IMG/VR virus record: IMGVR_UViG_3300048850_000068
Span: 32,001-96,000 of that record
Direction: 5' to 3' (one strand)
DNA from: a virus
DNA: 64,000 nucleotides
Part shown: one piece after another, positions 1-64,000 of the stretch
How positions within the stretch are numbered: the stretch's first letter is position 1
Layout: every line of letters begins with the position of its first letter
Notes under the pieces: generated by a model
Seen by the model: only the letters and a program-made list of their open reading frames with translations
The model's database searches: none
Told to the model about the DNA's origin: nothing
Translations under genes and position numbers: made by a program

Positions 1-42
1 TTGTGTCTTTAAGTCATCACTGACTTACTCAGTAAAAGCACA

Positions 43-264
43 CTACACAGCATTCTGTTGGATTACAAACGGAAGAAGAAGGCATGTTCCCAGGGGCGGA
101 ACAACTACGTAAATGCTTCCACGGACCGGGTGAATACCCTTCCAGACGTCGGTGGAACCATTGGAATGATAGGATCGCTCTTCCATATCGGCGATAATAT
201 CTGCGGCTTCGTCATGGGAAATATCAGTAAAAGGGCTGTTTTCGGCTGCGGCGGCGAGCTTCAT
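43..264 (-). CDS. hypothetical protein
   Basis: 73-aa ORF flanked by two 18-bp palindromes (10-27, 293-310). Confidence 0.55.
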   Translation of the reverse strand: MKLAAAAENSPFTDISHDEAADIIADMEERSYHSNGSTDVWKGIHPVRGSIYVVVPPLGTCLLLPFVIQQNAV

Positions 265-411
265 GTCTGGGGTTCCCCTGTTCTCTGGGTCTTAAGTCAG
301 TAATGACTTAATGGTGGTGGCACAGAAAAGGCGTCCTGACAAGAGACGGGACGCCATTCTGCACAGTTTCCCCAAGGGTCATGACAGATGATCCTTGGGT
401 GGTCCGGGCGT

Positions 412-855
412 TTACGCCCGAACCGTCTTGATACGCGAGCGATACCACTCGCGGAATTCGTCTTCGAGCTCCTCCGGGAACACCGTGTCGGTGTCCGGGC
501 CATGTAGCTCCGCGGTAACCTCGCGGGCGATGCGCACCAGGCGCACCTCGGCCTTGGAGAAGACGTCACCAAAGACCTCGGCCACGGCGCTCTTCAGATC
601 GGGCCAATACTGCTCGACACACATCCGGAAGAGAAACGCCGTATCCACGTGCAAGGCCTTGGCGAAAGCCGGGACCTTGTCCAAGGGCACCTTCATCTCG
701 CCCTTCTTGAACATGGATATGATGTTGGGCTTGTCGTAGCCCATTTCTGCGGCAATCTCGCGCTGGGACTTCTGCCCCTGAAGCCCGTCGATGACCTTCG
801 TTAAGTAACGAGCGAGTGGTAGATCGGCGCTCTTCATGGCAGCCCTCGCGTTCAT
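412..855 (-). CDS. Xre/CI-family HTH repressor
   Basis: KSQREIAAEMGYDKPNIISMFKKGEMKVPLDKVPAFAKAL HTH; GAGG RBS upstream. Confidence 0.8.
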   Translation of the reverse strand: MNARAAMKSADLPLARYLTKVIDGLQGQKSQREIAAEMGYDKPNIISMFKKGEMKVPLDKVPAFAKALHVDTAFLFRMCVEQYWPDLKSAVAEVFGDVFSKAEVRLVRIAREVTAELHGPDTDTVFPEELEDEFREWYRSRIKTVRA

Positions 856-1680
856 TTACATACCCTCCTAACCTCTTATGTGCTTTTCAGTTTAGATCAT
901 TTGCTCTGCGTCTTTTACTCAAACGCTCGTTGTATCTTAGCTATAGCGTAATCGTTGCGGATCACATGCGTATAATCTTGGGAAGAACATGAGGTTACGT
1001 GTTTCCGTTGTGCTGGAGACTGACCGATTAAGTCAGTTCTGAGTGAACAGTCACCAAGATAAGTCTGAGGTGTCAAGTTGGTTTCAAGTCAAAAACCCTT
1101 TTTACCGTGAACAGATGGAGAACAAAGTGCCACACTTATCCACAAGGGGTATCGGTCAGGACTGACTGAGCACTCGCGGCAACGGACAAAAGGCAATTTA
1201 GATGGGTGAATGATTCGAATCACGCGGGAAGATTGTCGCAGCAAGGATTCGCACGGCCCAGGTTCCATAAGGTTTCTTATGCGAATCCTACCTGAATGCG
1301 CGAAAGCCCGGGAGCGACCCGGGCCATCGACAAATGGGCATCCCTGCCCTCTCCGTGTGCGCGGAGTGATTTGCTTAAACTGTCGCAGGCTGGGTCGTTC
1401 GTCAAGAGCCCACAGGTTTTGCCCGGTTCAGTCTTGGCTTAACCGTGGAATCGGAGCAGGCTTCGCGGTTAACGGGCGATTCCGCCTGTTTGGAGCAACG
1501 ATGACGTAGGAATGGACAAAGCAAAGGCCCCGAAGTTGGAAGCTTCGAGGCCTTTAGGAGCCTGGTGAGGGCCCAATCGGTAACTGTTGCAAGTCCGATT
1601 AGACCCTCTCCGACAATCGAAGTCAAGAGAACACCGCTTCGGTGAACGCTCCCGCTTTGCCTTCTTCACAGGAGGTTTAG

Positions 1681-2214
1681 GTGAGACAGAAATATCTTTC
1701 GCGCTGGTCGGGCAATTTCAAAGCACCCAAGCGCATGATGAGGTGGCTCGAGGAGCGCCTGGCCGGCGAGACTTACGCGGTCCAGGCCGCAACGGTCGCC
1801 GTGATGTGCATGCGGGTCTGGTGCTCGCCGGGCCGCATCGGTGAAGAATTCGCCCTTTCGCGAACGGACGTGGCCCGGAAGCTGGGTCTCAGGGAGTGGG
1901 AGACCCGCAAGGGGATCGAGCTCCTGGTCGCCGTCGGCTTCCTGTCCGCCAAAGCCCCTGAATCCTTGCAAGCCCGTCGCACAGCCAAAGGGATTCGACG
2001 CCCGCCGATCCTCTATCGCGTCTGCCTGACGATCGTCTCCTACTTCCGCAGATTGCTCGAAAAGCGTTCCGCACCAGTATTTAATCTTTCAGAAGGGAAT
2101 CTACCAAAGACCGAAGGTCTATATTCTGGTGTGGGACCCGCCGACATAAAAAAGGGCGATCCCGAAGGACCGCCCGCGCACACAAAGAGGAAACACGACT
2201 TTAGCCGGGAATGA
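1681..2214 (+). CDS. winged-HTH protein, putative replication initiator
   Basis: GGAGG RBS before GTG; LSRTDVARKLGLREWETRKGIELLVAVGFL HTH; basic; follows an ~800-bp noncoding region. Confidence 0.55.
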   Translation: MRQKYLSRWSGNFKAPKRMMRWLEERLAGETYAVQAATVAVMCMRVWCSPGRIGEEFALSRTDVARKLGLREWETRKGIELLVAVGFLSAKAPESLQARRTAKGIRRPPILYRVCLTIVSYFRRLLEKRSAPVFNLSEGNLPKTEGLYSGVGPADIKKGDPEGPPAHTKRKHDFSRE

Positions 2215-2278
2215 ACCCTTGGCACCCAAGTCGTCAGGGATTCTGAGGTATCGACTATGGTAAGTCAATACTTACTTT

Positions 2279-2548
2279 TTAGGTGGCATCGATTCCGGAG
2301 GGCCGGTGAGCGAATTCCTCAAGATGCTTTCCAATAACGTCGTGGATCTTCTCCTCGGCGATGGCCGCGGCGAGCTCCTCGATCTTGGTGATCAGGTGCT
2401 CCCGCCAGTCCCGGCGCCCGTAGGTGCCGGGCTTGGAGCCCTCGTAAAGCTCCATCGCCTTGCGCAGGTGGTCGCGCTGACGCTGAACGGGCGTTCGCGT
2501 GCCATGCTTGGCGAGGGTCTCGATGTCCTTTTGGAGCTTGTCACTCAT
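2279..2548 (-). CDS. hypothetical protein
   Basis: 89-aa ORF overlapping the ligase stop by 4 nt. Confidence 0.65.
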   Translation of the reverse strand: MSDKLQKDIETLAKHGTRTPVQRQRDHLRKAMELYEGSKPGTYGRRDWREHLITKIEELAAAIAEEKIHDVIGKHLEEFAHRPSGIDAT

Positions 2549-3972
2549 GCTGCATCCTTCAGGTTTTCGTCCTTGTCGTCGCGGAAGCGCACAAAGCGCG
2601 GGTGGCGCAATGAGCCGTCCGGAGTGATCTCGTGAAACTCGATCTCAGCGAGACGCCCGAGCACCTGGCGCCCTGCCCCGCCGCGGTATAGAACCTTGTT
2701 CTTCTCAGTGACGGGTGTCACGCCGGCGCTGTCGGCGCGCAGCAGCGGCTCGAGCTCCTCGCGCTCATGCTCCTTGAACCCGCCGCCGATCTTGACCTCG
2801 ACCATCTTGCCTTCGTGCTCGCGCTCGACCAGCAATCCGCCGAACTTGCCTTCCAGCTTCGTTCCAGCCTCGCCCTCGAACCAGCCGGTGATGCGCAGAT
2901 CCTCGGTCTCCTCGGCCTTCATCTTCATCCAGAGGAAGCCCTTCGACTTGACGTAGTGCGCATCGAGTGGCTTCACCATCGCGCCCTCGAGGCCGTTGGC
3001 GCGGTGCTCCTCGTAGATCGCCTGAATCTCCTCGTGGCTGTTCGCCAGGCGCAGGTCCGTCATCTTGACGATGAGGCCTTCCGGAGCGAAGCCCGCAATG
3101 AACTCGGCGAACTTGCGCCGCGCCTTGAACGGAATCTTGATCTCGTTCTCGGACGAGGTTGCGAGATTGTAGGGCAGCGCGTCGAACAGGTTGATAATGG
3201 CGTTCTCGGCGTCGGCGCTCTTGCGGCGCACCTCTCCGGACGCCTCGTTGAAATGCCCGCCGGTAGTGATCTCAGCGTCGAGGGCAGCCGTTGCGCCCCG
3301 AGCTCCGAGCATCTTAGCGTAGAGCTCCATCAGCTTGTCGCCCGGAGCCTTCTCGACCGCAGTCTTAGCCGCAGCGCGCACCATCTCTGCGATCAGATCC
3401 GACAGATAGTCGAGCGAGGGAATGTGATTGCCGACGCGCGTGAATCCCTTTGCCGCGCCGTCCTTGACCAGGAACATCGCCCGCATGCCATCGAGCTTGG
3501 GCTCGACCGCGACCGGGAACACCTTCACGCGCTTCTCCTCGTAGGGCTTGGAGAGCATGACGTCGAAGGTCGGGATCGTGCCAGGCATGACCCGGTTGAC
3601 CGTGTTCTTCGAGAAGCCGGCGCGCAGGTCCTTCTTGAGGATGCGCCACAGGAGCTCGCTCGACTTAGGCTCGAGGTCCTCGAGGATGTTCTTGACCGCA
3701 GTCTTCGCGGCCGCGCCGGTGAGCTCGCGCTTGGAGAGCTGGTGCAGCATCACCCACGGCTGCGGGGAAATCTCGTCGAAGCTCCGGGAGCCGAACGTCT
3801 TCGACTTCGTGGGCGTCAGCCCGAAGGTGATGAAGGGGTCGAGAGCTGCCTTCACAACCTGGCGCGCGAGCTCGGATTCGCCGAGAAGCGCCTCGACGAG
3901 TTCCGCCTTGGCGGATGTTGAGGACGTGGCCGCGATCTGGTCGATGCGGTCTAAAAGATCGGTCGAGTTCAT
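2545..3972 (-). CDS. ATP-dependent DNA ligase
   Basis: EPKLDGMR (KxDG) adenylation motif, EGAMVK, WMKMK, C-terminal LRHPRFVRFRDDK. Confidence 0.95.
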   Translation of the reverse strand: MNSTDLLDRIDQIAATSSTSAKAELVEALLGESELARQVVKAALDPFITFGLTPTKSKTFGSRSFDEISPQPWVMLHQLSKRELTGAAAKTAVKNILEDLEPKSSELLWRILKKDLRAGFSKNTVNRVMPGTIPTFDVMLSKPYEEKRVKVFPVAVEPKLDGMRAMFLVKDGAAKGFTRVGNHIPSLDYLSDLIAEMVRAAAKTAVEKAPGDKLMELYAKMLGARGATAALDAEITTGGHFNEASGEVRRKSADAENAIINLFDALPYNLATSSENEIKIPFKARRKFAEFIAGFAPEGLIVKMTDLRLANSHEEIQAIYEEHRANGLEGAMVKPLDAHYVKSKGFLWMKMKAEETEDLRITGWFEGEAGTKLEGKFGGLLVEREHEGKMVEVKIGGGFKEHEREELEPLLRADSAGVTPVTEKNKVLYRGGAGRQVLGRLAEIEFHEITPDGSLRHPRFVRFRDDKDENLKDAA

Positions 3973-4193
3973 ACGAGTTCCGATACCTGCTTGACGGTGA
4001 GAGACTTGCCCGTGAGGGCGGTGAAGATGAAGGCGGCATTCATGGCGAGCTCGACCCGCTCACCTCCGTTGCCTTCGGCGCCCTGCTGAAGACCTGAAAT
4101 GATCTCCAGCGAGCGTTCGAGCTTGCGGTGCAGGTCATAGGCCTGAGCCATCGACCGCTCACCGTCGCCCATGAAGATCTGACGGCTCGTCAT
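3969..4193 (-). CDS. hypothetical protein
   Basis: ORF coupled by 4-nt overlaps on both sides. Confidence 0.65.
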   Translation of the reverse strand: MTSRQIFMGDGERSMAQAYDLHRKLERSLEIISGLQQGAEGNGGERVELAMNAAFIFTALTGKSLTVKQVSELV

Positions 4194-4873
4194 GCTGCGC
4201 TCTGCTGTTGGCGGGCGAGACGTGCTCGCTCAAGAAGGGAAAGGGTCGTTCCCGCGGCTGGGGCGGTCACAGGCGGCGTTGCCGGCTTCGGCTGGGGCTT
4301 CGGGGCTTCTGCGACCGGAGCAGCTTCTACGGGCTTGTTTTGCGGGGTCTGGGCCGCGGCATTGATTGCGGCCGACATATCGCCGGCCGTGGCTGCTGCA
4401 ATCGCGTCATCCTTGACGGGCTTCGAAGCCGCGGGCTTCTCGGGCGCCTTGACGTCCTCGAGCCGGGTCGTGCTCGCCTTGGTGCGCGGCACCGCGGCCT
4501 TCATGTCGTTCGACGCCGTGAGGAGCTCGCGCTCGCGATCGGAGACGCCGAACTTGTCCATCGTGCGGCCCTGGACCTGGACCGGGGCGATGCGCTCGAG
4601 GATGTGCTTCGGCCAGGGCAGGGTCTTGGGCTCGGTCGAATGGATCGGATCGTCGTCCGTGCGCTCCATATGCTTGACCAGATGATAGACCGGGCACTTG
4701 GAATCAGTCAGCGCTGCCTGACAACCGCGCCGAACATCGAGCCGCTTCCCCTTCCAGAGTTCGTCCCGGAGCGCCAGGCACGCCGAGATCTTGCTCTCGA
4801 CATTGAACACCGGGCAGGTGATGCAGGCCTGGTTCTCGCGGGCCAGGGTCTTTTTCAGTCCGAACGACGCCAT
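4190..4873 (-). CDS. hypothetical protein with Cys-rich N-terminus and Ala/Pro-rich tail
   Basis: Several Cys (CITCP, C, C, C); start MASFG overlaps the upstream stop. Confidence 0.7.
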   Translation of the reverse strand: MASFGLKKTLARENQACITCPVFNVESKISACLALRDELWKGKRLDVRRGCQAALTDSKCPVYHLVKHMERTDDDPIHSTEPKTLPWPKHILERIAPVQVQGRTMDKFGVSDRERELLTASNDMKAAVPRTKASTTRLEDVKAPEKPAASKPVKDDAIAAATAGDMSAAINAAAQTPQNKPVEAAPVAEAPKPQPKPATPPVTAPAAGTTLSLLERARLARQQQSAA

Positions 4874-5379
4874 TAGAACATTCCCCACATCGGATTGTTT
4901 TCGATCTGCTGCTCGGGCGTGAGCACTTCCTCGGGCAGCGGGATCGGCTTCTTGTCCTTCTTCTTGAAGGTGCCGTCCTTCTGCTGCTCGAACTCGACCT
5001 CCTCGGGCGCCCGTGCGCCGGCGGTGTTGATACCGGGCAGGATGAACTTGAGATCAGCCGGCGACATTTGTGCGAGATACTGTGTGCCAAGCGCCTTCTT
5101 GAGCGCGGTCTCATCGTTGATCACGAGATTGTCGTCGCGGAAATGATCGCGGTATTCGCCCTCGAACTTCTCGCGATACTTCTTGTCGAACAGGGATTGC
5201 GCGTGGCTCTGCGTCGTCGCCTGAACCTTCAGGCTGCCGAACTTGCCGGCCTTGCCGAAGCGCTCGATGTAGAGCGCTTTGCCGCTGTCGGACGTCAGAA
5301 CGAGGACAAGGTGATACTCCTTTCCTCCCGACACGGACTGGGCCCGTGCCGACTTCTTGATGACTGTCATGGGGAACAT
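4873..5379 (-). CDS. WGR-domain-like protein
   Basis: KEYHLVL...LYIERFGKAGKFG...AQSLFDKKYREK...Y pattern. Confidence 0.6.
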   Translation of the reverse strand: MFPMTVIKKSARAQSVSGGKEYHLVLVLTSDSGKALYIERFGKAGKFGSLKVQATTQSHAQSLFDKKYREKFEGEYRDHFRDDNLVINDETALKKALGTQYLAQMSPADLKFILPGINTAGARAPEEVEFEQQKDGTFKKKDKKPIPLPEEVLTPEQQIENNPMWGMF

Positions 5380-5426
5380 GACTGTCTCCTCTCTCTTGCT
5401 GTGTGCTAAGTCTGTTATAGCGATTT

Positions 5427-6599
5427 CTAAGCGGATATTAAGTCAGTTCTGACTGGATTATTCAGGCGACGCTCAGCCGCTTCAGCGTCGGCATAGGGGT
5501 TCTTGAGCATCCACTTCATCGCCAGGGCCGGCGTGTAGGTGTGTGCCTTCCAGAACGCCTCGCAAACCACCTCGGGCAGCACCTCGTTCGGGTCCTTCTT
5601 GTAAGGAAGTAACGCGATCTTTGACCGCACCCCGATCTTGCGCACCTTGTCGGCCGCTTCCAGGACAGCGCTGATCACCTTGGGCTCGCCGTCCCACATG
5701 AAGGTGAGCTCCTCGAGGCCGTGCGCCTTGAGCTGCAGGATGCGGCCGAGCTGGTCGTCGCCGTCGAGCGAGCCGTAGCTCAGGTGCTTGCCGAAGGTGC
5801 CGACGGCTGCCACGTCGCGCAGGTCAACCTGGGTATCCAGCGCCTTCTTGATGGAGAACACGTCGAAGGCACCCTCCCCGGCACAGGCACGCTTGGCCCG
5901 GAGTGCGTTTTGCCCGTTATACAAATACTTGCCCGTTCCAGGCAGGCCCTTGGGGAACCGGTATTTCTCATCCGACGTGCCGGTGATGTCGCGGCCCTGG
6001 AAGGTCTTGAGCTCGCCGTCGAGATCGAAGACCGGGATGATCACGCGGTTGTCGAACTTCTGCCCGCCCTGAGAGCCGTCGTCCTTCTGGTAGTTCCACC
6101 AGCCCTCGATGCAGAAGCGCAGATGGAAGTATTTCGCCAGGTCGGCGTCAATGCCGCGGGTCTCGAGGTATTGCAGATTGCGCCCGTCGGCCGTCGGCAG
6201 CGGGAAAGACAGCGGCAGCTTGACCTCGCCCACCTCGACGGCAGCCGTGGTCAGACGCTTCGGGCGCCAGCCCTGATCTTTCAGCGCCTCGACCACATGC
6301 TCGCGGGTCTGACGCCAGCCGTCCTTTTCATCCGGATCACCGTGGAGATAGGTGTGAATGAACGACAGCTTGCCCCGGAAGCGGGTGTTGCAGACGAAGC
6401 AGTTGCCGACGCCCGATTCCGCGTTGAGATAGACCCTGGAGCGCTTGTCGCCGCACGATTGCACCGGACAGGCCTCGGCATTGATCTGCATGCCAGAGGA
6501 GCCCCGCGAGAGCTTGTAGGACAGGCTCTCGCGGTCGAACCAGGATTCCAGGTCGAGCTCTTCCTCGAGCTCCTTCCAGGTCGGCCCGTTGTTGCTCAT
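5427..6599 (-). CDS. DNA primase (Zn finger + TOPRIM)
   Basis: CPVQSCG...CFVC Zn finger, RVIIPVFD, EGAFD, WDGE, KDPNE. Confidence 0.9.
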   Translation of the reverse strand: MSNNGPTWKELEEELDLESWFDRESLSYKLSRGSSGMQINAEACPVQSCGDKRSRVYLNAESGVGNCFVCNTRFRGKLSFIHTYLHGDPDEKDGWRQTREHVVEALKDQGWRPKRLTTAAVEVGEVKLPLSFPLPTADGRNLQYLETRGIDADLAKYFHLRFCIEGWWNYQKDDGSQGGQKFDNRVIIPVFDLDGELKTFQGRDITGTSDEKYRFPKGLPGTGKYLYNGQNALRAKRACAGEGAFDVFSIKKALDTQVDLRDVAAVGTFGKHLSYGSLDGDDQLGRILQLKAHGLEELTFMWDGEPKVISAVLEAADKVRKIGVRSKIALLPYKKDPNEVLPEVVCEAFWKAHTYTPALAMKWMLKNPYADAEAAERRLNNPVRTDLISA

Positions 6600-6817
6600 G
6601 TGAAGGCTCCCGGATAGGTGGCGTAGCGCAAGAGCTTGCCCTCGGCTGAATAAGCCAGATTTGCCGCGTCAGAGGGCGAGGCGTCGATCCATTCCAGGGT
6701 GCGGAAGGTGCCGTGCATATCACCCCGGTAGCTGATCTCGACTTGGAGCACCTGGACCCGCTTGCGCGAAAACAAGTGCTTGCGCCGTTCGACGAACCTG
6801 AAACGTCCGGTCCTCAT
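6596..6817 (-). CDS. hypothetical protein
   Basis: 73-aa ORF coupled between helicase and primase. Confidence 0.6.
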   Translation of the reverse strand: MRTGRFRFVERRKHLFSRKRVQVLQVEISYRGDMHGTFRTLEWIDASPSDAANLAYSAEGKLLRYATYPGAFT

Positions 6818-8187
6818 GCGCTTTCCTTCCCGAGGAACTTGGTGAGGAACTGCATCTTGGCGCGGTCCTGCTGGATGCGCAGCACGAACTCGCCCTCGGT
6901 GTTACGGGACGCGGCGAAGAACAGCCGCGCCTCGCCGATCTGCTTCTCGGCCGAGGTGGCGTTGATCGTGATGACGATATCGGCCGTGCGGATACGGTTG
7001 TAGTCTTCGGCCACGTCCGTTGCCTTGGCGATCGAGGCCTTGGCGCCGTCACGGTTGGTCTGCGTCGCAGTGAGCACGGCGGCGTTGTTCTCGAAGGCCA
7101 CGGCGCGCAGATCCACATAGATCTGGCGTGAGGCTTCGCGCAGCTCGTCCTGCACCCGCTCCGGCATCATCAGGTCGGCGTAATCGACGATGATGAGGTC
7201 GAAGATGATGCCCTTGGTCCGGTAGCGCTCGATCAGGCGACGGAGCTGCGACACCTTGAAGGTGCCGGACGCGAACTCGTGGATCTTGAGCAGGCCGGAC
7301 TTTGCCTTGATCTTACGGATCTCGTCACGGACCGCATTCGGCTTGTCCTTGAGCACCTTCATCATGGTGTTGGACAGCTTCGCGTCGAGACGATCGCCGA
7401 TGATGCGCTTGCCCACTTCGAGCGTGATGCCGAGCACGTTGTAGCCGGCCATCGACGCCATCGCGCCGTGATCCCACAGCGCAATCGACTTGCCCGACTT
7501 GGCCGGGCCCATGTAGAGCGAAAGCTCTTTACGGCCCCATCCGCCGTGAATGAGCTCCTTGTCGAGATCCGGATAGCCGGTAGTGATGCCGTCGGGCTTG
7601 ATCGTGCCGCAAGCGACCGCGATGCGGTGCTCGGTGCGGGCCTCGACCTCCTCGAAGTAATCGTATTCGCCGATATCCTCGGCCGTGCCCACCAGGCCCG
7701 CCTTCTGGACGTCTCTGATCACGTCCTCGAAGCGCCCGCGTTGCCAGTTTGCCACGCCGTCGGTGAGTGCCTTCTCGAAGGCCCGATACCGGGCGAACTT
7801 GCCAACCTCGTCGATCACGAAGTCGCGGTCCGAGATATCCTGCTGAAGCGCCAGCTTGACCCGGTCCTTGACCTCGGCGACGAGATCCGAGCGGATCTTC
7901 TTCGACTGGATCGCGTCCTTCAGGATGACGCCGATCGAACCCCGGTCCGGCGCCTTCTTGTAGGTCTTAAAGTGATCGAGCGCCACCTTGACGATCGCGC
8001 CGTCGGCGTCGTTCTCGAGGAAGCTCGGGTCGATCAGGCCGTCGGTGCGGTTGACGAACACCGTGTCGCGCAGGGTGAGCGCCACGATCTTCGATTGGAA
8101 CTCGTCGTCGAACTCATAGGTCGAGGTTGCGAGACCCTGATCCTCGTCCTCGTCGTCATTGGCTGCAACTGCGGCGGAAGCGGCCAT
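6814..8187 (-). CDS. dnaB: DnaB-like replicative helicase
   Basis: GITTGYPDLD, Walker A GPAKSGKS, IIVDYADL, TATQTNR. Confidence 0.93.
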   Translation of the reverse strand: MAASAAVAANDDEDEDQGLATSTYEFDDEFQSKIVALTLRDTVFVNRTDGLIDPSFLENDADGAIVKVALDHFKTYKKAPDRGSIGVILKDAIQSKKIRSDLVAEVKDRVKLALQQDISDRDFVIDEVGKFARYRAFEKALTDGVANWQRGRFEDVIRDVQKAGLVGTAEDIGEYDYFEEVEARTEHRIAVACGTIKPDGITTGYPDLDKELIHGGWGRKELSLYMGPAKSGKSIALWDHGAMASMAGYNVLGITLEVGKRIIGDRLDAKLSNTMMKVLKDKPNAVRDEIRKIKAKSGLLKIHEFASGTFKVSQLRRLIERYRTKGIIFDLIIVDYADLMMPERVQDELREASRQIYVDLRAVAFENNAAVLTATQTNRDGAKASIAKATDVAEDYNRIRTADIVITINATSAEKQIGEARLFFAASRNTEGEFVLRIQQDRAKMQFLTKFLGKESA

Positions 8188-8474
8188 TACACGATCTCCT
8201 CGTAGCCGGCCAATCCTGACTTAAAGTAAGTCACTACTGACTTACGACCCTCAACAAGCCTTTCGAGCTTCAGGGTGTAGGCGTCCGTCTGCACGAGAAC
8301 GCCCTCATGGACCGGGCGATTGAAGTCAGGCACGGCGCTGTAGAGACGCACGGGCCGGCCGACCAGGCTCTTAAGCTCGTCCTGGTGCGACCAGGGCTTT
8401 ACCTTGTAGGGCTTGCGCTCGTTCTTCTTCTCGACGATCAAATTGCGCCGTCCGTAATTATCACCAAATGCCAT
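8187..8474 (-). CDS. Hfq/Sm-like protein
   Basis: QDELKSL..PVRLY...EGVLVQTDAYTLKL...TYFKSGL resembles the Hfq Sm1/Sm2 pattern. Confidence 0.55.
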   Translation of the reverse strand: MAFGDNYGRRNLIVEKKNERKPYKVKPWSHQDELKSLVGRPVRLYSAVPDFNRPVHEGVLVQTDAYTLKLERLVEGRKSVVTYFKSGLAGYEEIV

Positions 8475-8542
8475 TGTTGTTCTCTTATGTTGCGCGTTGA
8501 TTTGAATATAGCGAAGTAGAAGCGGATTAGAACAAGTATCTA

Positions 8543-9244
8543 TCAGGCTGCTTCAAGGACACGATTGAGATAATCTTGTCCGAAACGGGCCTTCACCTTG
8601 TCTTCCGGAAGCACCTGCTTGTCGTAGACCAACTGGTTGAGCAGATGGGTGGCGTTCCCGCGCTTCATCACCTGGGCCAGGATCCACTCGTGGTGATCGT
8701 CCTGAGCCTTGAGCCCCTGATAGAAGCTGTTGTGATAGTTCGGGTGGCGCGAGTAGAACAGAAACCCCTCCTGCCGGTCCTCCCACAGCGGCCCGATCTT
8801 GTCGGTGATCAGGTCCGAATACATGTGCGAGGGCTGCGGCAGACGATCCTGATTCCAGTAGCGGAGCTGAATGTCGAACGCGAGGTCGAGGAAGACGTCG
8901 TAGGGCATGCCGGCCGCGTCTGCGATCTGCCGGCCACGCCATACGGCGCTCATCTTCGGGCTCTTGTCGCCCGTGAACATTTCCTTGATCTTGATCGGCT
9001 GCACATACTCGGCCCGGGTGCGGTCGATCTCGCGACGATAATAGCGCCGATACGCCTTGGTGAACTCGTGGGCGTAGACATAGGTCGCCTGGACCGGATG
9101 CAGGAAGCGATAAGCGAACCACTTGCCGGTGAACAGGGCGGTCTCGACCGCGACCCAGTCCTTGCGCACATACTTCTGCATGTGTTCGTCGCAGGTGTCC
9201 GGATCGAGGTCGATGCCGTAGATAATGTCGTCGCCGAAGTCCAT
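8543..9244 (-). CDS. hypothetical phage replication-module protein
   Basis: 233-aa aromatic-rich ORF coupled to phoH. Confidence 0.7.
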   Translation of the reverse strand: MDFGDDIIYGIDLDPDTCDEHMQKYVRKDWVAVETALFTGKWFAYRFLHPVQATYVYAHEFTKAYRRYYRREIDRTRAEYVQPIKIKEMFTGDKSPKMSAVWRGRQIADAAGMPYDVFLDLAFDIQLRYWNQDRLPQPSHMYSDLITDKIGPLWEDRQEGFLFYSRHPNYHNSFYQGLKAQDDHHEWILAQVMKRGNATHLLNQLVYDKQVLPEDKVKARFGQDYLNRVLEAA

Positions 9245-10092
9245 TATGATCCCAAAAAGCGCTGTAGGCCTGACTGAGCATCTTCGCTCTCAGTCGTGCT
9301 ATAGCGCTTTTCGGGCGGGCTGCATGAAGTCAATTCTGGCTCCTCGTAGGCTTCCACGATCGCCTGGCACATGCCGGAGCGCACGATATCCTCGCGGGAG
9401 AACTCGACCGCACCGATGCCCTTGATCCGGGCGAGACGCTTGACCGCATCGGCCAGGCCCGACTTCGAGGCGTCCGGCAGGTCGCACTGACGCACGTCGC
9501 CATTGATCAGGAACTTGGCGTTCTCACCGATACGCGACAGGAGCAGCTTGAACTGGCCCTTGGTGGCATTCTGCATCTCGTCCGCGATCACCCAGGCGTT
9601 CTTAAGCGTCGAGCCGCGCAGCAGCGCCATTGGGCGCCCTTCGATGACCTTGTTCTTGATCAGATACTCCAACTGACCGGCGCCGAAGAACTCCTCGAGG
9701 GCGTCGAGCACAGGACGGAAATAGGGATCAGTCTTTTCGGTCTCGTCGCCCGGCAGGAACCCGAGATCCTCTTCCTCGGCCGCGACGATCGGGCGAGTGA
9801 AGATGATCTTCTCGGTCTCGCCCTTCTGCAGAGCCTCGCAGGCGCGCATCACCTCGAGCCAGGTCTTGCCGGTGCCGGCCGGACCCGTGGCGAAGACGAT
9901 GGTGTTGACGGCAATGGCGGTGTCGAGCTGGCGCTGGGTTTCGTTCAGAGGTTCGATAGCACGCTTGTTCGGCTTGCGCGGCCGGCGCGTGATCTCCTCG
10001 TGCTGAGCAATCTGAATGAGAGGGTCGTGGTTCTTCTTACGGCCGTCGCGGCGCTTCATACGATTTGCGGCGCGATCCTTCGGGTTGCCCAT
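9244..10092 (-). CDS. phoH: PhoH-family ATPase
   Basis: GPAGTGKT, LGFLPG, RGSTL, ADEMQN, GDVRQCD, DIVRS. Confidence 0.95.
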   Translation of the reverse strand: MGNPKDRAANRMKRRDGRKKNHDPLIQIAQHEEITRRPRKPNKRAIEPLNETQRQLDTAIAVNTIVFATGPAGTGKTWLEVMRACEALQKGETEKIIFTRPIVAAEEEDLGFLPGDETEKTDPYFRPVLDALEEFFGAGQLEYLIKNKVIEGRPMALLRGSTLKNAWVIADEMQNATKGQFKLLLSRIGENAKFLINGDVRQCDLPDASKSGLADAVKRLARIKGIGAVEFSREDIVRSGMCQAIVEAYEEPELTSCSPPEKRYSTTESEDAQSGLQRFLGS

Positions 10093-10093
10093 T

Positions 10094-10130
10094 TTGGTCT
10101 CCAGAGAGTGAGGTGGTGTCTCTGGAGACC
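10094..10130. other. Stem-loop upstream of phoH
   Basis: TGGTCTCCAGAGA...TCTCTGGAGACCA 13-bp inverted repeat. Confidence 0.6.
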
Positions 10131-10168
10131 ATGTTAGCTAAGTCAGTTCTGACTTACCATTCTTGACT

Positions 10169-11287
10169 TTAAGAAAGTCCGCGCTCCTTGCGCAGCATGT
10201 CGAGATGCTTCACCCCTTCATACATATCATCGAAGAACAGGGTGCGACCATTCGCCGGATCGTGGATCGTCAGCGGGGTCAGGAACGGCTGCTGCGGCCG
10301 GAAGTGTTCGCGCCGGGCATAGCCATCGATCGTCTTGTAGGCGCCGAGCTGCACGCCATGGACAGCCTTGCTCTCGCCCATCCAGCGCTTCTCGTAGGTC
10401 ACGTGGCCGGCCTGGTGAATGTGCCCGCCCCAGATCACGTCCTCGCCTTCCCAGCGCTCGAGGATGTGGACCGCAATCGAGTGCATCGGGTTGAACCGGC
10501 TCATGCCCTTATACTTGTGCCGCGCCAGGTGCGTGAACTGCGTGCCTTCCGGGGTCGTGAGCCGCACGCGCACCTCGTCCGTGTCATAGATCGCGCCCAG
10601 ACCGAAGCCTTCGAACAGCTTCTTCGTCACATCGACGCCGCCGGCTTCCGTCGACCAGTCCATGTGATTGCCCGAGATCGCAGCGACCAGCTTCGGGGCA
10701 AGAAGCGTCACATAGTATTCCAGCAGGCGCCAGGCGTCGCTGTGGCTCATGATATCCTTGCGGCGCTCGCGCTCGAGGCGCCCGACGATGAAGTTGTCGA
10801 GCCAGTCACCGATGCCGACGGCAAAGAGTGCCGGATGCTGGGCGATGAACTCGGCGTCCTGCAGGGCGCGGCTCAAGTTCGTGCCGAGATTGTTGAGGTG
10901 GTGATCCGGCAGGCCGACAACGGCGAACGGGCCCGGAACCTTGATCTTCACATCGATGATGTGCTTCGCCTGGTGGTAGGCGGCATAGTCCTGATTGATC
11001 TTGCTCACGCGGTCGATCAGGTCCTCGATCGGCTCGACATAGTCCGGCAGGATCGTGGTGATCTCGCGGCCCGAGATGCCGGCTTCCTTCTGGGTCTTCG
11101 AGGCCTTGCGGGTGACGAGCTCCGGCAGCGTCGTGTCGTTCTTCCGCAGGCGCCGCAGCACGGCTGCATAGTTCCGGACAGTCTGATACGAGTAGCCGAG
11201 GGACGCGGCGACGTCTGCCATGTGCGGGAACTGCGTGACGTCATTGTAGATCGCCGCAAACCGGACCCAGTCAATCGAGGTGCTCAT
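10169..11287 (-). CDS. HTH + calcineurin-like metallophosphoesterase
   Basis: N-terminal ADVAASLGYSYQTVRNY HTH; DHH, GDWLD, GNH, GHIH motifs. Confidence 0.8.
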   Translation of the reverse strand: MSTSIDWVRFAAIYNDVTQFPHMADVAASLGYSYQTVRNYAAVLRRLRKNDTTLPELVTRKASKTQKEAGISGREITTILPDYVEPIEDLIDRVSKINQDYAAYHQAKHIIDVKIKVPGPFAVVGLPDHHLNNLGTNLSRALQDAEFIAQHPALFAVGIGDWLDNFIVGRLERERRKDIMSHSDAWRLLEYYVTLLAPKLVAAISGNHMDWSTEAGGVDVTKKLFEGFGLGAIYDTDEVRVRLTTPEGTQFTHLARHKYKGMSRFNPMHSIAVHILERWEGEDVIWGGHIHQAGHVTYEKRWMGESKAVHGVQLGAYKTIDGYARREHFRPQQPFLTPLTIHDPANGRTLFFDDMYEGVKHLDMLRKERGLS

Positions 11288-11340
11288 GTGTTTCTCTTTG
11301 GGTTAAGTCATTGCTGACTGAGGAAGGAAAGCGACATTCC

Positions 11341-11422
11341 GGGGAATTCCCAAAGCCGTCGCGCTACTACTAGAAACTACTTAGTCATTACTTAAGACTG
11401 TAAGCGAAAGGCCCCGGGAATT
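11341..11422 (-). repeat. ~80-bp inverted-repeat element, copy 1 of 4
   Basis: Reverse complement matches the copies at 42981, 57598 and 58121. Confidence 0.75.
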
Positions 11423-11936
11423 ACCGGAGCCTTCCGATGATGGTGTTGATTGCTCCGGACTTGTCAGCGCTTCCGCGCGAGGAGCCGAAGTAGTAGTTCA
11501 GCACCAGGCCGAAGGCCGTGGACAGGGTGCCGAAGAGGATGCTGGCCGTGGAGCTCTCCGGGATCTGCTTGAACATCACGGCGCCGGTCAGGGACAGGAA
11601 GCCGAGAACCACCGTGAAGGCGAGCACCGTTGGAGCCCAGGCGAGCACGGAGCCGGCCTTCACCATCTCAAGCTGCGTGGCCCGGGCGTCCTGAATGTCC
11701 TCGAGCTGGAGCTTCAGATGCGCCGTCTCCTGATCGAGGCGGGCCTTGAACTGCTCGAGGAGCGCCGGATTGTTGGCGATCTGTTGCAGAGCGCCCTCGG
11801 CATCTGCGCCTGGATCACCGATAACCTGAGTGGCGACCTTGCCGGCAATCTTGACCACTTCCGCAGCCTTGCCGCCGCCCAGGAGGTCAGCGAGTTCGGG
11901 AACAAGCTGTAGCAGCGCAGGGATTAAACTGAACAT
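11421..11936 (-). CDS. holin-like membrane protein (3TM type)
   Basis: C-terminal hydrophobic helices ending YYFGSSRGS; next to endolysin. Confidence 0.7.
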   Translation of the reverse strand: MFSLIPALLQLVPELADLLGGGKAAEVVKIAGKVATQVIGDPGADAEGALQQIANNPALLEQFKARLDQETAHLKLQLEDIQDARATQLEMVKAGSVLAWAPTVLAFTVVLGFLSLTGAVMFKQIPESSTASILFGTLSTAFGLVLNYYFGSSRGSADKSGAINTIIGRLR

Positions 11937-12634
11937 GACTTCGCACTCGCGTTCGCAAAAGGGAGCGTTTCGCTCCCAGTGACTTCGGGAAGGGGCTTAA
12001 ATGCTGCTTGCGCTGCAACGAGCGCAGCGAGATATGCGTCGGCATACTCAGCGATGGCTTCGGCCTTGTCGGTGCCGTTGATGATGCGGCGGGCCTGGAC
12101 GAAGTCCTTGTGCTCGTCGCCGTCCACGCGGTCGTCGATATAGTCGTCGAGATCCTTGCCAGTGAACCAACCTTCCTCCATCCCGACGAACATGATGATC
12201 GCGGCGTAGAGCGGAATCATCACGTCATCCGGACGGTTGACGAAGTCCACATCGAAGCCCATCTCGCGCAGCTTCTTGGTCGCCTTGGCGTAGTTGTTCT
12301 TACCCGTGAGCTGGACATAGCCGCGGCCGCAATACTTGGCCCCGTCGCCCGGGGTCAGGTTGCCGAGCTCGCGGGCCTTGGCCGGGCGCGATCCCTTGAT
12401 GTCATACATCTTGGTGAAATACGCCGTGCCGCCCCATTCCTTGATCGGCTGCATGGTGCCGCCGGTCTCGAGATGCGGCGTGGCGAACACATAGGCGAGC
12501 TGCGGAACAGAGGTCTTGGCCCCGTAACGCGCATGGGCGTCGAGGATCGCATTGATGCCTTCGACCTGGCCGTTAGTGAAGCGCCCGAACGGCTTCTTGC
12601 GCAGGTGAGCAAACAGGGTGTCACGATCAAACAT
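11924..12634 (-). CDS. endolysin, GH19 chitinase-like
   Basis: HLETGG, GDGAKYCGRGYVQLTGKNNY, RRIING. Confidence 0.9.
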   Translation of the reverse strand: MFDRDTLFAHLRKKPFGRFTNGQVEGINAILDAHARYGAKTSVPQLAYVFATPHLETGGTMQPIKEWGGTAYFTKMYDIKGSRPAKARELGNLTPGDGAKYCGRGYVQLTGKNNYAKATKKLREMGFDVDFVNRPDDVMIPLYAAIIMFVGMEEGWFTGKDLDDYIDDRVDGDEHKDFVQARRIINGTDKAEAIAEYADAYLAALVAAQAAFKPLPEVTGSETLPFANASAKSCSV

Positions 12635-12657
12635 GATAAGTCAGTCCTTACTTACTA

Positions 12658-12960
12658 TTACTGCCACAGCTTTGCAAGCTTGTCCCACGCACCGAGCGCC
12701 CACATCAGCATGGCGCCCAAGCCCACGAGGACGATGTAGCCGCCCTTGGCCGTGGTGAAGAAGCTCTTCACGTCGGCCTGCTCCTTCTGAACAGCCTCGA
12801 TCTTGGCGTCGGTCTTGGCGAACCGATCATCCACCTTGGTCTCAAGCTTTTCGAAGCTCTTGCGCAGATTATCGAGGCGCTCGAGGATAACGGCCTGAAC
12901 GGGGTCTTCTACATTGGGAACCTGGGACATCGGATACTCCATCGGGGTAAGAAGGGGCAT
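12658..12960 (-). CDS. small coiled-coil membrane protein of the lysis cassette
   Basis: Coiled coil plus a C-terminal TM helix; start uncertain. Confidence 0.6.
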   Translation of the reverse strand: MPLLTPMEYPMSQVPNVEDPVQAVILERLDNLRKSFEKLETKVDDRFAKTDAKIEAVQKEQADVKSFFTTAKGGYIVLVGLGAMLMWALGAWDKLAKLWQ

Positions 12961-13053
12961 CCTGAGTTCACGAGGTCGCTTACGATTGTCAGGATTGAGC
13001 TATTATAACCGTGCGATTCCACTGCGGCCACAAATAAGTCAATCCTGACTTAC

Positions 13054-13707
13054 TTACTGCGACAGAGTGCCCGCGTAAATAAAGAGATCGTCCACCTGCT
13101 CCTCGGTCAGATCGAGCTCAAGCCCGATCGACAGCACATAGGGGTTCTGACGCTCCCAGATCCGGGCTTCCCTGAACCACAGGGAGACGCGACGGTTCTT
13201 GAACGCCTCGACAATCTCTTCCGTCCTGGTGAGCAGGTCCGGCGTGGCGCCCAGAACCAGCTTGCCGGTGCCGGGAATAGGATCGCCGCTCACATCCTTA
13301 TCGTAGACGATTCCGTAATCGAGCAGCGCCACCTTGGCCTGGGCCGCGGTCACGTCGGAAACACGATCAGCCGAGATCAACGTGCCGGTATCCCAGTCAA
13401 CCAGCCATTGCTTGAAGCGGAGCTCGTCGAGCTGATCGTCGGGCCGACGCGGGATGCTCACGACCAGGCAATCCATCGGACTGATCCGGTCGATTGCGTT
13501 TTCGGCGCTGAGAACCCGGCCTGTCTCCTCCTGCACCAGGAGCCAGGTGCGGTTCGCCGGCGCCAGATCGCGAAAGTCATACCAGTCCATCGACGGGTCA
13601 TCGACGCTGCGGCGGAAGATAATACCGTGCTCGGTTTCGAGCTCCTTCTTCGGGTGATCGCTGGGCAGCGTGTAGACTTCCCAGCGACCGAAATTCTCAA
13701 CGCTCAT
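13054..13707 (-). CDS. putative tail fiber assembly protein
   Basis: Follows tail fiber; DWYD motif, C-terminal LTEEQVDDLF. Confidence 0.65.
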   Translation of the reverse strand: MSVENFGRWEVYTLPSDHPKKELETEHGIIFRRSVDDPSMDWYDFRDLAPANRTWLLVQEETGRVLSAENAIDRISPMDCLVVSIPRRPDDQLDELRFKQWLVDWDTGTLISADRVSDVTAAQAKVALLDYGIVYDKDVSGDPIPGTGKLVLGATPDLLTRTEEIVEAFKNRRVSLWFREARIWERQNPYVLSIGLELDLTEEQVDDLFIYAGTLSQ

Positions 13708-13716
13708 AATCTCTCC

Positions 13717-16700
13717 TTATGCCGTAACGTCATACCAAACGCCGGCCACTTCCTTCTGCATATACTTGTGCCAGAGGCCGATATCGGTGCCGTTGCTGCC
13801 GTCGCGGATGCCGTAGACGAGCCAGTTACCGGCTTCCCACTGCTGGCCGGGCGTCAGGATGGTGTAGGCATGTCCGACATAGCGCAGATTACCGATGCGA
13901 TTGGCTGCGTGAGCCGCTCCCCAGGCAGAGCCGCGATTCTCAATGTGACCATAGAGATCACCAAACTGCGTGGTGTTGATGTCGCCACTACCGCCGATCG
14001 ACAGCATGACGCCGCCGCCCTGGTCCTGCAGGTAAATGCGGCCGTCGCCGCCGGCCTTCCAGCGCGCACGACGCACGCCGGGATAGTGCATCCAGAAGCC
14101 GTGATCGGCGCCGCCGGCCTCGAAGCCGCCCGCTGTCGTGCTGTAGAAAGCCGGAGAGGTCACGCTCCGCCCGGTCGACATATCTCCATTCTGGTTTACG
14201 CTCATCGCCCAGGCGGTGCCGGCCGCGTTGAGGAAACCCCAGTAGCTCGACCGGAAGACCGTGCGGTCTGAGCCGTTGTCGTAGATCGTGGAGCCGCGCC
14301 CGAGGTCGATGCTCTGACCCGCGGCCATCCTGAAGCCGCTGGGAGCCTCAAGCTTGAAGTCGGCGCCGATATGCAGAAGGTTGCGGATCGCAGAAGAGCC
14401 GTCATCCTTGATCTGCTGAAGGTAGAAGGCGCCCTGGTCGTAGATAAACCGGAGGTTCTTCTGATCGACAGCCGCGTTGGTGTCGTAGAGATCCACGATC
14501 GGGTAGGGGCCACGAACAAAGAGCTGCCCGCTATGGACGCCGCCCGTCGTGGCAAGAACGCCGTTCTCCAGCGTCAGGAGCGAGGTCGCGCCGTCCTCGC
14601 TGAGGATGTGCAGGCTGTTGTTGTTGGTCTTGATGATCGTGCGGCCGGCATTGTTGAGACCGCTCGAGTTCTGATCCGAGATCGAACCGCCATGCGAGAA
14701 CATGACGCCCGCGAGCTCGCTTGTGACCCTGAGACCCTTCGGCACCACCATCTCGCCGGTCTTGAGATCGAGATCGAGATGATCCGTCCACTCGAGGCTC
14801 GCGCCAGGCGCCCCGCGCCGGATCTTAAAGCGTTCGTTCGTGCCGTCGTCGTAGAACCCGGCGAAGAACGAGGGCTTGGTCGTATCGTCGCGCCCCGAGG
14901 CGTCGAGGTAAACGTTGGTGAGGATGCCGGTCTGCTTCACGCCCCAGATAGTCGCGTGCAGGAAGCGCCCGTAAGGAACGGTGAAGTTACCGTCGACCTC
15001 GACGCCGTTGCCGCCGATGGTGAAATCCTTGTATTCGCTGTTGGAATTCACCATGAACCAGCCGCCCTCGGCGGTGAACCCGCCGATCGGGTTGACGCCG
15101 GGCTGCGCCACCCAGAACGTGACGGCGCGATAGCCCTCATAGATCATGTTGTTGGCGACGTTGTATTGCCAGAGCCAGGCCGGCTTGGTCGCGTCGAGCC
15201 GGTTCCAGCTCGTGCCGTTCCACGCGGCGTTGACCGCCTCGTAATAGTCGCCGTTGATGGTTCCCTTCCAGGAGATGCCGCCCGTGGTCATCGACGGGGC
15301 GGACACAGGACGCGAGAAGGTCGCATCGGTCAGGTCATCGGCCGTCAGCACCACGTCACCGGCACGGCCGGCAACCGAAAGCACCGTCGAGGCGGCAGCC
15401 GTGCTGGTGATCGTGCCCGTGGCCGGGTCGTAGGTGATGCCCGGGCCGGGCTTCATCGCCGCGCGGGCCGCATTGGTTGCGCGAGCGTCGGTATAATAAA
15501 GGTTCGTGCCCTCGGCGATATCAGACGTCGTGAGCGTCACATCAGCCGTGCCGTCGAAGCTCTTGCCGTTAATGGTGCGCGCCGTAGCGAGCTTGGTCGC
15601 CGATGCGGCATTGCCCTGCAGGGCAGCGGTGATCGTGCCGGCCGAGAAGTTGCCGGAGCCGTCGCGCGCCACGATGGCGCCATTGGTGTTTGCAGCCGTC
15701 GCATTGGACGTGAACACGCCGGTTACCGGATCGTAAACCAGGCCCGTTCCAGCAGCCGAGACGGAAGCGCGGGCGCGAGCGGTCGTGAAATAAACCGCCT
15801 GGCCTTCCGGCACATTGTCGGTGGTGATCGCAATCGAGCCGACAGGCACCGTGCCGGTCAACTTCGAGGCATCAAGCGCGGTCACATTGAGCGTGATCGC
15901 CGAGGAGCCGTTGAAAGACACGCCGGACGCGGTCGCGCCGCCTGAGATCGAGATATTGCGGCTGGTCTTCAGGGTCGTGGCCGTCGAGGCGTTGCCAGAG
16001 AGCTCGCCGTAGAAGGTCGCCGCCTCGATGTCACCCAGCGTGCCGGCCGAGGCGAGGTCGTTGCCCGAGGTGTAGGCGGTCCAGCGGTCGGTGCTCTCGT
16101 TGAACACGAGGAAAGCGTCGGTGCCGCCGCGCTCGACCTTGAGACCGGCATAGGGCAGCGTCGCGCCGGAGTTGTTCTTCGCAACCTGAATGATCGCGTC
16201 CTCGACCGACACCGTGCCGACGTCGAGGGTGATCGTGTCGCCCTGCACTGTAAGATCGCCGGTGACGGTCAGGCTGCCCGTAATGATGCCGCCGTTAGCG
16301 TCGAGCGGGGTGAAACCGAGCGCCGTGGTGACATTGGCCTTCGACAGAGCAGCAATCGCCGTGACGCGGCCCTTGTTGTCGATCGTGAGGTTCGAATAGG
16401 AGCCGGCCGTCAGACCAGGCAGGGTCTTGAGCTGGGTATCGATGGTGATCGCCACCGAGCCATCGAAGTCGCCGTTCGTGGTAACGGCCGTAGTCGAGAG
16501 CACGTCGCCACCGACCGAGATCTTGCGGGATGCGGCGAGCTTCGAGGCAGTTGCGGCATTGCCCGACACGGACACGTCATAGGTGCCGGTGAGCCGGGCC
16601 TTGTCGATCGTGCCGGTGAGCTTGGTCGCATCGAGCGCCGTGACGTCGAGGGCAATATCGGTGGAGCCGTCGAGGGCGATAGCTGCAGCCGTGGCGCCGC

Positions 16701-17598
16701 CCGAGATCGACACATTGCGGGCCGTGGCCCACTTGGTCGCGGTCGCGGCATTGCCGGTGACGGAAATATCGTAGGAACCGGTCAGGCGTGCCTTGGCGAC
16801 GGTGCCGGCCGACAGTGTCGAGGCGTCGAGCGCCGTGACGTCGAGGGTGATGTTGCTCGAGCCATCAAAGTTGACGCCTGCGGCCGTGGCGCCACCCGAG
16901 AGCGCGATGCTGCGCGCGGTGGCAAACTTCGTGGCGCTATCGGCATTACCTTGAAGAGCGCCAATGAACTTCGGCGCCGTAACATTGCCCGTAAAGGCGC
17001 CCGTGCCGCCCACGACGGCATTGCCGGTGAGCTCAAGGGAGCCGCCCGAGATCTTACCCGAGGCGTTGATCGTGGTGAGACCGGTGAGGCCCTGCCCGCC
17101 GAACGTCCACAGCTCCGCGAGCTCATCCCAGAGGATCGACACGGTCGGAAGGTCGCCACGCTCGATGATCAGGCCTGCATCGGCGCCTGGCTCGCCCGTC
17201 ATGCCGCGCTGCAGGGTGAAGGTCGGAGATGCAATGCCGGTGAGTGCCCCGCCCTGCGCCCCGAGGGTCTTCATGGCCGCATCCATGGTGGAGAAGGATT
17301 GCTGCAGGAGCCCGGCCGTGTTGGTGTCGCCGTAGGAGAGGGTCGGCATGCGCAGAGCGGACGTGAAGTCGCGATGGATTGCGTAACCCGCCTCAACCTT
17401 GCTCGCGCCGGTATAGTCCGAGTTGAGCGTGGCCGTGGATGCTGCCGTGTCGACCGAGACGATCTGATACCAGACATTCTCGCCCGCGAACGAAAACAGG
17501 TTGCCAGGCTCCACATTCCCGACGAGCGTCGCGCCGACGAATGAAACAACCCGCGCGCCGTTTGCGAGCGACGCCTTGCCAAACCTGTATTGTGCCAT
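13717..17598 (-). CDS. long tail fiber protein
   Basis: 1293 aa, G/T/A-rich, repeated GNA.TA.KL..AR.I...GG...DGS..ITL modules. Confidence 0.85.
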   Translation of the reverse strand: MAQYRFGKASLANGARVVSFVGATLVGNVEPGNLFSFAGENVWYQIVSVDTAASTATLNSDYTGASKVEAGYAIHRDFTSALRMPTLSYGDTNTAGLLQQSFSTMDAAMKTLGAQGGALTGIASPTFTLQRGMTGEPGADAGLIIERGDLPTVSILWDELAELWTFGGQGLTGLTTINASGKISGGSLELTGNAVVGGTGAFTGNVTAPKFIGALQGNADSATKFATARSIALSGGATAAGVNFDGSSNITLDVTALDASTLSAGTVAKARLTGSYDISVTGNAATATKWATARNVSISGGATAAAIALDGSTDIALDVTALDATKLTGTIDKARLTGTYDVSVSGNAATASKLAASRKISVGGDVLSTTAVTTNGDFDGSVAITIDTQLKTLPGLTAGSYSNLTIDNKGRVTAIAALSKANVTTALGFTPLDANGGIITGSLTVTGDLTVQGDTITLDVGTVSVEDAIIQVAKNNSGATLPYAGLKVERGGTDAFLVFNESTDRWTAYTSGNDLASAGTLGDIEAATFYGELSGNASTATTLKTSRNISISGGATASGVSFNGSSAITLNVTALDASKLTGTVPVGSIAITTDNVPEGQAVYFTTARARASVSAAGTGLVYDPVTGVFTSNATAANTNGAIVARDGSGNFSAGTITAALQGNAASATKLATARTINGKSFDGTADVTLTTSDIAEGTNLYYTDARATNAARAAMKPGPGITYDPATGTITSTAAASTVLSVAGRAGDVVLTADDLTDATFSRPVSAPSMTTGGISWKGTINGDYYEAVNAAWNGTSWNRLDATKPAWLWQYNVANNMIYEGYRAVTFWVAQPGVNPIGGFTAEGGWFMVNSNSEYKDFTIGGNGVEVDGNFTVPYGRFLHATIWGVKQTGILTNVYLDASGRDDTTKPSFFAGFYDDGTNERFKIRRGAPGASLEWTDHLDLDLKTGEMVVPKGLRVTSELAGVMFSHGGSISDQNSSGLNNAGRTIIKTNNNSLHILSEDGATSLLTLENGVLATTGGVHSGQLFVRGPYPIVDLYDTNAAVDQKNLRFIYDQGAFYLQQIKDDGSSAIRNLLHIGADFKLEAPSGFRMAAGQSIDLGRGSTIYDNGSDRTVFRSSYWGFLNAAGTAWAMSVNQNGDMSTGRSVTSPAFYSTTAGGFEAGGADHGFWMHYPGVRRARWKAGGDGRIYLQDQGGGVMLSIGGSGDINTTQFGDLYGHIENRGSAWGAAHAANRIGNLRYVGHAYTILTPGQQWEAGNWLVYGIRDGSNGTDIGLWHKYMQKEVAGVWYDVTA

Positions 17599-17655
17599 TG
17601 GGATCCTTCTCCTGATCCTCTAATAATAAGTCAGTAATGACTTATCTTCAATCGC

Positions 17656-17994
17656 CTATGAAGGCAAGTTATCATCGATGATCCAGAGCGACCGATTGAT
17701 CAGCTCGGCGGTGTCGATATCACCCCGGTTGGGATAGGGCATCTGAAACTCGGCGGTGAAGTCGGACGCAATCGAGTAGTTTTGCCCCGTGTAGGTGTAG
17801 AGCGGCAGATCCGGGATCGGCCGGGCCAGGCGCAGGTGCGTGTCGTCGATGACCTCGGACACCTGAACCGGGATCATGAACCACTCGAGGGTGAACATGT
17901 CACCCACCTTGACGGCGCCGGCCCAGGAGGTGTCCTTCCCGGTCACCACGTCCTGCCCGCCGGTGATGGTGACGGTGCCTTCCGTATACTTCAT
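17656..17994 (-). CDS. tail-associated protein, paralog of the fiber N-terminus
   Basis: YSIASDFT...MP....GD.DTA.L aligns with fiber YAIHRDFT...MP....GDTNTA.L. Confidence 0.7.
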   Translation of the reverse strand: MKYTEGTVTITGGQDVVTGKDTSWAGAVKVGDMFTLEWFMIPVQVSEVIDDTHLRLARPIPDLPLYTYTGQNYSIASDFTAEFQMPYPNRGDIDTAELINRSLWIIDDNLPS

Positions 17995-18269
17995 AGCGGC
18001 AGCTCCATCTGCGGATCCTCGGTCTCTTCAGGCTTCGTCGTGTTCGCGCCCTCCACAATGGTCTTCGTGGCGAGATCAACCCGGTGGGTTTCGGGCTGAC
18101 CCTGACCCTCGAGGATCGGGTCATCAGCCTCGAGATGGTTGTCAAGGATAATCCGCTGCAAAGTGCCGGCCATCACGATCTCGCCCGTGGCGGGGTCGTA
18201 ACGGACGAAGCTCACCGACGCCAGCGGATCGGGAGCGCCTTCATAGGCGTAATCAGCCAAAGTCTTCAT
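17991..18269 (-). CDS. hypothetical tail protein
   Basis: MKTLADY start overlaps the J stop. Confidence 0.6.
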   Translation of the reverse strand: MKTLADYAYEGAPDPLASVSFVRYDPATGEIVMAGTLQRIILDNHLEADDPILEGQGQPETHRVDLATKTIVEGANTTKPEETEDPQMELPL

Positions 18270-21200
18270 CGTGCAAACTCCAGAACAGTCATGACGGCGC
18301 CCATAGCGCGGTCGCTGTTGGGGCAATGGAGACGGAAAGTCTTCGTCTCCTCGTTCGGGTTATTGATGATCCACTGATGCGTGATCGGGTAAATGAACGT
18401 CGTAGAGATATTCTCGCCATAAACGTTCGTGTAGGTGACCGTAGCAGAGCTGGCGACCATCGAGCCGCTCTGCAATACGTTATCGACATAGAGGTTGAAG
18501 GTGGTGACGCCGGGATTGGTGCCATTAACCTGCCCGCCCGCATGCGAGGCGATCACCACGCACTTACCGCCCTGACGGCAATAGACGTTCACGGCGATAC
18601 CACTGCCGGCCCGGGAATCAGCCCGACCCGACACCGCGGCCATGGTCGAGATCGCGCTATTCTTCAGCCGCAGGGTGCCGATGGTGGCAACCCCGATATT
18701 AGCCTCGTCGATGACGGCGTGACCAATCTGAGCGCTGCGGGTGATCAGAACCCCGGTCGTGACCTTATCGGCGGTGATCGACTCGGCCTGAATGCGGTTG
18801 CCGTGCAGCGAGTTCACGTGGATCTTGTCGCCGTGCAGGTCCGCGATATAGGCGTTGCCGATCGCCGCGCCCGCAATGTAGGTGCCGATGTTGTGCGCGC
18901 CGATGTAATCGACGGCCGACATGGCGCCAAAGCCCGTGGTGCGCGACTTGTCGATGGAGCCGGAGAGCTTCGACGTATCGAGCGAGGCGATGGCGTGGTT
19001 CGGGATCACTGAGGCGCCGAACCCGCCCGTGCCGAAGATATAGGTGCCGTTGGCGTCGAACATCTGCAGGCCGTAATCGGTCGTGCCCTCGCCGAGCTTG
19101 CCGAGGCGCACCCGCAGACGTCCGGCCGAGAGCTCGCCCGGGAGCACGCCGATGGGCTGGGCGTCGTAGATATTGAGGTTCTGACCCGGAGCCCACAGCA
19201 CGAACCGGTCACCGCCGACGCGGATCTTATCGGCAGCCGAGAGCGTGCCGCCCGCGAGCTTGTCGAAGGTGATGTATCCGGCCAGGTGGGTGTTCTCGAT
19301 GATACCGCCCTTGATCTGCGCCTTGTCGGTGATGAACTCGCCGGCCGCGACCAGGTCCGCGGTGAGCGAGCCCGTGCGGATCTGGTTGCCGTCGATCATC
19401 GTGCGGCCGTAGGTCATGTTGAGATCGACACCGCCGCGATAGGTGCCGAGGATGATCTGATCGGCGCCGGCGGGAGGCGTCGTGGGTGTCGAGAGCGCGG
19501 TGGTGCCGCGGGTCCAGACGAAATAGATCACGGTGCCGGCAGCCCAGGTCTTCGACGAGGCGGAGATCGCGTCCACCTTCATCTTGCCGTCGTCGCCGAT
19601 ATATTCGATCGTGCCCGAGCTCCAGGAGACCTGGTTCGTCTCCTTGTTGTAGGAGAACTGCAGGCCCGAAACCGTGATGCCGCGCAGACCCACCTCGAGC
19701 TGGTTCGCCGAGATCGAGTTCGCGGCAATCGACCCGCCGCGGATCTTGGTCAGGTCGGTGCCGTCGCGCCAGGATGCCAGCGAGACGTCGCCGGCGATGA
19801 GGATCTGGCCCGGGTCGATCTTCGTGGTCTGGGAGTTGATCAGCTTTCCCGGCTCGGTCGTGGCGCCGATGGAGACGCCCGTCTTGCCGATGGTGATCGT
19901 GGGCGGCAGGCTGGTGTTGATGTTGAGGTGCTCGCCCTCGATCGCACCCGCCTGGATCTTGTCGGCTGTGATGGCATTGGCCGCGATATCGCCCTCGGCG
20001 ACCTGACCCGGGGTGACCGACGCCACAGCGCTGAAATTCGACTGTAGAGCGCTCGTGTTGACAGAGCGCACCCAGTAATAGCGCGTAACGTTGGTCGCGA
20101 TCCCTGCATGCGTAAAAGCGATCCCTGCGCTTGTTCCGACGAGCAGTGCATCTGCGATGTTATTCGTCGTCGAAGACCAGATCTCGACCACGGACAAATC
20201 GGGGTCGGACGGGTTCGCCCACTTGAGATAGGCGCTCTTCAGCGACGCGGTCGCGGTCAGGTTGGTGGGCGCGCCCGGCTTCACCGTGTTGAGCGGCGTC
20301 TTGTGCGAGACCTCAGTCGAGTAGCCCGACGCGACGCCGTTGCGCGAGCGCGCCTTGACGCGCACCGTATAGGTCTCGTTGAGCGCCAGGCCCGACCAGA
20401 CATAGGTGGCGTTCTCAGCCTTGGGATCGCCCGAGGTGACAAAGCCGATCCAGTCACCGGCGCCGCGCTTGATCTCGACCTCGAAGGTGGAGAAGTTCTC
20501 GGACGGGCTCTTCGCCCAGGTTGCGGTCAGCGTCGCCGAGATCACGCCGTCGGACGCGCGCTCGACCTTCGAGGCGAGCGCCAGGCCCGTCGGGATCGCC
20601 GGCGGGGTGTTGTCCACGACAATGCCCGACATGGTCATCTCGACTTCCGGCGAGATATTCAGGCCGACCTTGCCGAAGCTGTCATAGGCCGCAAAGCGGA
20701 TGTAGTAGGTGGCGAACTCCTCGAGCGGGATCGACACGAAGTTGTTCGGGCCGTCATAGACCGGCGATGTCGCATAGGGGTCGAAGTTCGGCGCGCGCGA
20801 AGCCCAGACCAAGCCGCCCGCGAAATCGAGATCGTCCGGGAACGGGTAATCGACATAGAGGGCGCCGGAGTTGTTGGTCCACAGCTTCGGGATGATCAGG
20901 TCCGGCACCGGGTTCTCGACCGTGAGCACGGCCGGCGAGCTTTCGCGCCCGAGCGTGTCACGCACCGTCACCTCGAAGCGGAACTTACGCTGCGCACTCT
21001 TCCCGATCGTGCGGAAGTCCTGCACGTTCTTGTCGAAGGAATAGGTGTAATCGTTGGTCAGGATCGCCTCGGTGCGCACCAGGCGCCCGGTCTCGACGTC
21101 GAACACGCGGATGACGTTGTCGCGGTAGAACGGGTTGACGTTGCCCGCGCCGGCCGTGCCGGTGCCGGTCTCATAGGACGAGCCCGGGAAGTTGTTGCGC

Positions 21201-23515
21201 CACACGAAGCGTGCGTCGCGGCCGGCGAACTCCGTCGAGGAGCCGCGGCCATAGAGCTCGAGGTGCGACACGTAAGGAGCGCCCGCTCCTTCCCAGCCGC
21301 GCGCATTGAATTCCAGGGCAGCCGGAGACGAGGTCTTCGAGGTGCGCGACACCGCCGACACGTAGAAGATCCACTTGCCGGCCGCGGCGTCCTCGATGTC
21401 GAGCGAGGTCGAGGCGACCTGGCCGAAGCTCACGAAGCCGTCGCGGGGCGACTGGGCCGAGATCAGGTAACCGGCAGCCATGAAGTCGTCGGACGGGGTC
21501 CAGGACAGCGAGATCCGGCTCTTGGCCTGGCCGTTGCGCCAGTAGAGGCTTTCGACCGCGGTCAGGTTGGTCGGCGCCTTGATCAGGTCTTGCGGCCGCG
21601 TGTAGGGGATTTGCGGCAGCTTGATATCGAGTTCGACGCGGGCATACTTGGTCGGGTCGTTGAACAGCGCCGTGATCTTGAACAGGTGCTTGTCCGTCTC
21701 GGTGACCGACATGACGCGGAAGCGCCGCGGGGCGACGTCGGTGCCGGTGATCACCCATTGCGCGCCCTTGACCGCAACCTGCGGGAACGACAGGGCGGTG
21801 CGGATCTCGGTGTAGCCACCGTCGGCGTCGGGCAGGTCCCAGGCCGCGATGGCACGGCTCTCCACCTTGCCGTCGGGCATGACCACGTAGAGCACGTAGG
21901 ATTCGCCGGGCTTCGGGATGAAACCCTTGTCGAGGGTGAAGCGGTTGCCCGTGGCCGTGAGAAGACGCCCGCCGAGGCGCACCTGCGCCTTCTTCGGGTC
22001 GGCAATGAGCACGATCTGCCCGGGCTTCAGGTCCGCCTGGTCCCAGGATGCTTCCCACTCGGCGGTTTCGGTCTCGTGCTGCTCGGTGTCGAGCGCCCAC
22101 TTGCCGTAGCGGTGCGCCTGGCCGCGGCTGGTGCATCCCACCGCCTGCATTTCGAGCGGACGATAGCCGAACTTGGCGAGCTGCTCGGCATTCTCGACGT
22201 ATTCGATCGCCGAGCGGTAATGATCCGTCGGATCGTTCCAGCCGACGAGCGCCACGGAATGCCGGGCCTTCATCGACGTGCCGGAATACTTGAAGTGCCC
22301 GCCGATGACGTTCGAGGGCGTGATCAGCTTGACCGGGTCCTGCGGCATGTCGGCCGAGGCGTAGACCTGCCCATAGGACCAATAGGCCATACCGCGGAAG
22401 GCGGTCGTGACGGTCTGCAACACCTTGTAAGCGTCGTCCCTCGTGTTGATGACGCCGTTGAAGGTGAAGCGCGGCTCCATGATGTTGGAACCGTCCGGGT
22501 TGTGATAGCCCGACGGCACCTTCTGGTCGCAGTATTGCGCGATCTGATAGAGCGACCACTTGTCGACCTTGGTCGCGTCGATGAACTCGCCCAGCCCGTA
22601 GCGGTCGTTGGTCAGGAGATCATACAGAACCCAGGCCGGGTTGTTCGACCAGACGCGCTTGAACGAGCCGTCCCAGATGCCCGAGTATTCGCGGGTGATC
22701 GGGTTGTAGTTGGTCGGGACCAGAATGCGCAGGCCCTTGATGTGATAGGAGCGCTCCGGGATGTTCGAGCCAAACTGCTCGGCGTCGAGCTCCATCGCCA
22801 CAAGGGCGGTGTTCGGATACGAGAACTTGCCCTCGGTGAGGATCGTGTAGCTCTCCCACCAGGTTTCGTTCTGGAGCTCGACCTTTTCGGAATCGGGCGT
22901 GCGCCGGCGCACGCGCAGGTTCCAGACGCCATCGACGGAATCCGGCAGCTCGACGCGGTGCGCCTTCTGGTAGGGCGAGGTGGTCTTCTGGTTGGTGATG
23001 TCGACCTTGACCTTCTCGACCCAGGATGCGCCCGGCACCTGAACGTCGATCGAATAGGACACGGACGCGCCCTTGAGCGTGCCCTCGTCGTCCTGCTCGG
23101 CGAGCGCGGGAATGCGGATGATGAAGCGCACCGCATCGGCGTTGCGGTCGTTGATCTGGCGGATCGGCGCAGTCTCGTTGAACTTCACCTCGGTCTCGAC
23201 CTGGACCGGCTGTTCGGTCATGGTGAAGTTCTTGAGGTAGTCCTGATCGGCCAGGCCGTAGCGAACCTGACGCGACACGCCCTTGAAATTGAACGAGCCG
23301 TTGGGGTTCTCGACCGGCGTGGTGTCGAAATAGATCCACTGCAGACCGTCCTTGGCCGGCCCCTCGATGCGACCCTCGCCCAGGATCTCGATCAGGCGTG
23401 CCTTTGCCTTCGAGCGCAGGGTGTTGTCAGCCTCTTCGGCTCCCCCTCCGCCCATCTTGCCGCCGCCACCGCCCGAGCCGCTGATGCCCTCAAGCTGATC
23501 GAAAAAGTCACGCAT
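18266..23515 (-). CDS. host-specificity/central tail tip protein (lambda J-like)
   Basis: 1749 aa; WSNNPAWVLYDLLTNDRYGLG, EPRFTFNG, GCTSRGQAHR, FN3-like repeats. Confidence 0.93.
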   Translation of the reverse strand: MRDFFDQLEGISGSGGGGGKMGGGGAEEADNTLRSKAKARLIEILGEGRIEGPAKDGLQWIYFDTTPVENPNGSFNFKGVSRQVRYGLADQDYLKNFTMTEQPVQVETEVKFNETAPIRQINDRNADAVRFIIRIPALAEQDDEGTLKGASVSYSIDVQVPGASWVEKVKVDITNQKTTSPYQKAHRVELPDSVDGVWNLRVRRRTPDSEKVELQNETWWESYTILTEGKFSYPNTALVAMELDAEQFGSNIPERSYHIKGLRILVPTNYNPITREYSGIWDGSFKRVWSNNPAWVLYDLLTNDRYGLGEFIDATKVDKWSLYQIAQYCDQKVPSGYHNPDGSNIMEPRFTFNGVINTRDDAYKVLQTVTTAFRGMAYWSYGQVYASADMPQDPVKLITPSNVIGGHFKYSGTSMKARHSVALVGWNDPTDHYRSAIEYVENAEQLAKFGYRPLEMQAVGCTSRGQAHRYGKWALDTEQHETETAEWEASWDQADLKPGQIVLIADPKKAQVRLGGRLLTATGNRFTLDKGFIPKPGESYVLYVVMPDGKVESRAIAAWDLPDADGGYTEIRTALSFPQVAVKGAQWVITGTDVAPRRFRVMSVTETDKHLFKITALFNDPTKYARVELDIKLPQIPYTRPQDLIKAPTNLTAVESLYWRNGQAKSRISLSWTPSDDFMAAGYLISAQSPRDGFVSFGQVASTSLDIEDAAAGKWIFYVSAVSRTSKTSSPAALEFNARGWEGAGAPYVSHLELYGRGSSTEFAGRDARFVWRNNFPGSSYETGTGTAGAGNVNPFYRDNVIRVFDVETGRLVRTEAILTNDYTYSFDKNVQDFRTIGKSAQRKFRFEVTVRDTLGRESSPAVLTVENPVPDLIIPKLWTNNSGALYVDYPFPDDLDFAGGLVWASRAPNFDPYATSPVYDGPNNFVSIPLEEFATYYIRFAAYDSFGKVGLNISPEVEMTMSGIVVDNTPPAIPTGLALASKVERASDGVISATLTATWAKSPSENFSTFEVEIKRGAGDWIGFVTSGDPKAENATYVWSGLALNETYTVRVKARSRNGVASGYSTEVSHKTPLNTVKPGAPTNLTATASLKSAYLKWANPSDPDLSVVEIWSSTTNNIADALLVGTSAGIAFTHAGIATNVTRYYWVRSVNTSALQSNFSAVASVTPGQVAEGDIAANAITADKIQAGAIEGEHLNINTSLPPTITIGKTGVSIGATTEPGKLINSQTTKIDPGQILIAGDVSLASWRDGTDLTKIRGGSIAANSISANQLEVGLRGITVSGLQFSYNKETNQVSWSSGTIEYIGDDGKMKVDAISASSKTWAAGTVIYFVWTRGTTALSTPTTPPAGADQIILGTYRGGVDLNMTYGRTMIDGNQIRTGSLTADLVAAGEFITDKAQIKGGIIENTHLAGYITFDKLAGGTLSAADKIRVGGDRFVLWAPGQNLNIYDAQPIGVLPGELSAGRLRVRLGKLGEGTTDYGLQMFDANGTYIFGTGGFGASVIPNHAIASLDTSKLSGSIDKSRTTGFGAMSAVDYIGAHNIGTYIAGAAIGNAYIADLHGDKIHVNSLHGNRIQAESITADKVTTGVLITRSAQIGHAVIDEANIGVATIGTLRLKNSAISTMAAVSGRADSRAGSGIAVNVYCRQGGKCVVIASHAGGQVNGTNPGVTTFNLYVDNVLQSGSMVASSATVTYTNVYGENISTTFIYPITHQWIINNPNEETKTFRLHCPNSDRAMGAVMTVLEFAR

Positions 23516-24172
23516 TTAAGCTGCCACCTTGTAAGAGCCGATGTCCTCGATATCGATGCCGGCGGATGCCGGGATGGAGCCGGTGATGACCTCGCCGTAG
23601 ACCAGCGGCACGGCGCTTCCCTGCTCGTTCATGTTGACGGGTCCGGAGAAGGCGAAGCTCTCGTCCTTGCTCTCGTCCTTGGGCTCTTCCTTGGGTGCGA
23701 GCATTTGGCTGACGCCAGCGAGCGTCATCGCCATGCCGAACATCGCAATGTTGCCCCAGGTGATGCTCATGGGACCGATCGAGAACGCGGTCTGTCCGAG
23801 GCCTGCGACCAGTCCGCCGGCAGCACCCGCCGACATGAAGACCGCAACGCCGATCAGCGCCACGCCAAGCACTGCCTTGAGCGCTCCACCGCCGCCCTTA
23901 CCACCGCCCTGTGCCGAGCCTTCAGCGACCGGGACCAGGTGCAGATCCGCATTGCCGACATTGAAGGTGTTCACGATCTCCAGATCGATGTGCATGCCGG
24001 TCTTCCGCTTGCCGCGGACGATCTGATACGAACCGATCTCGAGCGCCTTCAGGAACTCGGTGCCGAAATTGGCATAGAGCGCGCGAATGGCTTCGCCCGC
24101 GGTCTGAACGTCGAACGAGAACTCGGCCCCGAACTTCTTGCGAAGATGGCCGTGCAGAATGACCTTACGCAT
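23516..24172 (-). CDS. tail assembly protein (lambda I-like)
   Basis: MRKVILHGHL, FSGPVN...QG.AVPLVYGE. Confidence 0.88.
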   Translation of the reverse strand: MRKVILHGHLRKKFGAEFSFDVQTAGEAIRALYANFGTEFLKALEIGSYQIVRGKRKTGMHIDLEIVNTFNVGNADLHLVPVAEGSAQGGGKGGGGALKAVLGVALIGVAVFMSAGAAGGLVAGLGQTAFSIGPMSITWGNIAMFGMAMTLAGVSQMLAPKEEPKDESKDESFAFSGPVNMNEQGSAVPLVYGEVITGSIPASAGIDIEDIGSYKVAA

Positions 24173-24947
24173 CTTGATTGAGCTCCGGATGACGCACCCA
24201 CATGTCCGCCCCGTGGGCCCAGACGCCGGCAGGCTCGCGCCGGCTCAGCCGGTTCGGCAGGTGGTGCAAAATCATGTCGCCCTCGAGCAGGATTCCCGCG
24301 TGGCTCGGAACCGGCGAACCCGGAAGGGCAATGAGAAAGCAATCGCCGGGCTTCGCCACGCTTGCGCTGATGCGCTGAAAACCCAGCTTCTTGAGCCAGT
24401 CGCCGTAGAGATCCTGACCCTTGGTCCAGTAGGCGTCTTCGCGCGGCACGGCCGGCAGGCTCTTGCCGAAATGCTCCTGGAAGGCATCGCGCACGAGGCT
24501 GTAGCAATCGAACACACCCCAGACGAACGGGCGCTCGAGAAGCGGCGCGCGGGGCAGCGTGTCGCCCCAGATCACCAGCTCTTCAGCAGCCTCGGTCTCG
24601 CCGGTATGCGTGTCGTGATTGACCACGACGATGATCCACGGCAGATCCGTGGTGATCTGGCCGCGCATGTCGTTCTCGGACGGATACATCGGGCCGTTCG
24701 GGTGCGAGTGCACGATCGCCTCGACCTTGCGGCCGCTCTCGCTGAGACTGATCAGCGTCTCAGGGGCGATCTTGAAATCGGTCTCGGGGTTGAGCGCGTA
24801 ATTGAAGCAGGGAATGTATTGTCCGTCGGCAATGACCCCGCAGCTTTCCTTGGGGAATTGCTCGACCGCGTGCTGACGCGCAGCCAAGAGCGCAGAGGGA
24901 TTGAACAGGGCGCGCACCTCGCCCTTCCATTGTGCGAAGTCGCTCAT
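24165..24947 (-). CDS. tail assembly protein K (JAB + NlpC/P60)
   Basis: ESCG, VHSHP..PSEND, GVFDCYSLVRD, HAGI. Confidence 0.9.
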   Translation of the reverse strand: MSDFAQWKGEVRALFNPSALLAARQHAVEQFPKESCGVIADGQYIPCFNYALNPETDFKIAPETLISLSESGRKVEAIVHSHPNGPMYPSENDMRGQITTDLPWIIVVVNHDTHTGETEAAEELVIWGDTLPRAPLLERPFVWGVFDCYSLVRDAFQEHFGKSLPAVPREDAYWTKGQDLYGDWLKKLGFQRISASVAKPGDCFLIALPGSPVPSHAGILLEGDMILHHLPNRLSRREPAGVWAHGADMWVRHPELNQDA

Positions 24948-25690
24948 GACAGACGAACCCTTGCCACGCCCGGGAATGCGCCGAACGGCTTGGTTGCGCC
25001 CTCGCCATAGCGAGCCTCGCAGCCGTCGAGCTGATGGTTGCACACGTCCTTGTCGATGGTCGTGGGCTTGTTGAAACGGTCGAAATACTTGCCGCCCGTG
25101 TAGGGGCACGCCGTGGTGCCGGTGTGATAGACCTGGCGCGCCGGGGTGACCAAGCGGCCGAGCGCGTCATAGACGGCCGGCTCCCAGCGCCGATAGCGCC
25201 ACTGACAGGTGTCGCGCAGGATCACGCGGCCCGGAAGCTTGCGGCCCTCCTGGTCGATCGAGGCGGACAGCTCCCATTCGATGAAGATCGGGTTCTCGTC
25301 AGCCTTGCGCTCGACGCGGAAGCGGTCAGGGCCGAAATACGCGGTCGGATCAGCCTCAGCCTCGCCGTCGAGGAAGCGCCGGAAGGTGCGCACGCGGGCC
25401 ACATCGCAGCCGAGCATGTCACCATAGGTGTTGACCATGCCCTGAATGACGCCGTTGCCGTTGGCGATGCGCATCTTCGGGGTCGGCAGCGCGCCGTTGC
25501 CATTGGTCTCGAAGTCGGAGAACTCGACATCGACCGGCGTGTAGTAGACGCCGCCGAAGGTCACGCCCTTGGTGTCATAGGCGCCCTGGCAGAAATAGTA
25601 GACCTGCCCGCCGATGCTGGTCGCATCAAGACGGAACAGGGTTACGATTTCGCCGGGATTTGGAGCCTGAACGACGGACTGTAGTGACAT
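24944..25690 (-). CDS. minor tail protein L
   Basis: RVRTFRRFLD, CQWRYR, C..C..C cluster, FGAFPG. Confidence 0.9.
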   Translation of the reverse strand: MSLQSVVQAPNPGEIVTLFRLDATSIGGQVYYFCQGAYDTKGVTFGGVYYTPVDVEFSDFETNGNGALPTPKMRIANGNGVIQGMVNTYGDMLGCDVARVRTFRRFLDGEAEADPTAYFGPDRFRVERKADENPIFIEWELSASIDQEGRKLPGRVILRDTCQWRYRRWEPAVYDALGRLVTPARQVYHTGTTACPYTGGKYFDRFNKPTTIDKDVCNHQLDGCEARYGEGATKPFGAFPGVARVRLS

Positions 25691-25732
25691 AAGAACCTTT
25701 TCGCTGAGTGCCTATGATAAGTCAATACTGAC

Positions 25733-26089
25733 TTACTGTGCAACGTTAAATGAACGTCGGAACACGCACTTCACCTCGCGCAGACCGCCCTTCCCGCGCA
25801 CGTCGGAAATCTCCTTGCAGGTCCACCTGATCGGAGTGGTTTCGTCCGAGGGCGTGTAGAGGAAGGCGGTGTCACCGCCGTGGCGCCGAATGAAGTCGGT
25901 AATATACTTGGCGTGGACCGGGTGCAGCACATCCCATTGCAGCGTCAGCACGTCCCGGATGTGGTTCATGCCGTCGCGGGTGGTCTGGGTGTAGCCGTCG
26001 CCGAACTCCGCCTCGAGGAGCTTGAACTCGGGCACGTTCTCGGTGCCCGGGCTCGGTGGGACTGGCGGATTAAACGTCTCGTATGCCAT
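25733..26089 (-). CDS. minor tail protein M
   Basis: FGDGYTQ...DGMN, F.YTP motifs. Confidence 0.85.
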   Translation of the reverse strand: MAYETFNPPVPPSPGTENVPEFKLLEAEFGDGYTQTTRDGMNHIRDVLTLQWDVLHPVHAKYITDFIRRHGGDTAFLYTPSDETTPIRWTCKEISDVRGKGGLREVKCVFRRSFNVAQ

Positions 26090-26102
26090 TCTCTCGTTCT
26101 CC

Positions 26103-29100
26103 TTAGCGCCGCAGCATGCCGCCCGGGCGCATTTGCTGCCGGATTTCCTGGCCCACCATGGCCTTTGCGGCTTCCTGGACCTTCTTGCCGATCATGTCGG
26201 CGAGCTTCTCGTCCTGCTTCTGGTTGCCGGAGGAGCCGCCCGAGACATTCACGTTGATGTTCTGCTGCACCTGGTTGCCGCCGACGCCACCGCCGAGAGC
26301 CTTCATCTGCTCAGGGGTGAACACGCCCTCGCCCTTCTTGAGCACGGCCGGCACCTCGTCAGAACCGATGATCCCGCCAGTGTGGAACTTGGGCAGGGCC
26401 GAAAGGTCGACGCCGACATTGCGGGTGAAGGTGTGCTCGGATCCGGCAATGCCGCCCGTGTGCAGCCCGAAGAGCTTCATGATCGACTTGCCGCCCGCCG
26501 CTCCCGCACCAGGCACGGCACCGCCCATCTTGCCGCCGGAACCCTTCGATCCGCCGAACATGCCGGAGAAGGCAGCCTTCAGGGCGATCTTGGTCATGTC
26601 GGCGATGATCGACTTGGCGAGCGAGGCGAAATCGGCCTTACCCGTGGTGATGAACTGAGCGAGCGCGTCGGCTGCCCCGTCCATCCAGCCGGTCATGGCC
26701 TGTTCCATGTTCTTGCCGAAGTTGCCCCACTCCTGCATCTGCTTGGCGAGCGGACCGGATGCCGACACCTGCTGGGCATAGGCCTGCTTCTTCGCCTGAA
26801 GCGTCTGCTCGATCTGGGCCCGGCGCTCGGCCGTGAGACCTTCCATCTGCAGCAGCGCCTCGAGGCGACGCAGTTCGGCCTGGTGCGTCTGCTCGCGCGC
26901 CTGCTCGGTGGTGAGAAGACCGCGCCTGACCGCCTCGACCTTCTCATTCTCGGTCATCAGGAACTCGCGCATCTCGCGGTCCCGCAGCGACGAGATATAG
27001 CGGGCGTTGTCCTCGAGGACCTGGCGTGCCTGAGCCTGCTGCGCCTCGTTGAAGGCGCCGGAGTTCAGACCCTTGTTGATCAGGTCGTTTTCACGCTCGC
27101 GGGACGCACGCTCCCGGTAGTAGCTGTCCGAGTATTCGAACCCGCCGCCTGCCTTCTCACGCCGGCGCAGCTCCGCCTCGCGCAGCTCGAGGTCTTCCAT
27201 GCGCGCCTTCGAGCCCGTCGAGGAGCGCTCAAGCTGGTCACGGAATTCCTTGTTCTTGCGCGCCTTCTTGTCGGCTTCGTCCCACTCCTTTGCGAGCGCG
27301 ATCAGCTCCTTATACTGTGCGGAGTTCGGGTCGACATTACCGGCAATGATCTTGCCTTCCTTGATCGACTTGACGATCGCCGTGTAGTTCTTGTCGAGCC
27401 CTTCGCTCTGCTGCGTCGCCTCGACGATCTCGCGCTTGACGCGCTCCATCTCGTCGGACAGGGCGTTCTTGCCGAGGATCTTATTGAGCTCCGCCTGCAG
27501 GCCCTTCAGATCCTCGATCTTGTCCTGCGCCCAACCCGGACCGGCCGGGGTGTCGCGCTTGGCGTCGTTCGGGTCGGTCGAGGGCTGAGCCGGGATCGCC
27601 GGACGCACGGGAGAACGTCCGTCGCGCCCACCACCGCCGTAGCCGAGATTGATGAAGGTATGCGCACCGATCTGCTTACCGGGCGTATGGCCCCAGCCGC
27701 CCGGCTGCATGGCCCGGTCGCCGCGCGAAAGCGACGTGGCCTTGTTCAGGAAGTGCGTCGCCCCGTTGGTGACGTCCTGGATCGTGCCGGCGAGCACGCC
27801 GTTGACGATATCGAGCGCCCGCTTGTATTCGTCAGACAGCGGGTTGATCGCGGCCATGCGGGCGCGACCCTCGGCGGTGTTCCAGGGCTCGAACTGCCAG
27901 GGCGCCTGAACGACCCCATCGAGGCTCTTCCCGGAGCTGTTGGCCCGGTTGCGGATCACTTCCGCCACAGCCTGCATGCCGACGTCGCCCTGATTGCGAG
28001 CTTCCGCCAGCACCGTGCGCACCACGCGGTCGATCTCGCCGGCGCCGACCTGGCCGGAATAGGGCGTGCCCGATCCCATCTGGATCTTGCCGTTGGCGTC
28101 GATCGAGACATTGGCCGCATTGTCGGCAACCAAGCCGAAGGCCTGACCGATCTGCTGCACCACGCCGAGGAAGGTCTGGGCGCTGGACAGCACCGTGCCG
28201 CCAAAGACGTCGCGGATCGCAGCACCGGCGCGGCCGGCTTCCGTCGTGGTCTGGGTGAAAGCGGTCTTGACGCCGGTGATCGTGCGCTGCATCGGGGTAG
28301 ACCCGAAGTCGCTTTCCAGCATGCCCTTATACTTGAGGATCAGCTTGTCGACCTCGGACGAGCCGCGGTTCTGAGCCTCGAAGATATCGTTCTGAAGCTT
28401 GCGCTTCAGGTTGGCGGCATCGCGCTCGAAATCGGTGCGGCCGTCGAGCGCCTTCTTGGTCGCGTCGATCTGTTCCTGGACCTCAAGGAGCTGCTCGACC
28501 GTCTCGGCAATCTTCCTGTTGTCGAGCGGGCCATACTTCTGCATCTCCATGAGCTCGAAGCGCAGCTTCTCAGCCTCGCTCGAGGCGCCGGCGAGTTCAG
28601 CCCGGTTGCCGGCGAGCTCCGCCTTCATGCGGTTGAGAGCGGTCGCGGCCTTCTGGTAGAGCTTTTCCTCGTCCTGGGCCTTGGCCGACATCGGCGTGCC
28701 CTTCTCGAGGGCGCGCAAGGCATCGGCCGACTGGCGCATCTGCGCGATCCGGCGGGTGATGATCTCCTGCGTGGCCGTCATCGCAGCCTTTTCGGCCGCG
28801 CTGATCTCACCCATGGCGCCGCTTGCCGCCTGGACCTGGGCTTCCCAGTAGCTTTCCAGCTCGCGGATGGAATCCTCGTAGAACCGGAGCTGACGCGAGC
28901 GGGTGTCGTTGCGATACTCTTCCTCGAGGTCGACAATCGACTGCCCGGCCTTGATCGCCGCGTTGCGCTTACTCTCATACTGCTTGGAGAAGGCCACGAA
29001 CTCCTGGTCGTAGCTCTTCTGGATCGAGGCCTGGCGCTTCTGGATCTCAGCTTCGATCGCCTCGGTCTGCTTGCGCCCTTCCGCTTCCTCGGCCTTGGCG

Positions 29101-30683
29101 CCGAAATCAGCGAATTGACGCTCCATTTCATCGAGCTTCTTGCGCTCGTTGGCGATCTGATCAACGAGAGAATCGCCGATGCCGAAGATCGCCGACTTAC
29201 CAGCGCGGTCCTTGCCGACCATCTTCTGCTGATAGGCGAGATCAGCCTCGAGGAGACGCAGCTTCTCGCGCTGCTGCTCCAGGAACGGCTGAGCGTCCTG
29301 CACGGCCTTGCGGCTCGAGGCGCCATACTTCTCAAGGTTCTCCCAGGCGTCCCGGGTCTTGTCGGAGAACAACCCGAGGGCATTGCCGGTAAGCAGCACC
29401 GCGCCGGCAACCAAAGGCAGCCAGGGCGCAATGGTAGACAGGCTCACGGAGAGAAGACCAACAGCCGTTGTCGCGCTTCGCAACGTGGTAGCGAGCGCGG
29501 TCGAGCCCATGATCCAAGGCTGCATAGGGCCATGTGCGCCCACGGCATTTCGTCCAGCCCACGCCATGAAGCCGGTCTGGAAGGCCTGCACCTGCAGAGA
29601 GGCAAGACGCATGCTCGTGGTGAGCTGACCCACCATCGAGATCATGCCCTGAAGACCCGCCATCGCAAGTCGCCCACCGAAGGCAACCGCCATGACCTGC
29701 CCGGCGAGGATCAGTTCGTCCTTGTATTCGATGATGGCGTTGACCGCCATCCGGACGTAACCAATCGCCGCGGTGAGCCCATTGCCGACGCTCTGAGCGA
29801 AGGCCGAGGCCTGCGGCGTGGACAGCACGCGGTTGAAGTCCTCGAGCTGCTTCTTGATCGCATCGAAATAGCCGGTCTGCCCAACCTTGATGGCAAAGTC
29901 CTGCAGGCCCGTGCGGGTGCGGTTGAGCAAGCCGTTGAAGGTGTTCATCTGGGCTTCAGCCGCGCCACCGAAGGTGCGGTCGAGTTCGAGCCGGAGCGCT
30001 TCGAGCGCGGGCTTGGCCTGCACCGTGCCGGTCGCAATATCCTGGGCCAACTGAGCGTAGGTGGTGCCGAGCGCGCGGGCCAGGAGCTCGGTGGCGCGGG
30101 GAACCGCTTCACCCAACTGCTGCCGCAGCTCTTCCATCTGAATGACGCCCTTGCCCGCCATCTGCGAGATCGCGAGCGAGGCACGGTTGAGCTGATCTTC
30201 GGTGCCGCCCGCGGCCGCAACGGAATCGACCAGCGCCTTCATCGAGCCGGCCATCGGGTCGATACCCGTGGTCTTCATCTTGACGAAGACGTTGGTCAGG
30301 GCTGCGAGCGAATAGGGTGCGTTCTTGGCGCTCTCGCGCAGATATTCGATCTGGCGGGTGGCGTCGCGGATCGGGTCGGCTGCCTGAGACATGCCGGCAA
30401 GGAGCGTCTTCATACGCTCCATCTCGGCATTCACCTGGACGATTTGGCCGGCCCAGCCGGTCATGAGACCCTGGACGTTGTTGATCGCGGCGCCGAACAG
30501 GCCTGCAACCACGGTGACGTCGCGCAAGGTGCCGAGGAAGTCGCGGGAGCTCTCGTTGAGCTGCCGGACAGAGGTCATCCCCTGCCCGACATTGCGCTGA
30601 AACTGGCGAACGGTTTCGCCGGCATGCAGCATCCGGGTCGTGAAGGACCCATCAACAAGTTCTAGCTCAACCCGGATTGCCAT
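26103..30683 (-). CDS. tape measure protein with internal cell-wall hydrolase domain
   Basis: 1526 aa; QMAGKGVIQMEELRQQLGE, AEARNQG...VIRNR...ATHF, C-terminal HTGGI motifs. Confidence 0.92.
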   Translation of the reverse strand: MAIRVELELVDGSFTTRMLHAGETVRQFQRNVGQGMTSVRQLNESSRDFLGTLRDVTVVAGLFGAAINNVQGLMTGWAGQIVQVNAEMERMKTLLAGMSQAADPIRDATRQIEYLRESAKNAPYSLAALTNVFVKMKTTGIDPMAGSMKALVDSVAAAGGTEDQLNRASLAISQMAGKGVIQMEELRQQLGEAVPRATELLARALGTTYAQLAQDIATGTVQAKPALEALRLELDRTFGGAAEAQMNTFNGLLNRTRTGLQDFAIKVGQTGYFDAIKKQLEDFNRVLSTPQASAFAQSVGNGLTAAIGYVRMAVNAIIEYKDELILAGQVMAVAFGGRLAMAGLQGMISMVGQLTTSMRLASLQVQAFQTGFMAWAGRNAVGAHGPMQPWIMGSTALATTLRSATTAVGLLSVSLSTIAPWLPLVAGAVLLTGNALGLFSDKTRDAWENLEKYGASSRKAVQDAQPFLEQQREKLRLLEADLAYQQKMVGKDRAGKSAIFGIGDSLVDQIANERKKLDEMERQFADFGAKAEEAEGRKQTEAIEAEIQKRQASIQKSYDQEFVAFSKQYESKRNAAIKAGQSIVDLEEEYRNDTRSRQLRFYEDSIRELESYWEAQVQAASGAMGEISAAEKAAMTATQEIITRRIAQMRQSADALRALEKGTPMSAKAQDEEKLYQKAATALNRMKAELAGNRAELAGASSEAEKLRFELMEMQKYGPLDNRKIAETVEQLLEVQEQIDATKKALDGRTDFERDAANLKRKLQNDIFEAQNRGSSEVDKLILKYKGMLESDFGSTPMQRTITGVKTAFTQTTTEAGRAGAAIRDVFGGTVLSSAQTFLGVVQQIGQAFGLVADNAANVSIDANGKIQMGSGTPYSGQVGAGEIDRVVRTVLAEARNQGDVGMQAVAEVIRNRANSSGKSLDGVVQAPWQFEPWNTAEGRARMAAINPLSDEYKRALDIVNGVLAGTIQDVTNGATHFLNKATSLSRGDRAMQPGGWGHTPGKQIGAHTFINLGYGGGGRDGRSPVRPAIPAQPSTDPNDAKRDTPAGPGWAQDKIEDLKGLQAELNKILGKNALSDEMERVKREIVEATQQSEGLDKNYTAIVKSIKEGKIIAGNVDPNSAQYKELIALAKEWDEADKKARKNKEFRDQLERSSTGSKARMEDLELREAELRRREKAGGGFEYSDSYYRERASRERENDLINKGLNSGAFNEAQQAQARQVLEDNARYISSLRDREMREFLMTENEKVEAVRRGLLTTEQAREQTHQAELRRLEALLQMEGLTAERRAQIEQTLQAKKQAYAQQVSASGPLAKQMQEWGNFGKNMEQAMTGWMDGAADALAQFITTGKADFASLAKSIIADMTKIALKAAFSGMFGGSKGSGGKMGGAVPGAGAAGGKSIMKLFGLHTGGIAGSEHTFTRNVGVDLSALPKFHTGGIIGSDEVPAVLKKGEGVFTPEQMKALGGGVGGNQVQQNINVNVSGGSSGNQKQDEKLADMIGKKVQEAAKAMVGQEIRQQMRPGGMLRR

Positions 30684-30733
30684 TGACGTCCTGTCCTTAA
30701 GTAAGTCAGTTATGACTTACTATTGTAATCATG

Positions 30734-31096
30734 TTAGCTCCACTTTCCCATCCCTTTCAGAGCCATCAGGCCGTCGCGGTCGCGTTCGGCTTCCGCCTGG
30801 GCGATCTGCTGCTGCGCCAGTGCCTCCTCGTCGTAGACAACCACATCACCGATGGTCTTGCGGCTGTTCTCGAGAAAGGCGTCGTGGCCCTTCTCCGACT
30901 GGGATGCGACCAGCACCATCAACTGCCGCTGGTCCTCTTCCGAGGCCAGGCGATCGATGTTCCGGTTGAGCAGCCAGAAATGCTTGATGGGTGTCTTCAG
31001 GACCGCCTTGAAGTCCTGAAAACCGTAGAAGCGAAAAACGCGGGTAACGAGATAGCCAAAATCGATGGCTTTCAGGGCCCCGCCTACTGAGGGTTT
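30734..31096 (-). CDS. tail assembly chaperone GT extension (-1 frame)
   Basis: The -1 frame is open from the slippery site to the stop at 30734. Confidence 0.65.
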   Translation of the reverse strand, partial: KPSVGGALKAIDFGYLVTRVFRFYGFQDFKAVLKTPIKHFWLLNRNIDRLASEEDQRQLMVLVASQSEKGHDAFLENSRKTIGDVVVYDEEALAQQQIAQAEAERDRDGLMALKGMGKWS

Positions 31097-31437
31097 TCCT
31101 CGCCCTGCGCCTCGGCCTGGGCCACGGCTTCCTGTTCGCCGGCCTTCTGGCCGTTGGCGTTCTGGGCCGCGTCGGAGAGCTTGCGGAGCTGCTCGAGGGT
31201 GAGCGCGCCAAGATCCTCGTCCGTCATGGTCGGGAAGGCAGCCAACAGCACCTTCTTGACGTTGACGATCTCTTCGGCGACGTCGCTGGAGCGACCGACC
31301 TGCTGGATCAACTTGATATTGTGCACGAAGCTGTCGACCGTGACGGGTGCGAGTTCGTGAATCTTGCCGCCGAGCTTCACCTGGAGCAGAACGGGCGTTT
31401 CGATGGCATCGAGGTCGAGGAGCTGGATATCCGACAT
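31084..31437 (-). CDS. tail assembly chaperone G
   Basis: Lies between tail tube and tape measure genes. Confidence 0.75.
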   Translation of the reverse strand: MSDIQLLDLDAIETPVLLQVKLGGKIHELAPVTVDSFVHNIKLIQQVGRSSDVAEEIVNVKKVLLAAFPTMTDEDLGALTLEQLRKLSDAAQNANGQKAGEQEAVAQAEAQGEENPQ

Positions 31438-31457
31438 GGGGTCCCTATAGGCAAAAG

Positions 31458-31487
31458 AAAACTGACGGCCCTGGTGAGCCGTCAGTC
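31458..31487 (-). terminator. putative intrinsic terminator after tail tube gene
   Basis: CTGACGGC/GCCGTCAG stem with T-run on the minus strand. Confidence 0.55.
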
Positions 31488-31522
31488 ATTACTGACTTAT
31501 TCCTGCGAGCAGGTCAAGTCCA

Positions 31523-32056
31523 TTACGGGGTCGCGTCAGCCGCCTCGTGGCCGACGTAGAACAGACGCTCGTTCGTCGGGTCCGGATAGCCGGAGAAGGT
31601 GCAGTTGAACACGCGCTCGTCTTCGAGCTTGTAGGCGAACTGCATCGCGCCCGGGGTCATGGCGCGGGGCACCACGAAGTCCTCGGACTCGTCGCTGTCG
31701 GGCAGGCTCTTCGGGTGAAGGCGCAGCTCCTTGGCGTAGTCGAGCAGCGACAGGCCGATACCCGTCTTCACATCGACGCGGCGCACATCGACATCGCCGG
31801 AATCCGTGACGAGCGAGGCGCCCGGCATGATCAGCACGAGGTTGTCGAGGGTGGTCTCGGCCAGCGGAACCTTCACGGTCACGTTACGCGACATGATGAT
31901 CTCGTTGATGACGGTCTTACCGAACTGATCCACTTCGACCTTCTTCGTTTCGGTGGTCACTTCCACCTCAACACCGCCCTTGGTGTAACCCAGGTCCTTG
32001 GTGTCGAAAAAGATCTTGCAGACGCCCAGCTTGACGTTCTTGGTATCAGAAGCCAT
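31523..32056 (-). CDS. major tail (tube) protein
   Basis: DLGYTKGGVEV motif; position in operon. Confidence 0.8.
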   Translation of the reverse strand: MASDTKNVKLGVCKIFFDTKDLGYTKGGVEVEVTTETKKVEVDQFGKTVINEIIMSRNVTVKVPLAETTLDNLVLIMPGASLVTDSGDVDVRRVDVKTGIGLSLLDYAKELRLHPKSLPDSDESEDFVVPRAMTPGAMQFAYKLEDERVFNCTFSGYPDPTNERLFYVGHEAADATP

Positions 32057-32140
32057 GGCTTTTCATCCTTTGCAAAGGTTAGTCAAAACTGACTTGAGGA
32101 CATTGTAACTGCCTTGCAAAGTTAAGTCAAAACTGACTTA

Positions 32141-32539
32141 TCATTCCATCACATAAGCAACCGTGAAATTGATGCTCCACTCAATGCCATTGCCGTCCGA
32201 GCGCGGATACTTGATCGGCAGGGTTTCGGGCAGCATGTGATTGAGCGTGATCGTCGGCAGATAGCGGGCGGGATCGGCCGGGTAGACCTTGCGCTGGTGT
32301 GTGGTGAGCGCATCGGTGACGGCCTTGGCGAGCGCGTCGCCCCGGTCGTGCTTCTGGGCTCGCACGATCACCTGGATCGAGGTCTTATAGTAACCTGGCA
32401 GATTGTGATCGACCGGAATGCCCTGCAGCGGCGCACGCACCAGGATTGCGGTCGACTCGTCGGCCGGCATGGCGTCGATATAGGTGGTGACGCCGAGATC
32501 GAGGGCGTCGATCGCGTCGGCGATATGATTCAGGTTCAT
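32141..32539 (-). CDS. tail terminator-like protein
   Basis: IQVIVRA motif; position in operon. Confidence 0.65.
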   Translation of the reverse strand: MNLNHIADAIDALDLGVTTYIDAMPADESTAILVRAPLQGIPVDHNLPGYYKTSIQVIVRAQKHDRGDALAKAVTDALTTHQRKVYPADPARYLPTITLNHMLPETLPIKYPRSDGNGIEWSINFTVAYVME

Positions 32540-32961
32540 AGGGTGATCTTTCGAACGATGGCGCCGATCATGTCCTTGATGAGCTTCGGGGCGACGAACT
32601 CGACCGCCCGGGTGATGAACTTGCCGCCCACGTGACGTCCGGGATTGGCAGCCCGCTTGGCGAGCGTGCCGGGACCAGGCCGGTCTTCCGGATAGTGCTC
32701 GTGCATCTCGGTGCCGTAATCGACCTCGTCCATGACGATATCGATCTGAAGCCGGTTGCGCTCGCCGTAGGAGACGTCCTTGTGGATCGCCTCCTCGAGG
32801 TCGCCGGTGTCGCGCGGCGCGTTGAGCCGGGCTTCCTTGACGATCTGATCGGCGCCGCGGTGCATGGTCTTGCGCGCAGTGCTTGAGACACGCTCAGCCT
32901 CGTTGCGCAGGGCCGCATAGACCTCCTCGATGCCGGTGACGCCCATCTTCACGTCCATCAC
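32536..32961 (-). CDS. HK97 gp10-like neck protein
   Basis: APRDTGDL motif. Confidence 0.75.
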   Translation of the reverse strand: MMDVKMGVTGIEEVYAALRNEAERVSSTARKTMHRGADQIVKEARLNAPRDTGDLEEAIHKDVSYGERNRLQIDIVMDEVDYGTEMHEHYPEDRPGPGTLAKRAANPGRHVGGKFITRAVEFVAPKLIKDMIGAIVRKITL

Positions 32962-33311
32962 TCGTCCTCCTCATAGATGCCGAAGTCGCATTCGAAATGG
33001 TCGAGATCACCCGAAATGCTCAGGCGCGGCTCGCGCGCCGTCACGACCAGGTCATAGGATGCGATCTTGAAGCGGTCGCCAATGGCGATCGTAACGGTTG
33101 CCGGGAACAGGATCTTCGCGGCCGACATGGCGAACTCCTGGGCGTTGCCGCGGGATGCGGAGCTGTCGGCCCGGACCGATGTGGGCTGCTGCACGCGCGA
33201 GAGACGCACCACGCCGCACTCGACGGGCTTGCCCTCGGCAAAGACAGCCTCGCCGTGACGATTACGGCCGGTCTTGGCAAACAGGATGCCATAGGTGTTG
33301 GGCAGAAACAT
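32958..33311 (-). CDS. head closure/head-tail adaptor
   Basis: MFLPN start overlaps the upstream stop; position in operon. Confidence 0.6.
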   Translation of the reverse strand: MFLPNTYGILFAKTGRNRHGEAVFAEGKPVECGVVRLSRVQQPTSVRADSSASRGNAQEFAMSAAKILFPATVTIAIGDRFKIASYDLVVTAREPRLSISGDLDHFECDFGIYEEDE

Positions 33312-34072
33312 CAGGCAGCCTTTCTCAAGATAGCGTCGGCGTTGGGGTGAAAGATCTCGGCGCGGATCTCGGCGTAGGTCGGCAGGGTCCCGTTCGCCGA
33401 CATGGCGATCTTGAGCCCGTGCACGTCCGACTTCGGATTGTCGTGCACCACTTCCGCGTGCTCGAGCCCGTGATCGGACAGGGTCAGCAGCACAACCTCG
33501 TTGTAGGTGGACAAGAGCGAGTGGCGCCACACCGAGCGGACGAACTTGCGGGTGGGCCACTTCTGATTGCCGCGGTCGTGGAAGTAGAAGTGAAGCTCCT
33601 GAGCGTTGCCGATGCGATACTGCATCAGGGCGGTGCGCTCGGTGATACGCTGGGCCCGGGCCGAGAGCTTCACCTGCAGCACCGCGCGCCGCAACGAATC
33701 CTTCAAGAAACGAATGTCGCGCTCGATGACAGTCGAAAGCTCGCCCCGGAGATAGCTCTCAGCTTCATAGAGATGATCGCTGACAGCTTCCGTGAACTCG
33801 TCTGCAACTGGGGCAGCGATTTCGTTTGCTGTCGCTGTGTGAGCTTCTGCTGCGATGTCGTCGAGGGCGCTCTCCATATAGGCGTCCTCAGCGGCCATGA
33901 AGCGGATCCCCATCTCGAGGGCTTCGTTCGTGACCTTCGTGAACATGCGCGGAGAGCCAAAATCGGCCTGGTCGAGGGCGCGCTGATAGAGCGAGCGCCA
34001 GCCCTCGACGAGATTGCCGTAGCGAACCGCCGCGGCGTCGGCCTCAGCGGTGATGCGATGCGTGATCTTCAT
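33311..34072 (-). CDS. hypothetical head morphogenesis protein
   Basis: 253 aa ending FHPN; coupled in operon. Confidence 0.6.
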   Translation of the reverse strand: MKITHRITAEADAAAVRYGNLVEGWRSLYQRALDQADFGSPRMFTKVTNEALEMGIRFMAAEDAYMESALDDIAAEAHTATANEIAAPVADEFTEAVSDHLYEAESYLRGELSTVIERDIRFLKDSLRRAVLQVKLSARAQRITERTALMQYRIGNAQELHFYFHDRGNQKWPTRKFVRSVWRHSLLSTYNEVVLLTLSDHGLEHAEVVHDNPKSDVHGLKIAMSANGTLPTYAEIRAEIFHPNADAILRKAA

Positions 34073-34878
34073 GAGCGGGTCAGGGTCATACGGATGTTGA
34101 TGTAGCCGGTGAGCGCCTCGAGGGCGGGAGCGGAGATGCCGAGCTGCAGGGGCTTGCCCGGGCGGAACATCATCGAGGATTCGCCGATGCTCTCGGACAT
34201 GAGCCCGGAGCGGCGCTTCTCGCCGATCTTGTCGCCGCGCAGGATCTCGTTCGCCTCGAGCACCTGGGCCCGCTTCAGGGCGCGCTTGAAATGATCCGGC
34301 AGGTTTTGCCAGCGGGTGAGCTGCAACACGGGCCAGGAGCGCGGCTCGATGATATCCTCGAGGTCGTTGAGCTCACCGACGGTGTTCTGAAAATCGATAT
34401 CCTGCGGCCGGCGCACGCGGTAGCCGACACGGGTCAGGCGCTCATACGCCTCGACCAGAGCTGCCTGGCGCGTGGCGTCGTCGGCGCCGTCCCAGCCGAA
34501 CATGCGCGTCATCTCGGATGCGAGCAGTTGCGCGCCGGCATAGGTCTGGAACGAATTCTTGAGCAGCACCAGGGGAACGTTCGCCCGGAGCTTGTAGAGC
34601 AGATCGATGCGGAACGAGCCGCCCTCGACGTCGATCTGAAGCACCACGGTCCGGATGCCGGCCGGGGCGCCTTCGACAACCGTATTGAGATCGCCCGGGA
34701 CGGTGATCTCGGCATCGGTCATGCCCTCAGTAACGTCGAGGGCGGTCTCTTCAACCACCTCTTCGTCGTTCTCGTTATAGACAACGTAGGAAAGCCCCGT
34801 CGGCGTGACGGGGTCGCCATTGAAATCGACCAGGGGGATCGTGACAGTGACGGCAACGCCGACGGGGTAGGTCTTCAT
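34069..34878 (-). CDS. head-tail connector-like protein
   Basis: SESIGESS-type C-terminal motif; position in operon. Confidence 0.6.
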   Translation of the reverse strand: MKTYPVGVAVTVTIPLVDFNGDPVTPTGLSYVVYNENDEEVVEETALDVTEGMTDAEITVPGDLNTVVEGAPAGIRTVVLQIDVEGGSFRIDLLYKLRANVPLVLLKNSFQTYAGAQLLASEMTRMFGWDGADDATRQAALVEAYERLTRVGYRVRRPQDIDFQNTVGELNDLEDIIEPRSWPVLQLTRWQNLPDHFKRALKRAQVLEANEILRGDKIGEKRRSGLMSESIGESSMMFRPGKPLQLGISAPALEALTGYINIRMTLTRS

Positions 34879-35658
34879 TTATGCCTCGGTGCTCTTGATG
34901 GTGTCGCCTTCGCCGGAGAACTCAGGATTGCCCTTGCTCTCGTCGGCCTGCGGCTTCTCCGTGGAAGCCTCGTCGGCTGCGCTGTCGGCATCATCCTCGA
35001 AACCGACCTCGTCTTCCGAAGCGTCGTCGCCGGCATTGTCCGCGGCTGCTGGAGCCGGCTCTTCCTCGGATTCGTCTTCGGCGGAGAGGTCGCGACCGTT
35101 GGCCGAGACCTCAGCCTCGTGGTCTTCGGCAGCCTTGCGCGCCTTCTCGGCGTCGGCTTCCTTCTGGGCAGCCTCGGCAGCTTCCGCGGCCGCAACCGTC
35201 TTGCTGAACTCGCCCTGCGCGGCCAGGATGTCGCGGATCAGCTCGGGGATTGAGCGGCCCTTGACGTTCCAGCTCTTGCCGATCGGACGCAGCGCCTTGA
35301 TGCCGTCCTTGTCGGCGATCGCCTCGAGTTCCTTCTGGGTGTAGAGACGCTCGACCGGCGGACGCTTGGCCTTCTCGGCTTCACGCTTGGCTTCAGCGGC
35401 GAGCTCTTCGTCCGAGGCGCGTTCGAGTTCGACGAGGGCCACGGCCGAAATCGTCGCGCCACCAATGAGGCGGGCAGCCGGATTGGCCTGGGTCTCGCTG
35501 CCGTCGTCTTCGAGTTCGACGCATTCGATATTGGCCGAGACCTGGTCGGCGAGGCGCTGCGGCACGGGGTCGGTGGACACACCGTCCACGAATTCGACCA
35601 GCCCGATCTGGCCGGTATAGCCCGCCCATCCGGCGGCTACGATCTTGAGGTGCTTCAT
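34879..35658 (-). CDS. putative virion protein with acidic tail
   Basis: N-terminus GW.GYTG....EFVDGVST; long D/E-rich C-terminus. Confidence 0.65.
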   Translation of the reverse strand: MKHLKIVAAGWAGYTGQIGLVEFVDGVSTDPVPQRLADQVSANIECVELEDDGSETQANPAARLIGGATISAVALVELERASDEELAAEAKREAEKAKRPPVERLYTQKELEAIADKDGIKALRPIGKSWNVKGRSIPELIRDILAAQGEFSKTVAAAEAAEAAQKEADAEKARKAAEDHEAEVSANGRDLSAEDESEEEPAPAAADNAGDDASEDEVGFEDDADSAADEASTEKPQADESKGNPEFSGEGDTIKSTEA

Positions 35659-35680
35659 GGGATCCTGCAGGGTTGAAACG

Positions 35681-35708
35681 GAAAAGGCGGGCCTGAACCC
35701 GCCTTTCC
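35681..35708 (-). terminator. putative intrinsic terminator
   Basis: AAAGGCGGG/CCCGCCTTT stem. Confidence 0.6.
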
Positions 35709-35739
35709 ATAGTAAGTCAGAATTGACTTACGTTCAAGG

Positions 35740-37263
35740 TTACACAATCAGGCCCAAACTGATCAGGTGAGCGATATCGGCATAGCCGAGACCGTTCGGG
35801 TGAAGCTGATCGAAATAGAACCCGAGCGCGTTTGCGTCCTCGTGGGAGCCGAAGCGCTGGGTGATATCGATCACCGGCACGTTGTTGGCGAGCGCAATCT
35901 CGTAGATCGCCAGGAGATAGGCTGCCTGGTTCTCCGGGAGAGCTGCGCCGATCTCGCTGGGCGGAGGGCCGAGCAGGATCACGTCGCCGGTTGCCTTGGC
36001 CCGCAGAAGGGTGTTGGCAAGCTGGGTCTTGAAGGTCGGCACATCGACCGGCGGGGCTGCGCGCCAGTTGTTGATGCCCAAGTTGAGGATCGTGAGATCC
36101 GGAGCGATGACGCCGATGGCGTTGCCCGGCGACCAGGGCGACGTAACCGAATCCCAGGAGCTCGTGGCCGCGCCGGACCAGCCGGCATTGATCACGCTCA
36201 CCGCGGGCGCGGTCGAGTCGAAGGTGTTGATATGAGCGATATGCACGCCAGCGCCGGTGCCGTTGCGGGCGATGTTGATCGTATGCGTGCCCTTGGGAAC
36301 GGTGACCGTTGCCTTCATGAGCGCCTGAGCGCCAGCCGCATTGATCGTCGCCGCTGCCGCGCCGCCGTCGACACCTACCGTGAACGTGCCGTAGCCGGCG
36401 TTCTGCAGGTAATAGACCTCGATCGTGTCGAAGGCCCGGGCCGGGGTGAAGTTGAGCGGGTTGACCGACGTGGTGTTGAGCCAGGTGCGGGTGGCAAGCG
36501 ACGTCACGGTGGACTGAGCCCAGCCGGCGCCGAGCGTCAGGCGCGGGTCGTAGGCGACGAAGTCAGCATCGGTGAGCGCGCCGTTGCCGCAGATCGAACC
36601 GGCATGAGCCGGGATACCCGCGGCATTCAGGATCTCGGCGAGCTTCACCGGCCAGCTCTTCGTGCGGGCGCCGATCGTGCCCTGAGCCCCGGTGCCGGCA
36701 CCCATGCCGAAGGTGGTGGAATCGCCGACGCACAGGATCTTGGCCTGGCCGGCTCCGGCACGCACGCGAGCGAGCGCCTTACGCCAGGTCTTCAGGTTGG
36801 CGCCCGGGCCGGACGACTTGAGATTGAACAGACCGGGATGCTGCACGGCGCTCAAGGTGGCGCCGATCGAACGTCCGGCCGGAATTCCACCGAGCGTGAC
36901 GGCAATCTGCGACACCTGGGCGGCGAGCGCCTGGCGCGTGCGCAGCGGGGTCATGATCTCGTCGTCATTGACGCCGCTCTCGGCATCGGTCTGGTCGGCA
37001 AACTCCGGAACCTCGACAATGGTCGCGGTGGACGGAACCGAGCCCTTGGAGCCGGTGGGGATCTGACCGATCGAGGTCACGTTCTCGGCCGGGCCATAGG
37101 CCACACCCGGAAAGGCATTGTCCTCGACCTTGAAGCTCATGGCGAGCTGGCCGGCGCGGATCGCATCAACGTTCGTGGTCGAGACGCCGTTGACGAATTC
37201 GATAGTATGCAGGGAGCCGGTGAACGTCTCCCAGCCAGGCTGCTTAAGCCGCAGAACGGGCAT
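35740..37263 (-). CDS. SGNH/GDSL hydrolase-domain virion-associated protein
   Basis: VGDSTT, NAGWSG, LGINN, DQLHPN catalytic blocks. Confidence 0.8.
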   Translation of the reverse strand: MPVLRLKQPGWETFTGSLHTIEFVNGVSTTNVDAIRAGQLAMSFKVEDNAFPGVAYGPAENVTSIGQIPTGSKGSVPSTATIVEVPEFADQTDAESGVNDDEIMTPLRTRQALAAQVSQIAVTLGGIPAGRSIGATLSAVQHPGLFNLKSSGPGANLKTWRKALARVRAGAGQAKILCVGDSTTFGMGAGTGAQGTIGARTKSWPVKLAEILNAAGIPAHAGSICGNGALTDADFVAYDPRLTLGAGWAQSTVTSLATRTWLNTTSVNPLNFTPARAFDTIEVYYLQNAGYGTFTVGVDGGAAAATINAAGAQALMKATVTVPKGTHTINIARNGTGAGVHIAHINTFDSTAPAVSVINAGWSGAATSSWDSVTSPWSPGNAIGVIAPDLTILNLGINNWRAAPPVDVPTFKTQLANTLLRAKATGDVILLGPPPSEIGAALPENQAAYLLAIYEIALANNVPVIDITQRFGSHEDANALGFYFDQLHPNGLGYADIAHLISLGLIV

Positions 37264-37283
37264 CGGATATCCTCCTAATACAG

Positions 37284-37310
37284 AAACGGGGCACCCGAAG
37301 GCGCCCCGTA
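37284..37310 (-). terminator. terminator after major capsid gene
   Basis: ACGGGGCGCC-TTCG-GGTGCCCCGT followed by T residues on the minus strand. Confidence 0.7.
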
Positions 37311-37341
37311 ATGATAAGTCAGTTCTGACTTATAGACCAGA

Positions 37342-38244
37342 TTAAACGTTGGTGATGCCCTTGAGGCGTGCAACGGAGTGGGTAGCCTTGAGAGCCGTGC
37401 CCACATACCACTTCACGCGCCAGCGGACAGCGTCCTTGTTCTGGATCGTGCCGATGTCCTCGACCACGATGCCGGCGTTGCCGCCGCCGTAGATCGCATG
37501 GAAGCCGTCGGTCTCGTTCAGACGCAGAGCGTAGATCGAGGTCGTGGCCGTGCCCGAGCCCTGGACTTCGTCAGCGGGGATGAAGTCGTTGATGATGACC
37601 GGGGTGCCATCATAGGCCTTGATCGGGTGAGCGAAGTTCGGGACCATGATGGTCTGAGCATCGTTGCCGCCCATTGCGCGCAGGAGAGCGCGAATGGCGC
37701 GCCAGGTGCCGGAGCGCATCATGAGAACGTCGGTGCCGTTCTTCACAGCGTCCTTCAGCTCATCGAGCATGTTGGCCGTGACAGCAGCGCCGTTTGCACC
37801 GGCCACGAGGACCTGAGCAGCCGGAACGTGCTTGCGGATACCGTCGAACTCCTTCGCGTTCACGCCGGAATCGCCCTGGACGAGCGTGCGACGGAACTTG
37901 CGGCCGAGCGCCTTTGCCTTCGAAGCAAGCTGGATAGCAAGCTGCGGGTTGGCATCGGACTGCGTGGCGAGCAGGAACTTATCGAGGTCCACGTCACCAG
38001 CCATGATGCGCAGCTTTGCGACGACTTCCTCGAAGGTCGCGGCGCCTTCCGGCACAACCTCGTAAGGATCGAGGAACGCGCCCTCGGAGATCGTCTTCTC
38101 GCGGTTATACATGTAGGCCTTGCCGTTCACACCAAGGAACGGGACCAGGGCGAAGAGTTCATCGCGATCGATGATCTCCTCGATAACACCGCGCTCCATC
38201 TGTCCTTCGGACAGCTTCGCGGCTTCTTCTACCAGCAACGGCAT
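37342..38244 (-). CDS. major capsid protein
   Basis: 300 aa between scaffold gene and terminator; EFDGI, RWRVKWYVG. Confidence 0.85.
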   Translation of the reverse strand: MPLLVEEAAKLSEGQMERGVIEEIIDRDELFALVPFLGVNGKAYMYNREKTISEGAFLDPYEVVPEGAATFEEVVAKLRIMAGDVDLDKFLLATQSDANPQLAIQLASKAKALGRKFRRTLVQGDSGVNAKEFDGIRKHVPAAQVLVAGANGAAVTANMLDELKDAVKNGTDVLMMRSGTWRAIRALLRAMGGNDAQTIMVPNFAHPIKAYDGTPVIINDFIPADEVQGSGTATTSIYALRLNETDGFHAIYGGGNAGIVVEDIGTIQNKDAVRWRVKWYVGTALKATHSVARLKGITNV

Positions 38245-38416
38245 TGTTCACTCCTTCGGGATCGATCGCCGAGATGAATTCAGGTCAGCCCTGATAAGTC
38301 AGTTCTGACTTAATATGCCTATTATAGATATAGCATTGCGTCCCTTACAAGAGGAAAAGAGTAAGTCATCGCTGACTTACTCTTTCTTTTTTGCCAAATT
38401 GTGCGAAAACGGTCGG

Positions 38417-39328
38417 TTACGACTTGTTCGCCAGGCTCGCGGCGATGCGCGCGGCGCCGAACAGGGCCGGCTTCTTGTCCGTATTCGGCAGGTCCGTGGT
38501 CTTGGACTGGGCGCCGTTCTTCATCGTGGACTTGATCAGACGCTCGTGATCCGGATTGGCCTCGACCAGCTTCTTGATCGCCGCATCGAAGTTCATCGGA
38601 TTGCCGGAGCCGTCGATCAGCTTCGTGCGCTCGGAAGCGCCCTTCGGCTTGTCGTAGGCCACAGGCACGCCGTTCTCGGTCTCGAAGTGATCCCCGAACA
38701 GCTTGCGGGCAGCCGACGGCGGCACCACGAGTTCATCGGCGACGAACTTGGACTGGGAGAAGGCCGAGCCGACGGTGAGATCCTGGATCTGGGCAAGCGC
38801 CAGGTCGAGCGCCGTCTTGGTCGTGACGCTCTCGTTACGAACCGCCTCGATCTCCTTCTGATGCTCTTCCTTCATCATCTCGAGGAGACGCTTGGTGTTG
38901 CCCTCGGCTTCCGCCTTGGCCTTCTCAGCCGCGCGGGCTTCCTCGGCAGCCTTTTCGGCCGCAGCCTTCAGGGTCTTGTATTCCTCGGGGTCGATGCCGT
39001 CGAACTTCTTCAGCTCGTCCTGAGCCTTCCGGAGAGCTTCCTTCTTCTCCATGTTCTCCTTGAGGAGCTTGGCATCGGCATCGGACATGCCGGACTTTTC
39101 CTTCTCGGCAGCCAGGCGATCGGCTTCAGCCTTGTCAGCCGCGGCCTTATCGGCGGCAGCCTTCTTGGCCGCTTCATCGTCACCGCCGTCGTTGCCCTGA
39201 TCGTTCGGAGCCTCATGAAGGATGCGCGGTCCAACCGGGCTGGCGAAGATATTGTGGCGAACAGCAATGCCGTGGGATGCGGCGAGCTTCTGCGAATAGA
39301 TAGTCATCGTCTTGTCTCCTTCGGCCAT
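38417..39328 (-). CDS. capsid scaffolding protein
   Basis: Charged coiled coil upstream of the capsid gene; start uncertain. Confidence 0.7.
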   Translation of the reverse strand: MAEGDKTMTIYSQKLAASHGIAVRHNIFASPVGPRILHEAPNDQGNDGGDDEAAKKAAADKAAADKAEADRLAAEKEKSGMSDADAKLLKENMEKKEALRKAQDELKKFDGIDPEEYKTLKAAAEKAAEEARAAEKAKAEAEGNTKRLLEMMKEEHQKEIEAVRNESVTTKTALDLALAQIQDLTVGSAFSQSKFVADELVVPPSAARKLFGDHFETENGVPVAYDKPKGASERTKLIDGSGNPMNFDAAIKKLVEANPDHERLIKSTMKNGAQSKTTDLPNTDKKPALFGAARIAASLANKS

Positions 39329-39396
39329 TCTCTCGGCCTACGGGGTTGAAAGGGGCGCCGATCACTTGGCGCCCTGTGGTGAGCCAGGATGGCTCG

Positions 39397-40986
39397 TTAC
39401 TTCGTCTCCGACGTCACCTGACCCTGGCGCTTTTGCGTGCTCGCATTCTTGCGGGCGGGCGTCCGGGCGGTGGAGCCTGAGCCGAAACTCGTGGGTGCGT
39501 GCTTGGCGGCGACGGCTGCGAGCTCGTCGGCGCGCTCGACCGGATCAACCGGCCAGTTCTTGAGCTCCGCGTTCATCGTCTTGCGCAGGTCTTCGGCAAG
39601 CCGCGGGAACAGCTTGTCGATGACCTGGTTCATCTGCTCGCGGCGCACAGAGGCCGGAGCCTCGATCAGACCGAGCTTTTCAGCGATGGTGAATTCGTCG
39701 AACAGGTTGCGCACGTCGAAGGTGTCCGGATACTTCACCAGCTCCTTCTTGGGCGCCGCCTTGGAGTGCCAGAGCATCACCAGCTCGCAGAGCTCGTTCT
39801 CGGCATTCTCCAGCGAGCCGGCCTTGGCCGTCAGGAGCGAGTTGACCCGTTCGAAGTCATACGCCTTCGCCACACCGCTGCTATTATCAATACCAACAGC
39901 ATTGTCTTCCTTCGTGCGTTCGCCAGCCATGCCGATCGTGTGATAGATCTCACCGATCAGCTTGTTGATGATCTGCATGATCACGCCGGCCTGCTTCGGG
40001 TCGGGCGAAATGTATTCGGGCTTGGCGGAGCCTTCGCCGTCGTAGACGAAGATCCGCTTGGTGCCGGCTTCGACCAGGGCGTTATACTTGTCGTCGCCCG
40101 GCAGGATGCTCTGAGCGGGCATCGCGAGCTGCGAGAAGGTCTGGTCCTGGATGATCGCATCGACGTTGGAGAGATAGTTCGCCACGGCCTTGTCGAGATA
40201 GGCGATGTCGTTGATGAGCGCCGGCGTCGCATAGGGATCGTCGCCAATCACGTGCGGCAGCGGGAAGCCCGGCACGCGGCCGAGACCATGCCAGCCGGAG
40301 CCGACGATCTTAACCTCGGTGGTCTTGCCCCAGCCGTATTGCTTCTCCTCGACCTCGAACAGGGTCCAGGACTGGCGCTCCCACAGCCGGAAGCGCTCGC
40401 GCACCTCACCAGACGAGAAGATCGGGTCGCTGTCGTCGCGGTAGGTTTCGCGCACCAGCACCCAGGAATACGAGCCCCGGTCATCGACGCCGATATCGAG
40501 CACGTCCTGCGGGCGCACCACGTAAGCATAAACCCGGGCCTGGGCCTTCTTCTGATCGGCAACCGACAGGATCTCTTCGGTCTTGGTGGTGTCGGTGAAG
40601 ATCCAGGGCATGCCCAGCGTCGAGGACTTGGTCGACGCCATGTTCATGAACTGGTTGATGTCGTGACCCTTCAGCGTCGCGCTCGCCCAGAAGTCCTTGA
40701 TCTCCTGGGGCGCGTCAGCCTCGTTGCGGGTGCAGGGCGACTTGAAGATATACTTGTTGACGAGATCGACCGCTTCCTTGGTGTGATTGAAGCGGTAGGC
40801 GCGGGTCAGACGCTCCTTGAATTCCTTCTCGCCTTCCTTCACGTAGCGGAAGATATTGGACTTGAACCATTCGCGGCCGCCCTTGTAGGTCGCCTCGAGG
40901 AAGTTCCAATGCGGCAGCAGCTCCTCATAGCGCGGATGGCGACGCTTGAGGAACTCCTGCAATGTCTTTTGGTAGCTGTCCGCCAT
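39397..40986 (-). CDS. portal protein
   Basis: 529 aa after terminase; SSGVAKAYDF motif. Confidence 0.85.
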   Translation of the reverse strand: MADSYQKTLQEFLKRRHPRYEELLPHWNFLEATYKGGREWFKSNIFRYVKEGEKEFKERLTRAYRFNHTKEAVDLVNKYIFKSPCTRNEADAPQEIKDFWASATLKGHDINQFMNMASTKSSTLGMPWIFTDTTKTEEILSVADQKKAQARVYAYVVRPQDVLDIGVDDRGSYSWVLVRETYRDDSDPIFSSGEVRERFRLWERQSWTLFEVEEKQYGWGKTTEVKIVGSGWHGLGRVPGFPLPHVIGDDPYATPALINDIAYLDKAVANYLSNVDAIIQDQTFSQLAMPAQSILPGDDKYNALVEAGTKRIFVYDGEGSAKPEYISPDPKQAGVIMQIINKLIGEIYHTIGMAGERTKEDNAVGIDNSSGVAKAYDFERVNSLLTAKAGSLENAENELCELVMLWHSKAAPKKELVKYPDTFDVRNLFDEFTIAEKLGLIEAPASVRREQMNQVIDKLFPRLAEDLRKTMNAELKNWPVDPVERADELAAVAAKHAPTSFGSGSTARTPARKNASTQKRQGQVTSETK

Positions 40987-41042
40987 GATGAAACCCGTGA
41001 ATCGAAACTCTATAATAAGTCAGTGCTGACTTATGTTCAAGG

Positions 41043-42308
41043 TCAAAGGGAAACACCGAGGATGTGGACCTGCCGGACCGGGAACTCGAGGTCGATGCAA
41101 TAACCCATGGCGTCGGCCGGGTGCTCGAGGCCCTGGCTCTTGTCCACCTCGCGGGTGCCTGGCTTGTAGATGGTCTGCTCGAGGGCCGCGATGGTCTCCC
41201 GGCAGGTCTCGTTGACGCGCATCTTCACCACGCCCTCGCCGTTGCGGAACATGCGGTTCACGGCATTGACGCGGTCGGCGATCTTCGGGTGCTTGCGGCG
41301 ATACTTCAGCTTCTTGAAGCCCGCCTCGCGCAGGATGTCGAGGTCAGACTCGCCGCGGGCGTGACCACGCTGCTGGCCGGCCGGGTCCGGATAGAACACG
41401 ATGGAGTTGAAATGCCGGTGATAGCGCCGTCCGAGCTCGTCGGCGGTCTCTTCGGTGTTCGAGCCGCGCAGGATCACCTCGTCGACCACCCACACCTCGC
41501 CGTTGGGCTGCGGCTGCATGATCACCGAGCTCATCGGATCGATGTTGAAGTCCTGACCAATCCAGATCGGCAGCCGCGGATTGAACGGATACTCGCCCAC
41601 ATGCACCTTGCGGTCGAAGGCGTAGTAGACGCGGCCGGACATGGTCTCGAAGGACGCCTCGAACTCCTGCTTGAAGCTCTTCTCGTCCATGTTCTGCCGC
41701 GCGGCCGCGATCTCGGACCGCGGAATAAACGGCGAGGTGATCGTCGGGAACTGCCACGACTTATAGGCATTGACGCGCCGCTTGCCCTTCTTGTCGAGGA
41801 AGGTGTCGCCGCGCTGGCCCAGCATGTAGACGTCGTAGAGCCAGTTATAGGCCTTGGGCGTGCCGATGATGATCGCCCGGCCGCGGGTCGAAGCCAGCGT
41901 CGGGTAGAGGACCTTATACCAGGTATCCGGATCGATATCCTGCGCCTCGTCGATCACGACCATGTGCAGACCGACGCCGCGGAGCGTATCGGGCTTGTCG
42001 GCGCCCTTCAGCATGATCCGGGAGCCGTTCTGCAGCCGGATCGTCATCTGGGTTTCGTTGATCTTCTTGATCCACTTGCGCGGGATCGCGTCCTTCAGCT
42101 CATCCCAAAGGATCTGGCGCGCCATTCCGTAGGTGGGCGCCACATACCAGACCAACTGCTTCGGCTTCGAGGCAGCTTCGGTGATCAGGATCTTGGAGAG
42201 CTGCGTCTTGCCCCAGCGTCGGCCGGCGACAACCACCTTGAAGCGGCGCCGATCGCGGTAGACCTGCTGCTGGCCCTTGTGCAGACGAAGCGGATTGGCG
42301 TAGGCCAC
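41043..42308 (-). CDS. terL: terminase large subunit
   Basis: AGRRWGKT, VIDEAQ, GTP, GQDFN, HPADAMGY. Confidence 0.95.
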   Translation of the reverse strand: MAYANPLRLHKGQQQVYRDRRRFKVVVAGRRWGKTQLSKILITEAASKPKQLVWYVAPTYGMARQILWDELKDAIPRKWIKKINETQMTIRLQNGSRIMLKGADKPDTLRGVGLHMVVIDEAQDIDPDTWYKVLYPTLASTRGRAIIIGTPKAYNWLYDVYMLGQRGDTFLDKKGKRRVNAYKSWQFPTITSPFIPRSEIAAARQNMDEKSFKQEFEASFETMSGRVYYAFDRKVHVGEYPFNPRLPIWIGQDFNIDPMSSVIMQPQPNGEVWVVDEVILRGSNTEETADELGRRYHRHFNSIVFYPDPAGQQRGHARGESDLDILREAGFKKLKYRRKHPKIADRVNAVNRMFRNGEGVVKMRVNETCRETIAALEQTIYKPGTREVDKSQGLEHPADAMGYCIDLEFPVRQVHILGVSL

Positions 42309-42949
42309 TAGCCTTCCTCCACCACTTCGTCACCGTCGCTCTCGAGAATGCTGGACATGTCCGGCGCTTCCATCTCGGAACCGTCGTCCTCGAGATCGGC
42401 GTTGCGCATATCCTCGATCTCCTCGTCGGTGAGGACCTCGATCGGCAGGATCGGCATGTCGTTTTCATCGACGTGGCTATCGGCGTCGAGCACCTTGTAG
42501 CGGATCTCGGTGGTGTCCTTGAGGATCGCAGCCAGGCCGCGCAGGGTCTTGACGCTGTTCTGATGCGTGGAGAAGGACGACCCGCCGGGCGTCATCGACT
42601 CCTTCATGATCTTCATCATGGCGAGATGCAGGGCTTGCGCGCCCTGGTAGGCCTGCTCCTTGGTATCCTCGATGCGCTTGTCGCGCTTTTCGGCGAAGGT
42701 CTGAGTGGCGACCGGTGCGGACGCCTTCGGGGCGTTCAATTCATGCGCACGCGACCCGAACACGACCCCGTGCTTGCGGAAGTGCTTCGAGATCGCCATA
42801 GCCGAGACGCCGTATTCCTGGGCGAGCTTGCCGCCCCGGGCCTGACCGAGTTCGAACTTGTCACGGATCTCCTTCCACTGCGCATCGGTGAGGCGCTTGC
42901 CGGAGCCGTTCTCGTCTTCCCCTGTCTGTTCCGGGGTGTCCTCAGACAT
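42308..42949 (-). CDS. terS: terminase small subunit
   Basis: N-terminal HTH (KLAQEYGVSAMAISKH); directly upstream of terL. Confidence 0.7.
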   Translation of the reverse strand: MSEDTPEQTGEDENGSGKRLTDAQWKEIRDKFELGQARGGKLAQEYGVSAMAISKHFRKHGVVFGSRAHELNAPKASAPVATQTFAEKRDKRIEDTKEQAYQGAQALHLAMMKIMKESMTPGGSSFSTHQNSVKTLRGLAAILKDTTEIRYKVLDADSHVDENDMPILPIEVLTDEEIEDMRNADLEDDGSEMEAPDMSSILESDGDEVVEEG

Positions 42950-42980
42950 TAAGTCAGTCCTTACTTATCATTCCGGACAT

Positions 42981-43065
42981 GGGAATTCCCAGAGCCGTCT
43001 GCTTACATATATAACTACTAAGTAGTAAGTAATTATATAGTAGCGCGAAGGCGTTGGGAAATCCC
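42981..43065 (+). repeat. ~80-bp inverted-repeat element, copy 2 (upstream of terS)
   Basis: GGGAATTCCCAGAGCCGTCTGCTTAC..AT-rich..GTAGCGCGAAGGCGTTGGGAAATCCC. Confidence 0.75.
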
Positions 43066-43071
43066 CGGGTG

Positions 43072-43335
43072 TCAGGACACGAAAACCTTAAAAGCTTCCA
43101 GGGTTGGCTTGATGTAGAGCTTGCGCTTGCGATGCTCCCGGGCAATCAATCCATGCTTCTCGAGGAACTTGAGCGAGCACAGAATAGCCTGCTTGGACAC
43201 ATCCGGGCCGTAGCTCAACTTCCCCTTTAGTTCGTGAAGCTCGATGAAGTCTCCGGTATCCCGGGCGGTGTCCATCACCAGCTTCATGATCTCCGTTTGC
43301 TTGTCGTTCTGGGCGAATTCACCTTGTCCGGGCAT
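43072..43335 (-). CDS. winged-helix DNA-binding protein
   Basis: SKQAILCSLKFLEKHGLIAR wHTH; start overlaps the upstream stop. Confidence 0.65.
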   Translation of the reverse strand: MPGQGEFAQNDKQTEIMKLVMDTARDTGDFIELHELKGKLSYGPDVSKQAILCSLKFLEKHGLIAREHRKRKLYIKPTLEAFKVFVS

Positions 43336-44303
43336 CAGCAGGCGCACCTCTGGAAAGAGGCCTCCTCCGCAAACGTCTTTGCCGTGCGCCAGGCATTCCA
43401 CGCCTCCCAGTTGAACGGATCGCGCGGGCCCTGCCAGTCGAACGCCTCGAGCGGCAGACGATCCGGGAAGATCTTCTTGGGCTCGGGGTTCTTCCAGACG
43501 CCATACATCGGCGAGGCCAGGATCACCTGCTGCAGGCTCTTGATCACCTTGCGGGCGTCCATGTCGTCGACCCGGCCCTGGCCGCGGTCGCGGTTGCCGC
43601 CGGTCTTCTCGAGCGCCGAGTGGCGATAATAGAAGTCCTTGCAGGCCTGGAGCAGCTTTTCACGGGACGCGGGGTCGTGCGCCTCGAGCTCACTGATGAT
43701 TGCCTCGTAATCCTGCGGGCTCGCCTCGAAGTGGCTGCGGAAGAACTTGAGGCCCTGGTCGAACTTGTTCGAGTTCATCGGCCGGACGAAGCGGAACCCG
43801 GCCTTCTGGCCGAAGATATTGAACTTCGACATGGAGCTCTGGATCTCCATGAAGGTGTTGCCCTCCATGCGCGAGACCAGGTTCATGGTGCGGTAGCCGG
43901 CGCCGATGCCGCGATACATGGTGTCCACGACGAAGCGCGAGATCACCCGGATATTCTGGTTGATCCAGACGTAGCGCTGGGTGTTGATGTGCTTGTTGTC
44001 GGACCCGGGCTTGATGTTCGGGAACGCGAGATGGCGCTCCTTCAGGAGACCCTTGGGATTGGCCGTCACCAGCACGCCGATGGTCTCGCCGTCCAGCGTC
44101 AGCTTCCAGAAACGAGGCCCGATCGGCAGGTTTTCCGCCTTGTAGTGCAGATCGTGCAGCAGATTCCAGTCAGACGCATCACCCCGCTCGACGATCATGC
44201 GCTCAAGCAGCGAGAAACGTGCTGCCGGGGCGTTTTCGCGCTCGACGTGCGTGATGATCGCTGGGAAAGAGAAATCGCGCTCAGTGAGCGTCCCTGTGCT
44301 CAT
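43335..44303 (-). CDS. GNAT-fold acyltransferase, candidate DNA-modifying
   Basis: ISRFVVDTMYRGIGAG acyl-CoA motif A; F.QKAGF. Confidence 0.7.
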   Translation of the reverse strand: MSTGTLTERDFSFPAIITHVERENAPAARFSLLERMIVERGDASDWNLLHDLHYKAENLPIGPRFWKLTLDGETIGVLVTANPKGLLKERHLAFPNIKPGSDNKHINTQRYVWINQNIRVISRFVVDTMYRGIGAGYRTMNLVSRMEGNTFMEIQSSMSKFNIFGQKAGFRFVRPMNSNKFDQGLKFFRSHFEASPQDYEAIISELEAHDPASREKLLQACKDFYYRHSALEKTGGNRDRGQGRVDDMDARKVIKSLQQVILASPMYGVWKNPEPKKIFPDRLPLEAFDWQGPRDPFNWEAWNAWRTAKTFAEEASFQRCAC

Positions 44304-44755
44304 AGCTGCGATGCCCTTCCCATCTTCACCTTACCCTTGAGACCGCGCTCCATGATCGCGTGAAACCCGTAGTCGTGGCAGACCACGCGGCCCTTGTAGG
44401 TGCCCCAGTTGTCGATATGCGTGTCGGCGAAGATCTCCGGCAGCTCCGCCGGCATCTTCTTGAGCGGCCGTGTGCGCTTCATGATCAGCACGGACCCGGA
44501 ATGTGAGATCGACACGCAGGGCGCAAACCAGGGCTCCCAGGCGGTGCCCTTGACCTCATTCCAGATATGCCACTCGGCGACGTTGCAGAATTCCTTGGTG
44601 TCGGAGTGCTCGATCTTCACGACCAGACCGGACTGCGGGCTCATGACCTCGTAGACCTCGCGATACACCCCGCCCCCTAAGCGCTTGCCCATGAGGGTCG
44701 TATTAAGCTCGTGCTGGACCGTGCGGCCCAGGCCGGTCAGCAGATCAAGCCCCAT
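44300..44755 (-). CDS. protein-kinase-fold protein
   Basis: LGGGVYREVY, VVKIE, DTHIDNWG, CHDYG. Confidence 0.6.
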   Translation of the reverse strand: MGLDLLTGLGRTVQHELNTTLMGKRLGGGVYREVYEVMSPQSGLVVKIEHSDTKEFCNVAEWHIWNEVKGTAWEPWFAPCVSISHSGSVLIMKRTRPLKKMPAELPEIFADTHIDNWGTYKGRVVCHDYGFHAIMERGLKGKVKMGRASQL

Positions 44756-45104
44756 CGGACGTCTCCTCGAGGCTTTCGATATGCTCCTTGACGTCCGGCA
44801 CCTCGAGCGCGGCGATTTCCTCGTCGGTCAGATCGCGCACCTGCAGCGGCGGCACCAGCTCACCCGGGATGAGAAGGCCGATCGCCTCGAGCAGAATGGG
44901 CTTGGGCTGCGAGCGGCCGATGTATTGCTGCGACCAGGCCCACTCGTATTGCCACAGGTCGACCAGGTGCCCGATCGCCGTCTCGGCGTCCTCGCCCGAC
45001 GGGAAGATGGCAGCCTGACCGAACTCGCCCTCCGTGAGCGGATCCTTGGTCATGAAGTTGCCCGAGAGGGTGTTGCGCAGGACGAACACGGCGAGATCGG
45101 ACAT
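44745..45104 (-). CDS. hypothetical protein
   Basis: MSDLAVF start overlaps the upstream stop. Confidence 0.55.
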   Translation of the reverse strand: MSDLAVFVLRNTLSGNFMTKDPLTEGEFGQAAIFPSGEDAETAIGHLVDLWQYEWAWSQQYIGRSQPKPILLEAIGLLIPGELVPPLQVRDLTDEEIAALEVPDVKEHIESLEETSDGA

Positions 45105-45589
45105 CAGTAGTTTCCTTCGCAGACCTGCAGGCAGCGAATTCCTTCCTCGCGCCACATCTTCGTCACGCCGGCCCGATCCTCGACGGCGAAGAGAGGCTCG
45201 TAGCCGCCGGCGCGGAGCGCAGCGAGCATGTCCTTCTTCACCTCGGTATCCGGACGATAATCGTCTTCCGGGCGCATCATCAGCGCGGTCCAGACGATCT
45301 GATGCCGCACGAGCCACTCGATCGTGACCGCTTCGGCCGAACGGCGCCGGCCCGTGAGAACCCAGACGTGATAGCCGGCCGCGGCCATGGCATTGTTCAG
45401 GGCCCGGATCTCCGGATAGACCTTGTCGCCGTCACAGGCGTCAAAGAAGGCCTGCCACGCCTCGTCCACGGGCTTGCCCGTCTCGTGCGAGGAGTTCTTC
45501 GGCAGCAGATGCAGACGGTGATCGGCATTCGCGAGCGTGCCGTCGATGTCCATGATGATGCAGGGCGTTGGGGTCACAGAATGCTCCAA
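45104..45589 (-). CDS. HAD phosphatase (PNKP 3'-phosphatase-like)
   Basis: DIDGTLA, LTGR, MRP.DD.RPD..VK, EDR. Confidence 0.85.
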   Translation of the reverse strand: MEHSVTPTPCIIMDIDGTLANADHRLHLLPKNSSHETGKPVDEAWQAFFDACDGDKVYPEIRALNNAMAAAGYHVWVLTGRRRSAEAVTIEWLVRHQIVWTALMMRPEDDYRPDTEVKKDMLAALRAGGYEPLFAVEDRAGVTKMWREEGIRCLQVCEGNY

Positions 45590-46140
45590 ATCCAGGCCCG
45601 CGGATTGCCCGGGCTCTGGTGCTTGACGAAAAAGTGGCGGGTTTCACGCGGAGCGAGCAGGCGCCCGTCCTGGTTGTCGAGGATGAGGGTGCCGCGGCTG
45701 GTGCGGACGGCGAGGACCGCATGGCCCTCCCCGTTCGGGTCCAAAACGACTGTGATCAACAGGACACTCGAGGGCCAACCCAGCTCCCGAAGCTGGTGCC
45801 GCTTGAGGATGACATAGTCTTCACAGTCGCCCATGCCGTCGCGCGGGAAGTCCCACACGTCGACCTGGTTAAAGCGGTCGAGATCGCGCACGCCGAGAAC
45901 GGCCTTGTTGACGCTCCGGTTGACCTGGATCAGCTCGCGCAGGCGCTTGCCGGTGAGCTCGATGGTCTCGACCGCGGGGCCGGAGACCTGGCACTCGGTC
46001 GGATTGCGGTCACAGAACGGCGCAAAGGCATACGGAGCTAAGTCAGTTCTGACTGATGCTTGCCCACGCGCGTGAGGCGTGAAGAAGCCCAGGAGAACGA
46101 GCCCGACGACAAAGCCGATCGAGATCCGCAGCCAGCTCAC
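45574..46140 (-). CDS. transglutaminase-like cysteine protease (BTLCP/C93)
   Basis: Signal/TM N-terminus; GDCEDY, HAVL, ILDN. Confidence 0.85.
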   Translation of the reverse strand: MSWLRISIGFVVGLVLLGFFTPHARGQASVRTDLAPYAFAPFCDRNPTECQVSGPAVETIELTGKRLRELIQVNRSVNKAVLGVRDLDRFNQVDVWDFPRDGMGDCEDYVILKRHQLRELGWPSSVLLITVVLDPNGEGHAVLAVRTSRGTLILDNQDGRLLAPRETRHFFVKHQSPGNPRAWIWSIL

Positions 46141-46403
46141 AGAACGCCACCCACGCGGGACGGCGAGCGCACCACGACGGCGCCGGCCGAGGTCGGCACG
46201 ATGGCGCTGAGGAGGTGATAGGTCTCGCCGTGAATGTCGGCCCAGGAGCAGCCGTCGAAGATCACGACGCCGAAGCTCTCGCCGCGCAGGGTCGAGGCCA
46301 CGAAATCGTCCTTCAGGCTGTCGAGCGAGGTCTCGACGACGCGGCCGGTTCGCAGGTGCACGATGTTATGATCGCCGGTGCGGCGGATGAGAAGGATGTT
46401 CAC
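46137..46403 (-). CDS. hypothetical protein
   Basis: Coupled ORF with 4-nt overlaps. Confidence 0.55.
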   Translation of the reverse strand: MNILLIRRTGDHNIVHLRTGRVVETSLDSLKDDFVASTLRGESFGVVIFDGCSWADIHGETYHLLSAIVPTSAGAVVVRSPSRVGGVL

Positions 46404-47038
46404 TGGGCTTGCTCCACTTCGACGCGCTCACGGAAGCGCTTGGTGATGGTGAGGGACGGTGCAAGGTCGGCCTTCAGGTCGGTGTGGGTGGTTGCCACCA
46501 TGAGCGTCTTGCCTTGGTTGCGGGCAACCTTCTGAAGATTGAAGGCGATGACCTTCGCGGTGGTGCGATCAAGCACCGCCCCAAACTCGTCGGCGATCCA
46601 GACGTCGGCGCCGCTCTCGAGCACCTTCGCCAGCTTCAGCCGGTAACGTTGGCCGTCGGAGAGCTCCGAGGGCTTGCGAATGTAGATCCAGGCATCCGAG
46701 ATGCCGGCGAGAGCAAGCAGGTGCATGCCCTCGGTGATGGTCTTGCCCACGAGCTCGATCACGGGCCGGTCCTCGAGGGTGATCTCGTTTAGATCCGCAA
46801 CCGACAGACCCTCGGCCCGCATCTGCGCGTGCAGATCCTTGAGCAGCAGAGACTTGCCGGAGCCGGACTGACCGGTGATGTAGACCACGTCGCCGGCATT
46901 CACCTCGAGGGCGAGGTTGTCGTAGATGACGAATTCCTTCTGGGACAGACCCAGCCCGAAGCCCTCGGCGACCTCGAGCACCCGCGGCGTGCGCTCGACG
47001 CTCGACGTAAACTTGCGGGTGATGGTGTAGGTGGTCAT
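46400..47038 (-). CDS. stand-alone ABC-type ATPase
   Basis: GQSGSGKS, LSDGQ, IADEF, TTH; no permease nearby. Confidence 0.88.
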   Translation of the reverse strand: MTTYTITRKFTSSVERTPRVLEVAEGFGLGLSQKEFVIYDNLALEVNAGDVVYITGQSGSGKSLLLKDLHAQMRAEGLSVADLNEITLEDRPVIELVGKTITEGMHLLALAGISDAWIYIRKPSELSDGQRYRLKLAKVLESGADVWIADEFGAVLDRTTAKVIAFNLQKVARNQGKTLMVATTHTDLKADLAPSLTITKRFRERVEVEQAQ

Positions 47039-47418
47039 GCGGGCTGTCCGTCGTCGTCAATCTCGTCGTCGTATTGAAGCGGATCCCCGTCGCACTCGGC
47101 CATCATCAGGAGCTCGTCGCGCAGCGTGCAGGAGGAGCCAGCCATACGGTAATAGCCGGCTCGGTTCTGCTCGCCCGGGGCGGGCGTGTGATACATGACC
47201 GGAACCCAGTTCTCCGGATCGAAGGCCATCGCCACGAGCCCGACGAGCTCGCCCTTGCGGAGCTTCTCGAGCAGGTTTTCGACCGCCCCGATGGCGACGA
47301 CGTCGATATCGCCGGCCTTGAGCGGTTCGCTTTCCTTGAGCTCCACCGGTGACGGCGCCTGGTAGGGGCGCCGGTCGAGGCGGATGACCTTGGTCTCTGG
47401 TGTATCCTGGTCCGACAT
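47035..47418 (-). CDS. hypothetical protein
   Basis: Coupled ORF. Confidence 0.6.
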   Translation of the reverse strand: MSDQDTPETKVIRLDRRPYQAPSPVELKESEPLKAGDIDVVAIGAVENLLEKLRKGELVGLVAMAFDPENWVPVMYHTPAPGEQNRAGYYRMAGSSCTLRDELLMMAECDGDPLQYDDEIDDDGQPA

Positions 47419-47438
47419 GTTCAGTCAATCCTGACTTA

Positions 47439-48131
47439 TTAATCGAGGCGATCAGCAACTTCGGAAAGCGCGGCGATGAGAGCTTCCGGGCCCTGCAGCC
47501 CGCCCTTGGTCTCGATGCGGCTCATGAAGTTTCGAATTTCACGGGACTGGGCGACCGTCACGCGCTTGAAGCCGAGGGCGTCCCCGACCGGGGCCAGAGA
47601 GCCGTCGACGTCCTTGGCCTTCTGGGTGTTCTCGGTCTTCTGCTCCTCGACAGCCTCGCCGATATCGTCCACGAACACGTCGTCCTCGACGTTGAACTCG
47701 CCGAGGTCTGCTGCCATGAAATCGAGCGTCTTGGCGTCAAAGCCCAGACTGTCCATGTCGAAGCCGGTCTCGTAGAGCGCGGCGAGCTCGGCCTGCAGCA
47801 CTTCCGTATCGTATTCCTTGCCGGCGACCTCGTTATCGGACAGGCGCAGGGCGTTGGCTTCGGCTTCGGTCAGATCCGAACGGACGATGACCGGCACCTT
47901 CTTGAAGCGCTCGTCGCCATTGTCGCGCAGCAGGATCGAGGCCAGGCGCCGGCCGTGGCCGGCGATGATCACGCCGTCGGTCCAGACCTGGATCGGGTTC
48001 GAGATCCGGAACTTGGCAAGGCTCTTCGAGAGCTTCTCGACCTCGGCCGGCGGGTGCTTCTTGGGGTTGTTCGGATAGGGAACCAGGCGGTCGAGATCCC
48101 AGAACTCGATTACGGGCTTGTGCTCACTCAT
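47439..48131 (-). CDS. ParB/Srx N-terminal domain protein
   Basis: LVPYPNNPKKH, IIAGHGRR, LSDN. Confidence 0.85.
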   Translation of the reverse strand: MSEHKPVIEFWDLDRLVPYPNNPKKHPPAEVEKLSKSLAKFRISNPIQVWTDGVIIAGHGRRLASILLRDNGDERFKKVPVIVRSDLTEAEANALRLSDNEVAGKEYDTEVLQAELAALYETGFDMDSLGFDAKTLDFMAADLGEFNVEDDVFVDDIGEAVEEQKTENTQKAKDVDGSLAPVGDALGFKRVTVAQSREIRNFMSRIETKGGLQGPEALIAALSEVADRLD

Positions 48132-48306
48132 CGTCGGTCATTCCTGCAACAATTTCCTGGAGCTCGTCGGCGTCCGGGAGGGCCTTTTCTTCCACCTTCT
48201 CCTCGAAGAACTCGCCGGCGCCGCAGCGCAGGCAGTTCACATTGAGACGGCGGGCATTCCAGAAGACGCAGCGCCGGCAATCGTCATGGCGGGGCTCATG
48301 CGGCAT
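48124..48306 (-). CDS. small Cys-rich protein
   Basis: CRRC...CLRC. Confidence 0.55.
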   Translation of the reverse strand: MPHEPRHDDCRRCVFWNARRLNVNCLRCGAGEFFEEKVEEKALPDADELQEIVAGMTDDE

Positions 48307-48544
48307 AGGAAGCTCCCGGGAAGGGGTCTTCGTTCAGCGCGGGAGCCGGGCGAATCTCGCCGACATAGAGGGCGTTGCGCAGGTATCCCCGCTGCGAGGC
48401 GCCCTTCTTGTAGAATTCGTAGGCCTGGCCGTCGGACCGGACCCAGTAGAAGTGAACCCGGCCGCGGCGGTTGCGCATCAGGCGCACATTCGACCCGCCG
48501 CAGAGCAGAGCCACGAGAAAGCAATTGCCCGGAAACCGCATCAC
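48296..48544 (-). CDS. hypothetical protein
   Basis: Coupled ORF. Confidence 0.5.
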   Translation of the reverse strand: MMRFPGNCFLVALLCGGSNVRLMRNRRGRVHFYWVRSDGQAYEFYKKGASQRGYLRNALYVGEIRPAPALNEDPFPGASYAA

Positions 48545-49215
48545 TCGGTCTCCTCGTCCTCGGTCTTGCCGCCCAGCAGCAGGAAGACCAGGGCATCGCC
48601 GGCATTGGTGAGCTCGTCGCCAGAGGTGAAGCCGTGCTTCTTCTGGGTCTTGGCGATCAGAGCGGTGATGCTCTCGGCATCGGTGAGACCGACCTTATAG
48701 CGCTGGATCGTATGCGTCTTCGGCGCTGTTGCCTGGGGTGGCTCAGGCTTTTCGTCGGTCTTCGTATAGTTTTCGTCAATATCCAAGTCATCAAGTGCTA
48801 TATCTACACTTGAGAAGATCGAACGAATATCAGCATCAGAATAAGGAAGGATCGCTTGAACTTCATCCCCGCCCAGTTCTTCGAGGAGCTTTGCCAATTC
48901 GATCGTGTCATCGGCGCCGTAACGGGCATTGTCGGCGAGCATGATCTTCTTGGCGATGTCATCGGACACGGTGCCGATGTTCCAGACGTCGATCTTAGTC
49001 CAGCCCTTGTTCTTGGCCTGGTCCCAGCGGTGCTCGCCGCCGAGGATCTCGTAGGGCGTATCGGTCTCCCCGGTCTCCCGAACCACGATCGGCTTGAAGA
49101 AGGGCAGCTCGTCGAGCGAGTTGGCGATCTTGTCCTCGTTCTCCGGGGTCACGATGTTCGTGTTCCACGGATTCGGGCGCAGCAGATCGATATCGACAGA
49201 AAGGTGTTGGGGCAC
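48541..49215 (-). CDS. ParB/Srx N-terminal domain protein
   Basis: LRPNPWN, YEILGGEHRW, ADN. Confidence 0.85.
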   Translation of the reverse strand: MPQHLSVDIDLLRPNPWNTNIVTPENEDKIANSLDELPFFKPIVVRETGETDTPYEILGGEHRWDQAKNKGWTKIDVWNIGTVSDDIAKKIMLADNARYGADDTIELAKLLEELGGDEVQAILPYSDADIRSIFSSVDIALDDLDIDENYTKTDEKPEPPQATAPKTHTIQRYKVGLTDAESITALIAKTQKKHGFTSGDELTNAGDALVFLLLGGKTEDEETE

Positions 49216-49283
49216 CAGGGGTTCCTATGCTAAGTCAGTAATGACTTATCATAGATCCATCAGAAGGCAAGTGGCAATCAGTA

Positions 49284-50879
49284 ATGACTGAATCTCTTAT
49301 CCTCAAGCAGGCGAATGTGAACGCCCAACTCGTCGGCGCTTCGAAGGCGGTCAAGGCTCATGTGTCGCATCTCCTCTCCTTCATGGTGGAGGGCGCCGAG
49401 CACTCGACCACTTTCAAGAGCTCCGGCTGGGACGGGCGCTCGTCATTCTTCTCGATGAAGGATTGCACCTTTCCGGCCGGCTTCACCCACATGGTCTATT
49501 CCGAGCTCACCCGGCTCGGGCACCAGGTCCGCCTGGTGCGAAAAGCCCTGCCCGAACCCCGCGGCCCGGTCGATCCCAAGGTCGACGAGTTCGGCAACGA
49601 CGATCCGCGCTATGATTTCCAGCCCAAGGCGGTGCGCCAGGTCGAGAAGCACGGCCGCGGCATCATTCAGGTCGCGACAGGCGGCGGCAAGTCGAAGATC
49701 TCCAAGCTGATCACAGCCCGCTACCGGCGCATGACCCTGTTTCTCACCACCCGCGGCGTGCTGCTCTACCAGATGGCCGATGCGTTCGAGAAGGATTGCA
49801 AGTTCAACGTCGGCATCATCGGTGACGGCGAGTGGAATCCGGTCAAGGGCGTGAACTGCGCGATGGTGCAGACGCTCGTGGCGAACCTGCAGGTGCCGGC
49901 CTTCGACGTCGAGCGCCGGGCGGTGATCCAGGCCGCGGCCAAGAAGTATCAGAAGCTCTCCAACGAGGACGCCGACAAGCTCGCGACCGAGCGCTTCAAC
50001 AAGAAGCTGCGGATCCGCAACCGGACCCTTAAGTTCCTCGAGATGGTCGAGGTCGTGATCGGCGAGGAAGCGCACGAGGCGGGCGGCAACTCCTATTTCG
50101 AGATCCTGCGTCACTGCAAGGGCGCCCAGATCCGGGTGGCTCTGACGGCAACCCCGTTCATGCGCGACGACGCCGAAGACAACATGCGTCTGATGGCAGC
50201 GTTCGGCCCGATCCTGATCAAGGTGTCCGAGAAGACCCTGATCGATCGCGGCATTCTCGCCAAGCCCTTCTTCAAGTTCGTCGCCTCGAAGCCGCACGAC
50301 AAGCTCCGGAAGTCGTCGCCCTGGCAGCGCGCTTACCAGCTCGGCTACACCGAGAACCCCTACATGCTCGACGACATCCTGCGCGACGCCAAGATGGCTC
50401 AGGTGCACGGGCTGCCGGTGATGACCCTGATCATGCGCAAGGAGCACGGCGACAGGATCAAGGCGGCAATGGGTCAGATCGGCTTAAGGGCGGAGTTCAT
50501 TCGCGGCGAGAACGATCAGAAGGCGCGCAAGACGGCATTGACGAAGCTGGCTCAGGGCAAGATCGACGTCCTGATCGGCACCACGATCCTCGATGTCGGC
50601 GTGGACGTGCCGGCCGTGGGCCTGGTGCAGCTCGCCGGCGGTGGCAAGGCGGAAGTCGCGACCCGGCAGCGCATCGGCCGCGGGCTTCGCGCCAAGAAGG
50701 GCATGCCGAACTTTGCCTTCATCGCGGACTACACCACGGGTCCGAACACCTATTTGCGCGACCATGCGTTCCAGCGCCGGTCGATTATTGAGCAGACGCC
50801 AGGATTCAAGGAGGGAATTCTTCCCGCCAACGACGATTTCCCCTGGCATTTGTTCAAGAATACTGCGCAATCCGCTTGA
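49284..50879 (+). CDS. superfamily 2 helicase
   Basis: ATGGGKS, EEAH, TATP, GVDVP, QRIGRGLR. Confidence 0.92.
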   Translation: MTESLILKQANVNAQLVGASKAVKAHVSHLLSFMVEGAEHSTTFKSSGWDGRSSFFSMKDCTFPAGFTHMVYSELTRLGHQVRLVRKALPEPRGPVDPKVDEFGNDDPRYDFQPKAVRQVEKHGRGIIQVATGGGKSKISKLITARYRRMTLFLTTRGVLLYQMADAFEKDCKFNVGIIGDGEWNPVKGVNCAMVQTLVANLQVPAFDVERRAVIQAAAKKYQKLSNEDADKLATERFNKKLRIRNRTLKFLEMVEVVIGEEAHEAGGNSYFEILRHCKGAQIRVALTATPFMRDDAEDNMRLMAAFGPILIKVSEKTLIDRGILAKPFFKFVASKPHDKLRKSSPWQRAYQLGYTENPYMLDDILRDAKMAQVHGLPVMTLIMRKEHGDRIKAAMGQIGLRAEFIRGENDQKARKTALTKLAQGKIDVLIGTTILDVGVDVPAVGLVQLAGGGKAEVATRQRIGRGLRAKKGMPNFAFIADYTTGPNTYLRDHAFQRRSIIEQTPGFKEGILPANDDFPWHLFKNTAQSA

Positions 50880-50898
50880 AAAACGCTATAGAGGGATC

Positions 50899-51090
50899 AT
50901 GAAGAAGCATCTTGTTGATCCCTTTACTGTCTTCGACGAGCGCGGACGCTCGCTGAAGTCCTATGAGCAGCTCGAGGCGGAGAATGCGCGCCTCGAGAAG
51001 GAGAACCAGCACCTTCGACGCCTGCTGAAGTTCATGGTCGACAAGTATCAGCCCACCGAGACCAAGCCCGAGACGGCCACCCGTCACTAA
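50899..51090 (+). CDS. small coiled-coil protein
   Basis: GAGGGA RBS; MKKHLVDPF...LEAENARLEKEN. Confidence 0.55.
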   Translation: MKKHLVDPFTVFDERGRSLKSYEQLEAENARLEKENQHLRRLLKFMVDKYQPTETKPETATRH

Positions 51091-51162
51091 AGCGCACCCT
51101 GGACAGGGTGCTTTCCTTTGCCTTACATGATAAGTCAATACTGACTTAACGAAAGAGCCCCG

Positions 51163-51747
51163 ATGAAGACCCTCCCACCCCGCTATATCGCCCTGTGCGG
51201 CAACCCGAGGGCCGGCAAGAGCCTGGTCCAGACCATTCTGCGCGAACTCTATAACACTCAGCCGGTCGACGACGGCATGCCGATGCGCGAATTCGCCGTC
51301 AACAACCTCGGGCTGACCTGGAACCAGGTGCTCACCCAAGAGGGCAAGACGGAATACGTCGAGGTGCTCGGCCGGCGCTGGCAGGTCCGGGAGATCCTGG
51401 GCGAGCTCGGCAACCGCTTCGAGAACATGTTCGGCAAGCACATCATGCCGTTCATGGCGATCAAGCGCGTCGAGGACCATCAGGGCACGTTCTCCTTCGG
51501 CTCGGTCCGACGCGACCAGGGTCTCTACTACAAGCAGCACGGCGGCATCGTGATCGGGATCGAGAACCCGATGGCCGGCCCCTCCCCTTACGAGTTCGAC
51601 CAGTTCGACCGCTCCACGGTCGATTACTGGATCACCAACGACGCTCTGGTGAACGGCATGTCGCCGGAGCTCGCCCGGGAAGACCTCAAGATGAAGGTTC
51701 AGAGCCTCATCGAAGGCCTCTCGATGATCAAGCGGGCAGCCGCATGA
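51163..51747 (+). CDS. deoxynucleoside monophosphate kinase-like P-loop protein
   Basis: IALCGNPRAGKS, VREILGELG. Confidence 0.7.
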   Translation: MKTLPPRYIALCGNPRAGKSLVQTILRELYNTQPVDDGMPMREFAVNNLGLTWNQVLTQEGKTEYVEVLGRRWQVREILGELGNRFENMFGKHIMPFMAIKRVEDHQGTFSFGSVRRDQGLYYKQHGGIVIGIENPMAGPSPYEFDQFDRSTVDYWITNDALVNGMSPELAREDLKMKVQSLIEGLSMIKRAAA

Positions 51748-51867
51748 AGACCCCGGCCGAGGCTTCCACCATCGCCGTCCAAAGCTGGGAAGCCTCGGTC
51801 GTTCTGATTGCCGGCTGGTGGACGGCGCAAACCCTTCTTTTCCTTCAACTTTTTCAAGGCAACGACC

Positions 51868-52104
51868 ATGAGCGCTAACTATCTCGACGCCCTGCAGGAG
51901 ATCAACGGCAACCCGGAGTATCCGGAAGACGTGCGCCGGCGGGCCGGCGTGGCTGCCCTGCACCTGATGGGTCAGTATCCGGTGGAGACCCCGGCCGAGG
52001 ACGAGCCCAAGGAAGACTGGCTGAAGACCTTCCTGAGCAACCCGATCGTCGTCGGATTCATCATCCTCGCGCTGGTCGCGATGGCAATGGAGCTCGCGCA
52101 ATGA
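51868..52104 (+). CDS. small membrane protein
   Basis: C-terminal hydrophobic helix. Confidence 0.55.
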   Translation: MSANYLDALQEINGNPEYPEDVRRRAGVAALHLMGQYPVETPAEDEPKEDWLKTFLSNPIVVGFIILALVAMAMELAQ

Positions 52105-52213
52105 CGATGGTCGCTTTCGGAGGCGGCGGGCACGGACCCCGCGGCGGAGGGCTCATGATTGCACTCGGCGCGATCGCCTGGGCTGTTCTCATTCTGAACG
52201 GGTGTGACTTCTC

Positions 52214-52933
52214 GTGATCGACCAGAAGCACTCCCTGCGCGTCTACTACCACAACAAGTTCGTGGGCTGGCTGCGCAACACCGACGGGCGCCAGGTTCGC
52301 AGCGCCCGTCTGTATCTCACCGCCGAGAGCCTCGAGGGCGACGACGCCGGCAACGTGCTGGAATTCGAGGTCACTCTGCGCCACAGCAACTATGACGCCT
52401 GGGACGCCTCTAATAAGAACATCGTCATTCCGGACTACGCGACCAAAGATCCGGTCACCCGGGCCTATTCCTGGTTCGACGCCCTGATCCGCGATCACGA
52501 CGACTACGAGCTCCTGTTCGACCAGCCGTATTTCGAACCCCATGACGACGGCCCGGACGACGAGAGCGCAGCCTCGACCATCAAGTTCGCTGCCGGCACC
52601 ACGGTTCTGAGCCCGAAGAGCACGGTCAATGTCGTGGTCAACGTCCCGGGCGACGAGGAACAGCAGTCGGTTAACGCGAGCAAGATCGCCAAGATGATCG
52701 ACGACATGCTTCAAAAGGCACCCAAGCGCCCGAACCCGCTGCAGCTCCACAAGGGCAAGTATGGCTATACCAGCCAGCAGAAGATCCCGATGAGCGAGGA
52801 CGACAAGTCCAAGGTAAAGGGCTACGAGGTTCCGGAGCCCAAGGAGGACCGCTATGAGATCTTCCGTCGCTACCACACCGGCGGGATCGTGGGTCATACC
52901 TCCCCGTTGGTAAAGCTGAAGGGCGGGGTCTGA
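52214..52933 (+). CDS. hypothetical protein
   Basis: 239-aa ORF; C-terminal YHTGGIVG. Confidence 0.65.
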   Translation: MIDQKHSLRVYYHNKFVGWLRNTDGRQVRSARLYLTAESLEGDDAGNVLEFEVTLRHSNYDAWDASNKNIVIPDYATKDPVTRAYSWFDALIRDHDDYELLFDQPYFEPHDDGPDDESAASTIKFAAGTTVLSPKSTVNVVVNVPGDEEQQSVNASKIAKMIDDMLQKAPKRPNPLQLHKGKYGYTSQQKIPMSEDDKSKVKGYEVPEPKEDRYEIFRRYHTGGIVGHTSPLVKLKGGV

Positions 52934-53030
52934 ATCTTCCGGCTATCGCGGATCCCGGGTTGCGGCTTAACCTTTTCTTCACTACTCGTGGCGAAAAGAT
53001 TTAGCGAAACAGCGAACTAGGGATTTCGCG

Positions 53031-53678
53031 ATGCCCTTCTCCATAGCCTGCACCAGTCAGAAAGGCGGCGCCGGTAAGAGCACCCTCGCTCGACTACTAG
53101 CCCGGACCTACGCGGAAGCCGGATGGCGCGTTCTCATCGCCGACTTCAACACCAAGCAGAAAACGAGCGTGGACTGGGTCGCACAGCGCATGTCGCACAA
53201 GATCGAGCCCACAGTCCACGCGGCGCCCTACCAGACCATGAAAAGCTGCCTCAAGGACATGCCGAGCTATCACATGATCCTGTTCGACGGCCGGCCGGAT
53301 TCCGATACCACCACCAAAGATATCGCCAAGGAGGCCAACTTAGTTCTGATCCCCACCGGGACCAATCGCGACGACCTTCTTCCACAGATCACTTTTGCCC
53401 TGGAACTAGACCGTGGAACGGTTTCCAAGCAGAAAATGATCTTCGTCCTGAACAAGACGAATAATAGTGATTTGGCAGTTGAGGACGCCCGTCAGACAAT
53501 CGAGCGGGCAGGCTTCAAGGTAGCGAAGACGGACATCCGATGGCAGCAAGCCTATCAGAACGCGCAGGATCAGGGACGGGCCATCTCGGAGACCTCTTTT
53601 CCTACACTGAACGAGCGGGCGGAGATCTTAGCCGCGGAGCTCGTCGAGCACCTCAACCAGATCACAGGGAGAGCCTAA
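53031..53678 (+). CDS. parA: ParA-family partition ATPase (short, type Ib-like)
   Basis: QKGGAGKST, VLIAD, ILFDGRP, VLNK. Confidence 0.9.
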   Translation: MPFSIACTSQKGGAGKSTLARLLARTYAEAGWRVLIADFNTKQKTSVDWVAQRMSHKIEPTVHAAPYQTMKSCLKDMPSYHMILFDGRPDSDTTTKDIAKEANLVLIPTGTNRDDLLPQITFALELDRGTVSKQKMIFVLNKTNNSDLAVEDARQTIERAGFKVAKTDIRWQQAYQNAQDQGRAISETSFPTLNERAEILAAELVEHLNQITGRA

Positions 53679-53977
53679 TGGCTAACAAACCACGCCCCGG
53701 CCCACCGCCGGGTGATCCAAAGCCGAAACGTCAGAAGCCGATGCGCGAGCGGCTACAGATCAATATCCCAGACGCCAAGTCGATCGGTGACAACCTGACC
53801 AAACCCACCGACGACATAGTGGACCTCAACTTCAAGATCCCAGAGAGCTTCCACCGTCGGTTCAAAGCAGAGGCGACCCTGCGCGGCATCTCCATGCGCG
53901 AGCTCCTCGAGAGTTCGTTCAAATGCTTCACGGAGGTTCATGGGTCGACCGTCGATAAGAGCCTGTTCGAGAAGTAG
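53678..53977 (+). CDS. ribbon-helix-helix partition partner (ParG-like)
   Basis: LNFKIPESFHRRFKAEATLRGISMRELL; coupled to parA. Confidence 0.75.
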   Translation: MANKPRPGPPPGDPKPKRQKPMRERLQINIPDAKSIGDNLTKPTDDIVDLNFKIPESFHRRFKAEATLRGISMRELLESSFKCFTEVHGSTVDKSLFEK

Positions 53978-53984
53978 GAGAGCC

Positions 53985-54227
53985 ATGACCAAGCCGTATC
54001 ACGAGGAGCTCGAGGAGCGCCTGGATGAGATCATGGAGAAAGCCAGCCCCGAGGAGCGTCCCAAGCTCATGCTGCACTTCATGGAGCACATGACCCCGCT
54101 CCTCGAGCAGGCCTTCATGGGCAGTCCTCTCATGTCAGGCGCCGAGAAGGAAAAGCTCGCGATGGCGCTGCGGGAGATGGAAGAGCGCATGATCATGCTC
54201 AGGCGGATGATCGCCGAAGCTCGCTAG
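53985..54227 (+). CDS. hypothetical protein
   Basis: AGGAG RBS; 80-aa helical ORF. Confidence 0.6.
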   Translation: MTKPYHEELEERLDEIMEKASPEERPKLMLHFMEHMTPLLEQAFMGSPLMSGAEKEKLAMALREMEERMIMLRRMIAEAR

Positions 54228-54737
54228 ACAACTTCACCAAGGATAGGGCGCCTGGGAGTGGTTCTCCTGGGCGTCTCTCATACGGGGCGCCGTATAACCG
54301 CAGACTATCCGCCGGAGCGTATGGGTGTCCGAAGACCGCAGCATGGTTCGGACGATCCGGAGAACGCTGAGCCTGACTAATCATTTCCGGGCAATTTCAA
54401 ACCGTTCGCCAAGGATACGCCCGGAAGAGCTCGGAACACCCGAGGCAATGTATAGGCGCCCGGGCTGTCTATCTAAGACTTCGATATTTCACAGAAAATC
54501 GACTCGCTCGAAGCGCAAGCTAAGCGCTGCTAGAGACGCGCACGCGTGCACAGATGCGCAATCACTCACGACGATCATTCAATCGCGCTCACGCACGCTT
54601 AGAACGCATTTAATCGCACATCGCGAATGTATAGCGCTCATACGTATGCAAGCGCGCATGACGCACGCACACTAGCGCTACACAGTAACTCATACTAACG
54701 ATCTAGTCTGACAACGATCTAAATCGCTTTAAGAGCG

Positions 54738-54766
54738 TTGACAGTAAGTCAGCACTGACTTAGTTT
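54738..54766 (+). promoter_or_regulatory. sigma70-type promoter with 18-bp operator in the spacer
   Basis: TTGACA-17 nt-TAGTTT; TAAGTCAGCACTGACTTA at 54745-54762. Confidence 0.75.
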
Positions 54767-54930
54767 AATACTCACAAGAGAGCAACGCGACGCAGCAAGC
54801 GACACGCAAAGCGCTCTTGAGAGAACAAGTTCTCGCTGCTCTTTGACACTGTGAATAAGCAAAAGACTACAAACGCAAAGACTAGCGCGTTTCAAAACAA
54901 AGCTAGTTGCTATCAATGAAAGCGAACACA

Positions 54931-55581
54931 ATGTTCAACACTGCTACTGAGTTCAAGTCTGCTATGCTCTCTGCTATCTCTTCGCGCTTCATGTATGAAG
55001 CAAAGAAAGCAAGCGCTGAGCATAACGTCGAAGTCACTGAAGAGAACTTCAGAGACGTTCTCAAGACGAATAACTCTTCAATGTTCGACACGCTTAAAGC
55101 TATCGAAGACAGCGCTAAGCATGACGTTATTAGCAACATCATGTTTCTTGCTAACTGCGATGCTGAACGCATCAATCGCAGCGAACGCTCTAACGCACGT
55201 TACAACGTCTATGCGTATGAGAAAGATATCAACATCGCTCGCTGTGCTGCTTCAGTCGAGAGACTCAATCACTACACGAAAGCAATTCTTCAGACTGCGA
55301 AGAAATTCGCTGAGCAAGAGACTGAATTGCTACTCACTCACGACGATGCACAAAGCGCTTGTTCGCTGAGTGTGAAGACTAGCGATAGCAAGCGCGAACG
55401 TCTCATCGTCAAGTATCAGAAGCATGTGAGCGCGAAGACTGCTAGCACACAGTCTAGCTCTTCGATCAACGCTCTTCAAAGCTTCAATGTCTTGATTGAG
55501 ACGCGCGACGCAAGCAACAAAGTCGCTTATAAACTCAACATGAACAACGATCTAACGCAGCGCTTGCTTGAGCGCTGCTAA
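54931..55581 (+). CDS. Gly/Pro/Trp-free protein, paralog of 56417-57346
   Basis: INRSERSNARYNVYAYEK and VSAKTASTQSSSSINALQ match the paralog; alternative start 54916. Confidence 0.85.
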   Translation: MFNTATEFKSAMLSAISSRFMYEAKKASAEHNVEVTEENFRDVLKTNNSSMFDTLKAIEDSAKHDVISNIMFLANCDAERINRSERSNARYNVYAYEKDINIARCAASVERLNHYTKAILQTAKKFAEQETELLLTHDDAQSACSLSVKTSDSKRERLIVKYQKHVSAKTASTQSSSSINALQSFNVLIETRDASNKVAYKLNMNNDLTQRLLERC

Positions 55582-55593
55582 GCAACACTAACG

Positions 55594-55617
55594 AGAGACG
55601 CGAGCAATCGCGTCTCT
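55594..55617 (+). terminator. hairpin with GCAA tetraloop
   Basis: AGAGACGCGA-GCAA-TCGCGTCTCT. Confidence 0.6.
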
Positions 55618-55656
55618 TTACTCAAAACAACAAAGCGAACACAAGAAAGCTTAACA

Positions 55657-55848
55657 ATGTCAAAGACATTCAAAGATATGCGCGAGCTGAGCGCAGCGAA
55701 AGCGAAGAAGTTAGCGAAGACGCGCAAAGCAAAGCGCGATGTGCTCAACATGCTCTCGAAAGCATACGACACTAGCTCGCAAGTCTTCGAGTTCTTCGAA
55801 GAGAACGAATACTCACTCACGCGTGACGATGTGAAGGCGCTAGTCTAA
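55657..55848 (+). CDS. small Gly/Pro/Trp-free protein
   Basis: 63 aa, basic N-half and acidic C-half; shares leader motif with the upstream gene. Confidence 0.65.
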   Translation: MSKTFKDMRELSAAKAKKLAKTRKAKRDVLNMLSKAYDTSSQVFEFFEENEYSLTRDDVKALV

Positions 55849-56015
55849 TGATCTACGATGCAATCGACTTCACTCGCACGAACTTCGCAGCGCTGCTTGT
55901 CATCTTCGCAATGATATGCGCGCTATGTCTCACAGCAGTTACAATGTTGCGAGACTATCTCGACGCGACGCGCTACAGAGTGCGCGCACGACGCATGCGA
56001 CGCTATCGCTACTGA
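55848..56015 (+). CDS. 55-aa membrane protein, Gly/Pro/Trp-free (not in ORF track)
   Basis: TAATG overlap; MIYDAIDFTRTNFAALLVIFAMICALCLTAVTMLRDYLDATRYRVRARRMRRYRY. Confidence 0.55.
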   Translation: MIYDAIDFTRTNFAALLVIFAMICALCLTAVTMLRDYLDATRYRVRARRMRRYRY

Positions 56016-56020
56016 GTTAC

Positions 56021-56056
56021 AAAGCGCGACGCTATACAGTGTCGCGCTTTTTTATT
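56021..56056 (+). terminator. intrinsic terminator closing the island
   Basis: AAAGCGCGAC...GTCGCGCTTT followed by TTT. Confidence 0.75.
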
Positions 56057-56080
56057 GCGTTACGTTTGCAACGTTATATT

Positions 56081-56232
56081 GCCTGTGGCAGGAATGCCAT
56101 GTGGCAGCGGAGCCATGTGGCTTTGGGACCATGTGGCCCGGAAGTGACGTGGCATTCCTACCATGTGGCTTTTCCGCCATGTGGCGGGCCGACCACGTGG
56201 CTGGAATACCATATGGCGGAAATACCACGCAA
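56081..56232. repeat. CCAYRTGG array with exact 16-bp period
   Basis: Cores start at 56081, 56097, 56113, 56129, 56145, 56161, 56177, 56193, 56209, 56225. Confidence 0.88.
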
Positions 56233-56375
56233 CGATATCACACCACGCGCCATGGAGCGCCCGAACTATAGGTGTAGGAGCAGTGCTCCTACACCGGGTC
56301 CCACGGACAATGCCGTTCCTACTACCGGTGCAGCCCAGCCGTTCCTCGGAAATCCATGGTATTGCAACGGGCACG

Positions 56376-56405
56376 AAAAAGGAGGGGCGCCGCTCCCCTC
56401 CTCTC
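56376..56405 (-). terminator. intrinsic terminator for 56417-57346
   Basis: AGGAGGGG/CCCCTCCT stem with T-run on the minus strand. Confidence 0.7.
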
Positions 56406-56416
56406 TCGTCCGTGCC

Positions 56417-57346
56417 TTACGCCGCGAGCAGCTTATCCTCCAAGAAGCGTGCGATAGGGGCGTCGGTGACGTGGAACACTGGGTTCTTCTTCGAGCCCGT
56501 CGCGAAGACGACCCCGAGGGTTTCGAGCGCCTGCATGGTGGAGCTCGCTTGTGTGGGCGCAGTCGAGGCGCTGACCGTGTGCGAGACCAGGTGCTTCCGG
56601 AGAGCAGGCTCGATGCGGACCTTGTCGCTTGCTGCTGCCTTCGCGACTTCCATCGAGAAGTCGAGGCCCGCGTTCTTGAAGCGGAAGAGGGAGCGCATGC
56701 ACGCCTGGTTGATGGCGTTCGAGATCGTGCCGTCCGTCACCCCGTAGATCACGTCGGCGAGCTTGCCCAGCGCGTAGACGTTGTAGCGGCTACCGGTGTT
56801 CTCCTCGCGATTGATGAAGTCCGGAGAGACGTTGGTCACGAGGAACACACGGGCGGCGCGTTTGGTGACGAGCTGCGAGCGGACCTTCTTCAAGGTGCGC
56901 TGGATGTTCTCGTTGTCGGGGTTCTTCTGGGCCTCGAAGCCGGCGCGCTGGTCGACCGCGGCAGCGATGGTGCACACCATGTTGTCGGCGTCTTCGTCGC
57001 TCACCGCAGCGCACAGCTCTTGGAAGGTGAGTTCGGCGGGGCTCTCTTCGATGAGCTCCTCGGATGCACCCTCGGTGGCCTCGAGGATGTGGACCGCGGC
57101 CTCGAGCTCCTGGACCGTCGCCTGGCCGGCATCGACCGGGGTCTCGGTCTCGAGGGCTTCGAGCAGCTCCGCGACAGTGCCCTCGGTCACGGTGATGTTG
57201 GCGAGTTGCACGTCGATGGGCGGCAGTTCCACGGCCGGCGTCTCGACTTTCTTGGAAGAGCGAGCGCGGCGGGCAGTCTTGGAAGCGTTCTGAGCAGTCA
57301 TCGTATCGTCTCCGTGTAGTGAAGCGTTGTGCTTCGTTGCTGACAA
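56417..57346 (-). CDS. hypothetical protein, possible C-terminal winged helix; paralog of the island gene
   Basis: FINREENTGSRYNVYALGK, VSASTAPTQASSTMQALETLGVV; start may be 57301. Confidence 0.8.
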   Translation of the reverse strand: MSATKHNASLHGDDTMTAQNASKTARRARSSKKVETPAVELPPIDVQLANITVTEGTVAELLEALETETPVDAGQATVQELEAAVHILEATEGASEELIEESPAELTFQELCAAVSDEDADNMVCTIAAAVDQRAGFEAQKNPDNENIQRTLKKVRSQLVTKRAARVFLVTNVSPDFINREENTGSRYNVYALGKLADVIYGVTDGTISNAINQACMRSLFRFKNAGLDFSMEVAKAAASDKVRIEPALRKHLVSHTVSASTAPTQASSTMQALETLGVVFATGSKKNPVFHVTDAPIARFLEDKLLAA

Positions 57347-57492
57347 CTAAGACAATACTGATATCGGTGAGGGATAAAACTGCTAATTACTTAGGCCAGT
57401 AGGCAAGTTAAACGGCTGTAGGCCCGCGCTATACACCGCTCCATGGCCATATACGCGTGCGCGTTCTTCTATACTACATGAAACCTCTTGCG

Positions 57493-57599
57493 CCATGGCA
57501 CCCCATGGTCTCCCAAGGGCCCGGTTTACCCCTTGGTCTGCCGTGGTGTGCCGCGGTCTTCCATGGCCCGGAGGATTTCAGCCATGGTCTGTGCCATGG
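57493..57599. repeat. CCNNGG repeats phased at ~10 bp
   Basis: 57493, 57503, 57513, 57531, 57541, 57551, 57561, 57582, 57594. Confidence 0.7.
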
Positions 57600-57679
57600 A
57601 AATTCCCAACGCCTCTCCCTTACTCTTCTATAGGTCAGTAGGTGTAATAGGTAGTAAGGCGATGGCGTTGGGAATTTCC
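57598..57679 (+). repeat. ~80-bp inverted-repeat element, copy 3
   Basis: GGAAATTCCCAACGCC...GGCGTTGGGAATTTCC. Confidence 0.75.
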
Positions 57680-58120
57680 ACGGACGTCTCATGGAATGCC
57701 ACCCGGGACGCGGCTGATCCCTAGTCGGCTCCTGCGGCCTTACCTAATTTCCGGGAAGACGCCATGGCGTAGCACGCGGGCAAAAAGAGAGCCGAGCTCC
57801 ACGTGGGAACCCGGCTCTAAGGTCAGACGGACGAATCGCAGTAGCGCCACCTCAGCGGCAACCGGGGACCTGCGGACGTGCCGCCCTGTCAGCGAACACA
57901 GAGAGAAGCGCGCCCCTCGCTCGCGCATCGCTCAACATGTGTCTTGTGACTGAGATCGGGATGGAGTGCAACCGGACAGGTGAGGCCTTTGGGTGGTGTG
58001 AAGAGGCGGGGAGGCGCCGCGCCTCACACTGTTTCTACCCTCTCTTACGCACACCCCTCACATACGCTCTCTATAGACCACTCTCTAGGCTTACGTGTCT
58101 CTATAGCCCGGTGCCTTATG

Positions 58121-58193
58121 CCCAACGCCGTCTGCTTACTATAGATACATACTACTAGGTCTATAGAAGAGTAGCGCGAAGGCTCTGGGAATT
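58121..58193 (+). repeat. ~80-bp inverted-repeat element, copy 4
   Basis: CCCAACGCCGTCTGCTTAC...GTAGCGCGAAGGCTCTGGGAATT. Confidence 0.75.
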
Positions 58194-58548
58194 GATCTCT
58201 CCGGAATATGTATCTTTCCTTGGTTTGTAAGGGCTCCGGTCTATAGAGCTGTCTTGGTCTCTATAGAGAGTGTGATGGGTCTGAGAGCTATTCCGGTGAT
58301 CAGGTCTCTATAGAGAGTTCTGTCTCTTTCATGTCCTAGAGCCGGGTAGGATTCTGGTCTGTGTGTAACTCTATTCGAGGTTTAGATTTTGGTTTACAGA
58401 CCCCTCTTTTATTTTTGGGCCTGATTTCATAAACCATTGTAAACCGGAATGCCTTATTTCGATTTAGGTTGTTCCGGTTCGAGGTTTACGTTTTGGTTTA
58501 TGGTTTATATGCCTAGCCTGCCTCAGCCGGACGCCTGTAAACCATGGA

Positions 58549-58890
58549 CTAGCGCGTGGCTGCCTTAAGGCTGAAGGCGGGGAGCCAGTAACAGGTGGGG
58601 TTGCCGGTGAGCCGTGAGCACTCATAGGGCTGATCCTCGTAGCTGGTGAGGGTCATGACCGTGAGTTCATCGCCCTTCCGGAAGACGGTGCATTCGCCCA
58701 CCTTGAGCTTGTCGTAGCCGAAGGTCTCGACCGCCTTCAGATCCCGCTGCATGAGAAGCTGCCGATAGGTTGCGGCGTTCTGGACGTCCTTGCACGCGAG
58801 CAGCTCCGTGGGTAGCGGATACTTGACGCCTTGGGCTGCTGCGGGCGTTGCTAGGAGGGCTAGGCCCAGGAGTGCGGCTCTTATCGACAT
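58549..58890 (-). CDS. secreted hypothetical protein
   Basis: Signal peptide ending AAA-Q; four Cys. Confidence 0.7.
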   Translation of the reverse strand: MSIRAALLGLALLATPAAAQGVKYPLPTELLACKDVQNAATYRQLLMQRDLKAVETFGYDKLKVGECTVFRKGDELTVMTLTSYEDQPYECSRLTGNPTCYWLPAFSLKAATR

Positions 58891-59255
58891 GAGTAGATGG
58901 ATCCTGTTTGTGAGCAGTAGGTGGTGTTTCCCTTTCTGTCTTCGTAGATGGTCGTTGGCAAGCGGCGTTGAGAGGGAAGGGTTTCGCGATGGTTACGGCC
59001 ACGGGTGTTGTTCTCCATGATGAGAGCCTCGTCGCCGTCATCGCAAGTCACGGAAGTTGAATAGCTCCAGCGCTGCACGTAGCAGTCCTTTGCCTGGGCC
59101 GTGGTGAACCAGGTGATGAAGATCACGGCAGCCAGAAGGAGCACAGTGAGGATCGGGTAGCGGTAGTCTGCCTTGGAGCCCTCCTCGCTCCAATACCGGT
59201 CCCGACTAAGACAGGTTCCGCATCCACCGCAGCCCGGGCATGGATCGCTACTCAT
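58881..59255 (-). CDS. exported hypothetical protein
   Basis: Hydrophobic segment ending AQA; paired Cys. Confidence 0.55.
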   Translation of the reverse strand: MSSDPCPGCGGCGTCLSRDRYWSEEGSKADYRYPILTVLLLAAVIFITWFTTAQAKDCYVQRWSYSTSVTCDDGDEALIMENNTRGRNHRETLPSQRRLPTTIYEDRKGNTTYCSQTGSIYSCR

Positions 59256-59929
59256 TCCTTCCTCCCTGTGAGATCCTTCACCTGCATGATGGGCTCGTAA
59301 TTGCCTGGGGTCAGGTGAACCCCGATGTGCAGCCCGATCTTATCATCGATGATCTTGGCCCAGATCACGCCGTTGTCGAACACCTCATGGACCGTGAGGC
59401 CGAGGCCCGCGAGCTCCTGGAGCTCATTGTTGCGGATGTTCATGGCCGTGGTCTTCTTGTCCACGACCCGGACCATGTCGCCGGGCTCGGGCTTGTAGGG
59501 CTCTTCCGGTAGAATACGAATGGTGGCTTGACCTTCGGGCATGGGCACAAAGCCGCCCTTAAGGAGAGCCTCTCGCATTTCCTTGGTGATCACCATTTCC
59601 GGAGCGTGGTAGATCGGGGTAGGCTTGGCGCCGAGTTCGTCCCAGCGCTCCTGCACCCTCTTCGCCACATCGTCGAGCTTGGCGCTCACCACGGCGCCCT
59701 TCAGGTCGATGGTGCCGGCGTCATGGATCAGATCGGAGCCTGGCTCCTTCAGCAGCTCCGGATGGTTGGCCTTAAGGTGATCCTCGATCAGCTTGTCGGC
59801 GTATTCGAAGCCCTGTTCCGCCTTATAGGTGAGCTCCCAGGCTTCGTTGAGTTCCTGCTCGATCTCCTTGCGCAGCTCCTCGGGGAACTTCTCGCGGTTG
59901 GAATCGAACGTCATGGACAGAATGCTCAT
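59252..59929 (-). CDS. hypothetical protein
   Basis: 225-aa coupled ORF. Confidence 0.65.
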   Translation of the reverse strand: MSILSMTFDSNREKFPEELRKEIEQELNEAWELTYKAEQGFEYADKLIEDHLKANHPELLKEPGSDLIHDAGTIDLKGAVVSAKLDDVAKRVQERWDELGAKPTPIYHAPEMVITKEMREALLKGGFVPMPEGQATIRILPEEPYKPEPGDMVRVVDKKTTAMNIRNNELQELAGLGLTVHEVFDNGVIWAKIIDDKIGLHIGVHLTPGNYEPIMQVKDLTGRKE

Positions 59930-60126
59930 TCCACTACCTCCGCGGTCAGCAGGGCCGTGATAATCATCTCACGGATATGGGGTGTCATCGCCTTGAGGTC
60001 CGGCGCCTTAATCTTGACGCCGTTCCCGAGGGGCAGTTCCCGCTTGCCGTCGAACAGACCCTCGGCGAGCTTCACCACCTGGTCCCGCTTGACCGTGCCG
60101 GCCTTTACCAAATCACCAGTCAGCAC
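59926..60126 (-). CDS. hypothetical protein
   Basis: Coupled ORF. Confidence 0.55.
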   Translation of the reverse strand: MLTGDLVKAGTVKRDQVVKLAEGLFDGKRELPLGNGVKIKAPDLKAMTPHIREMIITALLTAEVVE

Positions 60127-60376
60127 GGTCGATCACTCCACGGTTCATGCAATCATCCGAGAGATTGACCTTGATTCCGGGCGCCACACGCTTCTGGCGC
60201 TCATCCGAGGCCATTGCGATCAAGGTTCGGAGCTCGTGCTCCGCCTTGGTCTGTCCGCCGAGCTCCACCTCGTAGCCGAGGCTTTGCAGCGCCGTCAGAA
60301 TAGCGATGGTCACATGGCTCTTGCCCGAGGCGGGTAGGCCCGTGACCTTCACATGAACCTGCTTCTTATCCGTCAA
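60113..60376 (-). CDS. hypothetical protein with P-loop-like motif
   Basis: TGLPASGKS. Confidence 0.55.
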   Translation of the reverse strand: MTDKKQVHVKVTGLPASGKSHVTIAILTALQSLGYEVELGGQTKAEHELRTLIAMASDERQKRVAPGIKVNLSDDCMNRGVIDRADW

Positions 60377-60573
60377 TTTCCTTCTCCTATCATGTCCAGC
60401 AGCCAGCCGATGGCTTGCATATGGTTGTCGTCCTCGGGATTAGCGGCTTCGGAGGCAAGCTCCAACAGGGTCCGCAAATGATCCATCTCGTCGGCGTCGC
60501 AGCGCTCGAGGATTCCCTCGAGGTGCGCGCGGTATTCCGGGGTGATCCCGTGCTCTTCATCGGTCTTCGGCAT
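60373..60573 (-). CDS. small acidic protein
   Basis: GAGG RBS; coupled ORF. Confidence 0.6.
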   Translation of the reverse strand: MPKTDEEHGITPEYRAHLEGILERCDADEMDHLRTLLELASEAANPEDDNHMQAIGWLLDMIGEGN

Positions 60574-60642
60574 GTTCGCCTCTCTGTGCGCTGCTGACGA
60601 GTATGTTGTCGCACACTCGCCAGCGGAATGCGGTCGGTAGCG

Positions 60643-61017
60643 TTAGGCAGCGAGCTTGAGCAGCTCGCGGCAGATGGGGACGAACTTGGCCCAGGCGAGA
60701 TCGAGATCCACGGGCTCACCCATCGCGACGCTCCAGATCGTGCCATCGAGCTTATCGGTCTCGGCGGGAATGGAGATGGTAATCCGGAGCTCGCTCTCGT
60801 CCATCTCGTTCCAGATCCACATATCACGCCCGTCGAGCTGGAAGAACGGCAGATCGCTGTCGTCCAGCAAGTGCATCATGGCGAGCATGGGATTGTCGGG
60901 GAGTTTCTTGGAGACGACATCGAGGACGCGGTCGAGGAAGAGCGCATCGGGCGCGTCAAAGCTGAGACGGTGACAGGCGAAGTGCTCGTCGTAGGAAATC
61001 TTGGCATTCTGGAACAT
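60643..61017 (-). CDS. acidic hypothetical protein
   Basis: MFQNAK start. Confidence 0.6.
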   Translation of the reverse strand: MFQNAKISYDEHFACHRLSFDAPDALFLDRVLDVVSKKLPDNPMLAMMHLLDDSDLPFFQLDGRDMWIWNEMDESELRITISIPAETDKLDGTIWSVAMGEPVDLDLAWAKFVPICRELLKLAA

Positions 61018-61090
61018 TGCGCGTTTCTCGCGTTGTGTTTGCTGACAGTGAGACTGTCGCACATGCGAGAGCGGAATGCGGCCGGCAGCG

Positions 61091-61291
61091 TCAGGCTCGT
61101 GCGCTGCGCAAGGTCCGGGTCGAGGAGATAACGGCTTGATTCACATAGGTCAGATGCTCGGATTTCCGCTTGAGCTTGAGGTTCTCCGCCTCGAGCTCAA
61201 GGACCCGGGCCTGAAGCAGATCGACCTTGGCCTGCAGCGCCGTGAGCCGCGCCAGGTCCGTGGGTTTGGTCTGAAATTTGCCCTGAGCCAT
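61091..61291 (-). CDS. small coiled-coil protein
   Basis: Leucine heptads. Confidence 0.55.
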   Translation of the reverse strand: MAQGKFQTKPTDLARLTALQAKVDLLQARVLELEAENLKLKRKSEHLTYVNQAVISSTRTLRSARA

Positions 61292-61427
61292 GAAGCTGTC
61301 CGTTCCTAATTTCGGGATCGATTTTAAAGCTCGCTGAGCGACGGGAAGCGATTTGCGCTGTCACGCATCACGAAAATGCTTCCCGTCGCTCTGTGCTATG
61401 TCTGACGTGATCCCTTACGCTGTTCTG

Positions 61428-61733
61428 TTAGCGCGTCTGATGCTTGCGCACATGCTCAAGCACAGACCAGAGCTGCGGGTTCACATCGACCTCTTCGCAG
61501 GCCTTTGGATCGAGGATCACCTGAAGGTTCGCCACATCCTCGCGAGCGAAGAAATGCCAGTGCTCCGGAGTGTCGAGCTGTCGGGCGTAGATGGACGTGC
61601 CATCCACCAGCACCTCGTCCGTATGCACGATGAAGCCATTCTCGAGGACGATGCTCAGGCTCTTGGTCAGATTGGTGTTGGTGGGGCAGAGGGTCTGAAT
61701 CGCCTCGAGGATCCGTGTCTGTCCGATCTTCAT
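61428..61733 (-). CDS. hypothetical protein
   Basis: AAGGAG RBS. Confidence 0.6.
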   Translation of the reverse strand: MKIGQTRILEAIQTLCPTNTNLTKSLSIVLENGFIVHTDEVLVDGTSIYARQLDTPEHWHFFAREDVANLQVILDPKACEEVDVNPQLWSVLEHVRKHQTR

Positions 61734-61742
61734 GTGTGCTCC

Positions 61743-63284
61743 TTACCAGCGGCTCTTCTTGCCGTTCTTGTGAACGTTGAGGATGACGGTGTTGACGTAG
61801 GTTCCGACCGATGCGAACGAACCAGCCGGCAGGTCGGTCCAATCCGCGCCCTTGCTCTCCATGAGCGCCCGGAAGGCAACGGCCTTCTTGGTCTCACGGA
61901 ATTCGGTGCCGGCCGACAGGATCGCCACGAGCTGCCCGTCCTCCTCGAGGAAGTCTAGGGCGTGCATGATATGGTCGATGTCCCGTTCCCGGTCGAAAGG
62001 CGGATTCATCACCACCCGATTGTAGAGGCCCGTCACCTGTGGGCTGAGTGTCAGGAAGTCCTGCACATAGACCTTGCGGTAGATGCCTTCAACCTCGAGG
62101 CCTGCGGCCAGGTGCGGCTGGATCTCCACGCAATCGACGACCGTCGCATAGGTATACTCGGCGAGCTGTCGGCGCATCCAATCGTTTCCGGCAGTCTCTT
62201 CGCCGCGCACCAGGCGCCGCGCCAGGTTGCCGGTGCCGGCCGAGGGCTCGAGGATTCGGATCGGGCCCTTGTCCCGCTTCTGCATGACCGATACCTTGCC
62301 GATCACACGTTCCGCGGCGTCCTCCGGTGTCGGGAAGAAGCCGAAGTAGCGGGCCGGCGTGGTCTTGCGGTTGCCCTCGCTGAGCGGATCCTCCTCGGCC
62401 TGCTGACCGTCGCCGATCACCTCGCCGTAGTATTCGCCGAGCAGCTTGTTGACCTTCTGCACCAGATCGTCGCGCCTGAACCAGATATGCGCGTTGCCGT
62501 TCTTGAAGCCGCGGATCAGGAAGTATTCGGTCTCGAGCTCCGTCTGTCGCTTGCCGCCGAAGCCTGAGCGCTGGTGTCGGAGCTGCCGCACGGCCGACGT
62601 GAAGCCACTCTCCGGCTTGCCGTCGAGCACCGCGAACACTCGCTCCACGTCCACGATCATATCCTCGATCCGACCCCAGTTCAGATGCCCATAATCGTCG
62701 AAGGCATAGGTGAGGATGATCCGAGAGCCGATCTTGAAGCCGTCGTGCGACTTGAAGCGCCGATCGAGGGCCGAGAACACATTGGCGATGCCGCGGCGGA
62801 AGATGAGGCCTTGCTGAGAGCGGAAGTGCTCGAGGGTCGCGATGATGTTGTCGACCGTGACCTCGGGCATGCCCTGAGCCTGCTCTTCCTCGGTGATCAA
62901 CTGACCGCGCTTGTTCGGCTTCATCGGAACATAGGCCATCTGCTTCCGGAGCTGATCCTTGGCCTCCTTGTCCATCAGCCGCTCGAGGTCGGTGCGCTCG
63001 ATCAACCAGGACCAGACATTGATATCGATCAGGCGCTTGGCGACGGTGAGATACTGATCCCGCGGCGGTGGAGCGACGGCGTTGAAGAACGCCTTCACCT
63101 CGTCGGCGTGCTGGTGATTGAAGGAGTTGGTGCCGGGCGAGGCCGACCAGGCAACCTCATTTGCGGCCCTGACCGCCTCCTGAGCCTGCAGAATGGCGCT
63201 GTGAGCCACTCCATACAGCTCAATGGCCTTGTTGCGTCGTTCGACGATCTCCTCGACCGTCTCTCGGCGTGCAATCGCGTTCAT
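61743..63284 (-). CDS. N6-adenine DNA methyltransferase with long N-terminal domain (DUF4942-like)
   Basis: FFPTP, LEPSAGTG, MNPPF; FKNGNAHIWF. Confidence 0.85.
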   Translation of the reverse strand: MNAIARRETVEEIVERRNKAIELYGVAHSAILQAQEAVRAANEVAWSASPGTNSFNHQHADEVKAFFNAVAPPPRDQYLTVAKRLIDINVWSWLIERTDLERLMDKEAKDQLRKQMAYVPMKPNKRGQLITEEEQAQGMPEVTVDNIIATLEHFRSQQGLIFRRGIANVFSALDRRFKSHDGFKIGSRIILTYAFDDYGHLNWGRIEDMIVDVERVFAVLDGKPESGFTSAVRQLRHQRSGFGGKRQTELETEYFLIRGFKNGNAHIWFRRDDLVQKVNKLLGEYYGEVIGDGQQAEEDPLSEGNRKTTPARYFGFFPTPEDAAERVIGKVSVMQKRDKGPIRILEPSAGTGNLARRLVRGEETAGNDWMRRQLAEYTYATVVDCVEIQPHLAAGLEVEGIYRKVYVQDFLTLSPQVTGLYNRVVMNPPFDRERDIDHIMHALDFLEEDGQLVAILSAGTEFRETKKAVAFRALMESKGADWTDLPAGSFASVGTYVNTVILNVHKNGKKSRW

Positions 63285-63472
63285 TCCTGCCCTTCTCCCT
63301 TCTTGCGCCGAGCGATCTGACGCTCGATGTTTGCCAGCAACCCGGACGGGTGGTTCATCCGCGTCCAGTGCTGCACCACGTTGCTGTCCTGATCGAATGC
63401 CTCGACGATCCAGCGCTCGCCGGGATCGGGGTTGGCCCGTATAGCTGCGCGGACTGCCTTTTCGTGAAGCAT
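63281..63472 (-). CDS. hypothetical protein
   Basis: Coupled ORF. Confidence 0.55.
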   Translation of the reverse strand: MLHEKAVRAAIRANPDPGERWIVEAFDQDSNVVQHWTRMNHPSGLLANIERQIARRKKGEGQE

Positions 63473-63798
63473 TAGGCCCTCCCCGCCCGCTTGGCGTTCT
63501 TGCGAGCCCGCTTGTCCGCGGCCGCATTGATGATCGGCGCCTCGCGCTCCAGGCGCAGCCGCTCCTGCTCAGCCCACCAGGCCTCGCGCTTCAGCTTTCG
63601 CAGGTGGAACTCGTAGGCGTTGATGTGCGAGCGGTATTCCGGGAGGTATTTGCGGCGCTGCTGCTCGTCGTGGGCGCGCTTCTCCTCCTCAGTCATGCGT
63701 GTTCCGCGCGAAGCGCCGTAGAAGTATTGGCTGCCAACCGCCGCCGCGAGCATCGACGCGGCGATCGGCAGGCTCATGTGTCGGTGACCCGCGACCAT
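63472..63798 (-). CDS. hypothetical protein
   Basis: Coupled ORF with basic C-terminus. Confidence 0.55.
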   Translation of the reverse strand: MVAGHRHMSLPIAASMLAAAVGSQYFYGASRGTRMTEEEKRAHDEQQRRKYLPEYRSHINAYEFHLRKLKREAWWAEQERLRLEREAPIINAAADKRARKNAKRAGRA

Positions 63799-63983
63799 CA
63801 GGCGAGCTCCTTACCCAGGCGCTCGCGCCAGATATTCATCAGCGTCCACACCTGGTCCGTGTCCGTGTGTTCCGCGGCTTGGCACTCGGCGTCGAATTGG
63901 TTGATCTGCTCGTGGATATCGATGGCGACGTTTACGAGCTCCGGCTTCGGGCCGCAGTTGATGTGCTCGCACAGATCATCCAC
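63798..63983 (-). CDS. hypothetical protein (start may lie beyond the window)
   Basis: Coupled ORF at the window edge. Confidence 0.45.
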   Translation of the reverse strand: MDDLCEHINCGPKPELVNVAIDIHEQINQFDAECQAAEHTDTDQVWTLMNIWRERLGKELA

Positions 63984-64000
63984 CTCGCCATCGTCGAGGA

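Follow-up and report, generated by a model that had tools for sequence, protein, structure and literature searches.

A phage-plasmid operon without GG and CC

The window analyzed here is a 64,000-nt stretch (positions 32,001 to 96,000 of IMG/VR virus record IMGVR_UViG_3300048850_000068) of a 117,557-bp replicon. It carries a small operon with three open reading frames, ORF1 to ORF3, in a 1617-bp island that is almost free of the dinucleotides GG and CC (Table 1). The replicon is a phage-plasmid, in agreement with the original prediction. Close relatives encode RepC and ParA together with terminase, capsid, tape measure and lysozyme. The island is flanked by a ParA operon and by a paralogue of ORF1 with normal composition.

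Table 1. Features of the island and its surroundings, in window coordinates
Position	Strand	Feature	Description
53031..53977	+	Conserved upstream neighbors	ParA (215 aa, CbiA/ParA family) and a small ribbon-helix-helix-like protein
54465..56081		GG/CC-free island	1617 bp, 0 CC, 1 GG; GC 47.6% against 61% for the replicon
54465..54737		Word-free non-coding DNA	Upstream of the promoter-like element; rich in GCGC/ACGC
54474..54482	-	Conserved edge motif GAAGTCTTA	At the ParA-proximal edge; in most relatives GGGGATGCC follows about 21 nt outside the island
54738..54762	+	Promoter-like element, probable operator-gated promoter	-35 TTGACA (54738-54743), followed directly by the 18-bp palindrome TAAGTCA-N4-TGACTTA (54745-54762), of which the replicon has 22 exact copies; no consensus -10 assigned
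54931..55581	+	ORF1	216 aa (221 aa if it starts at ATG 54916); no Gly, Pro or Trp; predicted N-terminal helical domain plus C-terminal winged helix; no Shine-Dalgarno sequence, which would need GG
55594..55617		GC-alternating hairpin	Between ORF1 and ORF2; a metatranscriptome piece runs across it
55657..55848	+	ORF2	63 aa, Lys-rich, no family match; carries the only GG of the island, at 55836
55848..56015	+	ORF3	55 aa, hydrophobic segment then Arg-rich tail; start overlaps the ORF2 stop; no family match
56021..56050	+	Intrinsic-terminator-like hairpin	13 pairs, built without GG/CC, followed by a T run; end of the operon
56082..56230		Array of CCAYRTGG-type iterons	Starts at the first CC after the island; relatives G002 and G003 have CCACAGTGG-type iterons at the same edge
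56417..57346	-	Normal-composition paralogue of ORF1	309 aa, 25% identical to ORF1 (E 9e-13); extra N-terminal extension of about 125 aa; shares the motif TQ.SS...AL; GG words at the expected rate

The observation that prompted this work, an island with no CC and one GG, is confirmed, and its predicted boundaries are exact. The island (A495 C415 G354 T353) holds 0 CC against 106.5 expected from base composition and 1 GG against 77.5 expected. The single GG lies in AAGGCG, at an AAG|GCG codon junction. The last GG before the island is at 54463. By contrast, GC (169 against 91 expected) and CG (148 against 91) are raised, and GCGC, CGCG, GATC and AAGCTT remain. All other 500-bp bins of the window hold 54-102 GG/CC, while the three island bins hold 0, 0 and 1. 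In the whole replicon, which has 18,092 GG/CC, the two longest gaps free of GG/CC are 1373 and 246 bp. They are adjacent and together form the island, and the next longest is 87 bp. An unbiased scan of every strand-symmetric 2- to 4-mer ranked CC/GG first (gap x frequency = 211), and the highest-scoring word that does not itself contain GG/CC scored far lower.

The ban acts on DNA. When synonymous codons were resampled with the replicon's own usage and the three protein sequences were kept, 62.0, 19.4 and 18.3 GG/CC were expected for ORF1-3. The observed values are 0, 1 and 0, and 0 of 5000 simulations per gene reached them. The codons GCC, ACC, TCC, CGG and AGG are all absent from the island, although GCC and ACC are the commonest Ala and Thr codons elsewhere. 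The 607 non-coding bases of the island hold 0 GG/CC, against about 77 expected from other intergenic DNA. The 334 island residues include no Gly, Pro or Trp, against 45.5 expected. One part of the original prediction needs correction, since the island does not coincide exactly with one transcription unit. It runs about 270 bp upstream of the only promoter-like element.

The island is not an artefact. A 41,989-nt soil-metagenome contig reproduces positions 52500-58000 with 0 differences, though it may be the source assembly. Two 151-nt pieces from a metatranscriptome of another study are identical over 55534-55808, though they carry no information on timing. Relatives only 29-60% identical in protein carry the same kind of island.

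The structural model of ORF1 has a pLDDT of 97.1. Its C-terminal half (residues about 112-216) superposes on MarR-family and other winged-helix domains, with best matches at Z 8.0-8.9 and rmsd 1.6-2.4 A over 71-76 residues, covering model residues 105-216. The best is 6pco_A (Z 8.9, rmsd 1.9 A, 72 residues aligned). These Z values lie in a range that is common for unrelated models, and the N-terminal helical half is unmatched. Foldseek found nothing at E <= 0.001. ORF1-3 match no family in Pfam, PHROGs or PADLOC, and no Pfam family, MarR included, reaches E <= 0.05 for ORF1 or the paralogue, apart from chance-level hits below the cut-off. A strict sigma-70 scan of 53900-57500 found no promoter.

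The avoided word in related phages

The trait is ancestral in a family of siphovirus phage-plasmids of roughly 105-120 kb. Of 64 ORF1 homologues, 46 have no Gly, Pro or Trp and all 64 have no Trp. The family has 10 invariant and 30 nearly invariant positions. Of 24 locus rows, 12 are strict, 2 are GGT-tolerant, 5 are leaky and 5 have no ban, and the strict state lies on both sides of the deepest split of the tree. In the same unbiased scan CC/GG is the top word in the present replicon, in the relatives AMS, G002, G003 and G004, and in the cultured phage nickie. The cassette keeps its place next to the helicase-ParA block in Methylobacterium-type, Faunimonas and metagenomic relatives, and it is inverted in some lineages without any effect on the ban. 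ORF1 and a normal-composition paralogue are found side by side in 12 of the 15 loci examined. The other three loci have one hit each. Two of these (L005 and L013) are contigs that end soon after the gene, and in G005 (L016) the ORF1-like gene is too divergent for tblastn, though both genes are present. The pair shares the helix motif TQ.SS...AL. The edge motif GAAGTCTTA is found at the island edge in the present replicon, G001, G004 and G005, and next to the ORF1 gene in loci L009/L062 and L013.

Word-free islands also occur in cultured phages of Pseudomonas, Rhizobium, Salmonella and E. coli, in 4 of 4 relatives (nickie, RHEph10, SSU5 and PhiR41_1), each with the word of its lineage. These belong to an SSU5-like superfamily. 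The ABC ATPase is 52-76% identical in 31 cultured phage records of 84-122 kb, SSU5 among them, the DnaG-like primase is found in all four cultured relatives, and 41 core proteins are shared by 8 genomes. The main gene of the island belongs to the ORF1 family in RHEph10 and G004 (hhalign 90% and 85.5%), but is not detectably so in nickie and SSU5.

The banned word varies by lineage. It is GG in any context (NGGN) in strict genomes. In G001, 21 of 24 GG are GGT, and GGC is 0 against 153 expected. In G005, 26 of 34 GG are GGT, and GGC is 0 against 39 expected. The exception is reverse-complement symmetric, since GGT and its complement ACC are both tolerated on the coding strand (15 and 11 in G005; 3 and 18 in G001), while GGV and BCC are both excluded. 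In Salmonella phage SSU5 and E. coli phage PhiR41_1 the word is [AC]GG[CGT], with 1302 bp free of it in SSU5 (next-longest gap 161 bp) and 1326 bp in PhiR41_1 (next-longest gap 288 bp).

The ban was lost at least twice. In locus L064, which is 68% identical to the strict locus L014, the DNA has 52 GG/CC but the protein has only 2 Gly. This lineage seems caught just after loss, with GG/CC regained at synonymous sites while the protein is still almost glycine-free. In G005 the orthologous protein has 8 Gly, all from codon-position-1 GG (GGT), and 3 Pro. These cases support the view that the missing Gly, Pro and Trp are a by-product.

What may read the word

The original interpretation is only partly supported. 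Selection on the DNA and not on the proteins, and the absence of general restriction-site avoidance, are upheld. Neither cause that it proposed, a GG/CC-directed modification of the phage's own DNA or invisibility to host systems that need GG/CC, has been demonstrated. Our analysis establishes that the ban is at DNA level, maintained by purifying selection, reverse-complement symmetric, ancestral, variable in its flanking rule and quick to decay at synonymous sites once lifted, and that a normal-composition paralogue accompanies the cassette as described above. By inference, the word is the recognition site of a factor that acts on duplex DNA or on both strands, not on RNA. We also infer that this factor is most probably encoded by the phage superfamily itself, because the GG core is kept across hosts from Alpha- and Gammaproteobacteria. 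The kept place of the cassette next to the helicase-ParA block and the word-free islands in phages of different hosts also speak for a phage-linked rather than a host-linked trait. DNA binding by ORF1, early expression of the cassette and the activity of the reader are likewise inferred. That the reader is phage-encoded and acts on DNA is somewhat more likely than not.

We tentatively favor a non-destructive mark, though this version remains less likely than not. In this view, the phage lays a mark on GG words of its genome, either a covalent modification or a tightly bound protein, which would protect the DNA but prevent normal reading. The word-free cassette would then be the only unit that the host machinery can express straight from incoming DNA. 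Its predicted winged-helix product would stand in for the paralogue, which would do the same job from unmarked plasmid or replicated DNA. This is the logic of T5 pre-early DNA, applied to a 2-4-bp word. A reader that does not cut is favored because dense words begin right at both island edges, and we infer that a cutter would leave a short linear fragment open to exonucleases.

Several results weigh against this model. No methyltransferase, transglycosylase or GNAT was recognized in the terminase-proximal module (two ParB-like proteins, two ABC ATPases, HAD-PNKP, BTLCP), in the other proteins scanned, which leave out most of the roughly 150 genes, or among the PGAP names of the relative pAMS5a. 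The "DNA methyltransferase" labels in relatives fall on ParB-like domains. The relative ORY, which has no ban, keeps all 41 core proteins and shows no excess of substitutions at otherwise invariant positions (24, against 57 in AMS and 25 in G001), and no gene is absent only from ORY. A core-encoded reader therefore needs a special explanation for the losses, such as a changed lifestyle. We know of no phage DNA modification that blocks host RNA polymerase, and the modified DNAs of T4 and Mu are transcribed. The ban upstream of the promoter-like element is not required by a pure block to transcription. First entry of the cassette is by analogy only, since the direct terminal repeats given in IMG/VR sit at unrelated distances from the island, contigs matching the window show no ends, and the termini in the Nickievirus paper were set arbitrarily. 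Examination of rIIA/B, CRISPR PAMs, DarT1 and gene presence or absence yielded no reader.

A bolder form of this reading is possible but doubtful. The SSU5-like superfamily could encode an undescribed activity that marks or binds duplex DNA at a GG-centered word of only 3-4 bp, that is every 6-10 bp along the genome, and could use it as a timing and self-recognition device. One immediate-early regulator operon would be recoded to be invisible to the mark, at the price of a 17-letter amino-acid alphabet, and the flanking rule would drift between lineages as a restriction-modification specificity does.

An absolute ban on a dinucleotide step, kept for as long as this phage family has existed, is a very strong selective signature. 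It points to a DNA-reading activity of unusually short specificity, for which our literature searches, in agreement with the original prediction, found no description. This could be a new DNA modification, a new nuclease or a new defense. The cassette is also a natural recoding experiment. It shows that functional, well-folded proteins (model pLDDT 97) can be built and maintained without Gly, Pro and Trp, and how quickly the alphabet and the synonymous sites recover once the constraint is lifted. The question is open to direct testing, since PhiR41_1 infects E. coli K-12, SSU5 Salmonella LT2, nickie P. syringae and RHEph10 R. etli. The banned-word scan needs no annotation and could serve as a general screen for hidden sequence-specific readers.

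Among the alternatives, a reader that cuts is unlikely but survives best. A nuclease, either phage-encoded for host-DNA destruction or competitor exclusion, or host-encoded for defense, could cut or nick at the GG word, and the cassette would be the part that must stay intact while the nuclease is active and before protection is in place. The same DNA-level, symmetric and lineage-variable ban supports this reading. The superfamily conserves nuclease-type parts, namely two ParB-like nuclease-domain proteins beside two ABC ATPases, and a gene that PGAP names a GIY-YIG nuclease in relatives. The word-free flank beyond the transcription unit could be a buffer against nearby cuts. T5 offers a parallel, since its pre-early DNA coexists with A1-driven DNA degradation, its evasion of A1 is unresolved (bioRxiv 10.64898/2026.04.02.716235), and T5-like phages resist restriction through pre-early functions (PMC10644984). 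However, cutting would free an exposed fragment of about 1.6 kb, the remaining roughly 18,000 words would need another protection that we could not find, and ORY keeps the ParB-like, ABC and GIY-YIG-type genes yet has no ban.

An external reader is somewhat less likely still. Here a host or co-resident-element defense with a short GG-centered recognition, PAM-like or of another kind, would act on incoming DNA, and the cassette would encode the counter-measure and have to be invisible to that defense. The word would change with the hosts' variants, and the ban would be lost where hosts lack the system. In support, the ban was lost at least twice and changed its flanking rule at least twice between sister phages without any change in core gene content, and the enterobacterial phages share one rule while the Pseudomonas and Rhizobiales phages share another. 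First-step-transfer DNA of T5 and restriction provide a classical precedent (references in PMC10644984). The T5 region is not known to carry EcoRI sites. However, a GG core kept across hosts of two classes is easier to explain by vertical inheritance in the phage, palindromic 4-mers are not avoided, and protecting 1-2 kb does not save a genome that carries thousands of sites. PAM-type explanations fit poorly, since the CC (type I-F) and NGG (Cas9) PAMs are not known to carry a flanking rule of the kind seen here. The one host genome searched, Faunimonas (G008), of unstated completeness, has no Cas1 match, while 7 of 14 control genomes matched. DarT1 has no GG consensus (PMC11543638).

A zone free of primase sites is very unlikely and rests on a weak lead. 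The word read on the complementary strand, 5'-NCC-3' or 5'-BCC-3', could be the template trinucleotide of the phage's own DnaG-type primase, and DnaG and T7-type primases read trinucleotides with a cryptic 3' base. In a blind test over 41 core proteins, we counted columns where the two GGT-tolerant genomes share a residue that differs from one invariant in the five strict genomes. The top protein had 4 such columns (control mean 0.7, control maximum 2) and proved to be the DnaG-like primase, with DNAG_N and Toprim domains. The result is not significant after 41 tests (totals 19 against 15.7). In addition, ORY has the primase but no ban, the SSU5-type word has four specified positions, and we can give no reason why an operon of 1-2 kb should avoid priming.

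A cause at the RNA or translation level (escape from an RNase or an RNA-binding repressor, or translation when tRNA-Gly, tRNA-Pro and tRNA-Trp are missing) is suggested by leaders that lack a Shine-Dalgarno sequence and by many other leaders in the replicon that are locally free of GG/CC, but it is disfavored because the ban covers DNA upstream of the promoter-like element and beyond the terminator, holds in all reading frames and at codon junctions, has a symmetric exception and is unaffected by inversion, and because short leader gaps are equally common in ORY (36 gaps of at least 45 bp, against 24-54 in the other genomes). A mutational footprint such as CC-directed deamination, or an assembly or synthetic artefact, is the least likely. 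In its favor, the GC content of the island (47.6%) is close to what the flanks would have if every GG/CC had lost a G or C, and CT, TC, AG and GA are mildly raised. Against it, the reading frames, hairpins and terminator are intact, the ORF1 model is confident, the family has conserved positions, an independent metatranscriptome piece is identical, and the same state holds in independent assemblies and cultured phages.

Comparison with known systems

The pre-early (first-step-transfer) DNA of T5 and relatives is a small block that has to work before, or while, the rest of the genome is exposed to DNA-directed activities, in large siphoviruses (about 105-122 kb), and we propose the same of this cassette. 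T5 pre-early DNA enters first and takes over the host (PMC10644984), and how T5 DNA escapes its own A1-dependent degradation is stated to be unknown (bioRxiv 10.64898/2026.04.02.716235), a question on which the present system may bear. The T5 block includes an essential predicted DNA-binding protein, A2. It is bordered by a repeat-rich non-coding stretch (PMC10644984). The island is free of its word while the rest of the replicon is not. The avoided word here has 2-4 bp and is not a 6-bp restriction site, the block is 1-2 kb rather than about 10 kb, and the element is also a plasmid prophage. The family searches of ORF1-3 revealed no homology, and two-step entry, terminal location and early timing would be shared by analogy only.

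Modified bases in T-even phages (hmC with Alc and cytosine-specific nucleases) and Mom modification of phage Mu also involve a phage-encoded activity that distinguishes DNA by a base-level feature and couples it to expression or protection, and Mom modifies only a short degenerate word. No homologue of these enzymes was found among the proteins scanned. Those phages mark all or part of their DNA, and none is known to keep a gene cassette free of the target word.

Restriction-site and CRISPR-PAM avoidance in phage and plasmid genomes likewise involve selective loss of a short word on both strands, because a DNA-reading factor would otherwise act there. Known avoidance is genome-wide and statistical, while here it is absolute but confined to one cassette, its flanking rule differs between sister phages, and the word is so short that three amino acids are lost from the proteins. 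Short palindromes are not generally under-represented. In 10,330 bp of pooled islands, CG is at 1.75x and GC at 1.84x expectation, and only GTAC (6 against 20) and AGCT (0.61x) are low.

Composition and anatomy of the island

There is a stretch at 54465-56081 (1617 bp, GC 47.6%) that contains no CC and one GG, the latter at 55836 in an AAG|GCG codon junction, whereas base composition predicts 106.5 CC and 77.5 GG. The original prediction of an island essentially free of these dinucleotides is confirmed, and its borders are exact, since the last GG is at 54463 and the next CC at 56082. Every other 500-bp bin of the window holds 54-102 GG/CC. The window lies in a single record of 117,557 bp with 18,092 GG/CC, in which the two longest GG/CC-free gaps (1373 and 246 bp) are adjacent and form the island, and the next longest is 87 bp. 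An unbiased scan of all strand-symmetric 2- to 4-mers, scoring the longest gap times the frequency of the word, puts CC/GG first with a score of 211.

The three ORFs of the island (216, 63 and 55 aa) contain no Gly, Pro or Trp, where 45.5 would be expected for 334 residues. We kept these protein sequences and redrew synonymous codons from the replicon's own usage, which predicts 62.0, 19.4 and 18.3 GG/CC for the three genes. The observed values are 0, 1 and 0, and none of 5000 draws per gene reached the observed value. The codons GCC, ACC, TCC, CGG and AGG are unused, and the 607 non-coding bases hold 0 GG/CC against about 77 expected. Thus, the constraint acts on DNA. Other short words are not banned. 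In the pooled islands of 10 loci (10,330 bp), CG and GC are over-represented and only GTAC and AGCT are low. GTAC, with 6 seen against 20 expected from a second-order model, is the only other clearly depleted word and may reflect a second, weaker avoidance.

The layout of the island and the other features discussed here are listed in the table. ORF1 is predicted to fold with a pLDDT of 97.1, and its C-terminal half is predicted to be a winged helix (Z 8.0-8.9 and rmsd about 2 A over about 72 residues), though a Foldseek search of the PDB gave no match at E <= 0.001. No Pfam, PHROG or PADLOC family matches ORF1-3, and the paralogue of ORF1 has only a weak CARF-type hit in PADLOC at 6e-4. A strict sigma-70 scan of 53900-57500 found no promoter. 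DNA-level searches with the island returned 1 short hit in plasmids and none in phages, and a search of phages with the ORF1 protein returned none.

A soil-metagenome contig of 41,989 nt covers 52500-58000 without a difference, but it may be the source of the record. Two 151-nt pieces from a metatranscriptome of another study match 55534-55808 exactly and run across the ORF1-ORF2 hairpin. This is weak independent support for the sequence and a hint of co-transcription, without evidence about timing. The same run covered nothing else of 52500-58000, but because it was found with this stretch, this says nothing about expression elsewhere.

Features of the island, the replicon and related genomes (window coordinates unless another genome is named)
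Position	Feature	Details
54465-56081	GG/CC-free island	1617 bp
from 54465	Word-free non-coding DNA	about 270 bp
54474-54482 and flank 54228-54464; G001 94943, G004 73615, G005 47300, L009 8132, L013 9650	Conserved DNA element at the ParA-proximal edge of the island	GAAGTCTTA, then about 21 nt, then GGGGATGCC
54738-54743	TTGACA	followed directly by the palindrome
54745-54762	18-bp palindrome TAAGTCA-N4-TGACTTA	one of 22 exact copies in the replicon
10, 293, 8227, 10139, 13035, 17627, 25718, 30702, 32123, 35713, 37315, 38295, 38362, 41016, 49231, 51131, 54745	Copies of the 18-bp palindrome	five more lie outside the window
before 54931	Leader of ORF1	no Shine-Dalgarno sequence
54919-54931 and 55632-55644	13-mer AAAGCGAACACAA	just before the ORF1 start (ATG at 54931) and 13 nt upstream of the ORF2 start
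54931-55581	ORF1	216 aa
55594-55617	Hairpin	between ORF1 and ORF2
55657-55848	ORF2	63 aa
55848-56015	ORF3	55 aa, hydrophobic segment and Arg-rich tail
56021-56050	Terminator-like hairpin	end of the operon
56082-56230	Array of CCAYRTGG iterons	about ten palindromic cores spaced roughly 16 bp apart, beginning with the first CC after the island, between the island terminator and the 3' end of the paralogue
56417-57346 (other strand)	Paralogue of ORF1	309 aa, ordinary composition, 25% identical to ORF1 with E 9e-13, GG words at the expected rate
upstream of the island	ParA and a small ribbon-helix-helix-like protein	
412-855	XRE-like regulator	candidate binder of the palindrome
5427-6599 and 2545-3972	DnaG-type primase and ATP-dependent DNA ligase	
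43335-49215	Terminase-proximal module	two ParB-like nuclease-domain proteins, two ABC-type ATPases (phrog_293 and phrog_886), a HAD-PNKP phosphatase and a BTLCP cysteine protease
whole replicon, e.g. window 872, 77915, 74305, 71478, 61011	Short GG/CC-free gaps	35 gaps of at least 45 bp
genome C1 114613-117515 and 108-1250 (outside the window)	rIIB-like gene and large neighbouring gene	rIIB-like gene phrog_2886, E 2.7e-76; the neighbour appears split across the ends of the record
L064 4001-4552 against L014 10001-10552	Pair of ORF1 orthologues	68% identical in protein
G004 72545-72640	(CATGTG)n / (CA)n microsatellite	about 90 bp, at the beginning of the G004 island

Conservation of the island and variation of the banned word

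Two Methylobacterium plasmids of 117-118 kb carry homologues of ORF1. Their annotation shows RepC and ParA together with terminase, major capsid, tape measure, tail and lysozyme genes, as well as DnaE, a DnaB-like helicase, ThyX and a sigma-like factor, and these are siphovirus-type phage-plasmids. In the window we confirmed the primase, the ligase, PhoH and an SF2 helicase, together with the terminase-proximal module. The 212-aa ABC ATPase of this module is the best-conserved protein, at 67-83% identity among eight genomes, and it is 52-76% identical in 31 cultured phage records of 84-122 kb that include Salmonella phage SSU5, E. coli phages, Pseudomonas syringae phages and Rhizobium phages.

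Of 64 ORF1 homologues (39-100% identity), 46 have no Gly, Pro or Trp, none has Trp, and the other 18 have 1-7 Gly+Pro. In related loci the gene lies in a GG/CC-free stretch of about 600-1700 bp. The gene order helicase, dNMP-kinase-like, ParA, RHH, island, paralogue is conserved, though the cassette is inverted in some lineages, which has no effect on a strand-symmetric ban. Over 24 locus rows, 12 are strict, 2 tolerate GGT, 5 are leaky and 5 are without a ban. Two pairs of these rows are the same contig or the same sequence, and two rows are short fragments. On a tree of 21 orthologues the strict state lies on both sides of the deepest split. Complete loss needs at least 2 events, one in the clade of the ban-less relative ORY with loci L015 and L064, and one in locus L059 next to the strict genome G002. 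GGT tolerance also needs 2 events.

The banned word itself varies. In a blind scan of eight complete genomes, five give CC/GG as the extreme outlier. Two others, G001 with a 2.1-kb island and G005 with a 1.0-kb island, lack GGC, GGA and GGG but tolerate GGT, which accounts for 21 of 24 GG in G001 and 26 of 34 in G005. The eighth genome, ORY, has nothing. We then analyzed four cultured phages whole. Nickie, a phage of P. syringae, has a strict 1137-bp island with a score of 149, and RHEph10 has a near-strict 1.25-kb island with 11 GG against about 171 expected. SSU5 has a 1302-bp stretch and E. coli phage PhiR41_1 a 1326-bp stretch free of [AC]GG[CGT], where the next-longest gaps are 161 and 288 bp. 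Because the word for these last two phages was derived from the data, its score is inflated. However, the same rule in two phages and the gap ratios still make it convincing, and the ORY control shows nothing. The main gene of the island belongs to the ORF1 family in RHEph10 (hhalign probability 90%) and in G004 (85.5%), but it is not detectably in that family in nickie or SSU5.

This variation is informative in several respects. The tolerated exception is symmetric under reverse complement, since GGT and ACC both occur on the coding strand while GGV and BCC are both excluded. The reader therefore sees duplex DNA or both strands, not the mRNA. The excess of ACC in G001 (18 against 3 GGT on the coding strand) is explained by synonymous ACC codons, and G005 has 15 GGT and 11 ACC. 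The missing amino acids are a by-product, since the G005 protein has 8 Gly encoded by GGT, and 3 Pro. The constraint also has to be maintained. The orthologue in L064, 68% identical to that of the strict locus L014, has 52 GG/CC in 552 bp but still only 2 Gly and no Pro or Trp, and this pair is a natural snapshot of recovery after the ban was lifted. A GG core with drifting flanks looks like the evolving specificity of a single sequence-reading protein.

Search for the reader and possible mechanisms

The search for the factor that reads the word gave negative or weak results. No gene of the replicon studied here, of the relative AMS or of G001 is present in all ban-bearing genomes and absent only from ORY. 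The rIIA/rIIB-like genes came closest, being absent from ORY and present in 6 of 7 ban-bearing genomes. We take the large neighbour of the rIIB-like gene to be rIIA-like, as it matches the 763-aa 'ATP-binding protein' of plasmid pAMS5a. However, G004 has a strict island and no rIIB even by profile search, so this pair is rejected. Genes specific to ORY include two methyltransferase-domain proteins, TcmP and Gp37/Gp68, and one ORY methyltransferase query matched 0 of the 3 records searched. ORY shows no excess of substitutions at otherwise invariant positions of 41 core proteins. A blind count of columns shared by the two GGT-tolerant genomes against the five strict ones put the DnaG-like primase first, with 4 against a control mean of 0.7, but this weak signal does not survive correction for 41 tests.

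Other candidates fared no better. The one host genome examined shows no Cas1, and DarT1 has no GG consensus. No methyltransferase, GNAT or transglycosylase was seen among the proteins scanned, and the 'DNA methyltransferase' labels in relatives sit on ParB-like domains, with no methyltransferase domain in the copy of this replicon. We also considered whether the short GG/CC-free gaps of the replicon belong to the same phenomenon. Many of these gaps of 45-87 bp lie at promoter/leader regions, many carry a TATAGC box, and their GCGC/ACGC-rich style resembles the island. This reading is rejected because they are equally common in ban-less ORY, and they are probably a feature of leader and promoter design.

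We regard as shown that the constraint acts at the level of DNA, that it is symmetric between strands, that its flanking rule differs between lineages, and that it decays at synonymous sites once lifted. What reads the word, where the reader comes from, what it does to DNA and when the cassette is expressed are inferred. In our view, the facts require a factor that reads a GG-centred word of 2-4 bp on DNA, and they require that the cassette must not be read by it. Since the GG core persists in phages of Methylobacterium, Rhizobium, Pseudomonas, Salmonella and E. coli, we think it somewhat more likely than not that the factor is inherited with the phage. Words are dense right up to the edges of the island, so cutting would leave a short linear fragment. 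We therefore tentatively favor a non-destructive mark or coat that hinders expression, though at less than even confidence. In this view, the cassette would be the unit that host machinery can read from incoming DNA, and its winged-helix protein would stand in for the ordinary paralogue, which would be used once the DNA is unmarked. Against this preference, no writer was found, ORY keeps all core genes, the ban reaches beyond the transcription unit, and early timing and a terminal position are supposed only by analogy. The interpretation in the original prediction is partly supported, in that selection acts on the DNA, while neither of its proposed causes, escape from a modification of the phage's own DNA or invisibility to host systems such as CRISPR, is shown.

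Among the alternatives, a nuclease that cuts at the word is possible but unlikely on the argument from the island edges. An external reader, from a host or a competitor, is somewhat less likely still, and a zone free of primase sites is very doubtful. RNA-level readings and mutational or artefact readings are disfavored.

The closest analogue is the pre-early DNA of phage T5, where the escape of T5 DNA from its own A1-dependent degradation is explicitly unresolved. The T5 literature consulted did not give a nick motif. Motif avoidance by an early-acting phage DNA segment is known from T5, whereas the word length, the absoluteness, the loss of three amino acids, the superfamily-wide conservation and the drifting rule are new. 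Full-text literature searches on GG and CC dinucleotides in phages, on phage proteins lacking glycine, proline and tryptophan, on DNA modification in SSU5-like phage-plasmids, on COG2401 and acetyltransferases in phages, and on phage-plasmids of Methylobacterium found no description of the phenomenon, the papers returned being judged unrelated by their titles and abstract starts. The reader may prove to be something entirely new.

Sequence elements around the island

The copies of the 18-bp palindrome lie mostly in short intergenic gaps, one of them inside the promoter region of the island, and together they look like a genome-wide operator ('stoperator') network. Candidates for the binding protein are the XRE-like regulator, ORF1 or its paralogue. 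The iteron array at the other edge may be a centromere or an origin, and genomes G002 and G003 have CCACAGTGG-type repeats at the same place.

The element at the ParA-proximal edge is deeply conserved, since it marks this edge even in genomes whose proteins are only 30-50% identical, and it looks like a promoter that fires away from the island. We asked whether the flanking GC-rich non-coding DNA could be a structured RNA. Rfam gave only two matches below the gathering score, both outside that stretch, and RNAalifold on 6 relatives gave 0 pairs, so this reading is rejected.

The 13-mer that precedes ORF1 and ORF2 may be a translation signal that replaces a Shine-Dalgarno sequence. In G004, the microsatellite with which the island begins is an alternating purine-pyrimidine tract inside the word-free zone.

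Follow-up and report, generated by a model that had tools for sequence, protein, structure and literature searches.

The 117.6-kb genome analyzed here, that of a soil phage-plasmid, carries two homologous genes of contrasting composition, a short form in a transcription unit from which the dinucleotides GG and CC are almost entirely missing and a long form of ordinary composition. Both lie in the window (the whole stretch of DNA that was analyzed, 64,000 nucleotides, positions 32,001 to 96,000 of the IMG/VR record IMGVR_UViG_3300048850_000068), and our reading, held with modest confidence, is that they are two ancient winged-helix paralogues, a long copy that would serve the plasmid state and a GG/CC-free short copy that would serve the phage program. 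The original prediction, made from this sequence, had described a GG/CC-free copy facing an ordinary copy; that description holds, and the peptides it quoted are all found in the two translations (Table 1).

On sequence evidence the two proteins are true homologues. BLASTP aligns the short with the long form at 25% identity over 185 residues (E 1e-12), and hhalign, comparing the alignments of the two families, returns a probability of 99.9% (E 6.7e-34, 199 columns) with consensus replacements from the long to the short family of G to N/A/D and P to S/V, which bears out the earlier claim that Gly and Pro are replaced in the island copy. The extra acidic N-terminal region attributed to the long form is also real: residues 1-20 are basic, and residues 31-95 contain 16 D/E and 0 K/R and have low pLDDT, the acidic linker ending near residue 95. 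Both paralogues share a helical domain and a C-terminal winged helix, each predicted with high confidence. The AlphaFold models (pLDDT 86.7 for the long form; pLDDT 97.0 and pTM 0.91 for the short form) have the same order of helices and strands, which DSSP assigns in each as H-H-H, two strands and a final helix, with an all-helical N-terminal domain, and both predicted models contain the three-helix bundle with a helix-turn-helix (HTH) and the two-stranded wing that define a winged helix. The alignment and modeling that had been proposed as a check therefore return homology and one predicted fold, rather than unrelated structures. A motif common to both paralogues, T-x-x-TQ-x-SS-x-x-x-AL, marks the start of the predicted recognition helix. 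When the C-terminal ~110 residues are compared with known structures by VIA-align, the best match is 2qvo for the long form (Z 9.5, rmsd 3.4, 83 aligned) and the MarR-type 6pco for the short form (Z 8.5, rmsd 2.7, 78 aligned), winged-helix Z scores of this size (7-9.5) lying in the range into which, by VIA-align's own caution, models with no clear match often fall. Of the winged-helix-like DNA-binding function originally proposed, the winged helix stands as a call on the models of both proteins, and DNA binding is its probable role.

Database searches place the pair outside named families. Neither paralogue reaches the Pfam or NCBIfam cut-offs or gives anything above threshold in PHROGs or PADLOC, Foldseek against the PDB returns no match at E <= 0.001, the MarR, ArsR-SmtB and PadR family profiles give no significant match that would assign membership, a PDB sequence-profile search yields spurious helical matches only (E at least 0.028), and ESM Atlas holds only ‘hypothetical protein’ clusters. 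A PADLOC CARF7 match to the long form (E 5.6e-4) was dismissed since it covers the low-complexity N-terminal part. The C-terminal domain resembles that of winged-helix proteins such as MarR/ArsR-SmtB, AF1382 (2qvo), BpsR (6pco), TubR, ORC/Cdc6 and kleisin in its ~110-residue HTH with a β-hairpin wing, predicted in both paralogues; the likeness is that of a very common fold with no sequence-level relation, and the paralogues differ from those families in an additional N-terminal helical domain without a clear match. A complex prediction for long-form residues 95-294 with the short form, run without controls, scored 0.00 and weighs neither way.

Table 1. Features of the paralogue locus, in window coordinates.
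Feature	Position	Strand	Remarks
parA and overlapping small ORF	53031..53977	+	weak ribbon-helix-helix matches; plasmid-maintenance context
GG/CC-free island	54463..56082	.	promoter region, three ORFs and terminator
Putative operator-gated promoter of short form	54738..54762	+	-35 and 18-bp palindrome
Short-form paralogue	54931..55581	+	216 aa; Gly/Pro/Trp 0/0/0; GG/CC in CDS = 0; alternative start TTG 54907 possible; database form also 216 aa
Hairpin between short-form gene and next ORF	55594..55617	+ (scan: minus)	possibly a weak terminator or attenuator
63-aa ORF in island	55657..55848	+	Lys/Glu-rich; G/P/W-free
55-aa ORF in island	55848..56015	+	one hydrophobic helix, Arg-rich tail; G/P/W-free
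Intrinsic terminator of island operon	56021..56050	+	13 pairs and T run (terminator scan)
Array of ~ten units	56081..56232	.	exact 16-bp steps; core CCAYRTGG(C)
Terminator-like hairpin and TTTTT behind long form	56373..56409	-	inverted-repeat search; unlisted by terminator scan
Long-form paralogue	56417..57301	-	294 aa; 11 G, 11 P; 131 GG/CC in 885 nt; ORF open up to TTG 57346; database form 294 aa
Leader motif TTGTCAGCAACGAAGC-N4-CGCTTCAC	57319..57346	-	5' of long form
CC-N2-GG array upstream of long form	57441..57600	.	steps ~10-12 bp

The island that holds the short form is the only such stretch in the genome, where the next GG/CC-free run is 87 nt long. It contains one GG (at 55836) and zero CC against ~150 GG/CC expected, and this single GG splits it into GG/CC-free runs of 1371-1373 nt and 246 nt, the longer of which would by base composition hold ~63 GG and 89 CC. 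The ban is symmetric, applying to both strands and taking in promoter, genes and terminator, and it amounts to the selected depletion of a defined short word that characterizes restriction-site or PAM avoidance; G+C in the island is 47-48%, compared with 61% for the genome. Having neither GG nor CC, the short-form gene consequently encodes no glycine, proline or tryptophan. Its two small companion ORFs (63 aa and 55 aa) gave nothing above threshold in Pfam, NCBIfam, PHROGs or PADLOC. Each gene had been credited with its own terminator, and for the island the terminator scan agrees; behind the long form a hairpin is visible on which that scan is silent. Between the two lies the predicted repeat array, with its 16-bp period. 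The convergent arrangement is likewise true of this genome and fails as a family trait, seven relatives having the genes co-oriented and seven convergent, so that convergent geometry with an array between terminators is a feature of this genome and not of the family.

The composition of the island is maintained at the nucleotide level. Between the short-form genes of B1VFA and pLM21S1 there are 150 nucleotide differences, 73 falling in synonymous codons; both genes contain 0 GG/CC, and ~27-29% of possible single substitutions would make GG or CC; a rough estimate of the chance of 150 changes without creating either is 0.72^150, or ~4e-22. That orthologues 150 nt apart still have no GG/CC therefore demonstrates ongoing selection on DNA or RNA. 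A few lineages have relaxed (the M. oryzae plasmid, L020 and L018), and there GG/CC is back in the DNA and the proteins still have 0-3 G/P/W.

Control signals also separate the two genes. Upstream of the short form a consensus -35 element, TTGACA (54738-54743), is followed by the palindrome TAAGTCAGCACTGACTTA (54745-54762), which sits between the -35 and a weak -10 region (TAGTTT or TTTAAT). This 18-bp palindrome occurs 23 times in the window (0.01 expected) and 35 times in the genome, with no copy from 54763 to the window end. A simple sigma-70 scan of 54300-57800 called no promoter, and the putative short-form promoter is accordingly recognized solely by its -35 element and palindrome. In front of the long form stands another conserved leader, which lacks the 18-bp palindrome, and in pAMS5a a near-identical leader precedes both the long form and the next gene. 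Two versions for two DNA states or stages had been proposed from the outset; the difference in control signals fits supply at two stages, and the stages themselves are probable assignments. Transcript data come from one soil metatranscriptome, in which two 151-nt contigs over 55534-55808 could be DNA carry-over and are too thin to count, no other part of 54300-57800 being covered and the gaps being uninformative.

By sequence comparison the two genes are of old standing, and RHEph10-like phage-plasmids and phages of Hyphomicrobiales have conserved them; we take them for two ancient paralogues of one family, winged-helix as predicted from the models, that is specific to RHEph10-like phage-plasmids. 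A single branch (SH-aLRT 100) cleanly separates short from long forms in a tree built with the ‘quick’ method from 53 short rows and 40 of the 60 aligned long rows, leaving aside the 20 other aligned rows and the long forms outside that alignment. Of the 53 short forms, 37 lack G/P/W altogether and 45 have two or fewer, so the phylogeny that had been suggested as a search for a G/P/W-free clade finds a large one; the last 200 aa of the long forms (n=120) contain 12-23. A further 117 representatives at 50% identity divide similarly, with 45 at two or fewer G/P/W (median 204 aa) and 52 at ten or more (median 280 aa). Twelve alignment columns are invariant across the 53 short-form sequences, and the two genes are 2-3.5 kb apart in all 12 loci where tblastn found both. 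GG/CC-poor islands underlie the short form in the plasmids pAMS5a and pLM21S1 and in the phages RHEph10, B1VFA and RHph_X66; across 12 IMG/VR loci it is largely island-covered in eight, partly in three and not at all in one, coverage being the measure relied on for four of the loci examined (L009, L015, L019, L001), where ORF starts set too far upstream inflate the CDS GG/CC counts. A minus-strand ORF of RHEph10 (L004:10887-11501) resembles the short form by eye.

Repeat arrays adjoin the long form on both sides. Exact CCAYRTGG occurs 11 times genome-wide, with seven occurrences in the array at 56081-56232, and the array at 57441-57600, with cores CCATGG, CCAAGG, CCGTGG and CCGCGG, packs 14 CC-N2/4-GG cores into 160 bp against a mean of 2.1. 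Across 17 loci the densest 160-bp segments hold 9-18 such cores (means 1.1-3.3) and in most cases adjoin the long-form gene. The signal is uneven: in seven of the 17 loci no more than 4 of 300 dinucleotide-preserving shuffles reached the CCNNGG count of the 450 bp behind the long form, and the other ten are not clearly enriched over such shuffles. The corresponding 450 bp of the window have 4 N2 cores against 3.1 in shuffled sequence, the array here being of the N4 type. Moreover, the putative recognition helix is nearly invariant family-wide while the array cores vary, which is unexpected for a sequence-specific reader.

In R1 ParR/parC, TubR/tubC and P1 RepA incC/incA, the gene of a small DNA-binding protein is flanked by arrays of its own sites. 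The long form resembles these centromere and iteron systems in being flanked by two helically spaced arrays near parA, and short repeat arrays beside the gene, as partition centromere-binding proteins have them, are found for both arrays here and in most relatives. It differs in that parA (53031-53678, 215 aa) has its own small overlapping ORF downstream, in that RepC lies elsewhere in relatives, and in that the repeats share only CC and GG and their binding is predicted; the known systems, for their part, lack a second, recoded paralogue. Unlike ParG, ParR and TubR, which lie directly downstream of the NTPase in one operon, the long form is 2.7 kb from parA on the opposite strand. A role as plasmid initiator was considered and dropped. 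RepC is annotated ~50 kb from the pair in B1VFA and elsewhere on both Methylobacterium plasmids, so the long form is not the main initiator in these relatives; the RepC family PF03428 finds nothing in this genome. Iteron-binding initiators of the RepA/RepE/pi type have two tandem winged-helix domains and match a Rep profile; in the pair, winged-helix matches are confined to the C-terminal ~110 residues, the N-terminal domain is all-helical in the models, and no Rep family match was found.

We propose that the long copy, with its normal composition, is most likely the plasmid-state version, its gene lying in the maintenance region close to parA and amid arrays of short palindromes set about one helical turn apart. 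In these palindromes only the outer CC and GG are constant, and the long copy probably binds the arrays as a dimer, its basic N-terminal tip and acidic linker probably coupling DNA binding to another function. The short copy would then be the bare DNA-binding body, helical domain and winged helix without the N-terminal tail. Its transcription unit has been kept free of GG/CC on both strands, from promoter to terminator, by continuing selection at the nucleotide level, of which the loss of Gly, Pro and Trp from the protein would be a by-product. Since its promoter carries the palindrome found at 35 genome sites, it is probably switched with the phage program, by which we mean infection or lytic growth rather than plasmid maintenance. 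The same DNA-binding module would thus be supplied at a stage when templates or transcripts containing GG/CC are unusable, and a GG/CC-free unit implies a factor that reads this two-letter step.

What that factor might be can be framed differently. One unlikely alternative likens the island to T5 first-step-transfer DNA, which sits in the terminal repeat of the end that enters first: the island would be at the tip of the packaged genome or close to it, would have to be transcribed before the rest is inside or protected, and would so avoid a host or phage cutter or blocker acting at GG/CC, the short form being an early helper in the manner of A2, the pre-early DNA-binding protein of T5. For T5, bioRxiv 10.1101/866236 reports that injection halts, once the first 8% of the DNA is in, at a repeat-rich untranslated region, genes A1 and A2 being needed for the remainder. 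As in T5 and BF23, a small, separately controlled gene set lies here beside a repeat-rich non-coding region that the island borders; the phage is of similar size (~120 kb), and in the relative B1VFA the ends are fixed and carry a direct terminal repeat of 3,605 bp (PMC12509600). The B1VFA record, however, places the island at ~42.4-43.3 kb, its orientation with respect to its neighbors flips among relatives, and avoidance over 1.6 kb would leave the other 116 kb open to a cutter. (Terminal repeats of 95-127 bp in three IMG/VR relatives are assembly overlaps, uninformative on physical ends.) In addition, unlike the T5 segment as described there, the island has a gene with an ordinary twin outside it. 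Avoidance of sequence motifs in first-entering phage DNA, as described in PMC10644984, is comparable in that something reading the DNA shapes its composition; there the avoided word is a 4-8-bp restriction site, whereas here it is a dinucleotide, and the avoidance is total, affects both strands and costs three amino acids. More doubtful is the idea, which follows the example of modified incoming DNA versus replicated plasmid in the original prediction, that virion DNA is chemically marked at GG/CC in a way that hinders host RNA polymerase or DNA-binding proteins. Incoming DNA would then offer no readable gene but the short-form unit, and the long form would work on replicated plasmid DNA free of the mark. 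A symmetric ban over promoter, genes and terminator does fit a feature of double-stranded DNA that disturbs transcription, and annotations in relatives put ParB/Srx-type genes and an ABC-type ATPase next to the terminase genes, but all other early genes contain GG/CC, no modification enzyme with GG/CC specificity was identified, the authors of pLM21S1 report no DNA methyltransferase in it (PMC5537653) and, as a weak further point, the relaxed M. oryzae plasmid keeps, by annotation, two ParB-type genes next to its terminase.

The winged-helix family might itself be the reader, an account to which we give little credence: a monomer would read a CC/GG half-site and a dimer CC-N2-GG, the long copy nucleating on the arrays and the tail-less short copy, made in bulk in the phage program, coating every DNA in the cell that bears GG/CC, so that the short-form gene, invisible to its own product, escapes self-silencing. 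It would explain why the array ends where the island begins, why the inner letters vary within arrays (AT, AC, AA, GC, TA, GA) around a constant outer CC/GG, in relatives too, and why the paralogues share the motif at the predicted recognition helix. Yet the M. oryzae plasmid has both genes and the arrays intact although its ban has lapsed, other lytic-growth genes of the phage contain GG/CC, and a half-site of two letters gives a winged helix very little to read. Close to refuted is a mutational artefact, in which the short copy would be a decaying duplicate that lost its GG/CC to hypermutation, by a context-specific deaminase or otherwise. The low G+C of the island would agree with it, as would the changes of Gly to Asn/Asp/Glu and Pro to Ser, expected from G-to-A and C-to-T transitions; such transitions would also have turned Trp codons into stop codons, however, and the ORFs are intact, the short form folds more confidently than the long (pLDDT 97), its clade is deep and widespread with 12 invariant columns, the island borders coincide with those of the transcription unit, and the many synonymous differences between relatives never create GG/CC.

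On the reading we prefer, of two paralogues for two programs, the pair would be a natural controlled experiment, one fold written with the full alphabet and again under a GG/CC ban that removes three amino acids and has been held over long evolutionary time. Some factor in these infections would read a dinucleotide over a whole transcription unit and outweigh protein conservation; no description of such a factor turned up in the literature searched. Papers on pLM21S1, RHEph10, B1VFA and phage dinucleotide avoidance, taken without their supplements, describe neither island nor pair, and the pLM21S1 gene list (Table S5, PMC4447125) might name the genes. For experiments on binding, on the timing of expression, with swapped genes or with synonymously rewritten ones, the long copy is a ready control. 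For protein design it is of interest that the predicted winged-helix domain appears to need neither glycine nor proline.

The relaxed M. oryzae plasmid offers a lead on what accompanies the ban, and with one relaxed complete genome it is a lead rather than a correlation. Among the pAMS5a ORFs that match this genome, 15 have no match in that plasmid; three of the 15 find a match in B1VFA as well, and two of the three encode an rIIB-like protein and an rIIA-like GHKL ATPase. All four additional complete relatives carry the rIIB-like gene, and M. oryzae alone lacks it.

The paralogue pair lies in a 117,557-bp record from a soil metagenome, rated complete by CheckV, of which the window covers bases 32001-96000. 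An island at 54463-56082 contains no CC and a single GG (at 55836), where base composition would predict about 63 GG and 89 CC in its first 1371 nt alone. The island is unique in the genome, the runner-up GG/CC-free run being 87 nt, and a whole-genome check of other dinucleotide pairs found a comparable gap for TA alone; TA is scarce throughout this G+C-rich genome. All three ORFs of the island are on the plus strand and lack Gly, Pro and Trp; the first encodes the shorter paralogue (short form), which faces an ordinary gene for the longer one (long form). A search with 54300-57800 of a public soil metatranscriptome gave a match at 55534-55808 only, consisting of two sequence-identical 151-nt contigs inside the island that span the end of the short-form gene and the 63-aa ORF. 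The island and the paralogue pair are real, far above chance and evolutionarily old.

Coordinates of the features of the island, the long form and the rIIA-like/rIIB-like genes
Feature	Position	Strand	Remarks
Short form	54931-55581	+	216 aa, first of three island ORFs
63-aa ORF		+	in island, without Gly, Pro, Trp
55-aa ORF		+	in island, without Gly, Pro, Trp
Strong terminator	56021-56050		closes the island
Long form	56417-57301	-	294 aa, faces the island; 131 GG/CC in 885 nt
N-terminus of long form, basic tip	57242-57301	-	from comparison of 60 relatives
rIIA-like/rIIB-like pair, pAMS5a	L028:32921-36818		
rIIA-like/rIIB-like pair, source genome (G000, whole record)	114634-116127; 330-1259 with 116562-117161		

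The original prediction held that the two genes encode paralogues in which Gly and Pro of the ordinary copy are replaced in the island copy, and both points are borne out. Every peptide it quoted is found in the two translations, the proteins share 25% identity over 185 residues (BLASTP, E 1e-12), and a profile-profile comparison of 53 short-form with 60 long-form relatives aligns 199 columns with a probability of 99.9%, the consensus Gly becoming Asn, Ala or Asp and the consensus Pro becoming Ser or Val. The long form extends about 95 residues beyond the short form at its N-terminus; this region had been described as acidic, which holds for residues 31-95 (16 D/E and no K/R; structure predicted with low confidence) but not for the first ~20 residues, which form a basic tip. 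Most of the 60 long-form relatives open with such a tip (e.g., M-A-R-K-x-x-K-K) and continue into an acidic, variable linker, and many of them carry an I-D-H-H-S-Q-x-x-S-W motif. This arrangement may resemble the ParA-stimulating tips of centromere-binding proteins.

AlphaFold2 models built from family alignments are confident for both the long form (pLDDT 86.7, exceeding 95 over most of residues 91-290) and the short form (pLDDT 97.0, pTM 0.91), and share an identical succession of helices with a terminal helix-strand-strand-helix. Foldseek gave no match in the PDB at E ≤ 0.001, and no match was found in Pfam, NCBIfam, PHROGs, PADLOC or PDB sequences. In a structure search independent of Foldseek, the C-terminal ~110 residues of the two models match winged-helix domains, the best match being 2qvo for the long form (Z 9.5, rmsd 3.4, 83 aligned) and 6pco for the short form (Z 8.5, rmsd 2.7, 78 aligned), with Z values that barely exceed the level the tool rates as common; MarR, ArsR, Fur, ORC/Cdc6, kleisin and TubR chains come next. 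Because the Z values are so close to that level, “winged helix” is taken here as a statement on the predicted fold and not on family membership. The predicted recognition helix opens with a motif, T-x-x-T-Q-x-S-S-x-x-x-A-L, that shows little or no variation in either paralogue.

Runs free of or poor in GG/CC cover the short-form gene and its flanks in pAMS5a (1531 + 151 nt), pLM21S1 (1334 nt), B1VFA (851 nt), RHEph10 and RHph_X66, and across 12 IMG/VR loci such a run covers the gene largely in eight, partly in three and not at all in one. Such a run always extends beyond the gene into non-coding DNA, upstream as well as downstream. Between B1VFA and pLM21S1 the short-form genes show 150 nucleotide differences, of which 73 fall in synonymous codons, and each gene contains no GG or CC; as 27-29% of the possible single substitutions in these genes create GG or CC, the chance of 150 differences without one would, by rough arithmetic, be about 4e-22 if changes were indifferent to these steps. 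A mutational origin of the absence of GG/CC is very unlikely. GG/CC has returned to the DNA of the Methylobacterium oryzae plasmid, of the related locus L020 (66 against 117 expected) and, in part, of the related locus L018 (17 against 69 expected), while their short-form proteins still contain only 0-3 Gly, Pro or Trp. Compared in this way, the sequences place the constraint on the nucleic acid, where it is still acting, and the amino-acid oddity, since it outlasts the return of GG/CC, is a lagging by-product of a DNA or RNA rule.

The family phylogeny contains the expected clade without Gly, Pro and Trp. A tree built by a quick method from 53 short-form and 40 long-form rows (20 of the 60 aligned long-form rows being omitted) places the two forms on opposite sides of one branch with an SH-aLRT of 100. 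The three residues are absent from 37 of the 53 short forms and number at most two in 45, as against 12-23 in the homologous C-terminal 200 residues of the long form (120 proteins). Among 117 further representatives, 45 contain two or fewer (median 204 aa), 20 contain 3-9 and 52 contain ten or more (median 280 aa). Because the richer members of the short clade are scattered tips of the tree, the Gly/Pro/Trp-free state is ancestral to that clade and was lost repeatedly.

The pair had also been proposed to supply one function in two versions from convergent genes. The convergent layout is not a shared feature: in 12 loci where tblastn located both genes they lie 2-3.5 kb apart, and when three annotated relatives with a profile-confirmed short form (E about 1e-15 to 1e-16) are added, seven elements are co-oriented and seven convergent, so the layout is not essential. 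The two versions fare better when the control signals are compared. Upstream of the short form, a perfect TTGACA is immediately followed by TAAGTCAGCACTGACTTA, one copy of an 18-bp palindrome with 23 occurrences in the window, where 0.01 would be expected, and 35 in the genome. The copies of this palindrome (TAAGTCA-N4-TGACTTA), at 10-54762 in the window and over the whole 117.6-kb genome, mostly occupy short intergenic gaps. The set resembles an operator or “stoperator” network that spans the genome. The stretch from 54763 to the end of the window, which contains the long-form gene and the DNA upstream of it, has no copy. The long-form leader differs, reading TTGTCAGCAACGAAGC-N4-CGCTTCAC, and recurs in pAMS5a ahead of the long form and of the next gene; a simple sigma-70 scan called neither promoter. 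We read these putative signals as two control regimes, in which the short form would be tied to the operator network and the long form would not. The idea of a winged-helix module (as a predicted fold) supplied under two regimes is thus partly supported, but the convergent arrangement is not shared by relatives.

Arrays flank the long form on both sides: downstream, about ten units with the core CCAYRTGG follow in exact 16-bp steps, and upstream lie CC-N2-GG cores in steps of 10-12 bp. The outer CC and GG of the cores are constant and the inner letters vary within one array. In relatives too, the long-form gene adjoins the stretches richest in CC-N2/4-GG, with 9-18 cores per 160 bp where the means are 1.1-3.3. 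In seven of 17 loci, at most four of 300 dinucleotide-preserving shuffles contain as many CCNNGG as the 450 bp downstream of the gene; enrichment is moderate in five and absent in five, including the window for the N2 core. The arrays, a nearby parA with a small RHH-like partner, and the distance of RepC from the pair in relatives together suggest a role of the long form in maintenance or control, rather than in replication initiation. The element CCGGAAATTAGGAACGGC and its neighbouring letters are conserved in three repeats around the pAMS5a arrays (L002:4632-4665, 6029-6065 and 6903-6935), and a similar word stands beside the upstream array of the window at about 57739-57760.

In large protein collections, the short form accounts for 53 clusters and the long form for 256 at a cut-off of 90% identity; a cut-off of 50% gives 421 representatives. 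The long form is carried by six “non-mobilizable” plasmids of 116-119 kb from Methylobacterium, Shinella, Rhizobium, Sinorhizobium and Pararhizobium and by ten isolated Rhizobium phage records, including RHEph10, B1VFA, V1VFA-S and RHph_X66. pLM21S1 and RHEph10 have been described as forming a new group of plasmid-like prophages whose replication is of the RepC type (PMC4447125, PMC5537653). The siphophages B1VFA and V1VFA-S carry parA, parB and repC, and their terminal repeats measure 3.6-3.9 kb (PMC12509600). Neither the island nor the pair is mentioned in the available text of these three papers. The M. oryzae plasmid, the sole complete relative in which GG/CC has returned, keeps by annotation both paralogues, the arrays, virion genes and, next to the terminase, ParB-type genes. 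It lacks two genes, one for an rIIA-like GHKL ATPase and the other rIIB-like. Both are present in pAMS5a, the source genome and B1VFA, and the rIIB-like gene also in four further complete IMG/VR relatives. This one complete genome hints that GG/CC avoidance is linked to an infectious life style. The source record is circularly permuted, as its rIIA-like gene runs over the record ends.

Upstream of the pair, Rhizobium phages carry an ORF of ~1200 aa with weak beta-helix matches (L005:872-4489, B1VFA_055; L004:1128-4682, RHEph10 gp135); none of this size is annotated there in two Methylobacterium plasmids. A tRNA cluster (Met, Asn, Trp or CCA pseudo-tRNA) lies ~1-1.5 kb from the island in B1VFA (L005:11680-11917) and RHph_X66 (L006:8717-8965). 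By eye, RHEph10 gp148 (L004:10797-11477, +), annotated as a Cys/Arg/Leu-rich product, seems to be on the wrong strand, and the minus-strand ORF at L004:10887-11501 (204 aa, one Gly, neither Pro nor Trp) resembles a short-form homologue.
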